From positions 32,001 to 96,000 of the forward strand of contig JBGAQA010000006.1 of assembly GCA_044220955.1 (NCBI GenBank): DNA of 64,000 nt, given 5' to 3'. The notes beneath the pieces were generated by a model. The model saw nothing but the letters and a program-made list of their open reading frames with translations, searched no databases and was not told the origin of the DNA. Positions 1 to 64,000 of this stretch are shown here, piece by piece. Both the position numbers and the translations under genes were made by a program. Position 1 is the stretch's first letter. Every line of letters begins with the position of its first letter. The DNA comes from Sandaracinaceae bacterium. Its GTDB lineage: Bacteria; Myxococcota_A; Polyangia; Polyangiales; Sandaracinaceae.

Positions 1-2
1 GC

Positions 3-1610
3 GGCGCGCGCGTGTTCGCCAGGACCGGCTCGAGCTGGGCCGAGCAGGCGTTCTTGCGGCCCGCGGACGGAGTGCTGACGGTCGCCCTCTCCTCGGACGG
101 TCTGCGCGTGGTGACGGGCGCGTGGGCAGCCACCGTCGCGGGCCGCCAGCAGGCGGGGAGCGCCGCGCTCTTCCACCGCGTCGGCACGTCGTGGATCGCG
201 GGCCCCGTCGTCACGGCGCCCGACGGCGCGTCGTACGACGCGTTCGCGTCGCACGTCGCCCTGTCGGCGGACGGCACGCGCGCGGCGTTCGCGGTCCCGC
301 AGGACGACACGGGCCCGGGGCTCTTCGACGCCGGGAGCGTCCGCGTCTTCTCCGTCACGCTCGCGGCGGTCGGCGATCGATGCGCCGTCGGGGGCGCCTG
401 CGCGACGGGCTTCTGCGTCGACGGGGTGTGCTGCGCGACCTCGTGCGGTGGCGGGGCTCCGAGCGACTGCGCGGCGTGCAGTGCCGCGCTCACCGGGGGC
501 GCCGACGGAACGTGTGCCCCGCTCGCGCCGGTGTCCGCCGCGGGCGTGACGTGCCGCCCGGCGGCGGCCGCGTGCGACGCGCCGGAGACGTGCAGCCCGT
601 CCAGCATGCTCTGTCCTCCGGACGTGGTCGCGAGCGTGGGCACGTCGTGCCGGCCGGTGCTCGGCGTGTGCGACGCGCCCGAGACCTGCGACGGCGTGAG
701 CGCCACGTGCCCCGCCGACACGTTCGCGAGCGCCAGCGTGGTCTGCCGCCCGGCCGTGTCGGTGTGCGACGTGGCCGAGCAGTGCTCCGGGACGAGCCGA
801 TCCTGTCCGCCGAACGTCGTGGGGCCGGCGGGCACGGTCTGTCGTCCGGCGACGGGCGTGTGCGACGCCGACGAGATCTGCGACGGAGCGTCACCGGCGT
901 GTCCCGGCGATCGGCTGCAGCCCCCGGGCAACGTCTGCCGGGGGGCCGCGGGACCCTGCGACGAGAGCGAGGTCTGCGACGGTACGTCCGCCTCGTGCCC
1001 CGACGATCGCGTCCAGGAGGTCGGTGTGGTCTGTCTCGCCGGGAGCGCGACCAACCCGTGCGACGTGGCCGACGTCTGCGACGGCAGCGCCGTGGAGTGC
1101 CGCCCGCGCTTCGCACCCCGCACCACGGTCTGCGCGCCAGCGGGGTCCGGGCCGTGCGACGCGCCCGACCACTGTGCGGGCGTGAGCGCCGACTGCATCG
1201 CCGAGTACGTCGTCGGTGCCGAGTGCCGCCCGGCCGGCGGCGCCTGCGATCGCCGCGAGGTGTGCTCGGGCAGCAGCCCCGACTGCCCGCCCGATCTCGT
1301 CGCGACCGCGGGCGCCTCGTGCCGCACGTCGACGGATCCGTCGTGCGATCCGGAGGAGACCTGCGATGGCACCGCGTCGTCGTGCCCCGCGGATCAGAGC
1401 ACGTGCATGCCGAGGCCGGATGCCGGGGGCGAGGACGCCGCGACGCGCGATGCGGGGCCGAGCGATGCGTCGACGGCCGCAGACGCCGGGCGCCCACCTC
1501 CGTCCGCGGGGTGTGCCTGTGTCGTCGCCTCGTCGTCGCGTCGTGCGCCAGGTGTCGTCGCCGGGCTGCTGGTGGGTCTGCTCTCGCTGCGACGTCGTCG
1601 TCGAGCGTAG
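3..1610 (+). CDS. Surface protein: FG-GAP-like propeller repeats + Cys-rich disintegrin-like repeats + MYXO-CTERM tail (5' partial)
   Basis: Frame is open from the window edge. 'DAFASHVALSADG..AGSVRVF' FG-GAP motifs; ~9 'CRPAxGxCDxxExCDG' repeats; C-terminal 'GCAC..hydrophobic..RRRRR'. Confidence 0.8.
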   Translation, partial: GARVFARTGSSWAEQAFLRPADGVLTVALSSDGLRVVTGAWAATVAGRQQAGSAALFHRVGTSWIAGPVVTAPDGASYDAFASHVALSADGTRAAFAVPQDDTGPGLFDAGSVRVFSVTLAAVGDRCAVGGACATGFCVDGVCCATSCGGGAPSDCAACSAALTGGADGTCAPLAPVSAAGVTCRPAAAACDAPETCSPSSMLCPPDVVASVGTSCRPVLGVCDAPETCDGVSATCPADTFASASVVCRPAVSVCDVAEQCSGTSRSCPPNVVGPAGTVCRPATGVCDADEICDGASPACPGDRLQPPGNVCRGAAGPCDESEVCDGTSASCPDDRVQEVGVVCLAGSATNPCDVADVCDGSAVECRPRFAPRTTVCAPAGSGPCDAPDHCAGVSADCIAEYVVGAECRPAGGACDRREVCSGSSPDCPPDLVATAGASCRTSTDPSCDPEETCDGTASSCPADQSTCMPRPDAGGEDAATRDAGPSDASTAADAGRPPPSAGCACVVASSSRRAPGVVAGLLVGLLSLRRRRRA

Positions 1611-1623
1611 CGGGGCCGGCCGG

Positions 1624-2592
1624 TCAGAACACGACGTCGCAGCGCACACCGACGTCGGCGAACGAGGTACAGCGCAGATCGCCCGCCTGCCGCTCGGTCG
1701 GTGCGCTCGGCGCTCCCAGGATGAGCCCGAGCCCCGTGGCGATCAGGGCGCCACCGGCCGCGTACCCGACGACCACGAACGGGAGCGAGAGGCGGTAGCG
1801 GTTCTGGAGATCGAAGCAGGTCGGGGCGTTGCCGGGGAGGACGTTGTCGGTGGCGGCGTCGACCGTGCACGAGCCGGCGTCGATGTTCGCGTTGAGCGTG
1901 CCCACCGCGCTCGCCCAGATACCCGTCGCGACGGCGCCGCCGGCGGCGAACGCGAGCCCGGTGATCAAGCTCGCCCAGCCGACGTCCCGATAGGTCCCGC
2001 CGGGATCGGGCTGCGGCGCGGCGCCGCCGCCTCCGCCGTCGGACGCATGGCGCACGAGCGCGAGCTCGATCGTCTCGTTCTCGCCGCCCTGGACGCTCAC
2101 GCGCCGCGTGATCGCGTCGTAGCCCTCGGCGCGCGCCACGATCTCGTGGTCGCCGAGGTCGAGGTCGACGGTCTGGCCCGTCGCGGGCGCGCCGTCGACG
2201 TCCACCGACGCGCCGTCGACACTCGCGTGGATGGTGAAGTGCCCCACGAACGCGCGGGCACGGGCGAGCAGCCCCGTGACCTCCGCGCGCATGTCGTCGG
2301 TCAGCGGCGAGCGCTCGTCGGCCAGCGACGCCTCGAGCCAGCGGATGCACTCGCGGTACCGGCGCAGCTCGAACGCGGTCTTGCCGAGGGCGCGCTCGCT
2401 GCGCGCCGTGGGCTGCAGCTCGTGGACGCGGGCGAAGAGCGCGTAGGCCTCCTCGTAGTTGTGCGCGTCGTACTCGCCGACGGCGGCCGCGAGCAGCGCG
2501 TGAACGTCGTCGTCCTGGGCGGACGCGATCGCCGCCGGCAGCGCCAGCGAGAGAGCGAGACCCAGCAGGAGGCGAGCCATGACGTCGAGCAT
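1624..2592 (-). CDS. TPR + PEGA domain protein with C-terminal hydrophobic helices
   Basis: Real gene is the 3' part of ORF 1624..3885. Signal peptide MLDVMARLLLGLALSLALPAAIASAQ; TPR 'YEEAYALFARVHEL..ALGKTAFELRRY'; PEGA 'GASVDVDG..LDLGDHEIVARAEGY'. Alternative start at 2580. Confidence 0.8.
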   Translation of the reverse strand: MLDVMARLLLGLALSLALPAAIASAQDDDVHALLAAAVGEYDAHNYEEAYALFARVHELQPTARSERALGKTAFELRRYRECIRWLEASLADERSPLTDDMRAEVTGLLARARAFVGHFTIHASVDGASVDVDGAPATGQTVDLDLGDHEIVARAEGYDAITRRVSVQGGENETIELALVRHASDGGGGGAAPQPDPGGTYRDVGWASLITGLAFAAGGAVATGIWASAVGTLNANIDAGSCTVDAATDNVLPGNAPTCFDLQNRYRLSLPFVVVGYAAGGALIATGLGLILGAPSAPTERQAGDLRCTSFADVGVRCDVVF

Positions 2593-2600
2593 ACGCGTCC

Positions 2601-4154
2601 TCAGAAGTCGTCGAGCGACACACCACCGGCCCGGTGCGTGCTCGCCCCGGTCGTCGCGACGGTCGTGGGCGGGGGTGGGGCGCTCACGTGCGCTGGCGTG
2701 GTGTCGGCGGAGGCGCCGCCGCGATCGTGTCGCCGGCCGTCGTGCCTCGCGCCATCGTCCGCATGACCAGGCCGCGCGTCGCCTGTCTCGGGCTGGGTGT
2801 CCGGTGCCGCCGCGGCCACCGTCGCCGGGACGGTGCTCGCCGGGACGGTGCTCGCCGGGACGGTGCTCGCCGGGACGGTGCTCGCCGGGACGGTGCTCGC
2901 GGCGACGACGACCGCGGGCGGCACGGCCGGGGGCGCGCCCGTCGACGGCGCCGCGGCGATGCTCGTCGGCGGAGCGCCCGGCCCGCCGCTCGCGACCGTC
3001 GGCGCGCCCGAGCTCATGACGGCTGCGGTCGCGGCGGCCGCGACGGCCACGACGCCGAGCGCGACCAGCGAGGCCCAGAGCCACGGCCGCGCCGCGCCGC
3101 TCGCCGCCGGCACCGCGCTCGTGGTCGCGAAGGGCGTCGCGGTGATCGCCGCGCTCCGCGTGGCGGCCGGGGACGGTGGCGCGACCGGCCCGGTCACCTG
3201 TCGCGGGCTCGGGGCCATCATCGTGGCCAGCATCGAGTGCTCGGGATCGCCGTGTCCCGGGCGAGTCGAGGACGGCTTGGGCTCCGAGCTCGCCCGCCGC
3301 AGCGCCTCGAAGAAGTCGGTGACGCTCTTGTAGCGGCCCTCGGGGCTGCGCGTGAGCGCCGTGTCGAGCACGTCGCTGATGGCGCCGAGCTCCGGCCGGA
3401 ACCGGCGGAGCGGGTGGACGTCGCCCGTCACGACCGAGAGCACGACCGCCGTGGCCGTGGCTTCGGGAGGGATGTCGAACGGAGGCCGCCCCGCGAGCGC
3501 CTCGTAGGTCATCACCGCGGTCGACCAGAGGTCGCTGTGCGGCCCGACGTCCTTCGTCCTTCCCATCGCCTGCTCCGGCGACATGTAGAGCGGCGTGCCC
3601 ATGACCGAGCCCGTCTGCGTCGCCGATCCGGCGCTCGCCTGCGTGAGCTTCGCGATCCCGAAGTCGAGGACCTTGGGCACCATCCGGCCGCCCGGCCCGC
3701 GGCTCAGGTACACGTTGTCGGGCTTGATGTCGCGGTGGACGATCCCGTGCGCGTGGGCCGTCGCGAGGGCCTCGCAGACCGGGCCGATGATCGAGAGCAC
3801 CTCCGCGGGGGGGAGCGAGTGCTTCTCCTCGAGGTACTGCGCGAACGACTGCCCCTCGAGGAACTCGAGGACCATGAACACGCACCCGTCCGGCGAGACG
3901 TCCACGTCGTGGACCGCGACGACGTTGGGATGCTGGAGCTTCGAGGTCGCCTGCGCCTCGCGCAGGAAACGCTCGACGACCTCCGTCGACTGCGAGAACT
4001 GGGCGTGGAGGAACTTCACCGCGACGCGGCGATCGAGGCGCAGGTGTACGCCGTCGTACACGACGCCCATGCCGCCCTCACCCAGCACGCGATCGAGCCG
4101 GTACTTGCCGTCCAGGACGGTGCCGACGCGTTCTTGGGCCGTCAGGATGGGCAT
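2601..4154 (-). CDS. Membrane Hanks-type Ser/Thr protein kinase
   Basis: GEGGMGVVY, VAVK, HRDIKPDN, DFG and GTPLYMSPEQ motifs; TM segment; low-complexity tail. Confidence 0.95.
   Translation of the reverse strand: MPILTAQERVGTVLDGKYRLDRVLGEGGMGVVYDGVHLRLDRRVAVKFLHAQFSQSTEVVERFLREAQATSKLQHPNVVAVHDVDVSPDGCVFMVLEFLEGQSFAQYLEEKHSLPPAEVLSIIGPVCEALATAHAHGIVHRDIKPDNVYLSRGPGGRMVPKVLDFGIAKLTQASAGSATQTGSVMGTPLYMSPEQAMGRTKDVGPHSDLWSTAVMTYEALAGRPPFDIPPEATATAVVLSVVTGDVHPLRRFRPELGAISDVLDTALTRSPEGRYKSVTDFFEALRRASSEPKPSSTRPGHGDPEHSMLATMMAPSPRQVTGPVAPPSPAATRSAAITATPFATTSAVPAASGAARPWLWASLVALGVVAVAAAATAAVMSSGAPTVASGGPGAPPTSIAAAPSTGAPPAVPPAVVVAASTVPASTVPASTVPASTVPASTVPATVAAAAPDTQPETGDARPGHADDGARHDGRRHDRGGASADTTPAHVSAPPPPTTVATTGASTHRAGGVSLDDF
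2822..2900. repeat. 15-bp tandem repeat x5 (TCGCCGGGACGGTGC) encoding (ASTVP)n in the kinase tail
   Basis: Read directly from the sequence. Confidence 0.95.
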
Positions 4155-4172
4155 GGCTCTAGCGACCTCACG

Positions 4173-5855
4173 CTAACACGCTTCCTTGGCTCGCCGTCGC
4201 CGCCGCCGCACGGCGACGAGGCTGCCCGCTAGCGCGAGCGCCAGCACGGAGGGGCTGCCGCCCGCGGCGCCAGCCTCGCACTTGCAGCCGCTGACGTGGT
4301 GGAGCGGCCCCGTCCCGCCGTCCATGCCGACGCCGCCGTCGCCGCCCGTCGAGCCACCGGCATCGACGCCGGAGTCGACGTCCACAGCCCCTGCATCGCA
4401 GGCCGCGGGCGTCGAGCACGTGCCCGCGCCGCAGGTCCCGCTCATCCCGCACGCCGTGCAGGACATCGTCTCGCGCGCGGCCGTGCAGGCGCCGTCCGTC
4501 GTGCCGCCGTTCGCGATGCTGCACGCGACGCAGTCGTCCGTCGCGCCGCCGCCGCACGCGCCCTCGCAGCAGACGTCGTCGACGCAGAAGCCCGAGCCGC
4601 AGCGCTCCGCGAGCGTGCACGCGTCTCCGTCCTCGAGCGGGAAGGGGAAGACACCCGCGTAGCCCAGCGTGGCGCTCGCCTTCGGGGCGCCACCGACCAC
4701 CGTCGCGCCCGAGACGGCCACGCTCGAGCCGAGCAGATCGCCCATCGTCCCGGTCGATGCGTGGTAGCGAGACGCGAGGTGCCAGCCGCCGCCCGACGCG
4801 TCGGGACGGAAGAGGTACACGCTCCCCGAGTCGCTCGTCGGATCGTCGTGGTTCGGGGCGCCGACCACGATGGCGTCGGGGCTCGCCGCCACGCTCCGTC
4901 CGAAGTGGTCGCTCGCCGCCGTGTCGGTGGCCGTGAGGGCCACCGCCGAGCCGATGTCCGGCCAGCCGGTCGACAGCGACGTGCGCACGAGCCCGTAGGC
5001 GGCGCCGCGGCTGCTCTCCTCGTCGGCGCCGATCGCCGCGACCAGGCCGTCGGTCGAGAGCGCGACCGACGTCCCGAACTTGCCCGTCGAGGGCCCGCGG
5101 ATCGGGGCGCCGAACATCCACGTCCCGCTCAGCGTGGCCGGGTAGACCGTGTTCGCCTCCGGGGCGCCGACGAGGATCGAGACGGTGCTCGCGTCCGCTG
5201 CGACCGCGACCGCTGCGCCGAAGCGCTCGCTGCCGGCGACGGCCGTCGGCGTGGTGAGCACCGGCCCGAGCATCGCTCCCGCGTCGTCGAACACGAACAC
5301 GGCACCGGCCCGGCCGCCGCCGCTGTCCGGCGCGCCGATGACGATGGCGCTCCCGGAGGCTCCACGCGACGCGATCGCGACGGCGAGCCCGAAGCGCGTC
5401 GGAGCGCCGCCGGGAGGCGCGACGCGGCTCGCCGTCCAGGGAGGCGTCCCGCCGCCGCGCGTCACGATCCACGCCTGGCCCGCCATGGACGCGTGTCCCG
5501 GGTCGCCGACGATCGCCGTCGTGCCGACGAGCGCGACGCTCGAGCCGAACATGTCTCCCGTGTTGGTGCTGCTCGGCTCGGGATCGGCCAGGGTCTGCTC
5601 GAGCTCCCACGTCGCCGCCGCGGTGCGGTGGTAGATGTAGACGGTGCCGCGGGTCGTGGCCGTGCCCGTGCCGGGCACGCCGACGAGCACGTAGCTCCCG
5701 TCGATCGCCACGGCGGCACCGCCGCGCAGCGCGCCGCCGCTCGCGGGCGCGAGCAACGCCTCTTCTCGCGCGGACGGCTGCGCGCTCGCCAGCGAGGCCG
5801 GCAGGCACGACGATGCCAAGAAGAGGGCTCCGAGGGCGCGTCGTCGTGCGTGCAT
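4173..5855 (-). CDS. Secreted FG-GAP repeat protein with Cys-rich module and MYXO-CTERM tail
   Basis: Signal peptide; repeated 'FGxSVA..IVVGAP'; 'CGSGFCVDDVCC'; 'SGCKC..LALALAGSLVAVRRRRRR'. Confidence 0.85.
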   Translation of the reverse strand: MHARRRALGALFLASSCLPASLASAQPSAREEALLAPASGGALRGGAAVAIDGSYVLVGVPGTGTATTRGTVYIYHRTAAATWELEQTLADPEPSSTNTGDMFGSSVALVGTTAIVGDPGHASMAGQAWIVTRGGGTPPWTASRVAPPGGAPTRFGLAVAIASRGASGSAIVIGAPDSGGGRAGAVFVFDDAGAMLGPVLTTPTAVAGSERFGAAVAVAADASTVSILVGAPEANTVYPATLSGTWMFGAPIRGPSTGKFGTSVALSTDGLVAAIGADEESSRGAAYGLVRTSLSTGWPDIGSAVALTATDTAASDHFGRSVAASPDAIVVGAPNHDDPTSDSGSVYLFRPDASGGGWHLASRYHASTGTMGDLLGSSVAVSGATVVGGAPKASATLGYAGVFPFPLEDGDACTLAERCGSGFCVDDVCCEGACGGGATDDCVACSIANGGTTDGACTAARETMSCTACGMSGTCGAGTCSTPAACDAGAVDVDSGVDAGGSTGGDGGVGMDGGTGPLHHVSGCKCEAGAAGGSPSVLALALAGSLVAVRRRRRRAKEAC

Positions 5856-5945
5856 CGCGGGCCCGTACGATACGCCGCCATCACACGGTCGTGCCAGGGA
5901 TCACCGTCGAAGGGCGCCACGCGGCGCAGCACCCGGGGCCACGCC

Positions 5946-5980
5946 GAACCTCCGCGCCCTTGCGCGCGCTGGAACCTGAA
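5946..5980 (-). repeat. att-like copy of the tRNA-Leu(CAG) 3' half (anticodon loop to T-loop)
   Basis: GAACCTCCGCGCCCTTGCGCGCGCTGGAACCTGAA vs 13608-13642 GAACCTCCACGCCCTTGCGAGCGCTGGAACCTGAA: 33/35 identical, same orientation. Confidence 0.9.
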
Positions 5981-6062
5981 GCGAGATTCGACGGCCTGAA
6001 CTCAATGATCTCCACGACTTGAGTCGCGTCACTGGACGTCAGAGGCCGTCAGGAACCGTCGA

Positions 6063-6085
6063 ATTCTGGGCACGGTGCCCAGAAT
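6063..6085. repeat. Perfect 11-bp inverted repeat ATTCTGGGCAC-G-GTGCCCAGAAT near the island end
   Basis: Read directly from the sequence. Confidence 0.85.
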
Positions 6086-6291
6086 GAACTCGACGCGCAC
6101 CTCGCGCGCTTCCGCGTTGAGACGGACCGCGACGCAGCGCGGCGGTCGATGTCCTCGAGTCGCACCGCGACGCCGAAGTGCGGGTCGACGCCGAAGCGAG
6201 CCGCCTGCGCATCGTCGTCGAGGACGTGTTCCCCGGCCAGCGCTACCAGGATCTCACGATCTCGGAGATACGCATCTACTGCGCCCAGTGA
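6086..6291 (+). pseudogene. Gene fragment: C-terminus of a discoidin-like / NADase-type glycan-binding domain
   Basis: Manual translation across one frameshift ends '..RLRIVVEDVFPGQRYQDLTISEIRIYCAQ*', resembling the 'EVYPGxKYxDxxISEI' motif. No start codon. Confidence 0.5.
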
Positions 6292-6398
6292 ACCGCGCGG
6301 GTGAGTACTCGAGCCGTCAGACGCACGCCGCGCAGTGCCGTCATCACCGCAACACCGCGTTCCCTTGGGCGCTGCGAGGTTGCGGAGTTGATGCCGGC

Positions 6399-6836
6399 CT
6401 ACGACCGTCCCCCGAAATCTGCACTGTGCTCGGCAGCGAGTACGCGGGCCGCCACCAGGACCAACAGGTCGCGCGCCCGTCCCGTGGCGGACGGCGTCTC
6501 CGCGATGAGCGTCTTGGCCTCCTCGAAGGTGGTCCACCGCACCGCGTCGGTCTCCTTCGGATCGGGATCTCCGACACGCGCGCCTGCGCGCATCAGCCAG
6601 AAGCGCGTGATGGATGTGGTACCAGCGAAGTCCTTAGCCAACGGGGCGATGATCGTCGCCGTGTATCCAGTCTCCTCGAGCACCTCGCGCAGCGCAGCGG
6701 CCTCAGGAGCTTCGCCGGGATCTGCGCCGCCCTTCGGGAACGTCCAGGCGTATCCGCCGAAGTTTCCTGTCGCGTGGCGCAGCAGGAACCGCCCGTGGGC
6801 GTCGATGACCACGCCGCCGCAGGCCATCTGCTTCAT
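6399..6836 (-). CDS. NUDIX hydrolase
   Basis: Nudix box 'FPKGGADPGEAPEAAALREVLEETG'; ATG at 6836 overlaps the upstream stop (ATGA). Confidence 0.92.
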   Translation of the reverse strand: MKQMACGGVVIDAHGRFLLRHATGNFGGYAWTFPKGGADPGEAPEAAALREVLEETGYTATIIAPLAKDFAGTTSITRFWLMRAGARVGDPDPKETDAVRWTTFEEAKTLIAETPSATGRARDLLVLVAARVLAAEHSADFGGRS

Positions 6837-7180
6837 CGCGCCCTCGATGACCCGCGCGTGATGCGCCGGAGGATGGACCACACGTCGAGGTAGAGGTGCG
6901 CGCGCTCGGGAGCGTGCTGTTCGACGCGGCCCTTAAAGTTCTCGTAGTCGATGTCCTTCACCGCGGCGGCCGCAGCGCTGGCGACGGCGGCCACGGGCGC
7001 GCGTGCGCGGAACGGGTAGTCGGAGCCGCCCTTCGTGGTCGGCCCGAGCTCGGGGAGGTAACGCTCGCGAAGCTTGTCGAGATCGGGGGCGGCCCGAGCG
7101 CGGACGGTGAGCATGCCCTCGGCGGCGTCGCCCGGCTTGGCGACGATGGAGAAGAAGCCGGCGGTCGTGATGAGCCACAT
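6833..7180 (-). CDS. Small conserved hypothetical protein (MWLITTAGFFSIV..DYPFRA..IDYENFK type)
   Basis: Globular composition; motif pattern recalled from phage/mobile-element hypotheticals; translationally coupled to the NUDIX gene. Confidence 0.8.
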   Translation of the reverse strand: MWLITTAGFFSIVAKPGDAAEGMLTVRARAAPDLDKLRERYLPELGPTTKGGSDYPFRARAPVAAVASAAAAAVKDIDYENFKGRVEQHAPERAHLYLDVWSILRRITRGSSRAR

Positions 7181-7222
7181 GAGTACAAGACGGCAAGGGC
7201 AGGGACGAACTGACGCTCGTCG

Positions 7223-8398
7223 TCAGAATCCCGCTCGCTGACGGTGCGCTTGCAACCCGACTGCTGACGGGCGATGGGCCGGCGCGGCGGGGAGGTCGAA
7301 CGGCGCAGCATGCAAAGCCTTGTACGACCCTTCCCGCAGTCTCGGGTGAAGCACGACGGTCCACGTGTCCGTGTCGATGGCGAGCAGTCCGCGGTCAAAC
7401 AGCGTGTGGAGGTCGGCCCGGAGCAGCATCCCGTTTGGTGCGTCGTCTCCCCCGTCCGAGGCAACGGCGACAATGTGCGCAGCCTCCAGTGCCTCGCGAC
7501 AGTCGCAGGCAGTGATCGGGCAACGGTTGTTGTAGATCTTGCCGAGCAGCGAACGAAAGGCCGGCTGCCCAGTTCGTTCGAAGATCGCTCGCAGCATTCG
7601 TTCCCGCGCGTCGGCCGCGTCAGCGGGGGCCTCCACATCGGCGGCAAGCGCATCGAGGTCGCGCTCGACCTCCTCCGCGAGGTGTTCCGCGCTCGTGGTC
7701 TTTCCGCGGAATCGGCCGAGTGCTTCGACATCGTCAGCCGCCCAGGACGCCGGCGGCGCGTACTTCATCGCGTACCAGACGAGGTCGTGCGCCTGAAGCC
7801 GGTTCACCTTCGTCCCCTGCGCGCTCGACGCTGCGGCCACCGCGTCGAGGAACGACAGGGCGTGCTCGTACGCAGCGAGCGGCTCGGCTCCCCCCGGGCC
7901 TGCCGGATAGCCAGCCAACCGGTACGCGGTTCGGTACGTGTAGTCCTTGTACGGTACCCGTGTTCGGGGATCCGTGGCCCCAGCAAGGGCCGCCACGAGG
8001 CTGAGCCGATAGCCAGGGCCTCGGTGGATCTCGCCCAGCGCCTGAAGAAGCGGATTCATCGATGCGGGCCAAGAAGCGTCAGGTGCCCACAGCGCGAGTA
8101 GAGCCGCCGACGCGCGTGCCGGATCCGCATCGATCCACTTCTTGAACAGATCGACCATCTGCCATGCGACTACCGTTCCGAGCCCGCCAGCTTTCGTGTC
8201 GGCGTGCGCGCGGAGCGCGAGGACGACCTGCTTCGCCCAGTCCGGCTTGCCGGCCACCAACGCGTCGCGCCCGAGCGCGAGCCGCGCGTACCCCCGAAGC
8301 TTCCACTCTTCCTCGTGGTCGCCGAACTCCTCCCGAAACCGCAGGCCCCAGTACGCGATCTCGTGGACGTTGTGTTCTCCGATCGGGAGCTTGGACAT
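7223..8398 (-). CDS. HNH endonuclease with a ~240-aa helical N-terminal domain (candidate restriction nuclease)
   Basis: C-terminal 'RTGQPAFR..YNNRCPIT..LEAAHI..NGMLLRADLHTLFDRGL' is HNH_2-type. Confidence 0.9.
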   Translation of the reverse strand: MSKLPIGEHNVHEIAYWGLRFREEFGDHEEEWKLRGYARLALGRDALVAGKPDWAKQVVLALRAHADTKAGGLGTVVAWQMVDLFKKWIDADPARASAALLALWAPDASWPASMNPLLQALGEIHRGPGYRLSLVAALAGATDPRTRVPYKDYTYRTAYRLAGYPAGPGGAEPLAAYEHALSFLDAVAAASSAQGTKVNRLQAHDLVWYAMKYAPPASWAADDVEALGRFRGKTTSAEHLAEEVERDLDALAADVEAPADAADARERMLRAIFERTGQPAFRSLLGKIYNNRCPITACDCREALEAAHIVAVASDGGDDAPNGMLLRADLHTLFDRGLLAIDTDTWTVVLHPRLREGSYKALHAAPFDLPAAPAHRPSAVGLQAHRQRAGF

Positions 8399-8511
8399 CG
8401 CGCCACAATATCGTGCTTCGCGACCAACGAGAAGCAGGTCCGTGCCGCGAAAATGGGCCGATTCCGCCTATCAGATGAATCCGTGCCCAGATCGGTCCGC
8501 CGCGGCGTGGG

Positions 8512-9818
8512 TCAGTGCAGCACCGCGACGGGCGCGCGACGCGCCCGCGGCATTGCCCCGAACGCCCGCCGCGCGACCTCCGGCACCAGGGCGCCCGAGC
8601 GCATCTCGCTCATCCGGTCGAACACCCGGCGGTCGGCTCCGCGCTCCTCGCGCCACCTCCGCCGCAGCGTGCGGTGCTCCTCCGCGAGCTCGATCACCTT
8701 CGGGTGGTTCGCGACAACGACCAGCTCCTTCATTCCGACGGTCGACCTCTCGAAGTACGTCGCGAGGTCCCGTCGCATACGGCGCGCGAGCTCGACCTCG
8801 TCGTGGTCCTCGTGGGACTCGACCTTGCCTCGTCCTCCACCCGCGAGGACGCGAACGGTCAGCGGCAGCGCGATGGCCGCGTGGCACGCGTGACGGGTCG
8901 CGTCGTCGGTCTGCTTCGCCTCGGCCGCCGCGAGCGCCGCGTAGATCGCTCCGAGCGGGTCGAGCCCCACGAACCGCTCCGCGGCCTCGAGCGCCAGCCT
9001 GTATCGGCCGAGCGAGAGCAGGGCGGGCGCGCGGAGCTGGTCGGGCCAGTGGTCCGTCGGCGAGAGCGCGGTCATCTCCTCGGCGATGGCGAGCACGCGG
9101 GCGTGCTTGCCAAAAAAAACTCGTCGCTTCCGCGGTGCGGACGGCGTCCTCGCAGGATCTCCGCTGCGCGCGTGTAGTGCGCGACGGATGCCTCGCCCGC
9201 ACGACGTGCTCCCGCGTGGTCGCCGAGGCGAGCGTGTCCGTAGGCCCAGTCGGGGAACGCACGCACGAGGAGGCCGAGCAGCTCGTCGCTGGCGGCCGTG
9301 TCGTCCTCGCCCGCCAGCTCCTCGACGAGCTCGGACGCGAGCAGCGACGGCTGGGTCGCGCGACCGAGACGACCGAGCCCCGGTGCGCGCGCCGGTCTCG
9401 TGGAGTCGGCGCTAAGAAGCCCGTCGATCAGTGCACGGAGCGCACGGAGGTCGGGCGCGGAGTCGCTGATGAGCGTGCGCGCGTCCTTGTAGATCTCCGG
9501 GTCCACCGACGCGAGCGTGCCCGCGAGCGCCACGATCTCGTCCCGGAACGACGTCCCGACGCGCTTGGCCGAGTCCTCGCCCTCGGGGAGCTTCTCTGCG
9601 AGCGCGCGCACCCGACTTCGCAGCGCCTTCCAGTCGAAGCGCAGGTTGGGATGCGCGGCGCGGATCTGGTCGGGGATCCGCGGCCCTCGGAGGAAGTCGT
9701 CGGTCTCCGAGCGCGAATAGAACGTGTAGAGGATCTTCTGCTCGACGGCTCCACCGGCGGGCCGACGCACGCCGTGGACGATGAGCACCTGATCTCCGCG
9801 GGCACGAACGTAGGGCAT
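8512..9818 (-). pseudogene. TPR-like helical protein split by a frameshift at or near a T8 tract (9112-9119)
   Basis: ATG 9818 with AGGAG RBS (MPYVRARGDQVLIVHG..). ORF 9072..9878 and ORF 8512..9096 overlap, and the coding frame switches at GAG-TTTTTTTT-GGCAAG. Confidence 0.7.
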
Positions 9819-9836
9819 GGCGGCTCCTGGAGCCGA

Positions 9837-9868
9837 TGTTGTGTCACATACGCAAGTGCAACACAACA
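9837..9868. promoter_or_regulatory. Operator-like inverted repeat TGTTGTGT-N16-ACACAACA between divergent island genes
   Basis: 8-bp perfect arms, inner CAC/GTG, AT-rich context. Confidence 0.5.
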
Positions 9869-9973
9869 GTTGCCGCATCGGAGGGGCAGCGGCAGGCTCG
9901 CGGTCGCAACGAGACGGGCGCGGCGACCGCGCCGACGTGACACTCTCTGCCCGAATCGCCGAGAACGAACCTC

Positions 9974-10986
9974 ATGAAAAGGCGACCGAAGAGAGCGTCC
10001 GCGAAGTCGAAGAAAGTCTCATCGCTGGTGAGACAAACGTCGGCGAGCAAGTCGGTGCCGCGCACGGCTGCGAGCGCGCTCGCCCTGACCGACGAGGCCC
10101 GGTTCGCCGAGGTCGTCGACCTGATCGAGGCGGCACGTGGGCGGGCGTACCAGGCGGTGAACTCGGAACTCGTCACGCTGTACTGGCAGCTCGGGGCGTA
10201 CCTCATCCGACGTTGGCACAGAGGGGGAAGATCGAGAGCGCGGAGTGGGGTGACGGCGTCGTCGAGGAGCTCGCGGCCGTCCTCGCGCGGCGCTACCCGG
10301 GTCTGCGTGGCTTCGCGCGCCCGAACCTGTTCCGAATGCGCCAGTTCTACGAGGCGTACCGCGGGAACGAGAAAGTCTCGGCGCTGCTGAGACAATTGCC
10401 CTGGACCCACCACCTCATCGTCCTGAGCCAGGCGAGGCCCGAGGCGACGCGCGAACTCTACCTCCTCGCCGCCATCAAGGAGCGGTGGACCTCCCGCGAG
10501 CTCGAGCGGCAGATCCGCTCCGGGGCCGTGCTCCGCGGCGTGCTCGCGACGAAGAAACTGTCGCCAGCGGTGACACGGATCCATCCCGAGGCCGAGGCCG
10601 AGCTGAAGAACGCCTACAGCCTCGAGTTCCTCGGCCTCGCCGCGGAGCACTCGGAGCGCGACCTCCACGCCGCGCTGCTCCAGAACCTCGGCCGCTTCAT
10701 CACCGAGCTCGGCCGTGACTTCTGCTTCGTCGGCTCCGAGTACCCGGTCCAGGTCGGCAACCGGGACTTCGCGATCGACCTCGTGTTCTTCCACCGCGGG
10801 CTCGCCTGCCTCGTCGCCATCGAGCTCAAGGTCGGCGAGTTCGAGCCCGAGCACCTGGGCAAGCTGAGCTTCTACGTCGAGGCGCTCGACCGCGACGTGA
10901 AGAAGGCGCACGAGCGCCCGTCGATCGGCGTGCTCCTCTGCGCGAGCAAGGATGCCGAGGTCGTGGAGTACGCGCTCACGGGGTGA
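9974..10986 (+). pseudogene. yhcG: YhcG / DUF1016 PD-(D/E)XK nuclease family, frameshifted and probably 3'-truncated
   Basis: Frame 1 'AYQAVNSELVTLYWQLGAY', then frame 2 'KIESAEWGDGVV..LPWTHH..FAIDLVFFHR..AIELKVGEFEPEHLGKLSFY..EVVEYALTG*'. Switch at 10205-10227. Confidence 0.85.
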
Positions 10987-11038
10987 CCTCAACGCGAGCG
11001 ATCGATCCGCCCGCGGGGATGTTTGGGGTGGCTCGGGG

Positions 11039-11440
11039 CTACATCTTGCCGACCACCACTTCGGCGAGGGCATCGACGGCCGGGAGCCATCGCTCGGTGC
11101 CGTCCGCCGCGTTCGCCGTCTTCGTGCTGGTGAACACCCGTGCCGCGCGATCGTAGCGAAGCGAGACACTGCTTGCCTGGTTCACGTCGTGGTTCGGATA
11201 GACGACGAACTCGCAGTTCTTGCGGACGTAGGAGACCCAAACCAGCCCGTTCCCGGCTGATCGAGTTCGATGAAGGCCGAGCATCGGGCCCTCGTCCTTC
11301 ATCGCGCCCATCCCGACGGACCGAGCGAGCGCCTCGAGTTCGTTCAGCAGACCGACTGCCGCTTCGAGCTTCGCAGCCGCCTCAGCTTGGGGGTTCAGCT
11401 CTTCGATCGCATCGTTGAGCGTGTCGAGCGCCGTCTTCAT
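11039..11440 (-). CDS. Hypothetical protein (133 aa)
   Basis: Protein-like composition from MKTALDTLNDAIEEL; no recognised motif. Confidence 0.6.
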   Translation of the reverse strand: MKTALDTLNDAIEELNPQAEAAAKLEAAVGLLNELEALARSVGMGAMKDEGPMLGLHRTRSAGNGLVWVSYVRKNCEFVVYPNHDVNQASSVSLRYDRAARVFTSTKTANAADGTERWLPAVDALAEVVVGKM

Positions 11441-11670
11441 TGGTCGAACCGTAACACCGTCTGCCCCTACTGGTATCCCGACGCCTGAGCCCGTCGTCGC
11501 TGGCGTCGGTGCGTCGCGTCGCAGAACACCGATTCTGCGACTTTCGTGGGCCTGTACCTGACGGCCCGACGTCGCGGAAGACGCGACGATGAAGAGCACG
11601 CCCACGCTACCCGACGACCAATGGCGATTGGTAGTATTCTGACGCGATCGCGTTGGGGAAAGGGATCGCG

Positions 11671-12579
11671 ATGATCAGACAAGTCCTTCGATTCTCGATT
11701 CTTGGCGCGCTCGGGACACTCGCGGCCTGCGGCTCCGATGCGGGCACGCCGCCGGCGCCATCGGCGGCGGCACCGGCACCGACCACCGCGTCAGCGTCCC
11801 CCTCACCATCTGAGGTCGTGGACGCGGGACCGCCCGAGCCGCCGTCCCCCGCCGATCTCGCGGGCGCTGCTCTCGAGCATCACGACTTCTCGGCGGTCTG
11901 CGGCTTCCTCGTCAGCGAGGGGTTCGCGCAGAACGTGTGCGACTGGATCGCGGCGACAGCGGCCGGTGAGCATCCGTCGCTCTCGTCGCGCCAGCTCGAG
12001 ACCTTCATGCGGGCGCAGCATGTGCGGCGCGTCTCGGGCACCATCGTGGGTGACATCGGCCCGAACGAGTACGAGACACGCATCAGCGGCCGCCTCGCGA
12101 TCCTCACGACGACGGAGACCACGTTCACCACGACCGGCCACTTCTCGATGTGGGCCCAGCAGAACGGCACCAGCGAGGAGGACCTCGCGAGCGGCCGCAC
12201 CGTCGATGTCCCCATCTACCGCGAGTGGCTGCTGTTCGACTCGATCACCGGGATCGCTCGCGGGTCCCGCGACGATGCCGCCGAGCGCGCACAGGACGTC
12301 CTCGAGGAGCTCCTCGCCATGTGGACGATCGACTACTGCCGCACCGACGACGAGACGGGCGACTGCTGGGTCGATCCCGCGAGCGTCGATGCGGGCGTGG
12401 CCGCGGAGGGCGTCGATGCGGGCTTGCCGCCGGTGTCTGCCGCGAGGCGCCGCGAGTGCCGCGAACTGATCTGCTTCAACTACGTCGAGTGCCATCGCGC
12501 CGGGCTCCCGGCGTACGAGTGCGCGCCCGACCTCACACCAGAGTGTCGGCGCTGCCGTGCTGAGGGCGCGGTGCGCTGA
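11671..12579 (+). CDS. Hypothetical lipoprotein with Cys-rich C-terminus
   Basis: Lipobox LAAC; Pro/Ala linker; C-terminal cysteines. Confidence 0.75.
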   Translation: MIRQVLRFSILGALGTLAACGSDAGTPPAPSAAAPAPTTASASPSPSEVVDAGPPEPPSPADLAGAALEHHDFSAVCGFLVSEGFAQNVCDWIAATAAGEHPSLSSRQLETFMRAQHVRRVSGTIVGDIGPNEYETRISGRLAILTTTETTFTTTGHFSMWAQQNGTSEEDLASGRTVDVPIYREWLLFDSITGIARGSRDDAAERAQDVLEELLAMWTIDYCRTDDETGDCWVDPASVDAGVAAEGVDAGLPPVSAARRRECRELICFNYVECHRAGLPAYECAPDLTPECRRCRAEGAVR

Positions 12580-12622
12580 GATCCGAGGGCGTCACGCCCT
12601 CTTTTGCCGCCACGAGGAGTCC

Positions 12623-13420
12623 ATGTCCCTGCTCATACATCGCTGTCCGTCGCGTGGTCCCGTGCAGTCTTGGCGGCGCTTCTGGTGCTTGGCGGTTGCG
12701 CCGGGCTCGACCGCGCGGAGGCGGCCCGTCTGATCCAGGACGAGCACTTCGGTGCCGACGACGACCGACGCTCTCGTTCCACGTCCGCCCGGCCACGGCC
12801 GCCGCGTGTGCGCAGCACATGATCGCGTGGGCGGATTCCGACGAAGCCTCGTGCCTCGGGCCGCTCGCTCAGGTCGGTGTCGTCACCGCCTGCGGCTACG
12901 CGGAGATCGAGGGAGGCACGACAGCGCCGTCGGCCTGGGCGGTCCCGAGGACGCCTTCGATCGTGAACCTCGAGCCCGCCGACTGCGGCGGCTCCTACAG
13001 CGACTTCCTCCAGGAAGGGCGCGAGCGATTTCCGAACGACAGCGCTCGCAGAGACGCCTTGGTCTTCGTAGCGACCTCGCCGCGACCGCGATGGACCAGG
13101 CGACGTGCGAGGAGTTCATGACGAGGAGTCGCGCCGCCACGGCGTCCGACCCTCGCGGACACCCGCGCACGTTCATGCGAGCGCGCATGCCAGGCGCCCG
13201 ACGCTTCGGCGAGGTGACCGGCATCGCTGACGGCGCGGACGGCGTGAAGAACGTGGACTTCACGTGGACGACCGACCCGCAACGGATCCCGAGGATCACG
13301 CTGGGCGGGTGCGCGCTCGAGACTGGTGAGTCGCCGACAGCGGCGCCACAGAACTCGCGCGCCACGTTCCGCGACTACGACGACGGCTGGCGTATCGACA
13401 GCGTCGCGTGGGACGACTGA
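12623..13420 (+). pseudogene. Lipoprotein gene broken by 2-3 frameshifts
   Basis: AGGAG+ATG 12623. Lipobox 'LLVLGGC' (ORF 12604), middle part (ORF 12654) and C-terminus '..ATFRDYDDGWRIDSVAWDD' (ORF 12752) lie in successive different frames. Confidence 0.65.
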
Positions 13421-13540
13421 ACGCCGCGGGCGTTGGTCGTTGCCGAACGCCTTCGAGCGCGCCCATCCCGTGAGGACGGCCGGATGTGCGAGGGCGGGAT
13501 TTCTGGTCCCATCCGTCGCGATTTCGCCTCCGAAAACGAC

Positions 13541-13582
13541 GAATCCCGGGTGGCCAGGATCGCTCCTAACCACCCGGGATTC
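13541..13582 (-). terminator. Hairpin immediately downstream of tRNA-Leu
   Basis: GAATCCCGGGTGG..CCACCCGGGATTC 13-bp stem, followed on the minus strand by GTCGTTTT. Confidence 0.65.
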
Positions 13583-13590
13583 CTCACCTA

Positions 13591-13674
13591 TGCGGAAGAG
13601 AGGACTTGAACCTCCACGCCCTTGCGAGCGCTGGAACCTGAATCCAGTGCGTCTGCCAGTTCCGCCACTTCCGC
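13591..13674 (-). tRNA. tRNA-Leu(CAG)
   Basis: GCGGAAG/CTTCCGC acceptor; CTGGA-TTCAGGT-TCCAG anticodon arm; long variable arm; GGTTCAAGTCC. CCA not encoded. Confidence 0.97.
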
Positions 13675-13685
13675 GCGGGATGCGG

Positions 13686-13714
13686 TAGGTACGCAATCGG
13701 GGCCGACGCGTCAA
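13686..13714 (-). promoter_or_regulatory. sigma70-like promoter of tRNA-Leu
   Basis: TTGACG-N17-TACCTA just upstream of the tRNA. Confidence 0.5.
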
Positions 13715-13874
13715 GCCGGAGCGCGGCTAGGAAAAGTCTGCGTACTCCGTGCAGAGGATGCGAGGAGCCGACCCCGCCCGTACCTCTTTCCCCGTGGTCG
13801 CCCCCGGTCCAGACCCCGGCAGATCGCTGGTTTCGAATGCGATCCGGCCGAGCGGTCTGCCGTAGGATGGCGGA

Positions 13875-14507
13875 ATGCGAATTGCACTCGTGCCGTCCAC
13901 CGTGCGTTCCGTCCGCCAGAGCCGCCGTCGTTTCGCGGGCTTCACCCTGCTGGAGCTGATGATCGTCGTCGCGATCATCGGGATCACGGCCGCGCTCGCG
14001 GCCCCCGCGATCATGAACGCCATGGCCATCTCGCGGGCCGATCGCGCCAACCACGACATGATCCGACTCGTCCGCCACGCGCGCTCTCAGTCGATGGCGT
14101 TCGGACGGACCTACCTGCTGCACATGGTGACGACGGGGAACGGTCGCGCCGAGCTCTGGCAGGGCACGACCTCGGTCTGCCGCATGGAGAACTGGGCGAC
14201 GATCATGGCGACGGGCCCCTGCGCTGCCCCCGCGGTGCCCGGAGGCAACTGCGTCGACTACGTGGACGCGACCATGTACGACTCGGGGGTCCACCAGGTG
14301 CGCTTCACGTCGGTCGGCTCGGTCGACCTCTGCTTCCAGCCCAACGGCGAGGCGGTCCAGCGCGCGTCGAGCAGCACCGGCGCCTTCACGCTCCCGGTCA
14401 CGGGCTTCGCGCAGATCAACACCGAGCGTCTCGAGGGCGGCAGCGCGATCCCGCCCAACCGCGGCGTGATCATCCCCGTCGGTGCCGCGCCGAGGGCGCT
14501 GCGATGA
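13875..14507 (+). CDS. fimU: Type IV minor pilin, FimU/GspH-like
   Basis: Prepilin site G|FTLLELMIVVAIIG; 'ARSQSM' motif. Confidence 0.8.
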   Translation: MRIALVPSTVRSVRQSRRRFAGFTLLELMIVVAIIGITAALAAPAIMNAMAISRADRANHDMIRLVRHARSQSMAFGRTYLLHMVTTGNGRAELWQGTTSVCRMENWATIMATGPCAAPAVPGGNCVDYVDATMYDSGVHQVRFTSVGSVDLCFQPNGEAVQRASSSTGAFTLPVTGFAQINTERLEGGSAIPPNRGVIIPVGAAPRALR

Positions 14508-15121
14508 GCCGCCCGACGCGGGTCCCGGGCGCGAAGCGGCGCGCGCGCGCCGGCTACACGCTCATCGAAGTGATGATGGCGATCGCGATCATCACCGCGA
14601 GCTCCGTCGCGCTCGTGGGCCTTCAGGAGATCGTGGTGCGCGGCAACATGGACGCGCGCCAGATGACGACGGCCACGACGATCATCCGCACGACGCTGGA
14701 GCTCCTGCGCCTGGACGCGCTGAACTGGACGCAGTCGTACCCGTCCGCCGGGACCGTGATCTGGGGCGTCAACGCGCGCGGCTTCCTGCGCGACGTCCCG
14801 ACGGCGGCGGGCGCCGCCGCGCCGGCGTGGACGCCGTTCGGCACGACGATCGGGGCGCCCGAGCACGCGTACGACTACCAGGGCCGCGTCACCACCGTCG
14901 CGGCCGACATGTTCTACTGCGTCGAGACGCGCTACGCGTGGGTCTATCCCGGCCAGGCGCTGCGGGCCGACGTGCGCGTCTGGTGGGTCCGCCCCGGGCC
15001 ACTCGTCAACGCGGCCCTCTTCACGGGCTGCCCGACGCAGGGTTTGACGCTCAACACGGCGAACCTCCACTCCGCGCAGGGCACGACGGTGCTGCGCTAC
15101 ACGCCGCAGGGGCTGCCGTGA
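14504..15121 (+). CDS. pilV: Type IV minor pilin, PilV-like
   Basis: ATGA overlap; G|YTLIEVMMAIAII; position in cluster. Confidence 0.78.
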   Translation: MSRPTRVPGAKRRARAGYTLIEVMMAIAIITASSVALVGLQEIVVRGNMDARQMTTATTIIRTTLELLRLDALNWTQSYPSAGTVIWGVNARGFLRDVPTAAGAAAPAWTPFGTTIGAPEHAYDYQGRVTTVAADMFYCVETRYAWVYPGQALRADVRVWWVRPGPLVNAALFTGCPTQGLTLNTANLHSAQGTTVLRYTPQGLP

Positions 15122-16362
15122 GCCGGCGCGCACGCAAGCCGGGGCGCTCGGCGCGCGCCCGCAAGAGGGCTGGCTTCACGCTGCTCGAGCTCATGGTCGC
15201 CCTCGCGATCGGCACGCTCGTCGTGGCGACGATGTACACGCTGAGCGGCGCCTCGGCGCGCGCGTTCCAGACGCAGCAGCGCATCAGCCAGCTGCAGCTC
15301 CAGACGCGCTTGGCGCTCGAGCGCGTGCGGCGCGACGTCGCGGCGGCCGGCTTCGGTGGCACCCCGGACTCGCAGCGCGAGCGCATCTGCGGCACGGCCG
15401 GGATCACCACGCGCCTGCTCGCCGTGCAGCTCACGGATCACGATCCGGCCGCGACCGGCGCGCTCGCCACGATGACGGGCGCCGCCGCCGCCGCGACCCA
15501 CGGCGACCGCCTCCGGCTGCTCGGGAACTTCGCCACCTCGGACACCTACCTGATCGCGAACACGGGCTCGGCGAACGGGTCGTCGATCCTGCTGCAGAGC
15601 AACTGGCAGGCGTTCCGTCGCACGTTCGCGGCCGATCCGCTCGGCACGACGGTGGACAGCTCGCTCTTCCAGCAGGTGTTCGCGACGGGCCGCGTGCTGC
15701 ACATCACGCACCCGCGCGGCTATCACTTCTTCACCGTCGTGCAGAGCTCGTCGGTGGACTCGGCCGGCCGCACGCCGAGCATCTCGGTCAGCCCGCCGCT
15801 GCCCTCGCTCGACGAGTGCAACTTCTCGCTCTGCGTGGGCTGCCAGGTGACGCCGCTGATGATGGTCGAGTACGGCATCGATACCGCGGCCAACGTGCTC
15901 GGCGCCGGCACGGGCCTGGTCGGCAACGACCCGCTCGTCACGGGGACCAACACGGTGCTCTACCGGCGAGAGCTCGATCCCGCGACGGGCACCCCGATCG
16001 CGGGGCAGACGGCGCGCGTCGTGCTCGAGTACGCCGTCGACTTCGAGGTGATGGCGATCTACGACCAGGCGCCGGTGGGGAACCCGCCACGCCTCTCGCC
16101 GCCCGTCGCGGCCATCCCCGTCGGGCTCGAGTCGCGCGTACGCGCGCTCACGGTGTCCATCGCGGGGCGGACGTCCGACATCGACCCCACCTATCCGTTC
16201 CCGTACGCGGGGATCCGCAACGCCACCATCAACCCGGTGACGGGCTTCGCCATCGATCCGCTGACGGCGTTCCCGGTGTTCAACGACCGTCCCGGCTCGG
16301 CGCGGGTCCGGACGGCGATGGCAGAGTTCGTGCTGGAGAACCTCGCGCTCCGAGGGCTGTGA
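15118..16362 (+). CDS. pilW: Type IV minor pilin, PilW-like
   Basis: GTGA overlap; G|FTLLELMVALAIG; 'RRDVAAAGFG' motif. Confidence 0.8.
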   Translation: MSRRARKPGRSARARKRAGFTLLELMVALAIGTLVVATMYTLSGASARAFQTQQRISQLQLQTRLALERVRRDVAAAGFGGTPDSQRERICGTAGITTRLLAVQLTDHDPAATGALATMTGAAAAATHGDRLRLLGNFATSDTYLIANTGSANGSSILLQSNWQAFRRTFAADPLGTTVDSSLFQQVFATGRVLHITHPRGYHFFTVVQSSSVDSAGRTPSISVSPPLPSLDECNFSLCVGCQVTPLMMVEYGIDTAANVLGAGTGLVGNDPLVTGTNTVLYRRELDPATGTPIAGQTARVVLEYAVDFEVMAIYDQAPVGNPPRLSPPVAAIPVGLESRVRALTVSIAGRTSDIDPTYPFPYAGIRNATINPVTGFAIDPLTAFPVFNDRPGSARVRTAMAEFVLENLALRGL

Positions 16363-16363
16363 C

Positions 16364-17065
16364 ATGTCGTCCAACCGCAAACACCCGACCCGCAGCTCTC
16401 GAGACCGCAGGCACGCCTCCCGGCGCGAGGGCGCCGTCATGCTCGTCGTGATGCTGGTGGTGCTGATGGTGACCGCGACGGGCATGTTCGCCGTGTACTC
16501 GACGACCTACGAGCTGCGCTCCGCCGGCACCTTCCGCCAGGCGATGCAGACGCAGTACGTCGCCGAGGGCGGCGTCTCGACCGGCATGGCGCTCATCGAC
16601 ACGATGGGCGCGGGCAGCATCGATCTCGCGATGCAGCGCGTGCCCGTCGCCGCGGGCCGGCAGTTCGCACGCGAGGAGCCGGCGTACGGCCAGTCGACGC
16701 CGCACTTCCGCGTGTACATGGCGGACTTCACCACGCTGCCGAGCGTCGTCGCGCAGCCCGTCGAGGGCAACGTCGCCGCGTCGGGTGGCTCGTCACTCGG
16801 CTCGGCGCTCGCGTACGGGCCCGACTTCCTGATCGACATGGACGACTCGTATCGCCCTGGTCGATCGATCGCGGGCATGAGCGTGACCGGCGACTCGCCG
16901 GTGTCCTATCGCGTCTGGACCATCACGTCGCGCGGGCGAACGCGTCCGCCGACGGGGCAGGACACCCTGACGCCGGGCGAGTCCGCGCTCGCGACGCAGC
17001 TCCAGCGCGGGAGCCACGAGACGGCGATGAACGCGCGCGCCGTCGTCTTGTCAGGGCCGATGTGA
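16364..17065 (+). CDS. pilX: Type IV minor pilin, PilX-like
   Basis: G|AVMLVVMLVVL without Glu5; 'QYVAEGG' motif. Confidence 0.8.
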   Translation: MSSNRKHPTRSSRDRRHASRREGAVMLVVMLVVLMVTATGMFAVYSTTYELRSAGTFRQAMQTQYVAEGGVSTGMALIDTMGAGSIDLAMQRVPVAAGRQFAREEPAYGQSTPHFRVYMADFTTLPSVVAQPVEGNVAASGGSSLGSALAYGPDFLIDMDDSYRPGRSIAGMSVTGDSPVSYRVWTITSRGRTRPPTGQDTLTPGESALATQLQRGSHETAMNARAVVLSGPM

Positions 17066-17091
17066 AGCAGCCGTCTCGAGGAGGAGCCCCC

Positions 17092-20000
17092 ATGAACCGC
17101 CGACATGCCACGATCAGCCGGCTCGAAGCCCTCGGGTCGATCGTCGCCACCTTGGCGCTCGCGCTCGCGATGCTCGGGCTCGGGGCGGCGGGCCACGCCC
17201 ACGCGCAGGCGCCGGACATCCGCGAGATCCGCCCCGACGTCATCCTCCTCGTCGATACGTCGGCGTCCATGGACTACGCGATGAGCTCGGTCAGCGGCGC
17301 GGGCGGCCAGCTGCCCGTCTGCACCGGCAACGCCGGCAGCCCGAGCGGCCGGAGCCGCTGGATCACGCTCCTCGAGTCGCTCACGGGCACCTACTCGAGC
17401 GGCTACTACTGCAGCACGATCGATCGCCGCACGGCGTACGTCGGCGCCCCGGATCAGTTCTCGTCGCACACCTTCGCGCGGCCCTTCGGCACGCAGGGCA
17501 CCGACGGCGTGCTCGACCAGTACCTCGACCGCGTGCGCTTCGGCCTCATGACGTACGACAACGTCTACGGCATCCTTCCGCCGCCGGTGGGGCCGAACCT
17601 GGGCCTGCCGCCCTCGTCGCAGTTCATGGTCGATCAGGCGGTGTGGGCGGGCGTCGGCGCGGCGATCGCGACGGCACCTGGCGACTACTCCTACGGCAAC
17701 GCGTACCCGCTGCGCTTCCCGGGCTGCACCACGACGTACATGGTCGACGGTGGATCCCGCCGCGCCATCAGCGGCGCGGAGTCCTTCGGCGGCGCGCTCG
17801 TCTCGGTCGGCACTCCGAGCGCGGACGTGCACGTCACGAACGCCCAGATCCAGACGGCGCTCATCGGCTCGCGTCCCTACGGCTCGACGCCGACGGGCGC
17901 GATGCTCGACGATCTCCGGTACTACCTGACCAACCACCCCGACGTGGCGCGCATCGCGGCCGTCGGCGGCGCGGGCGACCCGTACCAGGCGTGCCGCCGC
18001 CGCTACGCCATCCTCATCTCGGACGGTGAGTCGAGCGATCCCTTCCGAAGCGCGCTGCACTGCGACAGCGGCGGCACCTCGGTCTGCCCCTACCAGCGTC
18101 CGGCCGACATCGCGTCCGATCTCTGCCGCTTCGACGGGACGAACTGCACGGGTCTTCTGAACGGCCTCTTCGTCGTGGCCTACGCGACGGGTGCGGGCGC
18201 GACCGGCGCGACGTGCACCACCGACGCGAACTGCACGAGCGGCCAGGCCTGCATCTCGGGCCGCTGCAGCGCCATCGCGCCGGAGCTCAACGACATCGCG
18301 CTCCGTGGCGGCACCACGCGGGCGATCCTCGCGATCGACCGCGCGACCCTGATGAGCGGTCTGACGAGCGCGCTCGATCAGGCGCAGCCGGGCACCACGA
18401 CGCGCACGGGCCCCTCGTTCACGCTCAGCCAGAGTGCGTACGCGGCCGGCACGCTCGGCTCGACGAGCGCGCCGCAGGAGCAGCTGCAGATGGGCAGCGG
18501 CTTCCGCGTCAGCAACGCGTCGACCGGCGCCCCGTGGACGGGCGTGCTGGATCGGACGCACTTCGTGTGCGACGCGAGCCTCAACCCGGTGCAGCAGCCG
18601 CTCGGGCCCAACGATCACTTCGCGGACGTCCTCAACGCCCGGAATCTCATCGCCTCGCCCCGGCGCCTGCTCACGGTCGCCGTCCCGGTCGCGAACGAGA
18701 GCGGGATCATCACCGGCACGGTCCCCTCCGGGCTGACCTTGCCCTTCACCAACCCCTCGCCGGTCGTCCGCGGCCAGGTGCTCGGCACGTTCGACGCGTC
18801 GAATGCGGCCATCACGCCGCCGCACTTCGGCCTCGCCACGGGCGACACGGCGACCCGCACGGCGATCTTCGACTACGTCCACGGGCGCGCCCCCTCCACG
18901 CGCGCGCTCGCGCGCCTCGGCGACATCTACCACTCCACGCCGGTCGTCGTGACGGCGCCGCGCGTGGACATCGACGACCAGGCGTACGCGCTCTTCCGGC
19001 AGCGACCGGAGGTCGCGAGCCGGCCCAGCATCGTCTACGTCGGCTCGAACGACGGCATCCTGCACGCGTTCGCGCTCGAGGACGACCCCACGGGCGCGAC
19101 GCGCTGGACGGGCGGCCAGGAGCTCTGGGGCTTCGTCCCGCCGACGCTCATGCCGAACTCGCTGAACTCCGGACGCAGCTCGCACCAGTTCATGGTCGAC
19201 GGCACGCCCGTGGTGCGTGATGTCGTCTTCCGCCGCGCGCCCGGCGACGCGTCCGCGCCGGACATGTACCACTCGGTGCTGATCGTCGGGCTGCGCCAGG
19301 GCGGCAACGCGTACGTCGCGCTCGACGTGACGGATCCCCTGAACCCGGTCTTCCTCTGGCAGTGGACGCACCCCCAGATGGGCCTGACGTACGGCCGGCC
19401 GGGCCTCGGCCAGGCGATGGTCAACATCGGCGGCGTCCTGCAGGAGCGCGCGATCGCGGTCCTGCCCGGTGGCGCGGGCACGATCGACACCGCGCGCGCC
19501 CTCGCGAACGGTGCGGCGGGCTGCACGGCGCTCGCGACGAGCCGGCCCTCGCCGGTCCCGAGCGGCGTCACGGCGACGCGCGCCGGGCGCCGCTGCTGGC
19601 TGCCGACGAGCCCCGGCCGCAGTCTCTTCGTGGTGGACGTGGCGACGGGCGAGCTGCTGCGCACGTTCGACTCGACCACCATCACCTCGCCGATCACCGG
19701 GGGTGTGTCGCTCTTCAGCGGCGACGTCGGGCAGTTCGCGACGCGGGCCTTCGTGACGGACGCGGACGGCGTGGTGTGGCGCCTCGACATGAGCGTCCCG
19801 GATCCCACGCAGTGGACGTTCACGCCCATGCACGACCTCTACTGGGCCGACGGCGCGACCGCCGGCCAGCCGGTCTACGATCCGCCGATCGTCTCGGTCG
19901 ACAACCAGGGCAACCCGGTCGTCGTCGTCGGCGGCGGTGACCAGGACAACCTCGAGGGCGCGGCGCCCACGCGCGTCGTCTCGCTCACCGAGCTCGTCGA

Positions 20001-20565
20001 TCGCACGGTCAGCCCCTCGCCCTCGACCACGTCGGTGAACTGGGAGCTGCGTCTGCAGCCCGGCGAGCAGGTCACGGGGCCGATGGTGCTCTACTCGAAC
20101 TACGTCTATTTCGGCTCGTTCTGGAGCCAGCCGGATCCGACCAACGCCTGCAGCTACGGGTCGAGCAAGATCTGGGGCCTGCACTACCTGAACGCGGGCG
20201 GCACCGCGCCGCTGCCTTACACGACCGGCGTCGCCGGTCGGTTCCCGCAGCCGGGGCTCGTGGGCGTCAGCGGCGCGGTCGACACCTACTTCGGGACGTA
20301 CTCGGGCATCGTCTTCGGCGTCGGCATCACCCAGCGGCCGAGCTGCACGACGGGCGCGGGCATCACCGATCAGTACCTCGGCCAGCGCTACCAGATCTCG
20401 AACCTGCGCCCCGGCGGGTTCCAGCTCGTCGCGCAGATCTCGGGCACCGCGCCGTCCTCGACGCCGTCGACCGCATCCAGCGTGCAGACGGTGACGGTGG
20501 CGAGCCTGCCGCCTCCGCTCGCGCAGTCGCGCGCGCTGACCTACCAGCCTGCCGCCGACTTCTGA
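17092..20565 (+). CDS. pilY1: PilY1/PilC pilus tip adhesin (N-terminal vWA + beta-propeller)
   Basis: GAGGAG RBS; signal peptide; MIDAS 'VDTSAS'..'ISDG'; 'LGDIYHSTP', 'VYVGSNDGILHAF', 'ELWGFVP', 'VDGTP'. Confidence 0.92.
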   Translation: MNRRHATISRLEALGSIVATLALALAMLGLGAAGHAHAQAPDIREIRPDVILLVDTSASMDYAMSSVSGAGGQLPVCTGNAGSPSGRSRWITLLESLTGTYSSGYYCSTIDRRTAYVGAPDQFSSHTFARPFGTQGTDGVLDQYLDRVRFGLMTYDNVYGILPPPVGPNLGLPPSSQFMVDQAVWAGVGAAIATAPGDYSYGNAYPLRFPGCTTTYMVDGGSRRAISGAESFGGALVSVGTPSADVHVTNAQIQTALIGSRPYGSTPTGAMLDDLRYYLTNHPDVARIAAVGGAGDPYQACRRRYAILISDGESSDPFRSALHCDSGGTSVCPYQRPADIASDLCRFDGTNCTGLLNGLFVVAYATGAGATGATCTTDANCTSGQACISGRCSAIAPELNDIALRGGTTRAILAIDRATLMSGLTSALDQAQPGTTTRTGPSFTLSQSAYAAGTLGSTSAPQEQLQMGSGFRVSNASTGAPWTGVLDRTHFVCDASLNPVQQPLGPNDHFADVLNARNLIASPRRLLTVAVPVANESGIITGTVPSGLTLPFTNPSPVVRGQVLGTFDASNAAITPPHFGLATGDTATRTAIFDYVHGRAPSTRALARLGDIYHSTPVVVTAPRVDIDDQAYALFRQRPEVASRPSIVYVGSNDGILHAFALEDDPTGATRWTGGQELWGFVPPTLMPNSLNSGRSSHQFMVDGTPVVRDVVFRRAPGDASAPDMYHSVLIVGLRQGGNAYVALDVTDPLNPVFLWQWTHPQMGLTYGRPGLGQAMVNIGGVLQERAIAVLPGGAGTIDTARALANGAAGCTALATSRPSPVPSGVTATRAGRRCWLPTSPGRSLFVVDVATGELLRTFDSTTITSPITGGVSLFSGDVGQFATRAFVTDADGVVWRLDMSVPDPTQWTFTPMHDLYWADGATAGQPVYDPPIVSVDNQGNPVVVVGGGDQDNLEGAAPTRVVSLTELVDRTVSPSPSTTSVNWELRLQPGEQVTGPMVLYSNYVYFGSFWSQPDPTNACSYGSSKIWGLHYLNAGGTAPLPYTTGVAGRFPQPGLVGVSGAVDTYFGTYSGIVFGVGITQRPSCTTGAGITDQYLGQRYQISNLRPGGFQLVAQISGTAPSSTPSTASSVQTVTVASLPPPLAQSRALTYQPAADF

Positions 20566-20612
20566 CCGAGGGGCGGCGTCGGGTCCGAGGATCCTGTGGT
20601 AAGGGTTGGCCA

Positions 20613-21131
20613 GTGAACCGACCGGCTGCGGTGCTCCTGCTGCTCCTCGCCGCGTGCAGCGGAGGCGAGCGCGACGTCGAGGGGCGGCCGAGCGAGGTGC
20701 TGCCGCAGGTCGAGGTCACGCCGGCCCCCCACATCGAGGCGCCCGCGCTCTACGACGACGAGGGGAACCTCCGCGAGTCGGAGACGCGCGTGGCGGGGCT
20801 GACCCTGCCGATGGGGCTCACGCCCAACGCGGGCGACGACGAGCGGCTGCACACCTACCTGAGCGACGTGCCGATCGGCGCGCTCCTGCGCTACTTCGGT
20901 CCGCGCCTCACGACCGGGGAGGTCGTGGAGCTGCCGGGGCACGGCGCGTCGTACCGAGCGGCCGTCCCTCGTGAGGTGACCACCGGCGCGGTGCCGCTCG
21001 ACGTCACGGTCATGCCCGTGCCCGGACACACGCTGGTCGAGATCCGCGAGCGCCCGCCGGCGCCCGCGAATCCGCCCCCGGAGTCGGAAGCGCTGCGCGA
21101 TCTCGCGGCCGCCATGCAGGCGGCGGAGTAG
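20613..21131 (+). CDS. Hypothetical lipoprotein
   Basis: Lipobox LAAC; follows pilY1. Confidence 0.75.
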   Translation: MNRPAAVLLLLLAACSGGERDVEGRPSEVLPQVEVTPAPHIEAPALYDDEGNLRESETRVAGLTLPMGLTPNAGDDERLHTYLSDVPIGALLRYFGPRLTTGEVVELPGHGASYRAAVPREVTTGAVPLDVTVMPVPGHTLVEIRERPPAPANPPPESEALRDLAAAMQAAE

Positions 21132-21165
21132 CGCGCGCCCGGCCCCCGGATCGGGTGGCCGCGGG

Positions 21166-24100
21166 TCAGGGCACGAGCGATGCGCGGCGCGGCAAGCGCG
21201 CCTCGAGCACGCGGAGCGCGATCGCGAGCGCGTGTCGTGAGCCCGGCCGCGAAGGGTCTCTCCCGACGCGCAGCCCGTCGACCCGCGCGCTCGCTCGCTG
21301 GATGCCGGCCTCACCGGGCTGCTCGAGCATGTCGAGGTGCCCTCGCCAGAGCTCGATGGCCGCCCGCTCGACGGCGTCCCGCGGCTCGGCGTCGAGCGCC
21401 CGCGCGAACAGGCGGCGCGCGGGCTCGAGCTCGCCGAGCGCGGCGCGGGCGCCCCCTGCGATCGCGAGCGCGAGCGGCGCGCTCTCGGGGTCGCTCTCGG
21501 CGATCGACGCGAGGGCGCTCGCGCGGGTCAGGTCTCCGCGCTCCACGGCGAGCGCCGCGGCCGCGAGGCGCAGCGCATCGGCCGTGGCCTCGGACTCGGG
21601 GTGCAGCGCGGCGGCCTGCGTCAGCAGATCGAGAGCGCGCGCGACCGCGCCGACGCGGTGCTCGACCTCGCCGAGCTCGAGGAGGATCGCAGCCGTGCGC
21701 TCGACCAGCCCGAAGGCGCGCGAGAGCTCGAGCGCCTCCTCGAGGCAGGCCCGCTCGGCGTCGGGGTCGGTCGACTCGCGCGCGACGGACGCGGCGAGCA
21801 CCACGGCGCGCAGTCGGGCCGCCGCGTCCTCGCGGGCGATGGCGAGGCGCCGGGCCTCGTCGGTCGCCGTACGCGCCAGCGAGATCGTTCCGCGCTCGAG
21901 AGCCACCTCTGCGAGCACCTCGAGGGCCGCCCCCAGCTCCGCGCCCCGCTCGACCGCAGCGCCAGGCGCGACGGGATCCCTCGGCGGTCGCGCGGCGGAC
22001 GCCGCCGGTGGCGCGGCGGCGCGCGCGTCGTCCACGGCGCGCTCCGCCTCGGCGCCCGCGGCGTCGAGCTCGCCGCTCGTGAGGAGCGCGCGCGCCATCA
22101 GCGTCCGCGCGCGCGACAGGCGCGCCGCGTCGTCGCGCCGGAGCGCCCAGCTGAGCGCACGATCCGCGTCGTCGCGTGCGTCGTTCGCGCCGAGGGCGAG
22201 GCGCAGCGTCGCGCGCGCGACGATCGCGTCGAGGACGATGTCGGCGTCGCTCTCGGCCTCGAGCGCTCGCGTGATCAGCGCGTCGAGGCGGAACAGGAAC
22301 AGGAGGGAGCTCGACGAGGCCGGCCGCCCCTCGACCTGCGCCACGAGCGCGTCGAGCGCCAGGCCGTCGAGGCCGAGCGTCGGGTCCTCGATCGTCGCGT
22401 CGGCGACCGCGAGGACCGCGGCCTCGTCGAGGGCGACCTCGCGGTGGGCCTCCCGAGCAGGGGCGCTGCGGATCGCCTCCCGTCGCGCGTGGGCGTGGAC
22501 GGCGTAGTGCTTCGCCGCGCGACGGAGCGCGCGCGCCCGCAGCCCTGGATCGAGACCCGTGGCCGACGAGCCCCGCTGCATCCGGCGACGCACGACCTCG
22601 CGCAGCGCCCAGCGCGGCACACCGAGCAGCTCGGGGTGGGGCGCCGGGTACGCGAGCCCGAGGTGCTGCAGTCGTGCGAGCCAGGCCTCGGCAGCCTCGT
22701 GGCCGAGCCCGGTGATGGCCGCCGCCGCCGCGAGATCGAACGCCGGAACCACCGCGAGCGCGGCGAGCGCCTCGAGCTCGCTCGCCGCCAGCGTCCGCTC
22801 GGCGGCGGCGAGCGCGACCCACGCTCCGCTCGCGCGCGAGCCCGTGTCGGACGACGCCGTTCGAGCGGTCGCGTCGTCGTCGCGCATGCTCGCCTCGAGG
22901 CGCGCGAGGTCTGCGGGCTCGCCCGTCGCGGCGAGCCGCGCGACGATCTCGAGCGCGAGCGGGTTGCCGGCGACGTGCTCCGCGACGCGAAGCGCGACCT
23001 CCCGCTGGTTGAGGACGCGGGGCGGGTCGTCGGCGCTGCTCATCAGGCGCTCGAGCAGGAGCTCGCACGCTTCTTCGGGCGGCAGCCCCTCGACCGCGAT
23101 CGCCGGCGTCGGGCCCGCGGGTGGTGCCTCACCGACGATCACGAAGCGCGCGCGCGGCGCGCGCTCGGACCACGCCCGCGCGAGCGCGAGCAGTCCCTCG
23201 GTCGAGCGCGTCTGTCCGTCGAGGACGAGCCGCGGGCTCTCGCGCTGGGCGAGGCGCGCGCCGATGCGATCGGGGCGGCTCGCCCCGATCGCGGCGGCGA
23301 CCGCGTGCACGGCGAGCGCGTCGCTGGTGGCGAGCGCGAGATCGACGACGAAGGCATCGTCCTCGCCGCGCTCCTCGAGGTGCTCTCGGACGAGGCGGGA
23401 CTTGCCCGAGCCCGCGGGCCCGTGGACCACCACGACGGGCTCGCCGCGGACGGCGGCCTCGAGCAGCCAGCGGCGCTCCGCCGCCCGTCCGATGAACCGC
23501 GTCGAGGGCCGGGGCGCGGGCACGAGAGACGCGGGCCGCAGGCTCGGGCGGCTCGTCCGCGTGAGCGAGATGCGCTCCGCCGAGGCCTCTTGCGCGATGC
23601 GGCTCAGCTCGACGCGCTCGACGCCCGCGGCCTCGAGCGCGAGGGCGAGCGCGCCGCCGTCCTCGAAGCGCTCCTCGGGCTCCTTCGCCATCGAGCGCTG
23701 GACGACGTCGGCGAGCCACGCCGGCACGCGCGCGTCGATCGCGTCGAGGCGCGGCGGCTTCGACGCCAGGATGGCACCGATGGTCGCCGCGGGGCTGGCG
23801 CGGCGGAAGATCGCGACGCCCGTGACCAGCTCGTGGACCAGCGTCCCGAGCGAGAAGACGTCCGCGCGCGCGTCGACGGGACGCGCGCGTGCCTGCTCCG
23901 GCGACATGTACGCCGGCGTGCCGAGCACGGCGCCGTCGGCCGTGTGGACCTCCGACCACTCGTAGACGGTCGCGTCTTGCTCGCCCGGCTCGGGCATGGC
24001 GATCTGCTTGGCGAGGCCGAAGTCGACGAGCTTGACGACGCCCGTGCGCGAGACGAGGACGTTGCTCGGCTTCAGGTCGCGGTGGACGACCCCGTGGCGG

Positions 24101-24498
24101 TGCGCGTGGCCGAGCGCCTCCGCGATGTCCCTGGCGAGCGAGGCCGCGACGGCCCAGCCGAGGCCGCCGTGACGGAGCAGGTCCGCCAGGGTCGGGCCGT
24201 CGACCAGCTCCATCGCGAGGTAGGGGTAGGGCCCGCTCTGACCGGTCTCGTAGACCTCCGCGATGCCGGGGTGGCCCAGCGCCAGGACGGCGCGGCCCTC
24301 CTGGTGGAAGCGCCCGAGCCCGCTCGAGCCGCGGCGTGGCTTGTGGACCTTGAGCGCCACGGTGCGTCGCAGCACGACGTCGCGCGCCCGGAACACGTGA
24401 CCCATGGCACCGCCGCCGATCGCGTCGAGCACGAGGTAGTGGCCGAGGCGCCGCCCGATCAGCGCCTCGGGAGGTTCGTCGACGGGCGGCTGGCTCAC
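21166..24498 (-). CDS. Ser/Thr kinase fused to a STAND-like P-loop NTPase and TPR-like helical repeats
   Basis: HRDLKPSN, DFG, APE-like; 'FIGRAAE', Walker A GPAGSGKS, 'LVLDG', 'GNPLALE'. No TM seen. Confidence 0.88.
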   Translation of the reverse strand: MSQPPVDEPPEALIGRRLGHYLVLDAIGGGAMGHVFRARDVVLRRTVALKVHKPRRGSSGLGRFHQEGRAVLALGHPGIAEVYETGQSGPYPYLAMELVDGPTLADLLRHGGLGWAVAASLARDIAEALGHAHRHGVVHRDLKPSNVLVSRTGVVKLVDFGLAKQIAMPEPGEQDATVYEWSEVHTADGAVLGTPAYMSPEQARARPVDARADVFSLGTLVHELVTGVAIFRRASPAATIGAILASKPPRLDAIDARVPAWLADVVQRSMAKEPEERFEDGGALALALEAAGVERVELSRIAQEASAERISLTRTSRPSLRPASLVPAPRPSTRFIGRAAERRWLLEAAVRGEPVVVVHGPAGSGKSRLVREHLEERGEDDAFVVDLALATSDALAVHAVAAAIGASRPDRIGARLAQRESPRLVLDGQTRSTEGLLALARAWSERAPRARFVIVGEAPPAGPTPAIAVEGLPPEEACELLLERLMSSADDPPRVLNQREVALRVAEHVAGNPLALEIVARLAATGEPADLARLEASMRDDDATARTASSDTGSRASGAWVALAAAERTLAASELEALAALAVVPAFDLAAAAAITGLGHEAAEAWLARLQHLGLAYPAPHPELLGVPRWALREVVRRRMQRGSSATGLDPGLRARALRRAAKHYAVHAHARREAIRSAPAREAHREVALDEAAVLAVADATIEDPTLGLDGLALDALVAQVEGRPASSSSLLFLFRLDALITRALEAESDADIVLDAIVARATLRLALGANDARDDADRALSWALRRDDAARLSRARTLMARALLTSGELDAAGAEAERAVDDARAAAPPAASAARPPRDPVAPGAAVERGAELGAALEVLAEVALERGTISLARTATDEARRLAIAREDAAARLRAVVLAASVARESTDPDAERACLEEALELSRAFGLVERTAAILLELGEVEHRVGAVARALDLLTQAAALHPESEATADALRLAAAALAVERGDLTRASALASIAESDPESAPLALAIAGGARAALGELEPARRLFARALDAEPRDAVERAAIELWRGHLDMLEQPGEAGIQRASARVDGLRVGRDPSRPGSRHALAIALRVLEARLPRRASLVP

Positions 24499-24526
24499 GT
24501 CCCGAGAGGGTACCCGATCGCGCCGA

Positions 24527-27500
24527 TCACCGCGCCGCGGCTGCGCGCGGCGGCGGGGGGATCGGGATCTCGGCGAGCGCGTCGCTCGCCCCCAGCTCGT
24601 AGCGGTGCGCGAGCGCGCTCGTGCTCAGCACGACCGGCTGGCGGATCACGCGCACGTCCTCGCGACCCGGGTGCACCACGACCATCAGCTCGCACGTCGT
24701 GTCGCGCAGGCTCTCCCGATCTTCGCGGCGCACGTCCAGCTGGTACGCGCCGTCCTCGCGCTCGGCGACCCGGAACGCGAGGATCCCGGCGTCGGTGCTG
24801 CCCAGCGTCGCCTCCTCGAAGCCGGGGTCGTCCGCGGCGGCGCCGTCGAACGGATAGTGCAGCGAGAAGCGCGGCAGGTCGTCCGGGTGTCCGAAGGACA
24901 AGGCGACGAACACGTCCGGCGGATCGCGCAGCACGCCGGCCTCCCGGACGCGACGACGGATGGCGTTGCGCGCGTCGTCGTCGCTCGCCTCGTCGTAGAG
25001 GCGCATGAGGCGGACGAGCGTCCACAGGCGCGCTGGCGTCGCGGGGCCTTCCTCGACGGCGGGATCGGTCGACTCGGAGATCCGCTGCTCGAGGCGCAGC
25101 GCCTCGTCGACGCGCCCCGCGTCGGCCGCCGCGCGCGAGAGGAGCAGCAGCACCTCGCCCTCGCCGGGCCGAAGGCGCGCGAGCGTCTGGTACTCGCGGT
25201 AGGCGTCGTCGGGCCAGCCGTGGGCGCGATAGAGATCGCCGAGGCGCTTGCGCGCCCAGGGGTCGAAGGGCGTTTGCTCGACGATCTGACTGAACACGCG
25301 CCGGGCCTCGGCCTCGTCCTGCTGGCGCAGCCAGAACTCGCCGATCTGCGTGCGGACCTGTGCGTCGGCGAGCGCGTCGTTGGCCAGCGCGCGCGCCAGG
25401 CGCCGGGCCTCGGCGAGCGCGTCGCCGCCCTTCGTCTCGAGGAGCGTGAGCAGGCGGAGCCGAAGGTCGATGTCGTCGGGGACGACGGCGATCCAGCGGC
25501 GCACGAGCGCGATGCGCGCATCGACGTTGCTCGACTGCACCCACGCACGCGCGAAGAGGTTCCAGTCGACCTGCACGTCGAGCCCGAGCCCCGAGCGGGC
25601 GTAGGCGACGTCCTCCGGCGTCCGCACGCTCGCGAGCACGGCGCCCAGCAGGTACGAGGCCGCGTCCGGCTCGCCGACCATCGCTTGCTGCAGGTTGATC
25701 CGCGAGGACAGGTCGCCGACGTGGCGGAGCATCAGGTCCAGGAGCGCTCGGCGCGCGCGCCAGTTTCCGAGCTCGCAGCGCGCGCGCGCCTGGCGGTAGA
25801 CCTGGAGCACGCCGGAGACGTCGTAGCGACCGGCCAGGCGCTCGCTCCAGAGGCGGCGGCGGAGCGCCAGCGACCGGAACGCGGCGGGGCTGCAGAGCCG
25901 GCGCGAGCCGAACTCGCGCTCGGGCACGATGAAGTTGTAGACGTAGTTCACGACGATGGGCTGGGCCGCGCCCGTCGCCCCGAAGGCGATGCCGCGGACC
26001 TCCGACAGCACGCAGCTCTCGGTCTCGGTGTCGCCGAGGGAGCTCGAGACGACGCTCGCCGCGCGGACGATGCCGTCGCCCCCGACCGTCACCGCGACGG
26101 TGAGATCTCCCGCGAGGTCGGGCCGGTCCGCCGTGCGCTGCGCGTAGCACTGGCGCGGCCCGCGCTCTCCCTGGCGGAGCGCGCGCCGGACCGCCGCCGT
26201 ACCGAGCCCGCCGTCGGCGCCGTAGCTGCTGGTGTAGCGATCGTGCGGGTCGAGGGCGAACGAGGTCGGGACGTGCGTGTCCCAGGTGGACTCGGGCTGC
26301 GTCGCGATGTCGCCCTCGGGGCGCGCGCTGGCCATGCGCCGGCGCCAGCCGCTTCCGCCGTCGCTCGCGAGCGAGGTCACGGCGACCTCCGAGGTGCCGC
26401 CGCCGAGGCCCCAGGCGATCGTCAGCGGATCGGTGTCGAAGTTCGTGACGAGCGGTGCCGTCGAGCCCGCTCCCGCGCCGACGAGCATCGACGTCCACGG
26501 CGTGATGATGGAGAAGCGCGTTCCGAGGTCGACGAGCGCTTCGCGCCCGGCGTCCTGGTCGAGCAGCTCCGCCAGGCGCGCGCTCGCCCAGCGGCGCCGG
26601 ATGTCGCCGCCATCGATGACGGCCCCGACGCGAACGGTCAGCGTCTGCTCGACGGGCGCCCCGTCGCGCGTGGCGTGCAGCGTGATCTGCGCCGGCAGGT
26701 CGCCGACCTGGCGCCCGACCAGCCGCAGGTGGGCGCCCTCGGCGACCTCGAGCGGCGGGCTCGGGTACACGCGCTCGACCCCCTCGCCGAGATCGAGCGT
26801 GAGGCCGCGGAGCGTGGGCCGCGCGGCCTCGGCCAGCAGGCGCATCACCGCCCGCGAGGCGTTGGCCCGGTCGTCGATCATGCTCGCCTGGTCGGTGCCG
26901 AAGAGCGTCCGCAAGAGCTCGAGGTTCGCGCCATCGCCGATCGCGAGGCCGAAGAAGCGCGGCGGTGCGTCGATCGTCGCGAGCACCGTCCGCAGCGCGG
27001 TCGCGTCGAGCGCGCCGGTGGTCGGAAGGGCGTCCCCCAGGTAGAGCAGGGCCGCGCGGGGGTGTCCCGCCACGATCGCCGCAGCCTGGCGCAGCGTCTC
27101 GCCCAGATCCGTCGCGCCGCCGACGTCGACCGTCGAGAGTGCCTGGAGGAACGCCTCGCGGTTCTCCTGGCTGGGCTCGACGAGGCCCTCGGGCGCCCCC
27201 TCGGGGCGGTGGGCCGCGACGTCGGCGAGCAGCAGCGCCACGCGGTCGTCCGGGGCGAGCTGCCGCAGCGTCGCTTCGACGACGTCCCGCGCGAGCTCGA
27301 GGTCTTCGGTGCTCGTCGCGCCGGAGGCGTCGAGGACGAGCACCAGCTCGAGCGGCTGCTGCGCGGTGGCCGTGTCGGCGAGCAGTGCATCGGTCGGCAC
27401 GTCGAACAGGACGTAGGTATCGCTCCCCTCCGCGGGCCGCGTCCCGTCCGCGAGGGTCTCGGGCCCGCCGGTCACGGGATACGCGACGGCGTCGGCCGCG

Positions 27501-28756
27501 TGCTCGGCCGCCGCGGCCGTGTCGTAGAGATCGAGCGTGAAGTCCGCGTGCGGCCTGTAGTCCGAGAGCCGCAGGTTGACGCGCCCCTGCTCGTAGCGCG
27601 CCCCCATGCCGGCGCGCATGCCCTCGGCGCCGGCCGCGCGCGTGTCGATCGAGAGCAGGAACTCCCCGAGGAGCGGCGGCTCGCCGTCGCTGCGCATCGG
27701 GTAGACGTACGTGCGGCGTCCGGCGCTCCGGTCGAGCCACTCGGTGTAGGTCAGGCGCACGCGGACGGTCGCGCCGGGCATCACCGGCGAGATGCGGGCG
27801 CGCAGCCGCGAGGGGCCGTCGTAGGCGAGGCGCGACTCGGCGAGGTCGGCGCCGCTCCACGAGAGCGAGTAGCCGCTGCCGACCTGTACCGCGCCGATGG
27901 CCGACTCGGTGAATCCGCTCCCGGTGTCGACGGCGAACGAGGCGACGATGGCGCCGTCGGGGATGCGGATCGACCACTCACCCTCGAGCGTGTCGCTCCG
28001 CGCGTTGAAGAACGTCTGCACGATCTGGGTCTCCGCGAGGTCACCGCGGACCTCGACGTTCACCTCGTGGCTTCGCACCGGCAGCGCCGTGCGCGCCTCG
28101 CCGAGCTCGGTGGCCGTGCGGCCGCCGAGCGTCCCGATCGGATCGTCGATGCGCAAGCGGCCGGCGGCGGGATCCGCCAGCCCGCCGGTCCAGTCGTCCC
28201 AGAGCGCCTCGGCGACCACGCTCGCGGCGCCGGCGCCGTCCACCCGCAGGGTCTCGCCCTGCGCGACCGTTCCTTCGGTGGCCGCGTGGTACGTGAGCTC
28301 GCCGGACGCGCAGTACACGAGCGTCGCGCCGTCCTCGATCGACACGGCGAACGCGGCGCCCACGTCGGTGCCGCTCGTCGCACCGTGGGCGACCAGCGAG
28401 CCGCCCGGGATCGTGATCGTCGTCTCGTCGGCGGACGACGCGTCCACCCAGATGCGCCCCGCGGTGATCGATGCCGCCGCGAGGTCGGGGGCGAGGGTCG
28501 TGCCCTGGTCCATCAGGATCCACGCGCCCGAGTCGAGCGCGAGCGTGCCGCGGCCGTCGGCGGCCGTCTGCGCGGTGGCGCCGGTCTCGACGCGGGCCGG
28601 TCCGCGAACCGTCTCGGTGTCTCCGGCGAGCGTCAGCGTGAGCGTGCCGCGCACCACCGACGCGAGGGCGACCGTCGGCGCGGGATCGTGCGGCGCGTGG
28701 CACGCGACGAGCGCGGCGACCGAGAGCAGGGCGAGAATCGGTCGACTGCGGCTCAT
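24527..28756 (-). CDS. Giant lipoprotein: FecR-like, VIT, vWA, AgmX/TonB-C-like, TPR, YfaP-like C-terminus
   Basis: ATG 28756 overlaps the upstream stop; lipobox LVAC; VIT 'AETQIVQTFFN..LEG'; vWA 'LVLDASG..GGATDLG..YLGDA'; 'QCY..RPDLAGDLTV..SSLGDTETESCV'; 'FSQIVEQTPFD'. Confidence 0.82.
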   Translation of the reverse strand: MSRSRPILALLSVAALVACHAPHDPAPTVALASVVRGTLTLTLAGDTETVRGPARVETGATAQTAADGRGTLALDSGAWILMDQGTTLAPDLAAASITAGRIWVDASSADETTITIPGGSLVAHGATSGTDVGAAFAVSIEDGATLVYCASGELTYHAATEGTVAQGETLRVDGAGAASVVAEALWDDWTGGLADPAAGRLRIDDPIGTLGGRTATELGEARTALPVRSHEVNVEVRGDLAETQIVQTFFNARSDTLEGEWSIRIPDGAIVASFAVDTGSGFTESAIGAVQVGSGYSLSWSGADLAESRLAYDGPSRLRARISPVMPGATVRVRLTYTEWLDRSAGRRTYVYPMRSDGEPPLLGEFLLSIDTRAAGAEGMRAGMGARYEQGRVNLRLSDYRPHADFTLDLYDTAAAAEHAADAVAYPVTGGPETLADGTRPAEGSDTYVLFDVPTDALLADTATAQQPLELVLVLDASGATSTEDLELARDVVEATLRQLAPDDRVALLLADVAAHRPEGAPEGLVEPSQENREAFLQALSTVDVGGATDLGETLRQAAAIVAGHPRAALLYLGDALPTTGALDATALRTVLATIDAPPRFFGLAIGDGANLELLRTLFGTDQASMIDDRANASRAVMRLLAEAARPTLRGLTLDLGEGVERVYPSPPLEVAEGAHLRLVGRQVGDLPAQITLHATRDGAPVEQTLTVRVGAVIDGGDIRRRWASARLAELLDQDAGREALVDLGTRFSIITPWTSMLVGAGAGSTAPLVTNFDTDPLTIAWGLGGGTSEVAVTSLASDGGSGWRRRMASARPEGDIATQPESTWDTHVPTSFALDPHDRYTSSYGADGGLGTAAVRRALRQGERGPRQCYAQRTADRPDLAGDLTVAVTVGGDGIVRAASVVSSSLGDTETESCVLSEVRGIAFGATGAAQPIVVNYVYNFIVPEREFGSRRLCSPAAFRSLALRRRLWSERLAGRYDVSGVLQVYRQARARCELGNWRARRALLDLMLRHVGDLSSRINLQQAMVGEPDAASYLLGAVLASVRTPEDVAYARSGLGLDVQVDWNLFARAWVQSSNVDARIALVRRWIAVVPDDIDLRLRLLTLLETKGGDALAEARRLARALANDALADAQVRTQIGEFWLRQQDEAEARRVFSQIVEQTPFDPWARKRLGDLYRAHGWPDDAYREYQTLARLRPGEGEVLLLLSRAAADAGRVDEALRLEQRISESTDPAVEEGPATPARLWTLVRLMRLYDEASDDDARNAIRRRVREAGVLRDPPDVFVALSFGHPDDLPRFSLHYPFDGAAADDPGFEEATLGSTDAGILAFRVAEREDGAYQLDVRREDRESLRDTTCELMVVVHPGREDVRVIRQPVVLSTSALAHRYELGASDALAEIPIPPPPRAAAAR

Positions 28757-31700
28757 CGAACACCTCCATGCGCACCCGTCACGCTCGGAGGCGCGGCGGC
28801 CGGCGCATCCGCGAGCGTGCGCTCGCTGATCGTCCATCCACGGTTCGGGGCGCCCGGAGCGAACTCCAGCTCCCGGATCTCGACCTGCTCGTCGGCCCGC
28901 CCCTCGTTCCACACGACGACGAGTCTACCGCGCACGGTGCTCACGCGGTCGGCCGACGTCCGGCGCACCTCGATGCGGTAGGATCCGCTCTCCTGCTCGC
29001 TGACGTCGAACGCCTCGATGCCGAGCTCGGCGTTCAGGTCGTCGGGCCGGGAGATCGGCAGGCCCGGGTGTCCAGCCCAGAGCGCGAGGTCCGTGTCCGG
29101 GTGCTCCCAGACGAGCGAGACGCGCAGCGCCCCCGCGCCGCGGAGCACGCCGCTCCGGCGCATGCGCGCGAGCAGCGCGTTCAGCTGCTCGGCGTCCCCG
29201 CCTGCGTTCTGGCGCAGCTCGGCGAAGCGCACGCTCGACCAGAGCTGAGCGACGCGCGCGACGCCGCCGATCGATCCGGGCGGCGCCGTCTCCATCACCC
29301 GCTGCTCGAGGCGCAGCGCCTCGTCCGTGCGGTGCGCGCCTGCCGCGGCCTGCGCGAGCAGCAGCATCACGGAGGGATCGTCGGGGCGGATCGTCGCGAG
29401 CGTCTCGTATTGCCTGTACGCGTCTTCGTACCAGCCGTGGGCGCGGTAGAGATCGCCGAGGCGACGGCGCGCGAGCTCGTCGAGCGGCGCGAACTCGACG
29501 ATCTCGCTGAAGGTCCGCCGTGCGTCGTCCTCGCTCCCGAGACGGAGGTAGATCTCTCCGATCGCCGTGCGCACCCCCGCGTCCGCGAGCGGATCGACGC
29601 GCATGCGGGCGGCGAGGCGCTGGAGCTCGGCCGTTCGGTGCTGCACCTCGAGCTCCTCGAGCAGGCGCAGCCGCAGGTCGAAGCTCTCGGGCTGCTGCGC
29701 GAGCAGGCCGCGGAGCGCGCGCAGGCGGGCCGTGGGGGTCGTCGCGCGGGCGAGGACCTGATCGACGAGCACCCAGTCCACGAACGTCCCGCCGAAGGCG
29801 CCGCGCACGATCCGAAGATCGTCGGGCGTGCGGACGCGCCGGAGGATGGAGGTCCGCAGGTAGCCGCGCGCCGTGCCGTCGGAGAGGTAGCCGTAGAGCG
29901 TGATCATCTGCTGGAGCGAGCCGGCGCGCGTGATCATGGCGTCGACGAACGCGCGGCGGTCGCGCCCGGTGCGCAGCTCGCAGTCGCGCGCGGCCTGGCG
30001 ATAGACGTCGACCCAGTCACCGGCCCAGCTGCCGCGCTGGAGGCGCTCGGCCCAGAGCGCGCGGCGGTCGTCGAGCGCGAGGCCCGCGGCGTCGCTGCAG
30101 CGGGAGCGCGCATGATCGACCGAGGGCGTGGCGCTGGGCGGGGTCGTCGTCGCCGCTCGCCAGAAGTCGGGCCGCGTCGTCGCGCTCCCGGTCGGGCGGT
30201 TCGGGTCGGAGCCCGACGCGGGCCGCGCCGCCATCCGCGCGTGGCGCCGCATCGGACCGCTCCCGTAGCCCGAGCCGTCGCCGTCGCCGCTGCCGTGCCC
30301 GAGCGTGCCCAGGTTCCCGAGCCCGATCGTCCCCTCGCCCGTGCCGCCGCCCGCTCTGCCGCGGAGCTCCGATCCATCGGCGACGCCGACGCCCTGCGCC
30401 TGGGCCAGGGCGTCCTCCTCGTCCCCCGTCACCGCGCCGCCCGCGAGCACGTCGCGCAGCGACCCGGTCTGGTCCTCGGCCAGGGCGCCCGCGAGCAGAT
30501 CGTCGGTCGCTTGCTGGCTCCGTTCCGCTTCCTCGGGGGCCGGCGCGGCGGGCGGCGCCGTCACGATGGCGGGCGTCGTCGGCGACACCGCCTGCGCCTC
30601 GACGGGACTCTCGTCCGGGGCCGAGCTGACGTCCACGCTCACCGGCGTCGCCACGCCGGTGCCCCCCGTCGGCCCGGGCGCGGCAGGCTCGGCCGCGAAG
30701 CCGCATCCGGTGAGCGCGAGCGGCCCGAGCAAGAGCGTCGCGGCCGCCTGTGCGAGGGTCGAGCCCTCGGCGCTGCGTGGGCCCACGAGGTCGTCGTGCA
30801 GATGGAGGCGCGACAGAGCGCCCATCTGCGAGAGCTCGCGCGCGCTGGGCACGTAGTAGCTGGTGTAAGGCGTGATGAGCCCGTAGCGGGTGCCGAGCTC
30901 GGCGATCTCCTCGCGCGTCGCGCCTTCGCGGAGCTGCTGGCGCAGCCGCTCGTTCGCCCACCGCAGGCGCAGATCGGTGCCGGCCTCGCTCGCCTCCGTC
31001 GTCACGGGAACGCGCTCCTCGAAGTCGGTGCCGAGGAAGCTGCCGCGCACGATCACCTCCCTCGGGATCGCGTCGTGGACGCGCCCGACGACCTCGAGCA
31101 CCTCGCCACGCACGACGTCGACCGGCACGCGCGGGAACACGTTCTCGATCCCGCTGCCGAGATCCACGCTGACGCGGCCGAGCACGGGACGCGAGAGGCT
31201 CGCGAGCACGTCCATCGCCGCGGTCGCTGCGTCGTCGCGCTCCTCGACGCGCATCGCGAGGCCTCCGCCGTGCGTCAGCTCGCTCAGCAGATCCAGGTTC
31301 GCGTCCGCGCCGACCGCGATCGCGTACAGGCGGATGGGGTGGGGCTGATCGACGAGGTGGCCGAGCAGCGCTTCGCTGCCGAGCTCACCGACCGTGGGCG
31401 CGCCGTCGCCGATGTAGACGACCGCGCCGTTGCGCGCCGGATCGAGCAGCGATCCCGCCTGCGCGATCGCCTCGCCGAGGTCGGTCGCGCCTCCGGCTGG
31501 CAACCGCGCGAGCCCGTCGAGCAGGGCATCGACGCGCTCCGGCGTGACCGGGCCGAGCTCCGTGCCGCCCGCGGCGACGGCGCGGATGGCCAGGTCGCTC
31601 GACACGATGCTGACGCGATCGCCCGGGCCGAGGTGCGACGCGATCGCCTCGGCGACGCTGCGCCCGAGCTCGAGGTGCGCGCGGTCCGTCCCGGCGGAGA

Positions 31701-33129
31701 CGTCGAGGGCGATCACGAGGTCGACGCCGCGCGCCTGCTCGTCGTCGTATGCCGCGAAGAGGTGCTCGGGCAGGCGCAGCGGCAGGTACCAGTAGTCCCG
31801 CTCGTCGGCCTCGTTCACCACGATGCGCGAGCCGGGGGCGCGCGCGGGCGGCACGTGCGAAGCGCGATACGCGCGCTGCGCGTCCGCCTGTCGGGGCACG
31901 ATCTCCATCCAGAGGTCGGAGCGGGGCGCGAAGTCGCTGCGCCGCAGCTCGACGCGCGTGCCGTCGACCGTGGCACCGAGCCCGGCGCGCACCTCGGCGG
32001 CGTTCGCGCCCCCGAGGTCCGCCACGAACGCCAGCTCGCCGACGTGGGGCGCGCCAGCCCCTGCCGCCATCGGATAGCGATAGAGCAGCGGTCCGCCCTC
32101 GTAGGCGCGCGGGAGCCACTCGGCGTAGCGGATGACGATCCGCCGGATCTCCCCGGCGCCGATCGGATAGATGCGCGCGCGGTACCTGCCGGGCGCGTCC
32201 CACTCGAGGAGCGCCGGGTCGTCGGTCGAGCCGCGGTAGACCTGCGCTTCGTACGCGGCGCGCGCCTGCTGCTCCTCGCGGACGTAGCCGTCGACCAGCG
32301 TGCCGTTGCGGTCGACGGCGAAGCGCTCGAGCACGGCGCCGTCCGGCACGCTCACGCGGTAGAGCCCCTCGACGGTCTCGCTCGCCGGGTTGAAGAAGAC
32401 CTCCTGCACCTCCGTGATCGCGAGCTCGCCGACCACGCGCGCCTGCACGTCGAGGCGCCGGATCACCAGGGGCCAGCGCGCTTGGCCGACCTCGTCGGGC
32501 ACGCGCGCCTCGAGCGTGCCCACGCCGGGCGCGCTGCTCGGATCGCTCGGTCCCGTGCGCACGAGCCCGCCGGTCCAGTCGCTCCACAGCGTGGCCGCGC
32601 TGATCGTCGCACCCGTCCCGCGCAGGGTGAGCTGCTGGCCGGCATGCGCGACGCCGCGCGCATCCCCGGTCCTGTGGCTGACCTCGCCGCGCACGACGTA
32701 GACGTCGGCGCCGCCCTCGGTGATCGCGACGGAGAAGGAAGCGTCGCTCGCTCGCAGGCTCGCACCCGCGACCTCGATCGCGAGCGCGTCGCCGCTCATC
32801 ACGTCGAAGTACGCCCGGCCGGCGTCGAGCGCGGCGTGCGCGTCCTCGGGCAGGGTGAGGTGCGCGCCCTCGTCGAGCAGCAGCTGGGGGCCGCCGTCGA
32901 GCTCGACACGGGCCAGCCCCCCCTCGCCCACGGTGACGGCCCCGCCGGCCGAGACTCGCGCGGTCGTCCCCGAGGGGATGGACGCGCCGGTCGCGTCCGC
33001 GAGCGAGAACCCTCCGCGCACCGTGCGGACGGTGGCGACCGTGGCCTCGATCGTCGTGTCCTGTGCCCCGCACGCCAGGATCGAGAGAGCCAGCGTTGCC
33101 GCCCCAGCGAGCCGATTCCACCACCGCAT
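28753..33129 (-). CDS. Giant lipoprotein paralog: FecR-like, VIT, vWA, Gly-rich linker, TPR, YfaP-like C-terminus
   Basis: Lipobox ILAC; VIT 'AITEVQEVFFN..DPALLEW'; vWA 'ALDVSAG..GGATDLG..YIGDG'; 'GLITPYTS'; 'LRVSLVWEHPDTDLALW'. Confidence 0.85.
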   Translation of the reverse strand: MRWWNRLAGAATLALSILACGAQDTTIEATVATVRTVRGGFSLADATGASIPSGTTARVSAGGAVTVGEGGLARVELDGGPQLLLDEGAHLTLPEDAHAALDAGRAYFDVMSGDALAIEVAGASLRASDASFSVAITEGGADVYVVRGEVSHRTGDARGVAHAGQQLTLRGTGATISAATLWSDWTGGLVRTGPSDPSSAPGVGTLEARVPDEVGQARWPLVIRRLDVQARVVGELAITEVQEVFFNPASETVEGLYRVSVPDGAVLERFAVDRNGTLVDGYVREEQQARAAYEAQVYRGSTDDPALLEWDAPGRYRARIYPIGAGEIRRIVIRYAEWLPRAYEGGPLLYRYPMAAGAGAPHVGELAFVADLGGANAAEVRAGLGATVDGTRVELRRSDFAPRSDLWMEIVPRQADAQRAYRASHVPPARAPGSRIVVNEADERDYWYLPLRLPEHLFAAYDDEQARGVDLVIALDVSAGTDRAHLELGRSVAEAIASHLGPGDRVSIVSSDLAIRAVAAGGTELGPVTPERVDALLDGLARLPAGGATDLGEAIAQAGSLLDPARNGAVVYIGDGAPTVGELGSEALLGHLVDQPHPIRLYAIAVGADANLDLLSELTHGGGLAMRVEERDDAATAAMDVLASLSRPVLGRVSVDLGSGIENVFPRVPVDVVRGEVLEVVGRVHDAIPREVIVRGSFLGTDFEERVPVTTEASEAGTDLRLRWANERLRQQLREGATREEIAELGTRYGLITPYTSYYVPSARELSQMGALSRLHLHDDLVGPRSAEGSTLAQAAATLLLGPLALTGCGFAAEPAAPGPTGGTGVATPVSVDVSSAPDESPVEAQAVSPTTPAIVTAPPAAPAPEEAERSQQATDDLLAGALAEDQTGSLRDVLAGGAVTGDEEDALAQAQGVGVADGSELRGRAGGGTGEGTIGLGNLGTLGHGSGDGDGSGYGSGPMRRHARMAARPASGSDPNRPTGSATTRPDFWRAATTTPPSATPSVDHARSRCSDAAGLALDDRRALWAERLQRGSWAGDWVDVYRQAARDCELRTGRDRRAFVDAMITRAGSLQQMITLYGYLSDGTARGYLRTSILRRVRTPDDLRIVRGAFGGTFVDWVLVDQVLARATTPTARLRALRGLLAQQPESFDLRLRLLEELEVQHRTAELQRLAARMRVDPLADAGVRTAIGEIYLRLGSEDDARRTFSEIVEFAPLDELARRRLGDLYRAHGWYEDAYRQYETLATIRPDDPSVMLLLAQAAAGAHRTDEALRLEQRVMETAPPGSIGGVARVAQLWSSVRFAELRQNAGGDAEQLNALLARMRRSGVLRGAGALRVSLVWEHPDTDLALWAGHPGLPISRPDDLNAELGIEAFDVSEQESGSYRIEVRRTSADRVSTVRGRLVVVWNEGRADEQVEIRELEFAPGAPNRGWTISERTLADAPAAAPPSVTGAHGGVR

Positions 33130-33306
33130 CCGAGCCTCCCGACGCGTCACGCGCGTGTGGCCTCGGACCGCACGCCACCCACCCCGCTTGGGTGACCCGA
33201 AGCGAGCGGAGGTTACCAGACGCCGCTCTTCACGGACGCCCAGGAAGGACGGAAGTTCTGCGGCTCGGCCCTGGCGTGGGGTCGAGCGGCTCCGGGGAAG
33301 AACCCA

Positions 33307-34395
33307 TCAGCGCAGGAAGTAGAAGGCGATGGCGGCCAGGGCGAGAAGCCCGACGAAGCCGAGCCCGCCGAGGACCGCGAGCAGCGCGAGGGAGGGGCCG
33401 CTCCGTCCGCCGGGCGCGACCGCGGCGAGCGCGGGCGGCTCTGGTGTGCTCGCAGGAGGCGGCAGCGGGGCGGCCTGTGCGACGATCGACGGCCGGCTCG
33501 GATCGATCCACGCGGCCGGCGGCGGGATCGCCTCGAGCGCGGCGAGCATCTCGCGCGCGTCGGCGAAGCGCTGGTCGGCCTTCTTGGCGAGCGCGCGCTG
33601 CACGATGGCGCTCAGCTCGGGCCGGACGTGAAGCGCTTCGCGCTTGCTCTCCATGGCGGGCGGCGCCTGCATGAGGTGCATTCGCAACATCTCGACCTGG
33701 TTGTCGGCCTCGAAGGGCCACTCGCCCGTGACCATCTCGTAGAGCACGACGCCGGCCGAGTACACGTCGGAGCGAGCCGTCATCGGCGTGCCGGTCGCCT
33801 GCTCGGGCGACATGTACGCGGGGCTTCCGAACACCGATCCCTGCATCGTGAGCTTCTTGCCCGAGCCCCACTTCTCTTCGTCCTGGAACTTCACGAGGCC
33901 GAAGTCGAGCAGCTTGGCGCGCCAGCGCTGCCCGTCCCACTGGCAGAACACGTTCTCCGTCTTGAGGTCGCGGTGCAGCACGCCCTTCTCGTGCGCGAAC
34001 GCGAGCCCGCGCAGCACGTCCTTGGCCAGCTCGATGCCGGTGGCCGGATCGGGCGTGTGCTCGACCACCATCTCCTCGAGCGTGCGGCCCGAGAGCAGCT
34101 CCATCACGAGGTAAGGCAGGCCCTTGTCGACGCCGAAGTCCCGCACCTCGAGGACGTTCGGGTGGCGCAGCGCGAAGAGGGCGCGCGCCTCGCGCTCGAA
34201 GCGCTCGCGCAGCGCAGGATCCGAGATCGCCTCGTGCGCCATCACCTTCACGGCGCAGGGCTGCCCGCTCGCTTCGGTCGCCTTGTAGACCGCCCCCATC
34301 GCGCCGGCACCCAGCTTCTGATCCAGCCGGTACTTGCCGTCGAGGACCCGGCCGATCAGGGCGTCGGCCGGGGTCATGGTCACGCGCTCGTTCAT
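33307..34395 (-). CDS. Ser/Thr protein kinase with C-terminal TM anchor
   Basis: GAGAMGAVY, HRDLKTEN, DFG, GSPAYMSPEQ; terminal hydrophobic helix. Confidence 0.95.
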   Translation of the reverse strand: MNERVTMTPADALIGRVLDGKYRLDQKLGAGAMGAVYKATEASGQPCAVKVMAHEAISDPALRERFEREARALFALRHPNVLEVRDFGVDKGLPYLVMELLSGRTLEEMVVEHTPDPATGIELAKDVLRGLAFAHEKGVLHRDLKTENVFCQWDGQRWRAKLLDFGLVKFQDEEKWGSGKKLTMQGSVFGSPAYMSPEQATGTPMTARSDVYSAGVVLYEMVTGEWPFEADNQVEMLRMHLMQAPPAMESKREALHVRPELSAIVQRALAKKADQRFADAREMLAALEAIPPPAAWIDPSRPSIVAQAAPLPPPASTPEPPALAAVAPGGRSGPSLALLAVLGGLGFVGLLALAAIAFYFLR

Positions 34396-34429
34396 TCCCC
34401 GCGCCGCGAGCGTAGCATCGGTGCCGCGC

Positions 34430-35365
34430 TCAGGGGCTGCCCGTGTGCCCGGCCGCCGTCCACGCCTGGTTCAGGAGTGCCTGCGTGTACAGCCGCCCGA
34501 CCAGAGCGTTGCGCGTGTCCCGCGCGGCCTGGGTCCACGCCGTCGTCGCCGCGGACGCGTCCGTCTCGATCAGGCCGTGGCTGACGAGCGTCGCGTACGC
34601 GCGGTCGTCGCTGGTCCGCATGTCGCGGAGAAGGCGCGCGTGGGCCTGCGCCGACGTGGCGTCGAGCACGGTGCGCTGGGCGGCTGGCAGCGCCTCGTAT
34701 GCGCTGCGGTGCATCACGGTCGCGCCCATGAGCACGGAGCGCGAGCCGGCGATCACGTGCGTCAGGCGGGTGTGCCACTGCAGCGCGTTGATGATGGTGG
34801 CCGATCCGAGCACCACGTCGACGCTCCCGCCGGTCAGCGCCGGCAAGACGCCCGCGAGCGGCAGGGGGACCGCGTGTGCGTGGATCTGCGTCAGGAACTC
34901 CCCGAAGATCGGGTCGGCCTCGCCCCAGCCGAGCAGCGTGTAGCCGCTCGTCGAGAGCTCGGCGCGGAGCGTCGCGTCGAGCGCGGCACGCGCGCGATCC
35001 ATCTGCGTCGCGTCCTCCACGACCCCGGGTGCCTGGAGCACGAGCACCGGTCGGCAGAGCGTCGAGAGCCCGACGGACGTGACGCCTGCGGCCTCGATCT
35101 CGCGGTGCTGCAGGCGCGTCACGAACGCGCTCTCGTCGGAGCCCGACTCGACGTGCAAGAGGAGCTGGCCCCCCGTCTGCTCGCGGAGCGAGTTGCCCCA
35201 TGCCGTGAGCACCCGGTACGGCGCGCTCCCGCGGGGCGCGAGCGTGGCGATGCGGATCGTCGTCGGCGCCACGGTCGTCGAGGGTGGCTGCGCGGCGCCC
35301 GAACCGACCGCGCAGAGGACCAGCGCGAGGCCGAGCGAGGTGACGAGAGCGTGGCGGTGCTGCAT
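34430..35365 (-). CDS. dctP: TRAP substrate-binding protein, DctP/TatP type (possibly internally deleted)
   Basis: Signal peptide; 'IRIATLAPRGS'; 'VLPALTGGSVD'; 'ALQW'. Confidence 0.8.
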   Translation of the reverse strand: MQHRHALVTSLGLALVLCAVGSGAAQPPSTTVAPTTIRIATLAPRGSAPYRVLTAWGNSLREQTGGQLLLHVESGSDESAFVTRLQHREIEAAGVTSVGLSTLCRPVLVLQAPGVVEDATQMDRARAALDATLRAELSTSGYTLLGWGEADPIFGEFLTQIHAHAVPLPLAGVLPALTGGSVDVVLGSATIINALQWHTRLTHVIAGSRSVLMGATVMHRSAYEALPAAQRTVLDATSAQAHARLLRDMRTSDDRAYATLVSHGLIETDASAATTAWTQAARDTRNALVGRLYTQALLNQAWTAAGHTGSP

Positions 35366-35472
35366 GCGCGTAATCGTTCCCGAATCGCCGGTCGCGATGG
35401 CCCTTCGACGCGACGCGAGCGCCGGGGATTCAACCACAGGACGATCCGGAGGGGTAGGGTTCCCGCACGGGA

Positions 35473-36171
35473 TCAGGGCGTGGAGCGGGCGAGCTCGAGG
35501 ATCAGCTCGGGCGCGCCGGGCGGGCCGTACGCGCCCTCGAAGCGGACGACCCGGTGCGGCGCCGCCTCCTCGAACCACATGTGGTACTTCGGCAGGAGCG
35601 GCTTCGCGAGCGTCGTGAGCACCGAGCCGAGCGGCACCCAGTCGTTCAGGTCCGGGTACATCACCACGTGGTTCGTGCGGAACGTGCCGGCGGGGACGGC
35701 GATCGACACGCCCTTCTTGGTGACCTCGAAGTAGACGCGCGCGACGAACCGGTCGACGCTCCAGGAGTAGACGAAGTCGCGCGCCGCGAGCGAGTGCCCG
35801 CGAAGCACGAAGGGCAGGATCACCTCGGGGAACGTGCGCTCCGGGAGCAGGACGGCGCTCGACGCGAAGTCGACCCGCTCCTCGCGCACGACCTTCCCCG
35901 TCAGATCCTTCTGTGTGCGGTCGAGCGTGCGCATCGCGACGCCGCCGCCCTTGGTGTCGAGCATCGCGGACTCGTCGATGCGGCCTACGGCGGTCTCGTG
36001 CACCGACGCGATCTCCATCGCGTCGCCGTCCACCTTCGTCGTCACGGTCGTCCGTGCACCCTGGAACATCCGCTTGCCGTCGAGCACGGTCTTGAAGAAC
36101 GGCTTCGGGTGGGGCGTCGCGGCGTACTCGGCGACCTCGACGCCCTTCACCTTCGGTGCGCTCAGTGCCAT
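35473..36171 (-). CDS. Hypothetical beta-rich protein (DUF3108-like C-terminus)
   Basis: 'SIAVPAGTFRT..MWFEEAAPHRVVRFEG' motif; no signal peptide. Confidence 0.7.
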   Translation of the reverse strand: MALSAPKVKGVEVAEYAATPHPKPFFKTVLDGKRMFQGARTTVTTKVDGDAMEIASVHETAVGRIDESAMLDTKGGGVAMRTLDRTQKDLTGKVVREERVDFASSAVLLPERTFPEVILPFVLRGHSLAARDFVYSWSVDRFVARVYFEVTKKGVSIAVPAGTFRTNHVVMYPDLNDWVPLGSVLTTLAKPLLPKYHMWFEEAAPHRVVRFEGAYGPPGAPELILELARSTP

Positions 36172-36181
36172 CGGTCGTCCT

Positions 36182-37126
36182 TCAGAAGAGCTCGTCGACG
36201 CGCTGCAGCAGGTGGATGGCGCGGCGGCGCGCGACGCGGTTGCCCATGCGTGCGTCCGGGTCGGGGTCGCCCCCGTCGATGATCTCGCGCAAGAGGCTCA
36301 CGAAGAGCGCGCGATCGCCCACGGTCACCGCGTACGTGCCGGCGTACGCCAGCTGGACCACGAACGAGCGACGGTTCGTCGCGAGGAGCGCCCGCTCGAA
36401 GATCTGCTGCCCGCGCGACGGGTCGCCGCCGATCCCCTCGCCCGTCGCGCTCGAGAGGCCGCCGAGGAACGTGAGCCCGGCCGCGTGCTCGAGCGTCTCG
36501 TCGTACGTCACCGCGCGCTCCACGAACGCACGCGTCGTGCTCAGGTCGGCGACCATCTCCGGGTCGCCGCCCGACATCGCGATCGCGGAGCCCCAGGTCA
36601 GGCCCGTCCAGAGCGAGAGCAGCGCGGCCTCGCGCGTGCGCACGTGCTCGTCCAGCCAGCGCGCGATCGAGTCGGGGCCGCCGGCGATCGCCGCGTCGAT
36701 GCCGTGATCGCGTCGACGCAGGAGGTGCACGGCGACGTTGCGCGCGCGCTCGTAGAGGTGGCGCGCCCGTGCGCGCACGCGGTCGGCCTCCTCGAGGTCG
36801 CCGGCGGCCTCCGCGAGATCCGCCTCGTCCTCGATGAAGCCGAACGCGTACGCCGCGTAGGCGCGCACCAGCACGAGCCCGATCGTCTCGTCGTCGGGGA
36901 CGACGGCGAAGACGCCCTCGAGCTGGACGATCGTCGCCGGCATGGCGTCGCCGATGAGCTCGTCGTCCCAGTGGCGCTGCAGCTCGTCGCTGGCGCGCAC
37001 CACCAGATCCCCGCTCGCGTGCGCGGTGAGGCGCGAGGTGTCGCAGCCCAGGCTGCCCGTCGCGGTGAGCAGAGACGTGACCAGCAGGGCGGTCGACTCC
37101 GCTCGCGACGTGCGCACGACCATCAC
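36182..37126 (-). CDS. TRAP transporter TatT component family lipoprotein
   Basis: Lipobox SLGC; 'YAAYAFGFIED', 'LYERAR', 'GGD..GQQIFERAL', 'NRVARRRA'. Confidence 0.82.
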   Translation of the reverse strand: MMVVRTSRAESTALLVTSLLTATGSLGCDTSRLTAHASGDLVVRASDELQRHWDDELIGDAMPATIVQLEGVFAVVPDDETIGLVLVRAYAAYAFGFIEDEADLAEAAGDLEEADRVRARARHLYERARNVAVHLLRRRDHGIDAAIAGGPDSIARWLDEHVRTREAALLSLWTGLTWGSAIAMSGGDPEMVADLSTTRAFVERAVTYDETLEHAAGLTFLGGLSSATGEGIGGDPSRGQQIFERALLATNRRSFVVQLAYAGTYAVTVGDRALFVSLLREIIDGGDPDPDARMGNRVARRRAIHLLQRVDELF

Positions 37127-37131
37127 GGTAG

Positions 37132-37205
37132 CGGACCCAGGAGGATTCGAACCTCCGACAACTGGTTCCGTAGACCAGTGCTCTATCCAGCTGAGCTATG
37201 GGTCC
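37132..37205 (-). tRNA. tRNA-Arg(ACG)
   Basis: GGACCCA/TGGGTCC acceptor; CTGGT-CTACGGA-ACCAG; GGTTCGAATCC. Confidence 0.97.
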
Positions 37206-37218
37206 CGAGGGGAGGCGG

Positions 37219-37246
37219 ATGATAGCGGCCGACTTTCGTCTGTCAA
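37219..37246 (-). promoter_or_regulatory. sigma70 promoter of tRNA-Arg
   Basis: TTGACA-N16-TATCAT. Confidence 0.7.
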
Positions 37247-37292
37247 ACGTGGCGAAGCCCCGCCGTCTTCGGTTCGTCGCGGTGATCAGTTC

Positions 37293-37320
37293 TTGACGCC
37301 TCGGGGCTCGCTGCTAGTTT
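37293..37320 (+). promoter_or_regulatory. sigma70 promoter of tRNA-Ser(CGA)
   Basis: TTGACG-N16-TAGTTT with TG extension. Confidence 0.6.
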
Positions 37321-37327
37321 CGCCCGC

Positions 37328-37414
37328 GGAGAGCTGGCCGAGTGGTCGAAGGCGCTTGATTCGAAATCAAGTGAACCGGTAACGGTTCCAAGGGTTCGAA
37401 TCCCTTGCTCTCCG
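37328..37414 (+). tRNA. tRNA-Ser(CGA)
   Basis: GGAGAGC/GCTCTCC; CTTGA-TTCGAAA-TCAAG; long variable arm. Confidence 0.97.
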
Positions 37415-37476
37415 TTTCGGCGTCGCGTGCGCGACGCGAGGGGGCCCGCTGGGCACCCCTAGCCCCCGTACTGCAC

Positions 37477-37505
37477 GGCCTCGCTTCGCGAGGCCTCTTT
37501 TTCTT
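37477..37505 (+). terminator. Intrinsic terminator-like hairpin between two tRNA-Ser genes
   Basis: GGCCTCGC-TTC-GCGAGGCC followed by TCTTTTTCTT. Confidence 0.7.
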
Positions 37506-37525
37506 GGTTCGCGGAGCTGTTCCTG

Positions 37526-37613
37526 GGAGAGGTGACCGAGCGGTCGAAGGTGCACGACTGGAAATCGTGTGTACGGCAAAACCGTACCGCGGGTTCGAAT
37601 CCCGCCCTCTCCG
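37526..37613 (+). tRNA. tRNA-Ser(GGA)
   Basis: GGAGAGG/CCTCTCC; CACGA-CTGGAAA-TCGTG. Confidence 0.97.
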
Positions 37614-37617
37614 TGTC

Positions 37618-38208
37618 CTAGTTCTTCGAGCTCTTCTTTCGTGTGCGGCGCGGGCCGAGCCCGATCGTGAGGGCGACCGCGAGCACCGCCGCGATCTCGC
37701 CGCCCGAGGCGCGTGTGACCGAGCAGCTGGCGCAGCCGCCGCGCGCGGGCGGCGTGCGCACGGTCGCCGGCTCCTCGGCGGGCGCGTCGACGATGTCGAC
37801 GGGCACCACGCCCGAGCCGAGCATCGCGCGGTCGTCGTCGGCATCCTCCATCGGGCGGGTGCGCGAGCAGAGCGAGACCCGATAGGCGTCGCTCTCCACC
37901 CCGCTGGCGTAGACGAGGTAGCTCCGGCCGACCTCGAACGAGTAGCCGCACGCGGCCTCGGTCTCCGCCGTCACGACCTCGACGTGCTCGTGCTCGGCGG
38001 CCAGCCACGTCTGCACCACGTCGAGGTGCACGTGCCGCGTGCCTTCCGCGACCTCGACCGACGCGACGCGCGCCTCGAAGATGGCCGCCGCCCCGGCGCG
38101 GGCCGCCTCGAAGGGCTGCTCCATGCAGGAGCAGGCGCTCGCCCGGCCCGGGACGAGCCACGCGATCGCGAGCAGCAGGAGGGAAAGGTATCGGCCCGTC
38201 GTTGACAC
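37618..38208 (-). CDS. TIMP/NTR-like secreted protein with MYXO-CTERM-like anchor
   Basis: Signal peptide ASA|CSC; 'AACGYSFEVGRSYLVYA..SLCSRT'; 'GGCASC'-TM-basic tail. Confidence 0.8.
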   Translation of the reverse strand: MSTTGRYLSLLLLAIAWLVPGRASACSCMEQPFEAARAGAAAIFEARVASVEVAEGTRHVHLDVVQTWLAAEHEHVEVVTAETEAACGYSFEVGRSYLVYASGVESDAYRVSLCSRTRPMEDADDDRAMLGSGVVPVDIVDAPAEEPATVRTPPARGGCASCSVTRASGGEIAAVLAVALTIGLGPRRTRKKSSKN

Positions 38209-38230
38209 GCTCGTCCTGCCCCGCTAGTAA
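38202..38230 (+). promoter_or_regulatory. sigma70 promoter of tRNA-Ser(GCT)
   Basis: TTGACA-N17-TAGTAA. Confidence 0.65.
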
Positions 38231-38243
38231 CGCTGCCGCCTCG

Positions 38244-38331
38244 GGAGAGGTGGCCGAGTGGTCGAAGGCACTCCCTTGCTAAGGGAGCGTACGCCAAAAG
38301 CGTACCGTGGGTTCGAATCCCACCCTCTCCG
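38244..38331 (+). tRNA. tRNA-Ser(GCT)
   Basis: GGAGAGG/CCTCTCC; CTCCC-TTGCTAA-GGGAG. Confidence 0.97.
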
Positions 38332-38370
38332 TCCCGTCGCTCCGACGTCCGAGCCGGCGATGAACGCCCG

Positions 38371-40791
38371 TCACTGCGGCGCGTCGGTGTGCGCGGGCCG
38401 CGTGAGCTCCGCGAGCATCGCGCGGGCGTCCTCGGCGCCGGGGCCGGCCGCGTCTCGGGCCGCCATGAGCAGGCCGAGCTCGTGCATCTGGCCGAGCACG
38501 TGCGCGACGAGCACGCGGCGATCGGCGTCGGGGCCGGTCAGGTCGGCCAGCAGGCGCGAGCGGATCTCGGGGGCCGTCAGGCCGTGCAGGCCCGACCAGC
38601 CGCTCTCGAGGCGGGTCGAGAACGACTGCCACGCGTAGCCCTGGCGGTTGTCCCCGTCGCCGTCGTTGAGGATCTGCGCGACGCGCAGTCGCCGGTGCAC
38701 CTGGCCCGACTCCCAGAGGTCCGTCGTGACGAGGTTGAAGAAGTCGTTCTCGGCGTTCATCAGCGCGTCCTGCAGCGACTGGCGCAGATCGTCGTCCTCG
38801 CCGAGCTTCGCCAGGAGCGCCCGCGCGCCGGCCTCGTTGCCGCCCAGGCAGATCGCGATTGCCGCGTCGAAGGCGAGCTGCTCGTTGTCGAGCAGCGAGA
38901 TCAGGCGCTCGTCGTTCGCGGGATCGGCCGCGTAGCCGATGGCGATCGCGGCGGGGTGCCGCACGTCGGGCGGCGTGGCCGGGTTCGTGAGCAGCTCCAT
39001 GAGGCGACCGGCGACGACGCGGCTCGGGTGCTGCCAGAGCGCGCCGAGGTAGTAGCGGCGCGCGGCCTCGTCGAGGTCCGTCTGCTGGATCTTGCCGATC
39101 ACCTGCTCGACGATCTCGTCCGTGGCGACCGCGCCGAGCGCCAGGCCCGCGTCGTTGCGCAGGCGGATGTCGTCCTGGGCATCCTCGATGATCGTCATGA
39201 GCGCCTCGGCGGCCTCCGGGCGGCCATAGCGTCCGATCGCGCGCACCGCGGCGGTTCGGTTGTTGTACTCCATCTCGTGCGGCACACCGGCCATGCCCTG
39301 GTACGCCGAGAAGTCGACGTTGCGCGGGCGCGGGATCATTCGCATGAGCGTGTCGTAGCCGGCGTCGTCGTTCAGCTCCGCCAGGGCCATCGCGGCGGAC
39401 GCGATGTCGTCGCCGTCGAGGTGCGCTGCGATGTCGTGGCCCGCGCTCGCGACGCCCGAGCGCCCGAGCACGCGGAGCACCGAGGCACGCCGGCCGAGGA
39501 AGCGGTCGTCGCTCAGCATCGGCAAGAGGGCCGGCACCATCTCGGGGGTGTGGACCAGCATGAGCATGTCGAGCGCGTCGCGGCCCGTCTCGAGGCTCTC
39601 GCTCTGCGCGAGCGTCACGAGCACGGGAACCGCGCGCGCGTCGCCGACCTCCGCGAGGCCGCTGGCGGCTTCGATGCGGAGGTGCTCGTCCGCGCTCGTC
39701 AGCTGCGTCGCCAGCGCGTCCGCGCCCGCGGGGTCGTGCGTCGCGCGCAGCATGCCCACGAGGTCGGTGCGCGTCGCGTCGTCGTTCGCCTGTGCGAGCA
39801 GGACGGTGAGGCCGCGCGCGCCCGTGGAGTTGCCGAGCGCCTCGACGACGGCGTGGTGCATCGTCGGGTTGGACGTCATCAGGCTGAAGAGCGGCCCGGC
39901 AGCGCGCGGATCGCCCACGCGCCCGAGGCCCGACACGCACGCGCGGATCACGCCGTCGTGGCCCTCGCGGTGCGAGTCCTCTTCGTCGGCCGCCTCGAGC
40001 TGCTGCTCGTGCTCGATCATGTGCGAGAGCGGCGCGATGACGTCGGGCGTCGCGGCCTCGGACAGCGCCTGGGCGACGAGGGTGCGCACGCCGATCGACT
40101 CGTGGTCGGTCAGCTCCGCCGAGCTGAGGCGCTCGACGCCGATCGCCTGCTGCACGATGCGCGGATCCCAGCCGGGCTGGTTCTGCAGCGTGCCGGCCGC
40201 GAACTCGCTGATGATCGCGTCGGCGGCGGGCGCCTGGTGCAGGATCGCCAAGGCCCAGACCACGGGCGCGCGATCGGTGATGTCGCACGTCGGGAGGACA
40301 CGGAGCAGCGCCGGCGCCGCCGTGTCCGCGGCGGGCGAGCCGATCTGGGCGATCGCGCGCGCCGCGTGCGCGCGGATGGGCCCCGCCTCGTCGAGCAGCG
40401 GGATGAGCAGCGGCACCGCCTGGGCGTCGTGGTGCTCGCCGAGCTCGCTGATGTACTCCTCGCGGACGTCGGTGAACGTCTGGTTCGGCAGATCGGCGCG
40501 GATCTGCGCGAGGTAGTCCTCGACGGAGTCGGCCTCCTGCGCGCGCCGGAACGCGTCCCAGCGGTGGCCGGAGGCCTGGTCGCGCTGGTAGTAGGTGTAG
40601 CCGGCGAAGCCCAGCGCGCCGAGCATCAGCGTGCCGACGAGCACGGCGGCGACGCTCGAGTGGCTCCCGATCTTGCGCGCGTTCGCGTCGTCGTCGTCGC
40701 CGAGGCTCGCCGCCACCTTCGACAGCTCATCGGTCGTATCGACGTTGCCGGGGACTGCGGGGAGATCGTTCGGGTCGAGGTCGTCGCTCAT
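38371..40791 (-). CDS. Membrane-anchored HEAT/PBS-lyase repeat protein
   Basis: N-terminal TM, then many 'R.AA.ALG.IG..AVP.L' repeats. Confidence 0.85.
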   Translation of the reverse strand: MSDDLDPNDLPAVPGNVDTTDELSKVAASLGDDDDANARKIGSHSSVAAVLVGTLMLGALGFAGYTYYQRDQASGHRWDAFRRAQEADSVEDYLAQIRADLPNQTFTDVREEYISELGEHHDAQAVPLLIPLLDEAGPIRAHAARAIAQIGSPAADTAAPALLRVLPTCDITDRAPVVWALAILHQAPAADAIISEFAAGTLQNQPGWDPRIVQQAIGVERLSSAELTDHESIGVRTLVAQALSEAATPDVIAPLSHMIEHEQQLEAADEEDSHREGHDGVIRACVSGLGRVGDPRAAGPLFSLMTSNPTMHHAVVEALGNSTGARGLTVLLAQANDDATRTDLVGMLRATHDPAGADALATQLTSADEHLRIEAASGLAEVGDARAVPVLVTLAQSESLETGRDALDMLMLVHTPEMVPALLPMLSDDRFLGRRASVLRVLGRSGVASAGHDIAAHLDGDDIASAAMALAELNDDAGYDTLMRMIPRPRNVDFSAYQGMAGVPHEMEYNNRTAAVRAIGRYGRPEAAEALMTIIEDAQDDIRLRNDAGLALGAVATDEIVEQVIGKIQQTDLDEAARRYYLGALWQHPSRVVAGRLMELLTNPATPPDVRHPAAIAIGYAADPANDERLISLLDNEQLAFDAAIAICLGGNEAGARALLAKLGEDDDLRQSLQDALMNAENDFFNLVTTDLWESGQVHRRLRVAQILNDGDGDNRQGYAWQSFSTRLESGWSGLHGLTAPEIRSRLLADLTGPDADRRVLVAHVLGQMHELGLLMAARDAAGPGAEDARAMLAELTRPAHTDAPQ

Positions 40792-40919
40792 GGCTCGTCA
40801 CTCACTGGAGGAGGCGTCGAAGACGCGATTGTCTCTTCTCCCGGGCCCATAGAAAGAGGTACGCCCGGCGGCGCGCAGAGTAACGAATGGGTGGAAGGGC
40901 TGTAAACAGCCCTCGTCGG

Positions 40920-42938
40920 TCACTCGCCGAACGGGACCAGGTCTTCTCCGGACGAGCCGCCCCAGTCGTCCGAGGCCGCGGTGCTCGGCGGGGGCGCGGT
41001 CGTCGTCGGCGGCGGGGGCGCGGTCGCCACGCTCGTCTCGGGAGGCGTGTCCGATGTGGCTCCGGTCGTCGGTGGCGGTGGGCCTCCCGATCCGGGCGCC
41101 TGCGCGGCGCTGGTGTCGACCGGCGTGCCCGGCGCCGTGGTCGTGCCCGCGACCCCGGCGAGCGTCACGATCGTGGTCGGAGGCGGGGTCCCCGGGATCG
41201 TGGGGGCGGCCGTGCCCTGCGTGGTGCCGGGTGCGCGCGGCTGGGGGGGCGGGGGCGGCGCGCTCGCCTCGACCAGGCCGGTCGCCGTCATCTCCGAGTG
41301 CTGCGCGACGACGGGGCCGTGATGGTGGGTCGGCAGCGGGTCGAGCGTGATCGTCGCGACCGGCGCGATATCGAGGAACTGGATGTCGTGCGGAACGAAG
41401 CCGTCCGCGCGCACCTCCAGCAAGTGGGGAATGCCGTCGTGGGCGACCGACCCGGCGTAGGATCCGGTGCCGACGACGGTGCCGTCGAGGACGATCTCGG
41501 CGCTGGCCGGGACCGCCCGCAGGCGCACGTCGATCAGGGTCGCGGCGGGCGCGGCGACCGTCGTGGGCGGCGCGCTCACGGATGTCGTGGGCGGCGGCGT
41601 CGCGACGCCGGTGGCGGGCGGCGGCGCGCTCCCGGCTGCCGCGGCCAGCTGCTCGTGCGCGAGCGTGGTCCCGACGACGAAGGCGATGCCGATGGCCCCG
41701 GCGACGCAGGCGACGGCGATCACGGCGAGCAGGACCGGCGAGCGCGACCTCGGCGCTGCGGGCACCGGCTCGCTGGTGCGCGGCGGCCGCACCGACGCAC
41801 GCGCGTCGAGTGTCGGTCCGGTCGCGAGGCCGGCGCCTGTGCTCGAAGCGCGTGCAGTGAACGCCGGCTGTGCTTGCCCCGGGGTCGAGAACGCCGGCGG
41901 GCGGGTGGAGGGCAGGGCGGACGGGCCGCTGCCCCGCGACTGCGACGGCGCGTCCGCCGTCGCGAACGACGAAGGGAGCGGCACCGGGACCGATGACGTC
42001 GCGTGCTCCGGGCGCGCGGCGGGGATCGGGATGCTCGAGCGCAGGGCGGTGTTGAGGGGCCCGACCTGGAACGCGTGCCCCCACATCGCCGCGCCGCGCG
42101 GCGATGCGTAGGGAAGCAAGGCCGCGCCGACCTCGCGCATCGACGCGTAGCGCAGCGCCGGATCGCGCTCGGTCATGCGGTCGATGATGGCCGTGAAGTG
42201 CCGCGGCAGGTCCGGACGCACCACGCCGAGCCGGATCGCGCCCTGCGTCGAGACGCGGTGGACGACCTCGAGCACCGAGTCTCCGACGAGCGCGCGCCGG
42301 CCGGTGACGAGCTCGAAGAGCACCAGCCCCAGCGAGAACTGGTCGCTGCGCCCGTCCACGGAGCGCGCGCTCTGCGCCTGCTCGGGGGACATGTAGTGCG
42401 GCGTGCCCATGAAGTGCGCGGTCTTGGTCATGCGCACCTCGTCCTCGATGGCCGAGATGCCGAAGTCGAGGACCATCGGGTGCACGTCGGTGCCGCTGCG
42501 CGAGCGCGACAGGAAGATGTTCTCCGGCTTGAGGTCGCGGTGCACGATGCCCGCGTCGTGTGCCGCCTGCAGCGCGTCGCAAACCGGCAGGGCGATGTCC
42601 GCGATCGCGTCGGAGCCGAGCGGACCGTGGCGCCGGATCAGGCCGGCGAGCGACTCGCCGTCGAGCAGCTCCATCACCAGGAACGGCGTGCCGTCCTCCA
42701 TGCCGACGTCGGTGACGTCGATCACGTGGCCGTGGTGGATCCGCGAGGCCGCGCGCCCCTCGCGCGTGAAGCGCGCGACGGCGCTCGCGTCGCGGGCGAA
42801 CTGCTCGTGCAGCGTCTTGATGGCGACGCGCTTCTGCAGCCGCTCGTGCACGCCCTCGAAGACCGCGCCCATCCCGCCCTCGCCGATCTTGCGAACGACG
42901 CGGTAGCCGCCGAGCTTCGTTCCCTCTACGATCTGCAT
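40920..42938 (-). CDS. Membrane Ser/Thr kinase with extracytoplasmic PEGA-like domain
   Basis: Start MQIVEGTKLGGY; HRDLKPEN, DFG; TM; 'AVPASAEIVLDG..LEVRADGF'. Confidence 0.93.
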   Translation of the reverse strand: MQIVEGTKLGGYRVVRKIGEGGMGAVFEGVHERLQKRVAIKTLHEQFARDASAVARFTREGRAASRIHHGHVIDVTDVGMEDGTPFLVMELLDGESLAGLIRRHGPLGSDAIADIALPVCDALQAAHDAGIVHRDLKPENIFLSRSRSGTDVHPMVLDFGISAIEDEVRMTKTAHFMGTPHYMSPEQAQSARSVDGRSDQFSLGLVLFELVTGRRALVGDSVLEVVHRVSTQGAIRLGVVRPDLPRHFTAIIDRMTERDPALRYASMREVGAALLPYASPRGAAMWGHAFQVGPLNTALRSSIPIPAARPEHATSSVPVPLPSSFATADAPSQSRGSGPSALPSTRPPAFSTPGQAQPAFTARASSTGAGLATGPTLDARASVRPPRTSEPVPAAPRSRSPVLLAVIAVACVAGAIGIAFVVGTTLAHEQLAAAAGSAPPPATGVATPPPTTSVSAPPTTVAAPAATLIDVRLRAVPASAEIVLDGTVVGTGSYAGSVAHDGIPHLLEVRADGFVPHDIQFLDIAPVATITLDPLPTHHHGPVVAQHSEMTATGLVEASAPPPPPQPRAPGTTQGTAAPTIPGTPPPTTIVTLAGVAGTTTAPGTPVDTSAAQAPGSGGPPPPTTGATSDTPPETSVATAPPPPTTTAPPPSTAASDDWGGSSGEDLVPFGE

Positions 42939-43059
42939 CGGGCTCGCCGGAACGGTGCCACGGACCGCGGCCGGCGCACAAAGAGTACGTCCAGGCGGAC
43001 ACGGCACCCCCCGGCGTCGATGCCCGAGAACAGGCTCGCGGCATATTCCGATGCTGCGT

Positions 43060-43923
43060 TCAGCCCGGCCAAGCTCGGGTGGACGCGAGCTCGGGGACGA
43101 GGGCGAGCACCTCTGCCAGCGAAGCTCCGTCGATCCAGCGCCGACGCTCGGCCGAGACGTCGATGCCGAGCCTCGTACAGAGCGCGACCAGGGACGCTCG
43201 CGCGGCCTCGGTCGCGTCTGCGTCGGCACGTGCCGCACCTCTCGCCTCGCCTCTCGCCTCGCCTCTCGCCTCGCCTCTCGCCTCGCCTCTCGCCTCGCCC
43301 CTCGCCTCGAGCGCCGCGACGAGGTCCGGACGCCGCGCGCCGAGCGCCCCGAGCACTGCCTCGTCGGCGCGCGCGGAGTCGAGGAGCGCGCGGATCGGGA
43401 GCGCCGGATCGAGGCACGCCTCGACGATCGTCTCGTCTCGGTGCATCGGACGCCAGCGATCGAGGCGGCGATCCCACTCCATGATGCGCTCCTTGGCGAC
43501 CATGAGGGCGAACACGCGTCTCACGCCGCGGCGCGAGAGCTCACGCGCCTTCTTCGTGGGCACCGAGAGCGCCTGTTTCCAGACGACCTCGAACGCGATC
43601 ACCTCCAGCCGCCGGCCGCCGGTGTCGGGATCGGGTCCGTCGGGGTAGATGCTCGCGTCGGGGGCGAAGTCGCTCACGGCGCTCGTGCGGGTGAGCATGT
43701 CGAGCGCCGCGATGAACCCAGGCGCGGTGTGCGCCTTGAGCAGGTAGGCCAGATCCGCGTGCCGCGTCGCGTGCGGCGGGTCCGCGCCCGGCACGATCAG
43801 AACCTCCCCGTCGAGGATCTCGACGCCGGACCCCGGCATGACCAGCCGCTCGTCCACGGCCGGCAGCTCTCGCTTCGTTCGCGCGTTTCCGCTCTTCGCC
43901 ACGCCATCGTCAGTGTACGGCAT
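43060..43923 (-). CDS. Uma2-family PD-(D/E)XK endonuclease with (EARG)6 repeat tail
   Basis: 'EILDGEV..ADPPHA', 'FAPDASI', 'LEVIAFEV', 'KARELSRRGVRRVF'. Confidence 0.85.
   Translation of the reverse strand: MPYTDDGVAKSGNARTKRELPAVDERLVMPGSGVEILDGEVLIVPGADPPHATRHADLAYLLKAHTAPGFIAALDMLTRTSAVSDFAPDASIYPDGPDPDTGGRRLEVIAFEVVWKQALSVPTKKARELSRRGVRRVFALMVAKERIMEWDRRLDRWRPMHRDETIVEACLDPALPIRALLDSARADEAVLGALGARRPDLVAALEARGEARGEARGEARGEARGEARGAARADADATEAARASLVALCTRLGIDVSAERRRWIDGASLAEVLALVPELASTRAWPG
43238..43309. repeat. 12-bp tandem repeat x6 (CCTCTCGCCTCG)
   Basis: Five perfect units and one variant unit. Confidence 0.95.
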
Positions 43924-43989
43924 CGCCGTCCTCCGCGTGACTGGACGCAGGAGCGGGTGCGGACTGACGCTCGGGGGGCGCCGTCGGGG

Positions 43990-44307
43990 TCAGATGGGGT
44001 GGATCGCGAGGCCGGGCCCGAGCCGTCGGATGTCGTCGGGATCGCGGGTCACGACCCGCTGCCCTCGCCGGATCCCGCAGCGCGCCACGTGTGCGTCGGT
44101 GACATCGGCGGTCCGGGTCCGGGCAAGGAGGAGCCCGACCGCGCGTGCCTCCGCGTCGTCGAGCGCGACGACCTCGACGTTGGGCATCCGGAGGAACGCC
44201 GCGAGTCGCGCCTGCCGCGCGGGTGCTCGCCAAGCCTGGGCGACGCACGAGGCCGGTACCGTGATCCGCTCGTCGTCCTCGCGGGCGGCATGAACCAAGA
44301 CGAGCAC
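43990..44307 (-). pseudogene. PIN/VapC-like toxin lacking its N-terminus; no antitoxin adjacent
   Basis: 'VPASCVAQAWR..DVTDAHV..VVTRDPDDIRRL' PIN pattern; the first beta strand with catalytic Asp is absent; only 17 bp to the upstream gene's stop. Confidence 0.7.
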
Positions 44308-44324
44308 GGGGAGAGGGCTCTCGG

Positions 44325-46187
44325 CTACTCCGGCAGCGTGCAGTCGCGTCCGGCGTTCTGTTCTTGCAGGTACGAGAGGAGCGGGCGGTAGTACTCGAGC
44401 ATCGGCTCCGCCGTGAGGTCGTGGCCGGTGTGCTCGCGGAGCACCTCGCGCCAGTCGCGGCTCGCGCCCGGGCTCTCGATCGCACGGAGGAAATCTCCGA
44501 CCTCGGTGTGGCCGTAGTAGTTACACGAGTGCGGATCCTGGTGGAGGATCTCGCGGCAGATGTGATCGTGCAGTTGGTAGACGAGCACGCTCGCGAGCGC
44601 GTAGTCGTAGTAGCCGGCCGGGTCGTCGTTGATGTGCGTCTTGGTGCACGCGTCGCACCCCGTCGCCGGGCGCTCGCTCGGCGGCGTGACGCCCTGGTAG
44701 CGCGCGACGTACTGCCACCAGCGCGCGTTGAACTGATCGGGCGGCAGGTCCGTCGCGTAGAGGTCGTGCTCGAAGTGCGACATGACGCCCGCGCTCCAGG
44801 GGAGGAACGTGATCGGTCCCGTGAGCGCCGAGTCGAGCAGCCACTGCATCTGGTCGATGTGCTGGTCCTCGTGCAAGAGGCCCACCTCGCGCAGGTAGGG
44901 CTCCTGCGACGCCGCGAGCAGGATCAGGTCGCCCATGCCCTCGTGGTAGCTGCGGTTGGCGCCGTCCCGCAGGAGGTAAGGCACCTCGGGCGTCGAGTAC
45001 TCCATGAAGTAGTAGATGTGCCCGAGCTCGTGGTGCGTCGTGGTGAACCACTCCCAGTTCGGCTCGACGCTCATCAGCGAGCGCACGTCGTGGTCGAGGT
45101 CGATGTGCCACGCGCTCGCGTGGTCGTTCTTCTCGCGCGCCTCGCCCTCCGGCACGGGATACAGGTCGCTGCGCTCCCAGAACGTCGGCGGAAGCTGCGG
45201 GTACCCGAGCGACACGTAGAAGCGCTCCGCCTGGTGCACCACCCACTCGGCGTCGTGGCCGGTGATGAGCGCGTCCATGTCCACGCCGTCGACCAGGCCC
45301 GGCCAGCTCTGCGACCAGCGGTTGCCGATCCAGTGCGCGGGGATGAGCTGCGGAGGCTGCGCCACGTGGTAGCGCTCGGCGAGGCGGTAGCGCGCCCAGC
45401 AGTGCAGCTGCGTGTAGAGGGGGCGCGTCTCGACCACGAGACGATCGAGCATCTCCATCATCTCCTGACGGCTCATGCCGTAGTCGGAGACCATGTACGT
45501 GAAGTAGTCGTCGTGGCCCATCGCCCGAGCGACGCCGTTGCGCAGGTCGCGCAGCTCGACCAGGCCGTCGCGCAGCACGCCGCCGACCTCCTTGGCCGCG
45601 TCCCAGGCGTGCAGGCGCGCGTCGAGATCGGTCGAGGTCATCAGCACCTCGTCGATGTCGTTGGTGCTCACGGGCTGCGTGCACGTCTGGTCGGCGGCGC
45701 GCGTCATGCAGAACTGGTAGCCGTCGAGGCGCGCGCTCTGCTCGGCCTCCGCGGCCACGCGGCGCGCGGCGAGCTCGGGCTGCGTCTGGGGCGCCTGCGC
45801 GGCGACGAAGAGCAGGTGGTCGAGCTGCCGGACGGTCAGCGGCGCGAGCTCGCTCCGATGCTCGAGCAGCAGGCGCCCGCGCTCGATCACGTCGACCGCG
45901 CCGGTCATCTCCGCCATCGCCTGGTCGGCCTGCTGACGCGCGGCCGTGTGCGCGTCGCTCACGTCGGTCGAGGCGACCCACGCCGCCTGCGCGCTGGCCG
46001 TGTAGAGGCGCACGTACTCGGGGTCGTACCAGGCGAGGAACGCGTCGGCCTCCGCCTGCCATCCGGCGCTGCCGCCCTGGAGCGCGGGGACGGTCCGGCG
46101 CGCGGTCGAGCCGGCGGCGCCGCCACAGGCCGAGAGGAGCGCGAGTGCGACGATCCACGAGGAGCGCGTGAAGTTGTGCGAACGCAT
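44325..46187 (-). CDS. M2 family (ACE-like) peptidyl-dipeptidase lipoprotein
   Basis: Lipobox LSAC; 'HASAW', HHELGH, 'GAN..HEGMGD'. Confidence 0.93.
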   Translation of the reverse strand: MRSHNFTRSSWIVALALLSACGGAAGSTARRTVPALQGGSAGWQAEADAFLAWYDPEYVRLYTASAQAAWVASTDVSDAHTAARQQADQAMAEMTGAVDVIERGRLLLEHRSELAPLTVRQLDHLLFVAAQAPQTQPELAARRVAAEAEQSARLDGYQFCMTRAADQTCTQPVSTNDIDEVLMTSTDLDARLHAWDAAKEVGGVLRDGLVELRDLRNGVARAMGHDDYFTYMVSDYGMSRQEMMEMLDRLVVETRPLYTQLHCWARYRLAERYHVAQPPQLIPAHWIGNRWSQSWPGLVDGVDMDALITGHDAEWVVHQAERFYVSLGYPQLPPTFWERSDLYPVPEGEAREKNDHASAWHIDLDHDVRSLMSVEPNWEWFTTTHHELGHIYYFMEYSTPEVPYLLRDGANRSYHEGMGDLILLAASQEPYLREVGLLHEDQHIDQMQWLLDSALTGPITFLPWSAGVMSHFEHDLYATDLPPDQFNARWWQYVARYQGVTPPSERPATGCDACTKTHINDDPAGYYDYALASVLVYQLHDHICREILHQDPHSCNYYGHTEVGDFLRAIESPGASRDWREVLREHTGHDLTAEPMLEYYRPLLSYLQEQNAGRDCTLPE

Positions 46188-46252
46188 GGGTCGAACCCTT
46201 GCACGCGCGCCCGGGCGTGGACAAGAGAGCCCGCACCACGGAGGAACGAGCG

Positions 46253-46663
46253 ATGGCGACCCACAGGCACCTTCTCGATCAGGCGCAGATCCACCCGGCC
46301 GTCCGCGACAAGATCGCGACCTACCAGCGCGATCTCGTCGACGAGGTGCGCGCGGCCGTCGCCAAGAACGACGTGGTCGTCGTGGGGATGAGCCAGAACC
46401 CGGCCCCGCGCCGCGCGTGCCGCCTGCTCAAGCAGAAGAACATCCCGTTCACCTACCTGCAGTACGGCAGCTACCTCTCGCTCTGGCGGCGCCGCCTCGC
46501 GCTCAAGATGTGGACCGGCTGGCCGACGTTCCCGATGATCTTCGTGAAGGGCGTCATGGTCGGTGGCGCGGACGACCTCGCCAAGCTCGAGGCCTCGGGC
46601 GAGCTCGCCAAGATGCTGGCGGCGCCGCGCTCCGAGGGAGAGCCGCTGGCTCGGGACAACTGA
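46253..46663 (+). CDS. Glutaredoxin-like protein lacking CxxC/CGFS
   Basis: GGAGG RBS; 'WPTFPMIFVKG..VGGADD'; active-site position reads QNPAP. Confidence 0.85.
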   Translation: MATHRHLLDQAQIHPAVRDKIATYQRDLVDEVRAAVAKNDVVVVGMSQNPAPRRACRLLKQKNIPFTYLQYGSYLSLWRRRLALKMWTGWPTFPMIFVKGVMVGGADDLAKLEASGELAKMLAAPRSEGEPLARDN

Positions 46664-46710
46664 TCCGTGCCTCGATCGAAGGACGTCCGCCCGCAGCGCC
46701 CGGGACCCGG

Positions 46711-46968
46711 ATGGCCAGCTCGGCTCCCGTGAGCGAGGGCACCGCGCACGTCCCGCTCGGGGAGGGCCTGCGCGTCGTGACGCTGCGGGTCCGGAGGCAG
46801 GACGTCGTGCTCGTGCGCGGGATCCTCGCCGGCTACGACGGGATCGCGAGCGTGCACGGCGACGAGAGCGGCCTCGTGGCGCTGGTGGCGACGGACTCGA
46901 CGTTCGACGAGCTCGAGGCCATCGTCGCCTCCCTGCCCGCGGGGCTCGTCGTCGAGCGCGTGCGCTGA
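46711..46968 (+). CDS. Small DUF4911-like protein
   Basis: 'LRVRRQDVVLVRGILAGYDGIA' pattern. Confidence 0.65.
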   Translation: MASSAPVSEGTAHVPLGEGLRVVTLRVRRQDVVLVRGILAGYDGIASVHGDESGLVALVATDSTFDELEAIVASLPAGLVVERVR

Positions 46969-46976
46969 GCCGGCCG

Positions 46977-47351
46977 TCACGCGCTGGCGCGCCAGGCCTT
47001 CGCCAGTCCGCCCGTGAGCACGAAGCGCGGGAAGGTCACCAGCTGCTCGAGGAGGATGCGGCCGATCGCGTCGGCGGGCCCCGAGAAAGGCACGGGCGGC
47101 GAGAGCTCCAACGCGTGACCGCGCCCCTGCGCGATCATCGCCACGGCCATCGCCGCGACCCCGCCCAGGACGCGCAAGACGATCGCCACGAGCGAGCCGG
47201 CGAGCGGCGCCGTGAGCACGCCGAAGAAGCCCGCCACGAAGATCGGCTGAGTCACGAGGTGGATGACGAGGTTTCTCCGGCTGCCGTGATAGGTCGGGTA
47301 GCCCTTCCACTGCCACGCGAGGAGGCCCGGGCTGCGATCGGCGATGCTCAC
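46977..47351 (-). CDS. Mpo1/DUF962-like membrane protein
   Basis: 'YPTYH..NLVIH..P', 'QGRGHALE'; two TM helices. Confidence 0.75.
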   Translation of the reverse strand: MSIADRSPGLLAWQWKGYPTYHGSRRNLVIHLVTQPIFVAGFFGVLTAPLAGSLVAIVLRVLGGVAAMAVAMIAQGRGHALELSPPVPFSGPADAIGRILLEQLVTFPRFVLTGGLAKAWRASA

Positions 47352-47416
47352 GCGTCGAGCATAGCCGGGGGGAGGGCGGTTGCCGCACCGGCGGCGTCGT
47401 GAGAAGAAAGGCCACG

Positions 47417-48502
47417 ATGCGTGCCCTCGGCCTCTGCTGTCTCGCGCTGCTCGCGCTCCCCGCGCTCGCGGCCGCCCAGCACACGGACCCGACCACGCCC
47501 CCGCCCGTCACGGACGCGCCTCCCGTCGCTCCGCCCTCGTCCGACGACGCCGCTCGGCGCGCGCAGGTCGTGGCCCGCGTCGGCGACGTCACGATCACGC
47601 TCGGCCAGGTCGAGGACGAGGTGAACCACCAGTCACCGTTCATGCGCGTCCGCATGCGCAGCGGCACCGCCCTGCGCGACCACGTCACCGAGATGATCCG
47701 CATGGAGCTGCTCGCGCGCGAGGCCGCGCGCCGCGGCTACGGTGACGACCGCGAGGTGACCGACGCCGTCCGCCAGACGTCGGTGCAGCTCCTCATCCGC
47801 CACGACTTCGACGAGCGCATCACGGCGGCGTCGATCCCCTCGGAGGACGTGCGCGCGTACTACGACGAGCACCCCGCCGAGTTCAGCCAGCCGGAGATGC
47901 GCCGCGCGAGCCAGATCGTGCTCGCGACGCGCCTCGAGGCCGACGCGCTGATCGAAGAGGCCCGCGCCGCGGACGCGCGCGCGTTCCGGGTGCTCGTGAC
48001 GGATCACAGCGTGGACGCCGAGACGCGCATCCGTGGCGGCGACCTCCGGTACTTCGACGCCGAGGGCCACACGCCGAACGCGGCCGACCCCGACGTGCCG
48101 CTCGAGGCCGCGCACGCGGCGTTCGCGCTCACCAACGTGGGCGACGTCTCCGACGTCATCGCCGAGGGCTCTCGCTTCGCCATCGTGGAGCTCACGGGCA
48201 TCCGCGCGGCCGAGCACCGCACGCTCTCGGAGGCCGACGCCGCGATCCGCACGCGCCTCTGGCGCACGACGCGTCAGGCCGCCCTCGAGACCTTCGTCGA
48301 CGGACTGCGCGAGCGGATCCACACGGAGGTCTTCTACGACCTCATGCGCGGCATCCACATGGAGGCGCCGGAGCGCTCGAGCACCGACCCGCTGCCTGCC
48401 GACCCCGACGAGGTCGAGCCGGCAGACCCGAGCGCGACCCCCGCGCTCACGCCCGACCAGGTGCTGGGTGGGCCGCCGCCCGCGTCGGCGCCCGCGCAAT
48501 AG
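47417..48502 (+). CDS. Periplasmic parvulin-type peptidyl-prolyl isomerase (SurA/PpiC-like)
   Basis: Signal peptide; 'VVARVGDVTIT', 'RASQIV', 'HSVD..GGDLRYF', 'GDVSDVI'. Confidence 0.88.
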   Translation: MRALGLCCLALLALPALAAAQHTDPTTPPPVTDAPPVAPPSSDDAARRAQVVARVGDVTITLGQVEDEVNHQSPFMRVRMRSGTALRDHVTEMIRMELLAREAARRGYGDDREVTDAVRQTSVQLLIRHDFDERITAASIPSEDVRAYYDEHPAEFSQPEMRRASQIVLATRLEADALIEEARAADARAFRVLVTDHSVDAETRIRGGDLRYFDAEGHTPNAADPDVPLEAAHAAFALTNVGDVSDVIAEGSRFAIVELTGIRAAEHRTLSEADAAIRTRLWRTTRQAALETFVDGLRERIHTEVFYDLMRGIHMEAPERSSTDPLPADPDEVEPADPSATPALTPDQVLGGPPPASAPAQ

Positions 48503-48551
48503 CCTCGACCGCAGCGCAGCGGAGTAGTATCCGCGCCGGGGAGCGAACGGC

Positions 48552-49391
48552 ATGGAAGACTACTCGGGAGTGATCGGCGGCCTGGTCGTGCTGGGGCTGA
48601 TCTTCGGCGGCATCGGGTTTCTCTACGTGCTCGGCGGGTTCTTCATCGTGCAGCCGCGCACGCAGGTCGTGGTGCTCCGCTTCGGCAAGTACCAGCACAC
48701 GATCACCAACGAGGGCATCCGGTACGTCTTCCCGCTCGGCCGACGCCTGTACCGCCTCTCGAGCCAGCTGATCAGCGTGGACCTGCCGCGCAACATGGTG
48801 CTCGAGGCCAACGGCAATCCGATCGAGGTCTCGGCCGTCTGCCTCTACCGCGTGAAGGAGGCGCAGAAGGCCGTCCTCGAGATCGAGGACTACCACCAGT
48901 ACGTGACGCTCCTGGCGACCTGCGTCGTCAAGAACGTGTGCTCGCACTACCCCTACGAGTCGCCCGATCCGCACGCGCCCTGCCTCAAGAAGGAGAGCAA
49001 GGAGGTGTCCGACCACCTCGTGCGCGAGCTGAACGAGCTCGCGGCGCCCGCCGGGATCGAGATCCACGAGGTGCGCCTGAACGACCTGACCTACGCGCCC
49101 GAGATCGCGCAGTCGATGCTCATGCGCCAGCAGGCGATGGCGATGGTCGACGCGCGTCGCACGATCGTCGAGGGCGCGACCGCGACGGTGACCGACGCTG
49201 CGCGCCGCATGCGCGACGAAGGGATCGAGCTCACCCAGGGCCACGCGGAGTCGTTCGTGGCCAACCTGATGCTCGTGCTCTGCTCGGGCGAGCGCGTGAC
49301 GACGGTGCTGCCGATCGATCTCGATCCGCAGGAGGCCGCCGGCGGCGCCACGGTGAAGCCAGCCACGCTCGCCAGCGGAGGTGCGGCATGA
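48552..49391 (+). CDS. SPFH/band 7 domain membrane protein
   Basis: TM; 'GNPIEVSAV', 'HYPYE', 'LTYAPEIAQSMLMRQQA..ARRTIVEGA'. Confidence 0.92.
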   Translation: MEDYSGVIGGLVVLGLIFGGIGFLYVLGGFFIVQPRTQVVVLRFGKYQHTITNEGIRYVFPLGRRLYRLSSQLISVDLPRNMVLEANGNPIEVSAVCLYRVKEAQKAVLEIEDYHQYVTLLATCVVKNVCSHYPYESPDPHAPCLKKESKEVSDHLVRELNELAAPAGIEIHEVRLNDLTYAPEIAQSMLMRQQAMAMVDARRTIVEGATATVTDAARRMRDEGIELTQGHAESFVANLMLVLCSGERVTTVLPIDLDPQEAAGGATVKPATLASGGAA

Positions 49392-50182
49392 GCGCCGACG
49401 ACTTCATGGGGATGCTCTGCGTCCTGGGCATCCTGGGCGGGATCGCGTTCATCCCTGCCTGGTCGTTCTTCCTTCGCGGCTTCTTCGTGGTCGAGCCGCG
49501 CCAGGCGCACGTGCTGCTCTACTGGGGCAAGTACCGTCGCACGATCGACTCGCCCGGGCTGCACTGGGTGTTCCCGCTCGGGCTCGACCGCCGCATCCTG
49601 CACACGCGCGACGTCGTGCTCCAGATCCCGCTGACGACCGTCGTCGAGCAGCACGGCAACCCGATCCAGGTCTCGGCGGTCGCCATCTACCGCGTGAAGG
49701 ACCCGGCGCGCGCGCTGATCGACGTTCAGGGCTACCAGCGCTACGTGCAGAACCAGGCCAGCGCGGTGCTCAAGAGCGTCTGCGCGCACTACCCGTACGA
49801 GGCGCGCGACCCGCGGCAGCCCTGCCTCAAGAAAGAGAGCGACGAGGTGCTCGACGCGCTCCGGGCGAACCTGCAGAAAGGCGTCGACAACGCGGGCATC
49901 GAGGTCGTGCTCGTGCGGCTCAACGACCTCACCTACGCGCCCGAGATCGCCCAGAGCATGCTGCTCCGGCAGCAGGCCCAGGCGATGGTCGACGCGCGCA
50001 GGACGCTGGTCGAGGGCGCGGTCCACACGACGGCCGACGCGCTCGCGCGGCTCGGCAAGGCGGGGATCACCCTCGCCGCGCCGACGCGGATGCGGCTCTC
50101 GACCAGCCTCACGCTGCTTCTCTGCGCAGGGGATCGCGAGAGCCATCAGGGCGGCGGCGGTCGGCGCACTGGACACGCGTAG
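49388..50182 (+). CDS. SPFH/band 7 domain protein, tandem paralog
   Basis: ATGA overlap; same motifs as the upstream gene. Confidence 0.92.
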   Translation: MSADDFMGMLCVLGILGGIAFIPAWSFFLRGFFVVEPRQAHVLLYWGKYRRTIDSPGLHWVFPLGLDRRILHTRDVVLQIPLTTVVEQHGNPIQVSAVAIYRVKDPARALIDVQGYQRYVQNQASAVLKSVCAHYPYEARDPRQPCLKKESDEVLDALRANLQKGVDNAGIEVVLVRLNDLTYAPEIAQSMLLRQQAQAMVDARRTLVEGAVHTTADALARLGKAGITLAAPTRMRLSTSLTLLLCAGDRESHQGGGGRRTGHA

Positions 50183-50247
50183 CGCGAAGCGAGCTTCCGC
50201 GGGGCGGTGCGCGCGGGGTACGCTCCGCCGACCGAGGGGAGGGCCCG

Positions 50248-50586
50248 ATGACGACACGACGAGAGCTACTGATCGGGGCGGCGAGCCTGGCGCTGGTGCC
50301 GGCGTGCGGGACCAGCACGACCTCGGGCATGCGCGACGCGCCTGCGGGGCCCACGTGCTCGAGCCAGATCTCGGCCAACCACGGGCACGTGCTGAGCGTG
50401 CCGGGGGCGGACCTCGCCGCGACGCGCGACCACGACTACAACATCGCGGGCTCTGCCGGGCACAGCCACACGGTCACGCTCACGCAGGCTCAGCTCACGA
50501 TGCTCGCGTCGGGCGCGACCGTCACCGTGACGTCCACCCTCGGCGGCGGTCACACCCACGACTGCACGGTCCACTGCACGGGCTGA
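50248..50586 (+). CDS. Tat-type lipoprotein with HxH motifs (putative metal-binding)
   Basis: 'TRRELL..VPAC'; NHGH, HSH and HTH motifs. Confidence 0.75.
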   Translation: MTTRRELLIGAASLALVPACGTSTTSGMRDAPAGPTCSSQISANHGHVLSVPGADLAATRDHDYNIAGSAGHSHTVTLTQAQLTMLASGATVTVTSTLGGGHTHDCTVHCTG

Positions 50587-50596
50587 CGCGCTCGCG

Positions 50597-51331
50597 TCAG
50601 GCCGCCACGGGCTCGAGCAACCCCTCGGCCCGCAACATGCTCGTGCGCAGCGGCGCGTAGTCGCCGACGGGCTCGATCCCGAGCAGGCCGCGCACGGTCT
50701 CGATCGGCAGCGGCAGCAGCGACTCCCAGTCGAGCGCCGGGAGCCAGCGCGCCGCGTGCCCGCGGCGGACGCCGCCTGCGATCATCCCCACCGCGCCGAG
50801 CTGCCGGATGCGGAGCAGGCCCGTCAGCACGATCATCGCGATCCCGGGGTTGCCCGTCTGCGCGAGGCTGAAGCCCAGGAGCGAGGCCTCGCCGAGCAGG
50901 TCGCCCTTGTACCCCGTGACCGTGTGCCAGAGGTCGTGCGTGTCGCGCATGCGCGCGGCGATGTAGTCCAGGTCTCCCCCCTTCTCGCGCAGGCCGCTCT
51001 CGCCCGCGGCGCTCGCCTCGACGAGGCCGTCGGCCGTGATGCCCTCGCTCTGAACGAACCCGAGGTACGCGTGCGCGAGAGAGCCCGCCGGCATCGCGCG
51101 CAGGCGCTCGCGATCCGCGAGGACGGGGACGATGTCGGGGCGCTCGGCGAGGAGCCGCCGACCGTGAGCGTCGTCGCGGAAGCCGCGCAGCATGCGCGCA
51201 GGGGCACGGCCCGAGAGCGACTCGATGATGGTGAAGACCTGGGCCGTGTCGTCCGGGTTCCGGGTGAGGGCGACCATCGCCGCGAGCGCGCGCTGGGGGT
51301 CGAGGCGAAACGCAGCTTCTTCGTGGGTCAT
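50597..51331 (-). CDS. Coq4-family protein
   Basis: 'LRAMPAGSLAHAY', 'RDTHDLWHTVTGY..GE' (HDxxH-x-E). Confidence 0.88.
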   Translation of the reverse strand: MTHEEAAFRLDPQRALAAMVALTRNPDDTAQVFTIIESLSGRAPARMLRGFRDDAHGRRLLAERPDIVPVLADRERLRAMPAGSLAHAYLGFVQSEGITADGLVEASAAGESGLREKGGDLDYIAARMRDTHDLWHTVTGYKGDLLGEASLLGFSLAQTGNPGIAMIVLTGLLRIRQLGAVGMIAGGVRRGHAARWLPALDWESLLPLPIETVRGLLGIEPVGDYAPLRTSMLRAEGLLEPVAA

Positions 51332-51350
51332 CGGCTCATCTCCTGTTATC

Positions 51351-51386
51351 GACAATCATGTAGATAGTGCTGTCTACAGGATTGTC
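51351..51386. promoter_or_regulatory. Probable TetR operator palindrome
   Basis: GACAATCATGTAGATAG-TG-CTGTCTACAGGATTGTC, 15/17 arm match, between divergent coq4-like and tetR genes. Confidence 0.75.
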
Positions 51387-51406
51387 AACAGAATGCGAGC
51401 CGTGCC

Positions 51407-52063
51407 ATGCTCGCAGGCATGCGGAGGGGGCGGATCGCCCAGAAAACCAGGGTCAGGCGCACGGCCGAGGATGCGCGAGCCGCGATCCTCGACGCCGCCG
51501 AGGCGCGCCTGCGCGCGGTCGGCCCCGGCGGCATCCGGCTCCAGGACGTCGCCCGCGACGTCGGCGTGGCGCACCCGACCGTGCTGCACCACTTCGGGAG
51601 CCGCGACGCTCTGGTGCGGTCGGTGATCGAGCGACGAATCGGCTCGCTCGAGCGGGATCTCCTCACGGAGATGACCATCACCGCCGGCAAGGACGAGAAC
51701 CCGGTCGTCGGGATGCTGGAGTCCGTCGCGCGCACGCTCGGGCCCGGCGGGCACGCGCGCGTCGTGGCGTGGCTCGCGCTCTCCGGGCACGCTGCGCGCA
51801 AGGAGGACGGCGCCGGGTTCGACGCGATCGCGCGCGCGACGCAGGAGCTGCGCACGGCGCGGTGGAAGCCGCGCGGCAAGGCCCCCGACTTCGAGGACAC
51901 GTACTTCACGGTCCTGCTCGGCGGGCTCGCGATGTTCGGCGACGCGATCGCGGGCCCGCTCTTCCGCGGCGAGCCGGATCCCGCGGTGTCGGCGAAGACG
52001 AGCGCTCGCTTTCGCGCGTGGCTCGCGGCCATCCTCAAGTCGCACCTCGAGAATGGCGGATAG
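51407..52063 (+). CDS. TetR/AcrR transcriptional regulator
   Basis: HTH 'ILDAAE..LQDVARDVGVAHPTVLHHFGSRDAL'; start may be 51419. Confidence 0.93.
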   Translation: MLAGMRRGRIAQKTRVRRTAEDARAAILDAAEARLRAVGPGGIRLQDVARDVGVAHPTVLHHFGSRDALVRSVIERRIGSLERDLLTEMTITAGKDENPVVGMLESVARTLGPGGHARVVAWLALSGHAARKEDGAGFDAIARATQELRTARWKPRGKAPDFEDTYFTVLLGGLAMFGDAIAGPLFRGEPDPAVSAKTSARFRAWLAAILKSHLENGG

Positions 52064-52093
52064 CGCCTCGTCGTACTAGGGAGGCCACGCGTC

Positions 52094-53458
52094 ATGTCCG
52101 ACGAGAGCCCGCGCTTCCACGACACGGCCGCCGGGATCCCCTCGCCCGGCCTCGCGCTCGACGAGCGGGGCGATGCGCGCGTGGACGTGGTGCTCCGCCT
52201 CATCGACGAGGCCTCGCGCCCGCGCCCGCTGCCCGAGGTGCTCGCCGCGCTCTGCGCGGACGTGAGCACGGCGATGCCCGCCGAGATCGTCTCGTTCTAC
52301 CTGCGCGAGCGCAGCGGCGAGGGGGAGCAGCTGCGCATGGTCGCCAACGTCGGGTTCCCGGCGGGCGCCGCGAGCAAGGTCCGACTGCGGATCGGCGAGG
52401 GAGTCACCGGCCACGTCGCCGAGTCGCTCCGCCCCGCCAGCCTACGGCTCGCCGTCGCCGACGCGCACTACAAGCACTTCCCGGGTCTCGGCGAGGAGAA
52501 CTTCCCGATCTTCCTGGCGATCCCCGTCCTGGTCGGGCGGCGCGCGGAGGGCGTGCTGGTCCTGCAGCGCAAGGACGGCGCGTTCGACGATGCGGAGGTC
52601 GTGCTCGCGACGGCGCTCGCGACCTCGTTCGCGTACGCCCTCGAGCGTGCCCGCGACCGGCGATCGGACACGGAGGCCGAGCAGGCGCGGGTGGCGCTGC
52701 TCCCGGGCACGCCTCTTTCTCCCGGCGATGCTCTCGGCCGGCTCGAGACCCTGCCGACCTTCGAGGGTCTCGCGGCGCTCGAGCGCGCGGAGCTGGGCGA
52801 CGAGGCCGACGCGACGACGTCTGAGCCGAGCGCGCGGCGGCGGCAGCGTATCGAGGACGCGCATGCCTCGCTCGTCCGCGATCTCGGCAAGACGCGGAAG
52901 AAGCTCGCGAGTGATCTCGGCGACGCGACACGCGCGCAGCTCGCCGGGCTCGCGCTCCTCGAGGAGGACGGGCGCCTGCTCGAGTCGCTCGCCGACGCGG
53001 CCTCGACGTCGAACCTCCCGCTGGGCGTGCGCAAGGTGGCCCGCGAGTACGCACAGGCGCTCTACCGCCGCGGCGCAGATCCGGGCGCCTGGCAGGAGGG
53101 GCGCGCCGAGGAAGTGGAGGATTTCTGCCTCCTCGTCGCGGCGCGCGCCGTCGGGGCCCGCGTGCCCAGCGGCAACGCGGTGCTCCTGCTCCCGGAGCGC
53201 CTGTCGGCGACGGTGGTCGTCGCGGCCGTCGCACACCGGACGGAGGCGATCGCCGTCGCGAACCGCGTCGATGCGTCGTCTGCCGCGATCGCGCTCGCGC
53301 GCGCGGGCGCGCTCCCGGTGGTCGGTGACGTCGGCGGGCTCTTCGCGTGGGCTCGCGCGGGCGACGTGCTCCTCGTGGAGGGCCACGCGGGGACCGTGCG
53401 CGTCAACCCCTCGCCGACGCAGATCGCTCGCTTCCGTCAGCGCGAGCGCGAGCGGTGA
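52094..53458 (+). CDS. GAF + degenerate PTS enzyme I N-terminal/swivel domains (truncated PtsP-like)
   Basis: GAF 'LRIGEGVTGHVA..YKHFPGLGEE..FLAIP..GVLVLQ'; 'GTPLSPGDALG'; swivel 'LARAGALPVV..GDVLLVEGHAGTVRVNP'; no PEP-binding barrel. Confidence 0.8.
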   Translation: MSDESPRFHDTAAGIPSPGLALDERGDARVDVVLRLIDEASRPRPLPEVLAALCADVSTAMPAEIVSFYLRERSGEGEQLRMVANVGFPAGAASKVRLRIGEGVTGHVAESLRPASLRLAVADAHYKHFPGLGEENFPIFLAIPVLVGRRAEGVLVLQRKDGAFDDAEVVLATALATSFAYALERARDRRSDTEAEQARVALLPGTPLSPGDALGRLETLPTFEGLAALERAELGDEADATTSEPSARRRQRIEDAHASLVRDLGKTRKKLASDLGDATRAQLAGLALLEEDGRLLESLADAASTSNLPLGVRKVAREYAQALYRRGADPGAWQEGRAEEVEDFCLLVAARAVGARVPSGNAVLLLPERLSATVVVAAVAHRTEAIAVANRVDASSAAIALARAGALPVVGDVGGLFAWARAGDVLLVEGHAGTVRVNPSPTQIARFRQRERER

Positions 53459-54519
53459 CGCTGGCGCTGATCGCGCTGGCGCTCATCCTCGCCCTCGGGC
53501 TCTCCGTCTTTCTCCACTACGCTTCGTCCGTCCGCCGCTACCACGTCGAGGTGCCCTACGCGCTCGTGGAGCGCCTGCCCACGCCGGACGGCGCCTGCAT
53601 CGAGCTGCGGCGGCTTCCAGGCGACACCCTGGTCGCGCGGCCGCCCGTGCTCCTCGTGCACGGGATCGCCATCGACCACCGCAACAACGACATGCTCGAG
53701 TCGCTCTCGCTCGCGCGCACGCTCCGCGCCGCCGGGCGTGACGTCTGGCTGCTCACGCTGCGCAGCGGCATCGAGGGTGCGTCGTGGCGCCACATGCGCC
53801 GGGTGCGCTTCGACCCGATGGCGCGGCACGACCTGCCGATGGCCGTGGCCGAGGTGCGCGCGCGGACCGGCGCTGCGGCGATCGACTACGTCGGCTTCTC
53901 CATGGGCGGCATGCTGCTCTACGCGGCGCTCGGCCGCACGCTCGAGGCCTCGGCGATCCGCCGCGTCGTGATCCTCGGCTCGCCCGGCAAGATGGTGCCA
54001 CCGCTTCGCGCGGTCTCGACGCTCGCGCGCGTGCCGCGCTGGCTGGTCCCGGGCCTGCCGCTGCGCATCGCGTCGCGCCTGGTCGCCTTCGTGGCGGAGC
54101 ACCTCTGGACCCCGATCCATGCGCTCGTCTACAACCGGCGCAACGTCGACCGCGGCGTGACGGCGCCGGCCCTGATGACGATCCACGACATCGCGCAGCC
54201 GCTGATGGCCGACTTCGCCGGCTTCCTCGCCGAGGGCGGCCTCTTGCGCTTCGAGGGCAGGCCCGTGCTCACCGGTCTCGCGCATGTGCGGATCCCGGCG
54301 CGATTCTTCGCGGGCGCGGGCGACCTCATCGCCCCGCCCGCGGCGGTGCGCGCGGCGTACGAGGCGTGGGGCGCCGACGAGCCCGCGGTCGACAAGTCGC
54401 TCACCGTGCTCGCCGCCGCGTCGCACGGCGCGGACTACGGGCACGGGGATCTCGCGATCGGAAAGAACCTCGCGCGCGACGTGTTCGCGCCGGCCACCGC
54501 GTTCCTCGATGCGGCATGA
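53455..54519 (+). CDS. Membrane-anchored alpha/beta hydrolase (Ser nucleophile)
   Basis: GTGA overlap; 'LLVHG', GFSMGG, 'GAGDLIA', 'DYGHGDL'. Confidence 0.88.
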   Translation: MTLALIALALILALGLSVFLHYASSVRRYHVEVPYALVERLPTPDGACIELRRLPGDTLVARPPVLLVHGIAIDHRNNDMLESLSLARTLRAAGRDVWLLTLRSGIEGASWRHMRRVRFDPMARHDLPMAVAEVRARTGAAAIDYVGFSMGGMLLYAALGRTLEASAIRRVVILGSPGKMVPPLRAVSTLARVPRWLVPGLPLRIASRLVAFVAEHLWTPIHALVYNRRNVDRGVTAPALMTIHDIAQPLMADFAGFLAEGGLLRFEGRPVLTGLAHVRIPARFFAGAGDLIAPPAAVRAAYEAWGADEPAVDKSLTVLAAASHGADYGHGDLAIGKNLARDVFAPATAFLDAA

Positions 54520-55096
54520 GCTCCTCGCGATGTGCCTGCTCGGCGCGTGCGGCGTGCCGGCGACGCGGGCAGCGTGTCCCGCCGGCACCCGCGCGGACGG
54601 CCCCCGCGCTGCGGCGATCGAGGCGCGCCTCGGGACGGTCTCCGAGGGCCGCGCGCTCCTCGCGTCGCGCGATCGCGTCGCGGCGATCTGCTTCGGCGAC
54701 CCCGCGAGCTCGTCGGTGATCACGGCCGATCGCCTCGTGCTGCTCGCGGGCGCGCTCGAGGAGGGCGAGGCGGCGGCGCGCCTCGGCCACCTGCTCGTGC
54801 ACGCGCGCGAGGGGCTGCCGATCGACGAGGTCCACGCCGGCCTCGACGAGGCCGCGTGCGACGCCGCCGTCGAGCGCGCGCTGATGCTCGAGGCGCGCGC
54901 GTACGTCGTCGAGGTCGCGCTGCAAGACGCGCTCGGCGCGCGGCCGACCACGCTCGCGTTCGAGTTCGCTGCGCGGATGCGCGCCGCGAGCGAGGGTGAG
55001 CGCGAGGGCATCGTGACGGCGTACCTGCGCGCGCACCCGCGGGGCGGGCCGGGGATCGATGGCCTCGCGGACGCGTACCGCGCGCGGTGCCGGTGA
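54509..55096 (+). CDS. Hypothetical lipoprotein, zincin-like with degenerate HExxH
   Basis: Lipobox LGAC; 'LGHLLVHA..EARAY'. Confidence 0.65.
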   Translation: MRHELLAMCLLGACGVPATRAACPAGTRADGPRAAAIEARLGTVSEGRALLASRDRVAAICFGDPASSSVITADRLVLLAGALEEGEAAARLGHLLVHAREGLPIDEVHAGLDEAACDAAVERALMLEARAYVVEVALQDALGARPTTLAFEFAARMRAASEGEREGIVTAYLRAHPRGGPGIDGLADAYRARCR

Positions 55097-55148
55097 AGGG
55101 CGAGGGCGAGGGTGAGGGCGAGGGCGGACGACTACGGACGGGTCCTCG

Positions 55149-56858
55149 CTACATCGCCCCCAGCACCAGCGTGGGCCGGGACCTCGTCATGTAGTCCCGC
55201 GTCCCGAGCTGGCCGAGCGCCGCGTCGCCCCAGCACCACACGCGACCCTCGTGATCGAGCGCGCACGTGTGGCCCGTTCCGTCGTCGGCGATGCCGCCGG
55301 TCGCGATCGCGTCCACGTCGGTGGGCATCGACACCATCACAGGCGCCGGCCGCATCATCGTCGTGCCGTCGCCGAGCTGGCCGCTCGCGTTGCTGCCCCA
55401 GCACGCGACGAGGCCTGTCGAGCGCACCGCGCACGCGTGCGTGCCGGCGCTCGGCGCCGAGACGCTCGTCGCGTCCATGATCGCGCTGACCTGGACCGGC
55501 GCGGACGAGGTCGCCGCCATCCCGTCGCCCAGCTGGCCGAGGATGCCGTCGCCCATGCACTCGATCGTGCCCGTGGCGTGCAGGAAGCAGGTGAACGTGC
55601 GCCCGCACGCGACGCCGATCGCGTCGCTGACGCCGGGCACCTGCACCGGCGCCCCCGGCGTCATGGTCGCGCCCATCCCGCGCTGCCCGTAGGTGTTCGC
55701 CCCCCAGCACCAGAGCTCGCCCCTCGACGTCACGGCGCACGCGTGCTGGAAGCCCATCGCGACCGCCGACACGTCGGCCATGACCATCGCGGCCGGCATG
55801 GAGCTCGGCGTCGTGCTGCCGAGGCCGAGCTGCCCTCGGTCGTTGGCGCCCCAGCAGAAGAGCGCGCCCATCGCGTCGATCGCGCACGTCGCGCCCACGC
55901 CGGCCGTGACGCTCTCGTAGGTGGCCGCGCCGGCGACCGCGAGGAGCGAGGACGCGTCGGTCGTCGTCCCGCGCCCGAGCTGGCCGTCCTGACCGTCGCC
56001 GAAGCAGCCGCAGCGGCCGCTCGCATCGACGGTGCAGGTGTGGAGCGAGCCGGCCGAGAGCGATGCGACGCGGCTCACCCCGGCGACCAGGGCGGGGGCG
56101 GGGTTGGCCTCGTACGTCGTGCTCCCGAGCTGATCCTGGTCGTTCCAGCCCCAGCACGTGAGCGCCCCGGCCATCGACGCCGCGCACGTGTGCGCGCCGC
56201 CCGCCGCGATCACCGCGATGCGCTCGCCGCCGCAGAAGCCGTCCATGCACGCGCCGCTCGGGCACGCGTGACCGCAGGTGCCGCAGTTCGCAGGATCGAT
56301 CGCGAGGTCGAAGCCCTCGTCCGCGCTCATGTCGCAGTCGTCGTCGAGGCCGTTGCAGACCTCGTCGACCGCCGCGCAGGCGGCCATGCCGGAGAGCGAA
56401 GGAGCCGAGCCGCTCCACGCGGGCAGCGCCTCGCCGGCGATCGCGATGTCGCGGCACCCGGTCTCGTCGCAGGTCTGCCCCGCCTCGCAGATCCGCGCGA
56501 CGCAGCGTGCCGCGAGCAGGACGCGGAGCATGCGGCTCGCGCCCGGCACGAAGCGCGTGCGGACGTCGCGCTCGAGGGTGCTGCCGTCGGTCCGGGTGCC
56601 GATCACCGTGATGAAGACCTCGATGTCCGCCGACGCGCGCGGATAGATCGCCAGCGTCAGCGGCAGGCTCGGCGCGCTCGGCATCGTGAAGTCGGCCGTG
56701 GCGTGGGCCGGCGGGCTGTGCGTGCTCGAGACGTCCACGTCGACGCGATCGAGATCGAGGTCACTGTCGATGACGAGGACGATCTGCGTGGACTGCGCGC
56801 AGCCGGCCGCGAGCAGCATCGCCGACACGAGCGCGAGCACCGACTTCGCGCGCGGCAT
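55149..56858 (-). CDS. RCC1-repeat lipoprotein with Cys-rich linker
   Basis: Start MPRAKSVL..AAGC; ~7 'HTCA..CWGxNxxGQLG' repeats; 'EVCNGLDDDCD'. Confidence 0.9.
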   Translation of the reverse strand: MPRAKSVLALVSAMLLAAGCAQSTQIVLVIDSDLDLDRVDVDVSSTHSPPAHATADFTMPSAPSLPLTLAIYPRASADIEVFITVIGTRTDGSTLERDVRTRFVPGASRMLRVLLAARCVARICEAGQTCDETGCRDIAIAGEALPAWSGSAPSLSGMAACAAVDEVCNGLDDDCDMSADEGFDLAIDPANCGTCGHACPSGACMDGFCGGERIAVIAAGGAHTCAASMAGALTCWGWNDQDQLGSTTYEANPAPALVAGVSRVASLSAGSLHTCTVDASGRCGCFGDGQDGQLGRGTTTDASSLLAVAGAATYESVTAGVGATCAIDAMGALFCWGANDRGQLGLGSTTPSSMPAAMVMADVSAVAMGFQHACAVTSRGELWCWGANTYGQRGMGATMTPGAPVQVPGVSDAIGVACGRTFTCFLHATGTIECMGDGILGQLGDGMAATSSAPVQVSAIMDATSVSAPSAGTHACAVRSTGLVACWGSNASGQLGDGTTMMRPAPVMVSMPTDVDAIATGGIADDGTGHTCALDHEGRVWCWGDAALGQLGTRDYMTRSRPTLVLGAM

Positions 56859-57658
56859 CACTCGACCGGGACCTGGTGCGGCGGGAGGTTGCCGAAGAAG
56901 GGAGGCGGGGCGCCCTGCGCCGTCACGCCGATCGCGACGCCACCCGCGACGAGCCCGGCGAGCAGCACGCCTCCGACGATCCAGAAGGCGGGCTCGTCGA
57001 GGATCGAGCGCCCTTGGGCGGGCGGCGGCGTGATCAGCGGATCGGGTGCGCCGTCGGGCGGTGGCAGGCCGAGATCGGGCGGCGCGTCGAGGACGACCTC
57101 GGCCTCGACTCCTTCCTCGGCGGTGAACGTGACCACGCGCGGCTCGGCGCCCTCGCGGAGGATCGTGAGCGTGTGCTCGCCCGGGTCCACGGGCAGCGCC
57201 GAGCCGATGGCCGCCGCCGAGAGCTGGTACTCGTCGAGCGTGACGGTGTCGGAGTCGAGCAAGCCGCGGATCTCGAGCCGCGCGTGCGGGATGCGCGGCT
57301 CGAGCGCATCGAGCTGGGCCTGCGCCTGCCCGCGCACGCGCGCGGCCGCGCCCGACTGCGCCTCGGAGAGGAACATCCGGTAGGCCTCGGCGGCCTCCAC
57401 CAGGCGACCGACCTGCGCGAGCGCGCCCGCGAGGTTCATGATCGTCATCGGTCGGGGCGCCAGCTCGAGCGAGCGCTGGAATGCGTCGACGGCGTCGGGC
57501 CAGCGCTGCTCGCGCGCCGCGCGTACGCCCTCGCGGAACTGGTCGCGCGCCAGCGCCTGCTCGCTCGCCGACTGCGCCTGCGCCAGCGCGGGCACCGCGA
57601 GGGCGACCGCCAGCGCCACGACCAGCGCGCGACCGAGCGCGTACGGACGCGCCGTCAC
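56858..57658 (-). CDS. TPR + PEGA domain protein
   Basis: GTG overlaps the upstream stop; 'WPDAVDAFQRSLEL..NLAGAL'; 'PVDPGEHTL'; C-terminal TM. Confidence 0.82.
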   Translation of the reverse strand: MTARPYALGRALVVALAVALAVPALAQAQSASEQALARDQFREGVRAAREQRWPDAVDAFQRSLELAPRPMTIMNLAGALAQVGRLVEAAEAYRMFLSEAQSGAAARVRGQAQAQLDALEPRIPHARLEIRGLLDSDTVTLDEYQLSAAAIGSALPVDPGEHTLTILREGAEPRVVTFTAEEGVEAEVVLDAPPDLGLPPPDGAPDPLITPPPAQGRSILDEPAFWIVGGVLLAGLVAGGVAIGVTAQGAPPPFFGNLPPHQVPVE

Positions 57659-59166
57659 GGGCAAGTCCTCCCCACCGCCGTGCACGGATCACCGGCGCAC
57701 CGGTCGCGCACCTCGCTCGGATCGCAGCTCGCGCCCGAGGGCAGGACGGGCCGGAGCGAGGCGCTCAGCTCGTAGCGGAGCGTCATGTCCGGCTGCACTC
57801 CCTGGTAGGCCTCGACGAACACCGCGTAGTCGCCCGGCGCGGCGTCCTCGATCACCAGCCGTGAGAGGTACGTGCTCGGCGTCGCGCCCGTGTGGTCGTC
57901 GTTGCACCAGCCCATCATCGAGGTCGCGGGCTCCACGCACTGGGTCCGTACGTACACGACCGTGTCGCCGCGGGGGTCGCTGCCCGCGTTCTCGGTCGTG
58001 AGCACCAGGTCCACCGCGACCATGTCGGGCACGGTCACGGTGTAGATGTCCTCGAGGCCGAGCGTGGGCGCGCAGCTTCCCGCGAACAGCCCCGATCCCT
58101 GCATGAGCACTCCCATCACGGAGGCCGACGTGGTCGCGGTCGTCGGCGTCGCGACCGCGATGGGAGTCGCTGCCCCGCACGCCGAGGCGCGCGCGGGGGT
58201 CGGCTGGCACGTGTGAGGCATCCCGGGCGCGCAGGTCAGCTCCTCGCTGCAGGCGTGCGTCGCATCGCAGGGCTGGCCCGAGAGCGCGAGGCTGCCGCCG
58301 AGCATCGGGGTGCGGACGTCGACCTCGCTGACGGAGTCTGGCTCGTCGACGGTGCGCACGTAGACGCTCGTCGCGCTGCCCACGCGTGAGGCCTGGTCCG
58401 CGGTCAGCCCGGTCCGCGCGCGCTCGACGAACGTCGTCGCGCCCGAGACCGATCGCGCGAAGGGAGCGCGTACCGCGTCGGAGGCCGTGCGCATTCCGTC
58501 CCCGTCCAGGTCTACGAGCTCGCCCGCGGGTCCGTGGAATCGCAGGACCACACCCCAGCCGTTCCCGTCGGCGTCGCCCCCGCGGACGTCGACGAGCAGC
58601 TCGTCACCGGCGAGCAGCGCGCTCGCCGACTCGATCGTCGGCGGCGCATTCGGCCGCGAGGTGAGCGCGAGCGTGACCGGGCCCTCGTCGTCGGTCGTGT
58701 ACGACGTGAGGATGAGGAAGACGTGGTCGCCCCCGTTCGCGAGGAAGTCCGCCCGCGCGCGGCGATCCTGCGCGTAGTCGTCCCAGCACGCGTCGCTGAC
58801 CGTTCCGGCGCACACCCCCCTACGCAGAGCGAGCACGGTGTCGAGCGAGCGATCGGTCCCGACGACGCCGGTGTTGGCGACGATCGCGTGCGGGCCGCTG
58901 CCCGGCACCGCGAGCTCGTAGACGATCTGGCCGGCGCCCTCGGTGCCCGTGCAGCCGGTCGTCACCGCGTGGGGCGCCGTGCGCAGGTCGAACATGCGCT
59001 GGACGGTCATTCCGTCGACGAGCGTGACGACCTCGGGCGCGTCGCAGCTGGCGGCGCGGATCACCCCCCCTTCTTGGCCTGGCGGCGTGACGCTCGTGCC
59101 GCATCCGGCGCCGGCGAGCGCCATCATGGCTCCGAGGGCCCAGCGCGCGCCGTACGGACGAGGCAT
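57655..59166 (-). CDS. Cys-rich lipoprotein with PPC-like beta-sandwich domains
   Basis: Lipobox GAGC; twice 'DTVxxxR..C..C.DD'. Confidence 0.72.
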   Translation of the reverse strand: MPRPYGARWALGAMMALAGAGCGTSVTPPGQEGGVIRAASCDAPEVVTLVDGMTVQRMFDLRTAPHAVTTGCTGTEGAGQIVYELAVPGSGPHAIVANTGVVGTDRSLDTVLALRRGVCAGTVSDACWDDYAQDRRARADFLANGGDHVFLILTSYTTDDEGPVTLALTSRPNAPPTIESASALLAGDELLVDVRGGDADGNGWGVVLRFHGPAGELVDLDGDGMRTASDAVRAPFARSVSGATTFVERARTGLTADQASRVGSATSVYVRTVDEPDSVSEVDVRTPMLGGSLALSGQPCDATHACSEELTCAPGMPHTCQPTPARASACGAATPIAVATPTTATTSASVMGVLMQGSGLFAGSCAPTLGLEDIYTVTVPDMVAVDLVLTTENAGSDPRGDTVVYVRTQCVEPATSMMGWCNDDHTGATPSTYLSRLVIEDAAPGDYAVFVEAYQGVQPDMTLRYELSASLRPVLPSGASCDPSEVRDRCAGDPCTAVGRTCP

Positions 59167-59204
59167 CCAGCCGCCAGGATCGCAAGAGCCGCGAGGCGGG
59201 GTCA

Positions 59205-60590
59205 ATGCCTCATCACGGTGCGAGCGCGGTCGCCGTGCTTGACCCTCCGCGCCCCCAGCCACATGCTCGCGCGCCCTTGGGAAGAGCACGCACGCGAACG
59301 AAGCCGCCCGCCCCGATCCGCGAGCACCCCTTCGGTCCGAGCCTCCGGGTCCTGCGCTATCGCCTCGAGAATGGCCTGACCATCCTCGTGCTGCGCGACC
59401 CGAGCGCGCCGATCGTCTCGTACCACACGTGGTTTCGCGTCGGCTCCCGGCACGAGACGCCCGGCAAGACGGGCCAGGCTCACCTGCTCGAGCACCTGAT
59501 GTTCATCGAGACCGAGTCGCTCGCCGAGGGCGAGTTCGATCGCCTTCTCGAGGCGGAGGGCGGAGAGAGCAACGCCGCCACCTGGACGGACTGGACCTAC
59601 TACTACGAGAACCTCCCGGCCTCGTCGTGGAAGCTGGCGGTGCGCCTCGAGGCAGGGCGGATGAACGGCCTGGTCCTGGCGCCGAAGCGCGTCGCCTCGG
59701 AGAAAGAGGTCGTCGAGAGCGAGCGGCGCGATCGCGTGGAGGACGACGTCGACGGCGCGGTCTCGGAGAAGCTCTACGCGAGCGTGTTCGGCCGGCGCCA
59801 CCCGTACGGCTGGCCGACGATCGGCTGGATGCGCGACATCCGCGGCTTCTCGCCCGCCGACTGCCGCCGCTTCTACCGCGCGCACTACGCGCCCAACCAC
59901 GCGACGATCGTGGTTGCCGGGGACGTCGAGCCCGACGACGCGGTCGACACGATCACTCGCGAGTACGGGCACTTCCGCGCGTTCGCCACGCCCACGCCGC
60001 CGCCCCTCGCGGCGCCCGTGCTGCGGGGAGAGAAGCGCCTCGAGATGCAGTGGCCGACGCCGACCGAGAAGCTGGCGATCGGCTGGGTCGCGCCGCGCTT
60101 CGCGGAGCGTGATCACGCCGTGCTCGTCGTGCTGACCCACGTCCTGGCGTCCGGGCGCAGCGCTCGCCTGCACGTCGATCTGGTGCGCGAGCGCGAGATC
60201 GCCAGCGAGGTGCGCATGTCGATCGCGCCGTTCCGCGAGGCGTCGCTCGTGGATGGCTGGGTCTCGCTGCGCGAGGGCCACACGGCCAACGAGGCGCTGC
60301 GCGCCGTCGATCTGCAGATCGCGCGGCTCGGTCGCGAGCTCGTGCCCGCCGCGGAGCTCGACAAGGTGAAGAACGGCCTCGAGCTGTCCTTCCTCGGCGG
60401 GCTCGAGACGGTCCCCGGCATGGCCGAGCAGATCGGGTTCTCGGAGACCGTCGTCGGCGATCCGAGCCACGCCTTCGCGCGCCTCGAGGAGTACCGGAGC
60501 GTGACGCCCGAGGACGTGCGCCGCGTCGCGTCGCGGGTGCTCCGCGCCGACGCGCGCACGATGGTGCGCGTCCGCCGAGGCCACGCTTGA
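59205..60590 (+). CDS. M16 (pitrilysin-family) zinc peptidase, active subunit; start uncertain
   Basis: 'RLENGL', 'VGSRHE..TGQAHLLEHLMF' (HxxEH), 'NAATWTD'. Confidence 0.93.
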   Translation: MPHHGASAVAVLDPPRPQPHARAPLGRARTRTKPPAPIREHPFGPSLRVLRYRLENGLTILVLRDPSAPIVSYHTWFRVGSRHETPGKTGQAHLLEHLMFIETESLAEGEFDRLLEAEGGESNAATWTDWTYYYENLPASSWKLAVRLEAGRMNGLVLAPKRVASEKEVVESERRDRVEDDVDGAVSEKLYASVFGRRHPYGWPTIGWMRDIRGFSPADCRRFYRAHYAPNHATIVVAGDVEPDDAVDTITREYGHFRAFATPTPPPLAAPVLRGEKRLEMQWPTPTEKLAIGWVAPRFAERDHAVLVVLTHVLASGRSARLHVDLVREREIASEVRMSIAPFREASLVDGWVSLREGHTANEALRAVDLQIARLGRELVPAAELDKVKNGLELSFLGGLETVPGMAEQIGFSETVVGDPSHAFARLEEYRSVTPEDVRRVASRVLRADARTMVRVRRGHA

Positions 60591-61891
60591 GCGTCCGCGG
60601 TCGATTCGTCACGCCGGCGGGAACGGTGGTCCTCGTCGAGGAGAGCCACGCGATCCCGCTCGTCGACCTGACGGCCGTGCTGCGGAGCGGCTCGCTCGCC
60701 GATCCGGCCGACCTCGAGGGGCTCGCGCGCGTCGCCGCCCGGATGCTGCGCATGGGCACCGGGACGCGGAGCGCGGAGCAGACCGAGGAGACGCTCGAGC
60801 GGCTCGGCGCCTCGCTCGCGATCGACGTCTCGCACGGCACCATTCGCTTCATGGGGTCCGTGATCGCGCGGTCCTTTCCCGCGTTCCTCGAGCTCTTCGG
60901 TGAGATCCTGACGGCGCCGGCCCTGCGTCCGCGCGACCTGGCCCGGGTCAAGCGCGAGTCCATCGCGGACCTCGCGCAGCAGCGGGACAACGATCGGTGG
61001 CTCGCGAGCCGCGCGTTCCGACAGGGCCTCTTCGGAGACCATCCCTACGCGCGCTCGCCGCTCGGGACCGCCGCGAGCCTGCCGCGCATCAAGCGCGAGC
61101 ACGTCGCGGACTACCTCGCGCGCCACGTGCGCGGTCCGAACCTCGTCGTCGGCGTCGCCGGAGACGTCGACTCGTCGTCGCTCCCCGCGCTCTTCGAGCG
61201 CGCGCTCGGCCCGCTGGCCCGCGCGCCCGTCCCGAGGACGCCGCTCGCCCCGCCGACGCGCCGCCGCGGTCGCCGCCTGGTGATCGTGGACAAGCCCGGC
61301 CGGACGCAGACGCAGATGTTCGTCGGCACGCTCGGATCGCGGCTGCGCGACCCGGACTTCCACACCCTCCTCGTGGCCAACACCGCGTTCGGCGGCACCT
61401 TCAGCGCGCCGCTCGTCCAGGAGGTCCGGGCGCGCCGAGGGTTCAGCTACTCGGCCTCGAGCCGTCTCGGGGCGGATCGCGAGCGCGAGGCGTGGACCGT
61501 CTTCACGCACCCGTCTGCCGAGAACGTCGCGAGCTGCCTCGAGCTGGAGCTTCGACTCGTGGAGCGGTTCGTCCAGCGCGGCCCGTCCGCCCAGGAGCTG
61601 CGCTTCGCCAAGAGCTACCTCGTCAAGAGCCACGCCTTCGACCTCGACACCCCCCAGAAGCGCCTCGAGCCACGCGTCGAGGCGGAGGTGCACGGCCTGC
61701 CGCGCGCGTTCCACGAGCGCTTCGTCGAGCGTGTGTCGGCCGTCGAGCTCCCCGCGGCACGGAGCGCCGTTCAGCGCCGGCTCTCCTCGCGCGACCTGAC
61801 GATCGCCCTGGTCGCCACCGCGCGTGACGTCGTCAGCTCTCTCGAGCGCCTGGTGGACGACGTTCGCGTCGTCCCCTTCGACCGCCTCTGA
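60587..61891 (+). CDS. M16B peptidase, non-catalytic partner subunit
   Basis: TTGA overlap; HxxEH absent; 'VRARRGFSY' R/Y motif. Confidence 0.9.
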   Translation: MSVRGRFVTPAGTVVLVEESHAIPLVDLTAVLRSGSLADPADLEGLARVAARMLRMGTGTRSAEQTEETLERLGASLAIDVSHGTIRFMGSVIARSFPAFLELFGEILTAPALRPRDLARVKRESIADLAQQRDNDRWLASRAFRQGLFGDHPYARSPLGTAASLPRIKREHVADYLARHVRGPNLVVGVAGDVDSSSLPALFERALGPLARAPVPRTPLAPPTRRRGRRLVIVDKPGRTQTQMFVGTLGSRLRDPDFHTLLVANTAFGGTFSAPLVQEVRARRGFSYSASSRLGADREREAWTVFTHPSAENVASCLELELRLVERFVQRGPSAQELRFAKSYLVKSHAFDLDTPQKRLEPRVEAEVHGLPRAFHERFVERVSAVELPAARSAVQRRLSSRDLTIALVATARDVVSSLERLVDDVRVVPFDRL

Positions 61892-62086
61892 GGCCGTCAG
61901 CGTCCTGACGGCGTGCTCGACGTCCTGCGCGGGCGGGCCACACGGAATCGGCCCATATTCGTGCAGTATCGTGATGGATCCGGGTCCCGCCGCGTCCCGC
62001 GCCGTGACATCGCGTCGCGTTCGCGACCGCGGAGGGCGCGCGGCGCGGACGGCCGAATTCCCCTCGCTTCGCGCGCTCTCACCCTG

Positions 62087-62101
62087 TGGCACATCGGTTG
62101 C
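62087..62101 (+). promoter_or_regulatory. sigma54 (-24/-12) promoter
   Basis: TGGCAC-ATCGG-TTGC, exact consensus spacing, in a ~550-bp intergenic region. Confidence 0.7.
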
Positions 62102-62440
62102 GACGGGCGGACGCCCCAGGGACCCCTCTCGTTCGCGCGCGTGCGTCGGGTGACGTTCGCCGCCGATCGGGGCGGCCTCGGGCGAGGCTCGGTACGGACG
62201 ACAGCGACTCTTGGTGACGAAACCTGGTTGACAGGTACGCGCGGGTGGGTCCTACTCGCGCGCCCTCGGGCTCCACGCCCGTGCTCCGTCTCCTCGCGGG
62301 CGGACATCTCGTGGTCGGCGTTCGTCCGGCCGTGCTCCTTTTCTCTCTTCCTCGCTCTGTCCCCGGTCTCGAACGACTCGAAACCCGCTCGCATTCCACG
62401 GACTCGCAGCTCGACGCAGATGCTCGACGGAGAAGCCTCG

Positions 62441-63871
62441 GTGAACGATTCGAAGAACGCACACGCACGCGCGCACGGGGTCCTCGCTCTCGCGCTGCTC
62501 GCTCTGACGATGGTCGCGTCCAGCGCGCGGGCGCAGACCGCCGACTCGACGACCGGCAGCGCTCCGACGGACGGCACGGCCGCGACGCCGGACCCCGGTG
62601 CGGCGCCTGAAGGCGGCGCCGCCACGGACGGCGCCCCGGCGGACGCCGGGTCCGCCGACACGACCACTGCGACCACCACGACCACGACGGCGGCCAGCCC
62701 CCCGTCGGACGCGTCTGCGCTCGGGGACGGCTCGGGCACGACGACGCCGACGACGACGACGACGGCACCTGACACGACCACGACCACGACCACGACGACG
62801 CCGACGAGCGGCAACCCGGACGAGGTCGCCGAAGAGATCCAGTCCGAGCGCGAGCCGCTCGCGTGGCGCAACAGCTACTTCAACTACTCGATCAACTCGT
62901 CGTTCTGCTCGTTCTCGCGCGACTGTCAGCTCTCCTACAACCCGACCGTCTACACGTTCCTGTCGCTCTCGCCGCGCTGGTACCTGGATCCGGCGACGTT
63001 CTTCTCGTTCTACCAGGCGTTCTACATCGAGCACACGGACGACGACGGCGCGACCTACCAGCACGAGTTCCAGCTCTTCGACACCCGCATCGCGCTCAAC
63101 CACCGCGAGGCGCTCGGCGACAACTTCCTCGTCGTCGTCGGCGGCTCCCTCTGGCTCCCGACGTCCAAGGGCAGCCAGGCGCAGCAGCGCTACTTCCGCC
63201 TGGGTGGCTCGCTCAGCGCCACGTGGTCGCCGAACGTGGGCGGGTTCAACCTCTCGCTCCAGACGTCGTACGTGCGCTGGTTCGCCGGCAGCAACACCGC
63301 GCTCACCCAGTCGCCCTACGCGGGCAGCCCCGCCGGCCCGACGCTCGCGACGCCGACCGGCGACCAGTCGGCCAACCAGGCCAGCTCGACGACGGGCGAG
63401 GTCGACCGCATCAGCGCCGGCATCACGGCGAACTGGGCGCCCCTCGAGGGCTTCACGATCACGCTCCAGATCTTCTACTTCTGGATCCAGGGGTGGGGCC
63501 TCGGCAACGCCGCCATCGCCGCGAACACCGTGACGGGGTCGTCCATCCTGGTCGGTGACACGTCGCCGACGCACTGGCGGGCCTTCGACTCGTACGCGAT
63601 CTACTTCCAGTACGACTTCGTGCCGTGGTTCCAGGGCTGGATCGGTTTCGCGAACTCGACCCAGCTCGCCTCGGTCATCAGCGAGGACGGCAGCGTCCGC
63701 TCGCCGGTCAACCTCTACGACATGCAGGTCTCGCTCGGCGCGACCATCACGCTCGACTCGCTCTACGAGTCGTTCGCGGTGTCCGGCGAGGACGACGGCC
63801 TGACGCCCGAGCAGCGGCAGCGCCGCCGCCAGGGTCTCGCACAGCGCTCGTCCAGCGGAGGCTCGCTGTGA
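62441..63871 (+). CDS. Secreted protein, Thr-rich linker + probable outer-membrane beta-barrel
   Basis: Signal peptide ..SSARA|Q; poly-Thr linker; alternating aromatic beta-strand pattern; start could be 62420 or 62441. Confidence 0.7.
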   Translation: MNDSKNAHARAHGVLALALLALTMVASSARAQTADSTTGSAPTDGTAATPDPGAAPEGGAATDGAPADAGSADTTTATTTTTTAASPPSDASALGDGSGTTTPTTTTTAPDTTTTTTTTTPTSGNPDEVAEEIQSEREPLAWRNSYFNYSINSSFCSFSRDCQLSYNPTVYTFLSLSPRWYLDPATFFSFYQAFYIEHTDDDGATYQHEFQLFDTRIALNHREALGDNFLVVVGGSLWLPTSKGSQAQQRYFRLGGSLSATWSPNVGGFNLSLQTSYVRWFAGSNTALTQSPYAGSPAGPTLATPTGDQSANQASSTTGEVDRISAGITANWAPLEGFTITLQIFYFWIQGWGLGNAAIAANTVTGSSILVGDTSPTHWRAFDSYAIYFQYDFVPWFQGWIGFANSTQLASVISEDGSVRSPVNLYDMQVSLGATITLDSLYESFAVSGEDDGLTPEQRQRRRQGLAQRSSSGGSL

Positions 63872-63951
63872 GCGCCAACCACCCCGTGAAGACAATCGAG
63901 ACGACGATGATGAACAACGCAGTCGACAGTGGTCGTGTGGAGGCCAAGACG

Positions 63952-64000
63952 ATGGCAAGCCTTCGGTGGGGTTACGTTCTCTCGCTCCTGGCGGTGCTCG
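63952..64000 (+). CDS. Start of an exported protein (3' partial)
   Basis: GGAGG RBS + MASLRWGYVLSLLAVL; runs off the window. Confidence 0.45.
   Translation, partial: MASLRWGYVLSLLAVL

Follow-up and report, generated by a model that had tools for sequence, protein, structure and literature searches.

In END nucleases, an EndoIII/Ogg-like domain that is catalytically inactive is joined to a nuclease, and no methyltransferase accompanies them (Yee et al., 2025; PMC12191111). Among restriction enzymes, they are the earliest for which sensing of many different phage hypermodifications has been reported, and phage families of therapeutic use are blocked by them. The partners of the sensor named in the accessible parts of that preprint are PLD, NucS and McrB, and not HNH. 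For the sensor of END-Mag, the legend to Extended Data Fig. 6 names as matches the Ogg enzymes of T. maritima, M. jannaschii and S. solfataricus, and the same source gives VcaM4I as an EVE-HNH enzyme (PMC12191111). SauUSI is a modification-dependent PLD-helicase nuclease, the gene of which is linked to a MutT/Nudix gene (Xu et al., 2011; PMC3141236). ARG-centred host systems that act against viral ADP-ribosylation, as well as MuF-Nudix phage proteins, are described in the accessible text of Iyer et al. (2022; PMC9503650).

The window analysed here, a stretch of 64,000 nucleotides from a Sandaracinaceae bacterium, contains a cassette of three genes. These encode a predicted modification-dependent nuclease with an N-terminal domain (N-domain) and a C-terminal HNH_2 domain, a small protein termed X115, and a Nudix hydrolase (Table 1). 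The cassette probably consists of a modification-dependent nuclease that is END-like but has a new effector and, beside it, an X115-Nudix module inherited separately. The original prediction described three co-oriented and intact genes with a 42 bp gap and an ATGA overlap, and all of these properties are seen. As the open reading frames are read, the gap separates the HNH and X115 genes (7181–7222), and the overlap is shared by the X115 and Nudix genes (6836–6833). A contig of sequencing run X1 covers positions 5600–9111 with no differences and no gaps and thus excludes an assembly slip for the three frames; run X1 is possibly the source sample and is not independent support for the occurrence of the cassette. 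Third-position GC is 0.78 for the HNH gene, 0.90 for X115 and 0.81 for Nudix. No sigma-70 promoter or terminator was found in positions 6200–8700, no RNA run is listed among the sequencing runs, and runs X2–X4 give small shares and short pieces only.

Table 1. The three cassette genes and other features of the surrounding island (coordinates are positions in the window).
Feature	Coordinates	Strand	Basis or remarks
Predicted modification-dependent nuclease, 391 aa	7223..8398	-	N-domain, residues ~9–214 (window 8374–7757); HNH_2, residues ~258–390
X115, 115-aa protein	6833..7180	-	Unnamed family, usually paired or fused with the Nudix subfamily of the cassette; also common on phage contigs
Nudix hydrolase, 145 aa counted from the ATG at 6836	6399..6836	-	PF00293; Nudix box intact
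YhcG/DUF1016 gene, frameshifted and shortened; island cargo outside the cassette	9974..10986	+	PF17761, PF06250
tRNA-Leu(CAG), island anchor	13591..13674	-	ARAGORN
att-like direct repeat of part of tRNA-Leu, far island border	5946..5980	.	33 of 35 bases identical to 13608–13642

The HNH part of the nuclease is recognised by PF13391 (HNH_2) at residues 293–342 (E = 9.8e-12), and H308, N322, H331 and D335 are invariant in all eight aligned full-length forms. Model NF045808 covers the HNH part only (residues 273–349), with 34 bits against a cut-off of 180, and HNH neighbours in the homolog search carry ScoMcrA_N (PF26345). Atlas leads for the N-domain (DUF8425, 0.91; ScoMcrA_N, 0.86) are without Pfam support and were discarded.

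The AlphaFold model of the N-domain (residues 1–233) has a pLDDT of 96.6 and consists of helices only. Foldseek places Pa-AGOG at the top (E = 0.097, probability 0.84) with OGG1 chains next, and gives no match at E ≤ 0.001. In a Foldseek-independent search of 48,161 chains, T. maritima Ogg ranks first (Z = 8.1, rmsd 3.7, 167 residues aligned) and the next row has a Z of 5.3; other rows with at least 147 aligned residues are EndoIII, OGG1, AlkA, AGOG, MagIII, Mag1 and DUF2419. The top three matches in a second structure comparison are the Ogg enzymes of T. maritima, M. jannaschii and S. solfataricus (Z = 8.2, 8.1 and 7.3, rmsd 3.4–4.0, 162–165 residues aligned), although Z values of 7–8 are within reach of helical proteins by common arrangement alone. 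These are the same three Ogg2 enzymes that the legend cited above names for END-Mag.

At the sequence level, the N-domain has no match to PF21790 (a difference from the END nucleases as the accessible text describes them), AGOG or HhH-GPD. Its profile has no matches in the PDB, and its scores against the host Nth, MutY and AlkA-like proteins fall within those of shuffles. In a weak alignment to one PF21790 protein, the LD of that protein is aligned with YK150-151 (E = 0.011; score 22.0, the highest of 20 shuffles being 19.9); a single genome of 251 contains PF21790, which did not suffice to build a profile. Mapped by motif spacing and not by residue-level structure alignment, Arg131 occupies the position of the helix-hairpin-helix Lys and Lys151 that of the Asp. 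A host Nth-like protein has GVGHK...PVD at a spacing that matches these N-domain positions. Of 72 aligned relatives, 57 have Arg at position 131 and 51 have Arg or Lys at position 151. The N-domain is predicted to have the helix-hairpin-helix fold of Ogg2-type 8-oxoguanine glycosylases, and the glycosylase Lys and Asp appear to have been lost, judging from the motif mapping and the PF21790 alignment.

The N-domain family comprises 402 representatives at 50% identity and is without a Pfam model; the best 150 of the 402 were returned. Among the matches listed, the top 76 relatives display AAA_5 (the McrB GTPase) 42 times, EVE three times, HNH_2 three times and MrcB_N twice; a second, partly overlapping set has AAA_5 in 36 of 77 and EVE in eight, also among the matches listed. 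The domain is found in five of 400 other genomes of the phylum, always in AAA_5 proteins, and McrC (PF10117) adjoins three of the five. No NucS or PLD fusion is present among the N-domain matches listed, which points to a branch different from that of the tested END enzymes. A second full-length Ogg-like-HNH gene was not found in 401 genomes of the order (single-protein search), in 383, 32 and 88 genomes of three families (full-length profile), in 401 genomes of the phylum (N-domain profile; the samples overlap), or in plasmids or viral contigs. A metagenome scan with an HNH pattern shows no full-length relative among the 80 loci listed, and these 80 HNH_2 loci constitute a control set. The proposal that the HNH protein is modification-dependent and type IV-like, made in the original prediction, is strengthened by the predicted Ogg2-like fold and by the McrB/McrC context of the relatives; very likely, the protein is such a nuclease.

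The window protein and the END nucleases, as the accessible text describes the latter, share an Ogg-like domain (predicted in the window protein) joined to a nuclease with intact active-site residues, the lack of a methyltransferase (in the window, among the island frames scanned), and a sensor that is found on McrB as well. They differ in that the window effector is HNH_2 and not PLD or NucS, and in that X115 and Nudix genes follow; this comparison is by description and not by sequence. In addition, the sensor is C-terminal in END-PaCF1, but N-terminal in the window protein. Among the literature found on HhH, McrB, HNH and glycosylase domains and on iEndoIII, the END preprint is the sole match to the Ogg-like-nuclease architecture. 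ScoMcrA, TagI and the sulfur-binding HNH enzymes are, like VcaM4I, reader-HNH type IV restriction enzymes. The window protein resembles this group in having an N-terminal reader and a C-terminal HNH_2 domain; its reader differs in being all-helical and Ogg2-like in the predicted structure, and not PUA, SRA, EVE or sulfur-binding (no Pfam match). With McrBC, only the reader domain is common; the cassette is without the AAA+ GTPase McrB and the PD-(D/E)XK nuclease McrC. The linkage of a modification-dependent nuclease gene (predicted in the window) to a Nudix gene is shared with SauUSI. The window nuclease differs from SauUSI in being HNH_2, without a PLD or helicase domain, and the window Nudix has a partner of its own, X115; its link to the nuclease is seen twice only, in the window and in protein P0036.

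The Nudix hydrolase matches PF00293 with an E value of 2.8e-20 (73 bits against 21), and the Nudix box GX5EX7REUXEEXGU is readable in the translation. It is 39–54% identical to 20 X115-fused Nudix tails, and its closest solved relatives are Ndx1 (E = 5.5e-11) and an Ap4A hydrolase (E = 2.6e-8). Every NCBIfam score is below cut-off, with MutT at 37 against 148 bits. The PADLOC candidate PDC-S07, which has no stated cut-off, scores 35.5 bits (E = 1.6e-9), and generic Nudix models score equally. Fusions of this Nudix subfamily with ADP-ribosylglycohydrolase (P0247) and with MuF proteins of phages also occur, the latter a property shared with the MuF-Nudix proteins in the accessible text of Iyer and colleagues.

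At E ≤ 0.1, X115 matches no family in Pfam, NCBIfam or PADLOC; the window protein has no PHROG either, and X115 is not recognisable among the families in the accessible part of PMC9503650. Matches number 205 in GTDB and 123 in viral sequences, and at least 99% of 163 aligned domains keep W2, F9, S11, R27, R29 and the DY and YxNFK motifs. Foldseek gives no PDB match at E ≤ 0.001, and the best Z in a wide fold search is 5.1 (an XPB region and the T4 UvsW N-terminus), with no clear match. The XPB and UvsW hits would presumably suggest a 'double-wing' DNA-binding domain, which a Z of 5.1 does not support. In BFVD only two unnamed viral proteins match, and in Atlas only unnamed clusters. Neighbouring genes include those for ADP-ribosylglycohydrolase, WYL, Sir2, Macro, MavL, DSP phosphatase and HD proteins, and many others are ordinary housekeeping genes; the survey used one representative per cluster, at most three upstream and two downstream genes and a rough gene caller, and covered 215 of 222 representatives. 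As far as the ARG-centred systems are described in the accessible text, some other X115-Nudix loci resemble them in holding ADP-ribosylglycohydrolase, WYL, phosphatase, Macro and Sir2 genes. The window differs, as no ARG, WYL or phosphatase gene is present among the island open reading frames scanned and its Nudix is a free enzyme and not an HTH-fused regulator. X115 would most likely be a ligand- or nucleic-acid-binding partner of the Nudix protein.

The cassette is located in a 7.7 kb island between tRNA-Leu and the partial repeat of it, and GC drops from 0.73–0.77 (1–6000) to 0.665–0.70 (6001–14000). This tRNA-Leu is a variable insertion site in the genus: genome G131 has a 19 kb integrase island between tRNA-Leu and a 52 bp repeat, whereas G127 has none at the site. 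Pfam reveals no integrase in the 7.7 kb island and no AAA_5 or McrBC match in the cassette or island open reading frames, and no methyltransferase is found among the island frames scanned with Pfam, NCBIfam and PADLOC. The island was originally thought to hold four broken genes or fragments. The YhcG/DUF1016 gene is broken, with a frame switch between ~10206 and ~10239 and a stop at residue 360 of a 407-aa relative, and X1 contig sequence is identical here. A 56-codon piece at 6121–6288, which is 52% identical over 46 aa to part of a gene on another contig, looks like a gene fragment. The other two breaks are without confirmation: the frames 9878–9072 and 9096–8512 are interrupted at a run of eight A residues (9112–9119), exactly where X1 contigs end on both sides, and the split at ~12.6–13.4 kb has no homolog among the compared loci. 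Two further frames, 11605–11039 (188 aa) and 11653–12579 (308 aa), are apparently unbroken too, and therefore the trio is not singled out by intactness.

Is the trio one conserved, selected unit, as was originally proposed? X115 was followed in the best 80 of 205 genome matches and the best 80 of 123 viral matches. It is linked to the Nudix subfamily of the cassette in 41 of these 80 genome loci, 31 of them fused (19 of 36 clusters at 70% identity), and this linkage spans many phyla; X115 is also fused in 10 of 16 longer Nudix relatives. The X115/Nudix fusions that the original prediction suggested looking for thus exist. In 39 of the 80 genome loci and 72 of the 80 viral loci, no such Nudix is fused to X115 or lies near it. 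A coupled system with two arms directed at one phage modification, in which modified phage DNA is cut by the Ogg-like-HNH enzyme and X115-Nudix disposes of modified dNTP precursors, of modified nucleotides after their excision or of ADP-ribose marks, would be consistent with the tight spacing of the genes and with the rarity of both partners in the order (of 401 genomes, 8 have X115 and one has a convincing N-domain). It would also fit locus L039, where an HNH gene truncated at the start of the contig lies 1.3 kb upstream of X115. Yet an HNH is present in only one of the 160 X115 loci, and the Ogg-like domain is found in none of the 160, at least 1.3 kb of upstream sequence being available in 71 of the 80 genome loci. 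Similarly, X115 and the cassette's Nudix are absent from the 80 HNH_2 control loci listed, X115 and Nudix from five McrB-type N-domain loci, and the Ogg-like-HNH nuclease from the 16 longer Nudix relatives. A fused Nudix is missing from ten of the 11 other proteins with the Ogg-like-HNH architecture. The eleventh, P0036, is a natural fusion of Nudix and Ogg-like-HNH in an order that differs from the window (nuclease 45%, Nudix 50% identical). It is what remains in favour of the original single unit and counts against two independent modules, which do not predict it, but P0036 could share an ancestral island with the cassette. Such coupling is unlikely, and a three-part system, with an Ogg-derived reader and HNH acting on hypermodified phage DNA while X115, as a ligand-binding domain that phages also have, aims Nudix at the modified dNTP or ADP-ribose supply of the phage, is rather doubtful. 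X115 and Nudix are likely to be a separately inherited module of their own beside the nuclease.

Other explanations concern what the nuclease reads and whether the cassette functions at all. McrB-family N-domains include readers of unmodified sites. The N-domain might accordingly recognise a DNA sequence or structure that carries no modification, or else a protein of the phage, and the enzyme would then act alone as a sequence-specific or abortive nuclease. The match in fold is of modest strength, and tandem or stacked copies with EVE and MrcB_N imply a reader but not its ligand. Against this, the scanned island frames have no methyltransferase, and the only tested nucleases with an Ogg-like fold restrict hypermodified phages, according to the accessible text (PMC12191111), which makes an unmodified target improbable. 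Even less probable is that the island is decaying with the three genes as inert passengers, intact only because these 2 kb have so far escaped damage. The absence of the cassette from 31 other genomes of the family would agree with this, as would the broken YhcG gene, the gene fragment and an island in which no integrase was found, but all catalytic motifs are kept; passenger status here would say nothing on the role of the families elsewhere. The juxtaposition of an Ogg2 fold and a Nudix with weak MutT matches also brings to mind a GO-like repair trio, with an active glycosylase/lyase N-domain that repairs or excises oxidised bases and a Nudix that cleans 8-oxo-dGTP. This is very improbable, given that the Lys and Asp positions are apparently replaced, relatives are fused to McrB and adjoin McrC, the MutT score is far under its cut-off, and the host has three other HhH-GPD genes.

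If the cassette is an END-like nuclease beside an X115-Nudix module, the predicted Ogg2-type fold, apparently devoid of its catalytic residues, would recognise non-canonical bases in phage DNA that enters the cell and the intact HNH domain would cut near the bound base. By analogy with END-Mag, the bases sensed would most likely be modified guanines, e.g. 7-deazaguanines. X115-Nudix would most likely clear ADP-ribose or dinucleoside-polyphosphate by-products or signals during the conflict.

With an HNH version, the END sensor would be joined to a third kind of nuclease chemistry. The nuclease, predicted to be a small, single-chain and NTP-independent enzyme, may be suited to testing what the inactive Ogg domain binds, and the N-domain family of 402 representatives annotates a large set of McrB readers. 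Were the three-part system true, phage modification would be attacked on two levels, the DNA and the pool of nucleotides. The X115 family, which is widespread and has no name, shows near-invariant polar residues, is common to bacteria and phages and is tied to one Nudix subfamily; these properties make it well suited to a search for a new conflict nucleotide.

The cassette consists of three co-oriented genes encoding an Ogg-like-HNH nuclease, a small protein termed X115 and a Nudix hydrolase; the ORF coordinates bear out the 42 bp gap and ATGA overlap originally noted. Sequencing run X1, which may be the source sample, has a contig identical to the window at 5600-9111. Judged by eye from the flanking genes and from the names of the nuclease's nearest relatives, the host appears to be a myxobacterium. 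GC content is lower across the stretch that holds the cassette, between a tRNA-Leu gene and its repeat. This tRNA-Leu site varies within the genus: genome G131 has a 19 kb integrase island with a 52 bp att repeat there, and G127 has none. The G131 cargo includes NADAR, PRTase-CE, IrrE-like, DUF3892 and AAA_15 ATPase genes. Right of the tRNA-Leu are type IV pilus-like prepilin genes and a 1167 aa PilY1-like ORF (translations, by eye), in DNA that is conserved in same-genus genomes. Elsewhere, a tRNA-Arg and three tRNA-Ser genes cluster within a GC dip.

The cassette had been singled out as intact among four broken genes. YhcG is demonstrably broken and one piece resembles a fragment; one break coincides with a run of eight A residues, at an apparent frame break between two ORFs. 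Because assembled X1 contigs end on either side of this run, its length may reflect population variation or error. Two further island ORFs also appear unbroken. Taken together, these findings make selective intactness a weak argument.

Coordinates of the cassette, its surroundings and related loci
Feature	Position	Strand	Remark
Ogg-like-HNH nuclease ORF, 391 aa	8398-7223	minus	ORF reading
X115 ORF, 115 aa	7180-6833	minus	ORF reading
Nudix ORF, 145 aa	6836-6399	minus	ORF reading
tRNA-Leu	13591-13674		flanks cassette genes on one side
tRNA-Leu repeat, 33/35 identical	5946-5980		flanks cassette genes on other side
8-A run	9112-9119		apparent frame break
ORFs beside the A run	9878-9072; 9096-8512		
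Pilus-like cluster	13875-20565		
tRNA-Arg, three tRNA-Ser	37131-38331		
Island at tRNA-Leu site of G131 (L280)	G131:C4:140200-160100		
Metagenome Ogg-like-HNH_2 protein	L180:3-1238		
Phage MuF head proteins	L081:2806-5631; L086:2755-5673; L088:2742-5648		941-972 aa

The C-terminal part of the nuclease is HNH_2 (Pfam), with H308, N322, H331 and D335 invariant in eight full-length forms. Residues 1-233, the N-domain, have no above-cut-off match in Pfam, NCBIfam or PADLOC. An AlphaFold model of this domain (72 sequences) is all-helical, with pLDDT 96.6. A Foldseek search gave no match at E<=0.001, with Pa-AGOG and OGG1 chains ranked at the top. In an independent wide structure search, Thermotoga maritima Ogg came first (Z 8.1, rmsd 3.7, 167 residues aligned) and the runner-up reached only Z 5.3; the remaining long alignments were to helix-hairpin-helix glycosylases or DUF2419. 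A second comparison gave Z 8.2 for Ogg of T. maritima, 8.1 for M. jannaschii and 7.3 for S. solfataricus. Values of 7.3-8.2 are modest for a helical protein; despite this, the modelled match to the Ogg family appears consistent, because three members of one family span the entire domain and stand well above the others.

Sequence searches with the N-domain gave no support for glycosylase kinship, and alignment scores with Nth, MutY and AlkA-like proteins were within the shuffle range. One PF21790 protein aligns its LD with Y150-K151; the score is weak but above 20/20 shuffles. The motif G127-P-G-Y-R131 aligns with GVGHK of the host Nth-like protein, whose PVD falls opposite P149-Y-K151; the Lys and Asp of these motifs we take to be catalytic. 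In 72 relatives, position 131 is mainly Arg and position 151 mainly Arg or Lys. We infer that the N-domain is probably an inactive glycosylase.

END nucleases, as described in the preprint PMC12191111, combine an inactive EndoIII/Ogg domain with PLD, NucS or McrB and restrict hypermodified phages. There, END-Mag restricted modified-G phages, and its sensor matched the identical three Ogg enzymes that are the best structural matches of the window N-domain. The window nuclease differs in carrying HNH_2; the main text of the preprint mentions 'HNH' twice, neither time for an END fusion. As in END nucleases, the 391 aa protein has the sensor fold (in the predicted model) and a nuclease domain, and no methyltransferase was found among the island ORFs scanned with Pfam, NCBIfam and PADLOC. 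Apart from PMC12191111, no paper on such an architecture turned up in the literature searched. By architecture, the protein would act as an END nuclease does.

The N-domain has 402 relatives among 50%-identity representatives. AAA_5 is present in 42 of the 76 top relatives, the majority thus being McrB-type, and in 36/77 of a second, partly overlapping set; some stack EVE, MrcB_N or HARE-HTH readers beside the Ogg-like domain. Among 153 listed proteins, 86 have Walker A, 12 have HNH (window protein included) and 55, many of them fragments, have neither. When 400 other genomes of the phylum were searched, five had the domain, every time on an AAA_5 protein, and McrC adjoins the gene in three; of the other two loci, one lies on too short a contig and the other has no McrC-like neighbour. 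Thus the Ogg-like domain fills the slot that the DNA reader has in McrB, as established for McrBC. Several McrB-type proteins (P0085, P0094, P0109, P0151; loci L296-L299) have a tandem Ogg-like pair, or Ogg-like plus EVE/MrcB_N, before the GTPase. Such stacked or tandem readers are a large unannotated reader family without a Pfam model. Longer Ogg-like-HNH forms also occur: P0161, P0207 and a metagenome protein with an unassigned middle domain of ∼150 aa before HNH_2.

GTDB genomes yield 205 matches to X115, and viral contigs a further 123. Pfam, NCBIfam, PADLOC and PHROG give it no family name, and fold searches found no clear structural relative. At least 99% of 163 domains retain W2, F9, S11, R27, R29, a DY pair and YxNFK. 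The predicted X115-Nudix fusions do exist: among the best 80 of 205 genome loci, 31 have X115 fused to a C-terminal Nudix that belongs to the same subfamily as the window Nudix, and 10 more have one directly after it. The link recurs in 19/36 clusters at 70% identity, and ten of the 16 longer proteins related to the window Nudix start with X115. A second fusion type has a conserved ∼80 aa insert (HPRxD start) before a more distant Nudix (L008, L019, L021, L031, L043, L058, L062, L065, L069, L070, L074). At L009, L046, L049, L063 and L013, X115-Nudix proteins have one or two extra unnamed conserved domains, with motifs MEEKWF...HRSWTG and QPNYLGSP; at L026, L029 and L034 two X115 copies lie near each other, one of them opposite or tandem. 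Bacterial neighbours of X115 include WYL, ADP-ribosylglycohydrolase, Sir2, Macro, MavL, DSP phosphatase, HD, RtcB, GmrSD, HsdM and integrases; neighbours vary, and housekeeping genes are also frequent.

The window Nudix box is intact, and the closest solved relatives are Ndx1 and an Ap4A hydrolase; ADP-ribose or dinucleoside polyphosphates would be the likeliest substrates. The subfamily is present in eight of the best 80 of 123 viral X115 loci, in three of them (L081, L086, L088) inside phage MuF head proteins. Behind the Nudix these proteins show, by eye, a kinase-like stretch and then an end that resembles an ADP-ribosyltransferase. The MuF gene lies two genes upstream of X115, with a small gene in between. 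Gene positions behind MuF-type proteins are often occupied by immunity genes. Another protein of the subfamily, P0247, is an inositol monophosphatase-ADP-ribosylglycohydrolase-Nudix fusion. X115 neighbourhoods overlap the ARG-centred systems, and the X115-linked MuF-Nudix proteins the MuF-Nudix fusions, described in PMC9503650.

The original prediction took the trio as one conserved unit. That all three genes form one coupled system now seems unlikely, since the Ogg-like domain occurs in 0/160 X115 loci and HNH in only one (best 80 of 205 genome plus best 80 of 123 viral), and neither occurs in seven further X115 loci of the order (1.5 kb flanks). Conversely, X115 or a window-type Nudix is found in 0/80 HNH_2 loci among the matches listed and in 0/5 McrB-type Ogg-like loci. 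What speaks for coupling is P0036, one of 11 other Ogg-like-HNH proteins, in which a Nudix (50% identical) is fused ahead of a nuclease 45% identical to that of the window. Likewise in favour, Nudix genes are linked to SauUSI-like enzymes (PMC3141236). The searched genomes of the phylum, the order and three families held no second full-length Ogg-like-HNH gene. On balance we lean towards two adjacent modules, X115-Nudix beside an END-like nuclease. The cassette would accordingly pair an HNH nuclease that carries an END-like reader with an undescribed yet widespread X115-Nudix module next to it.
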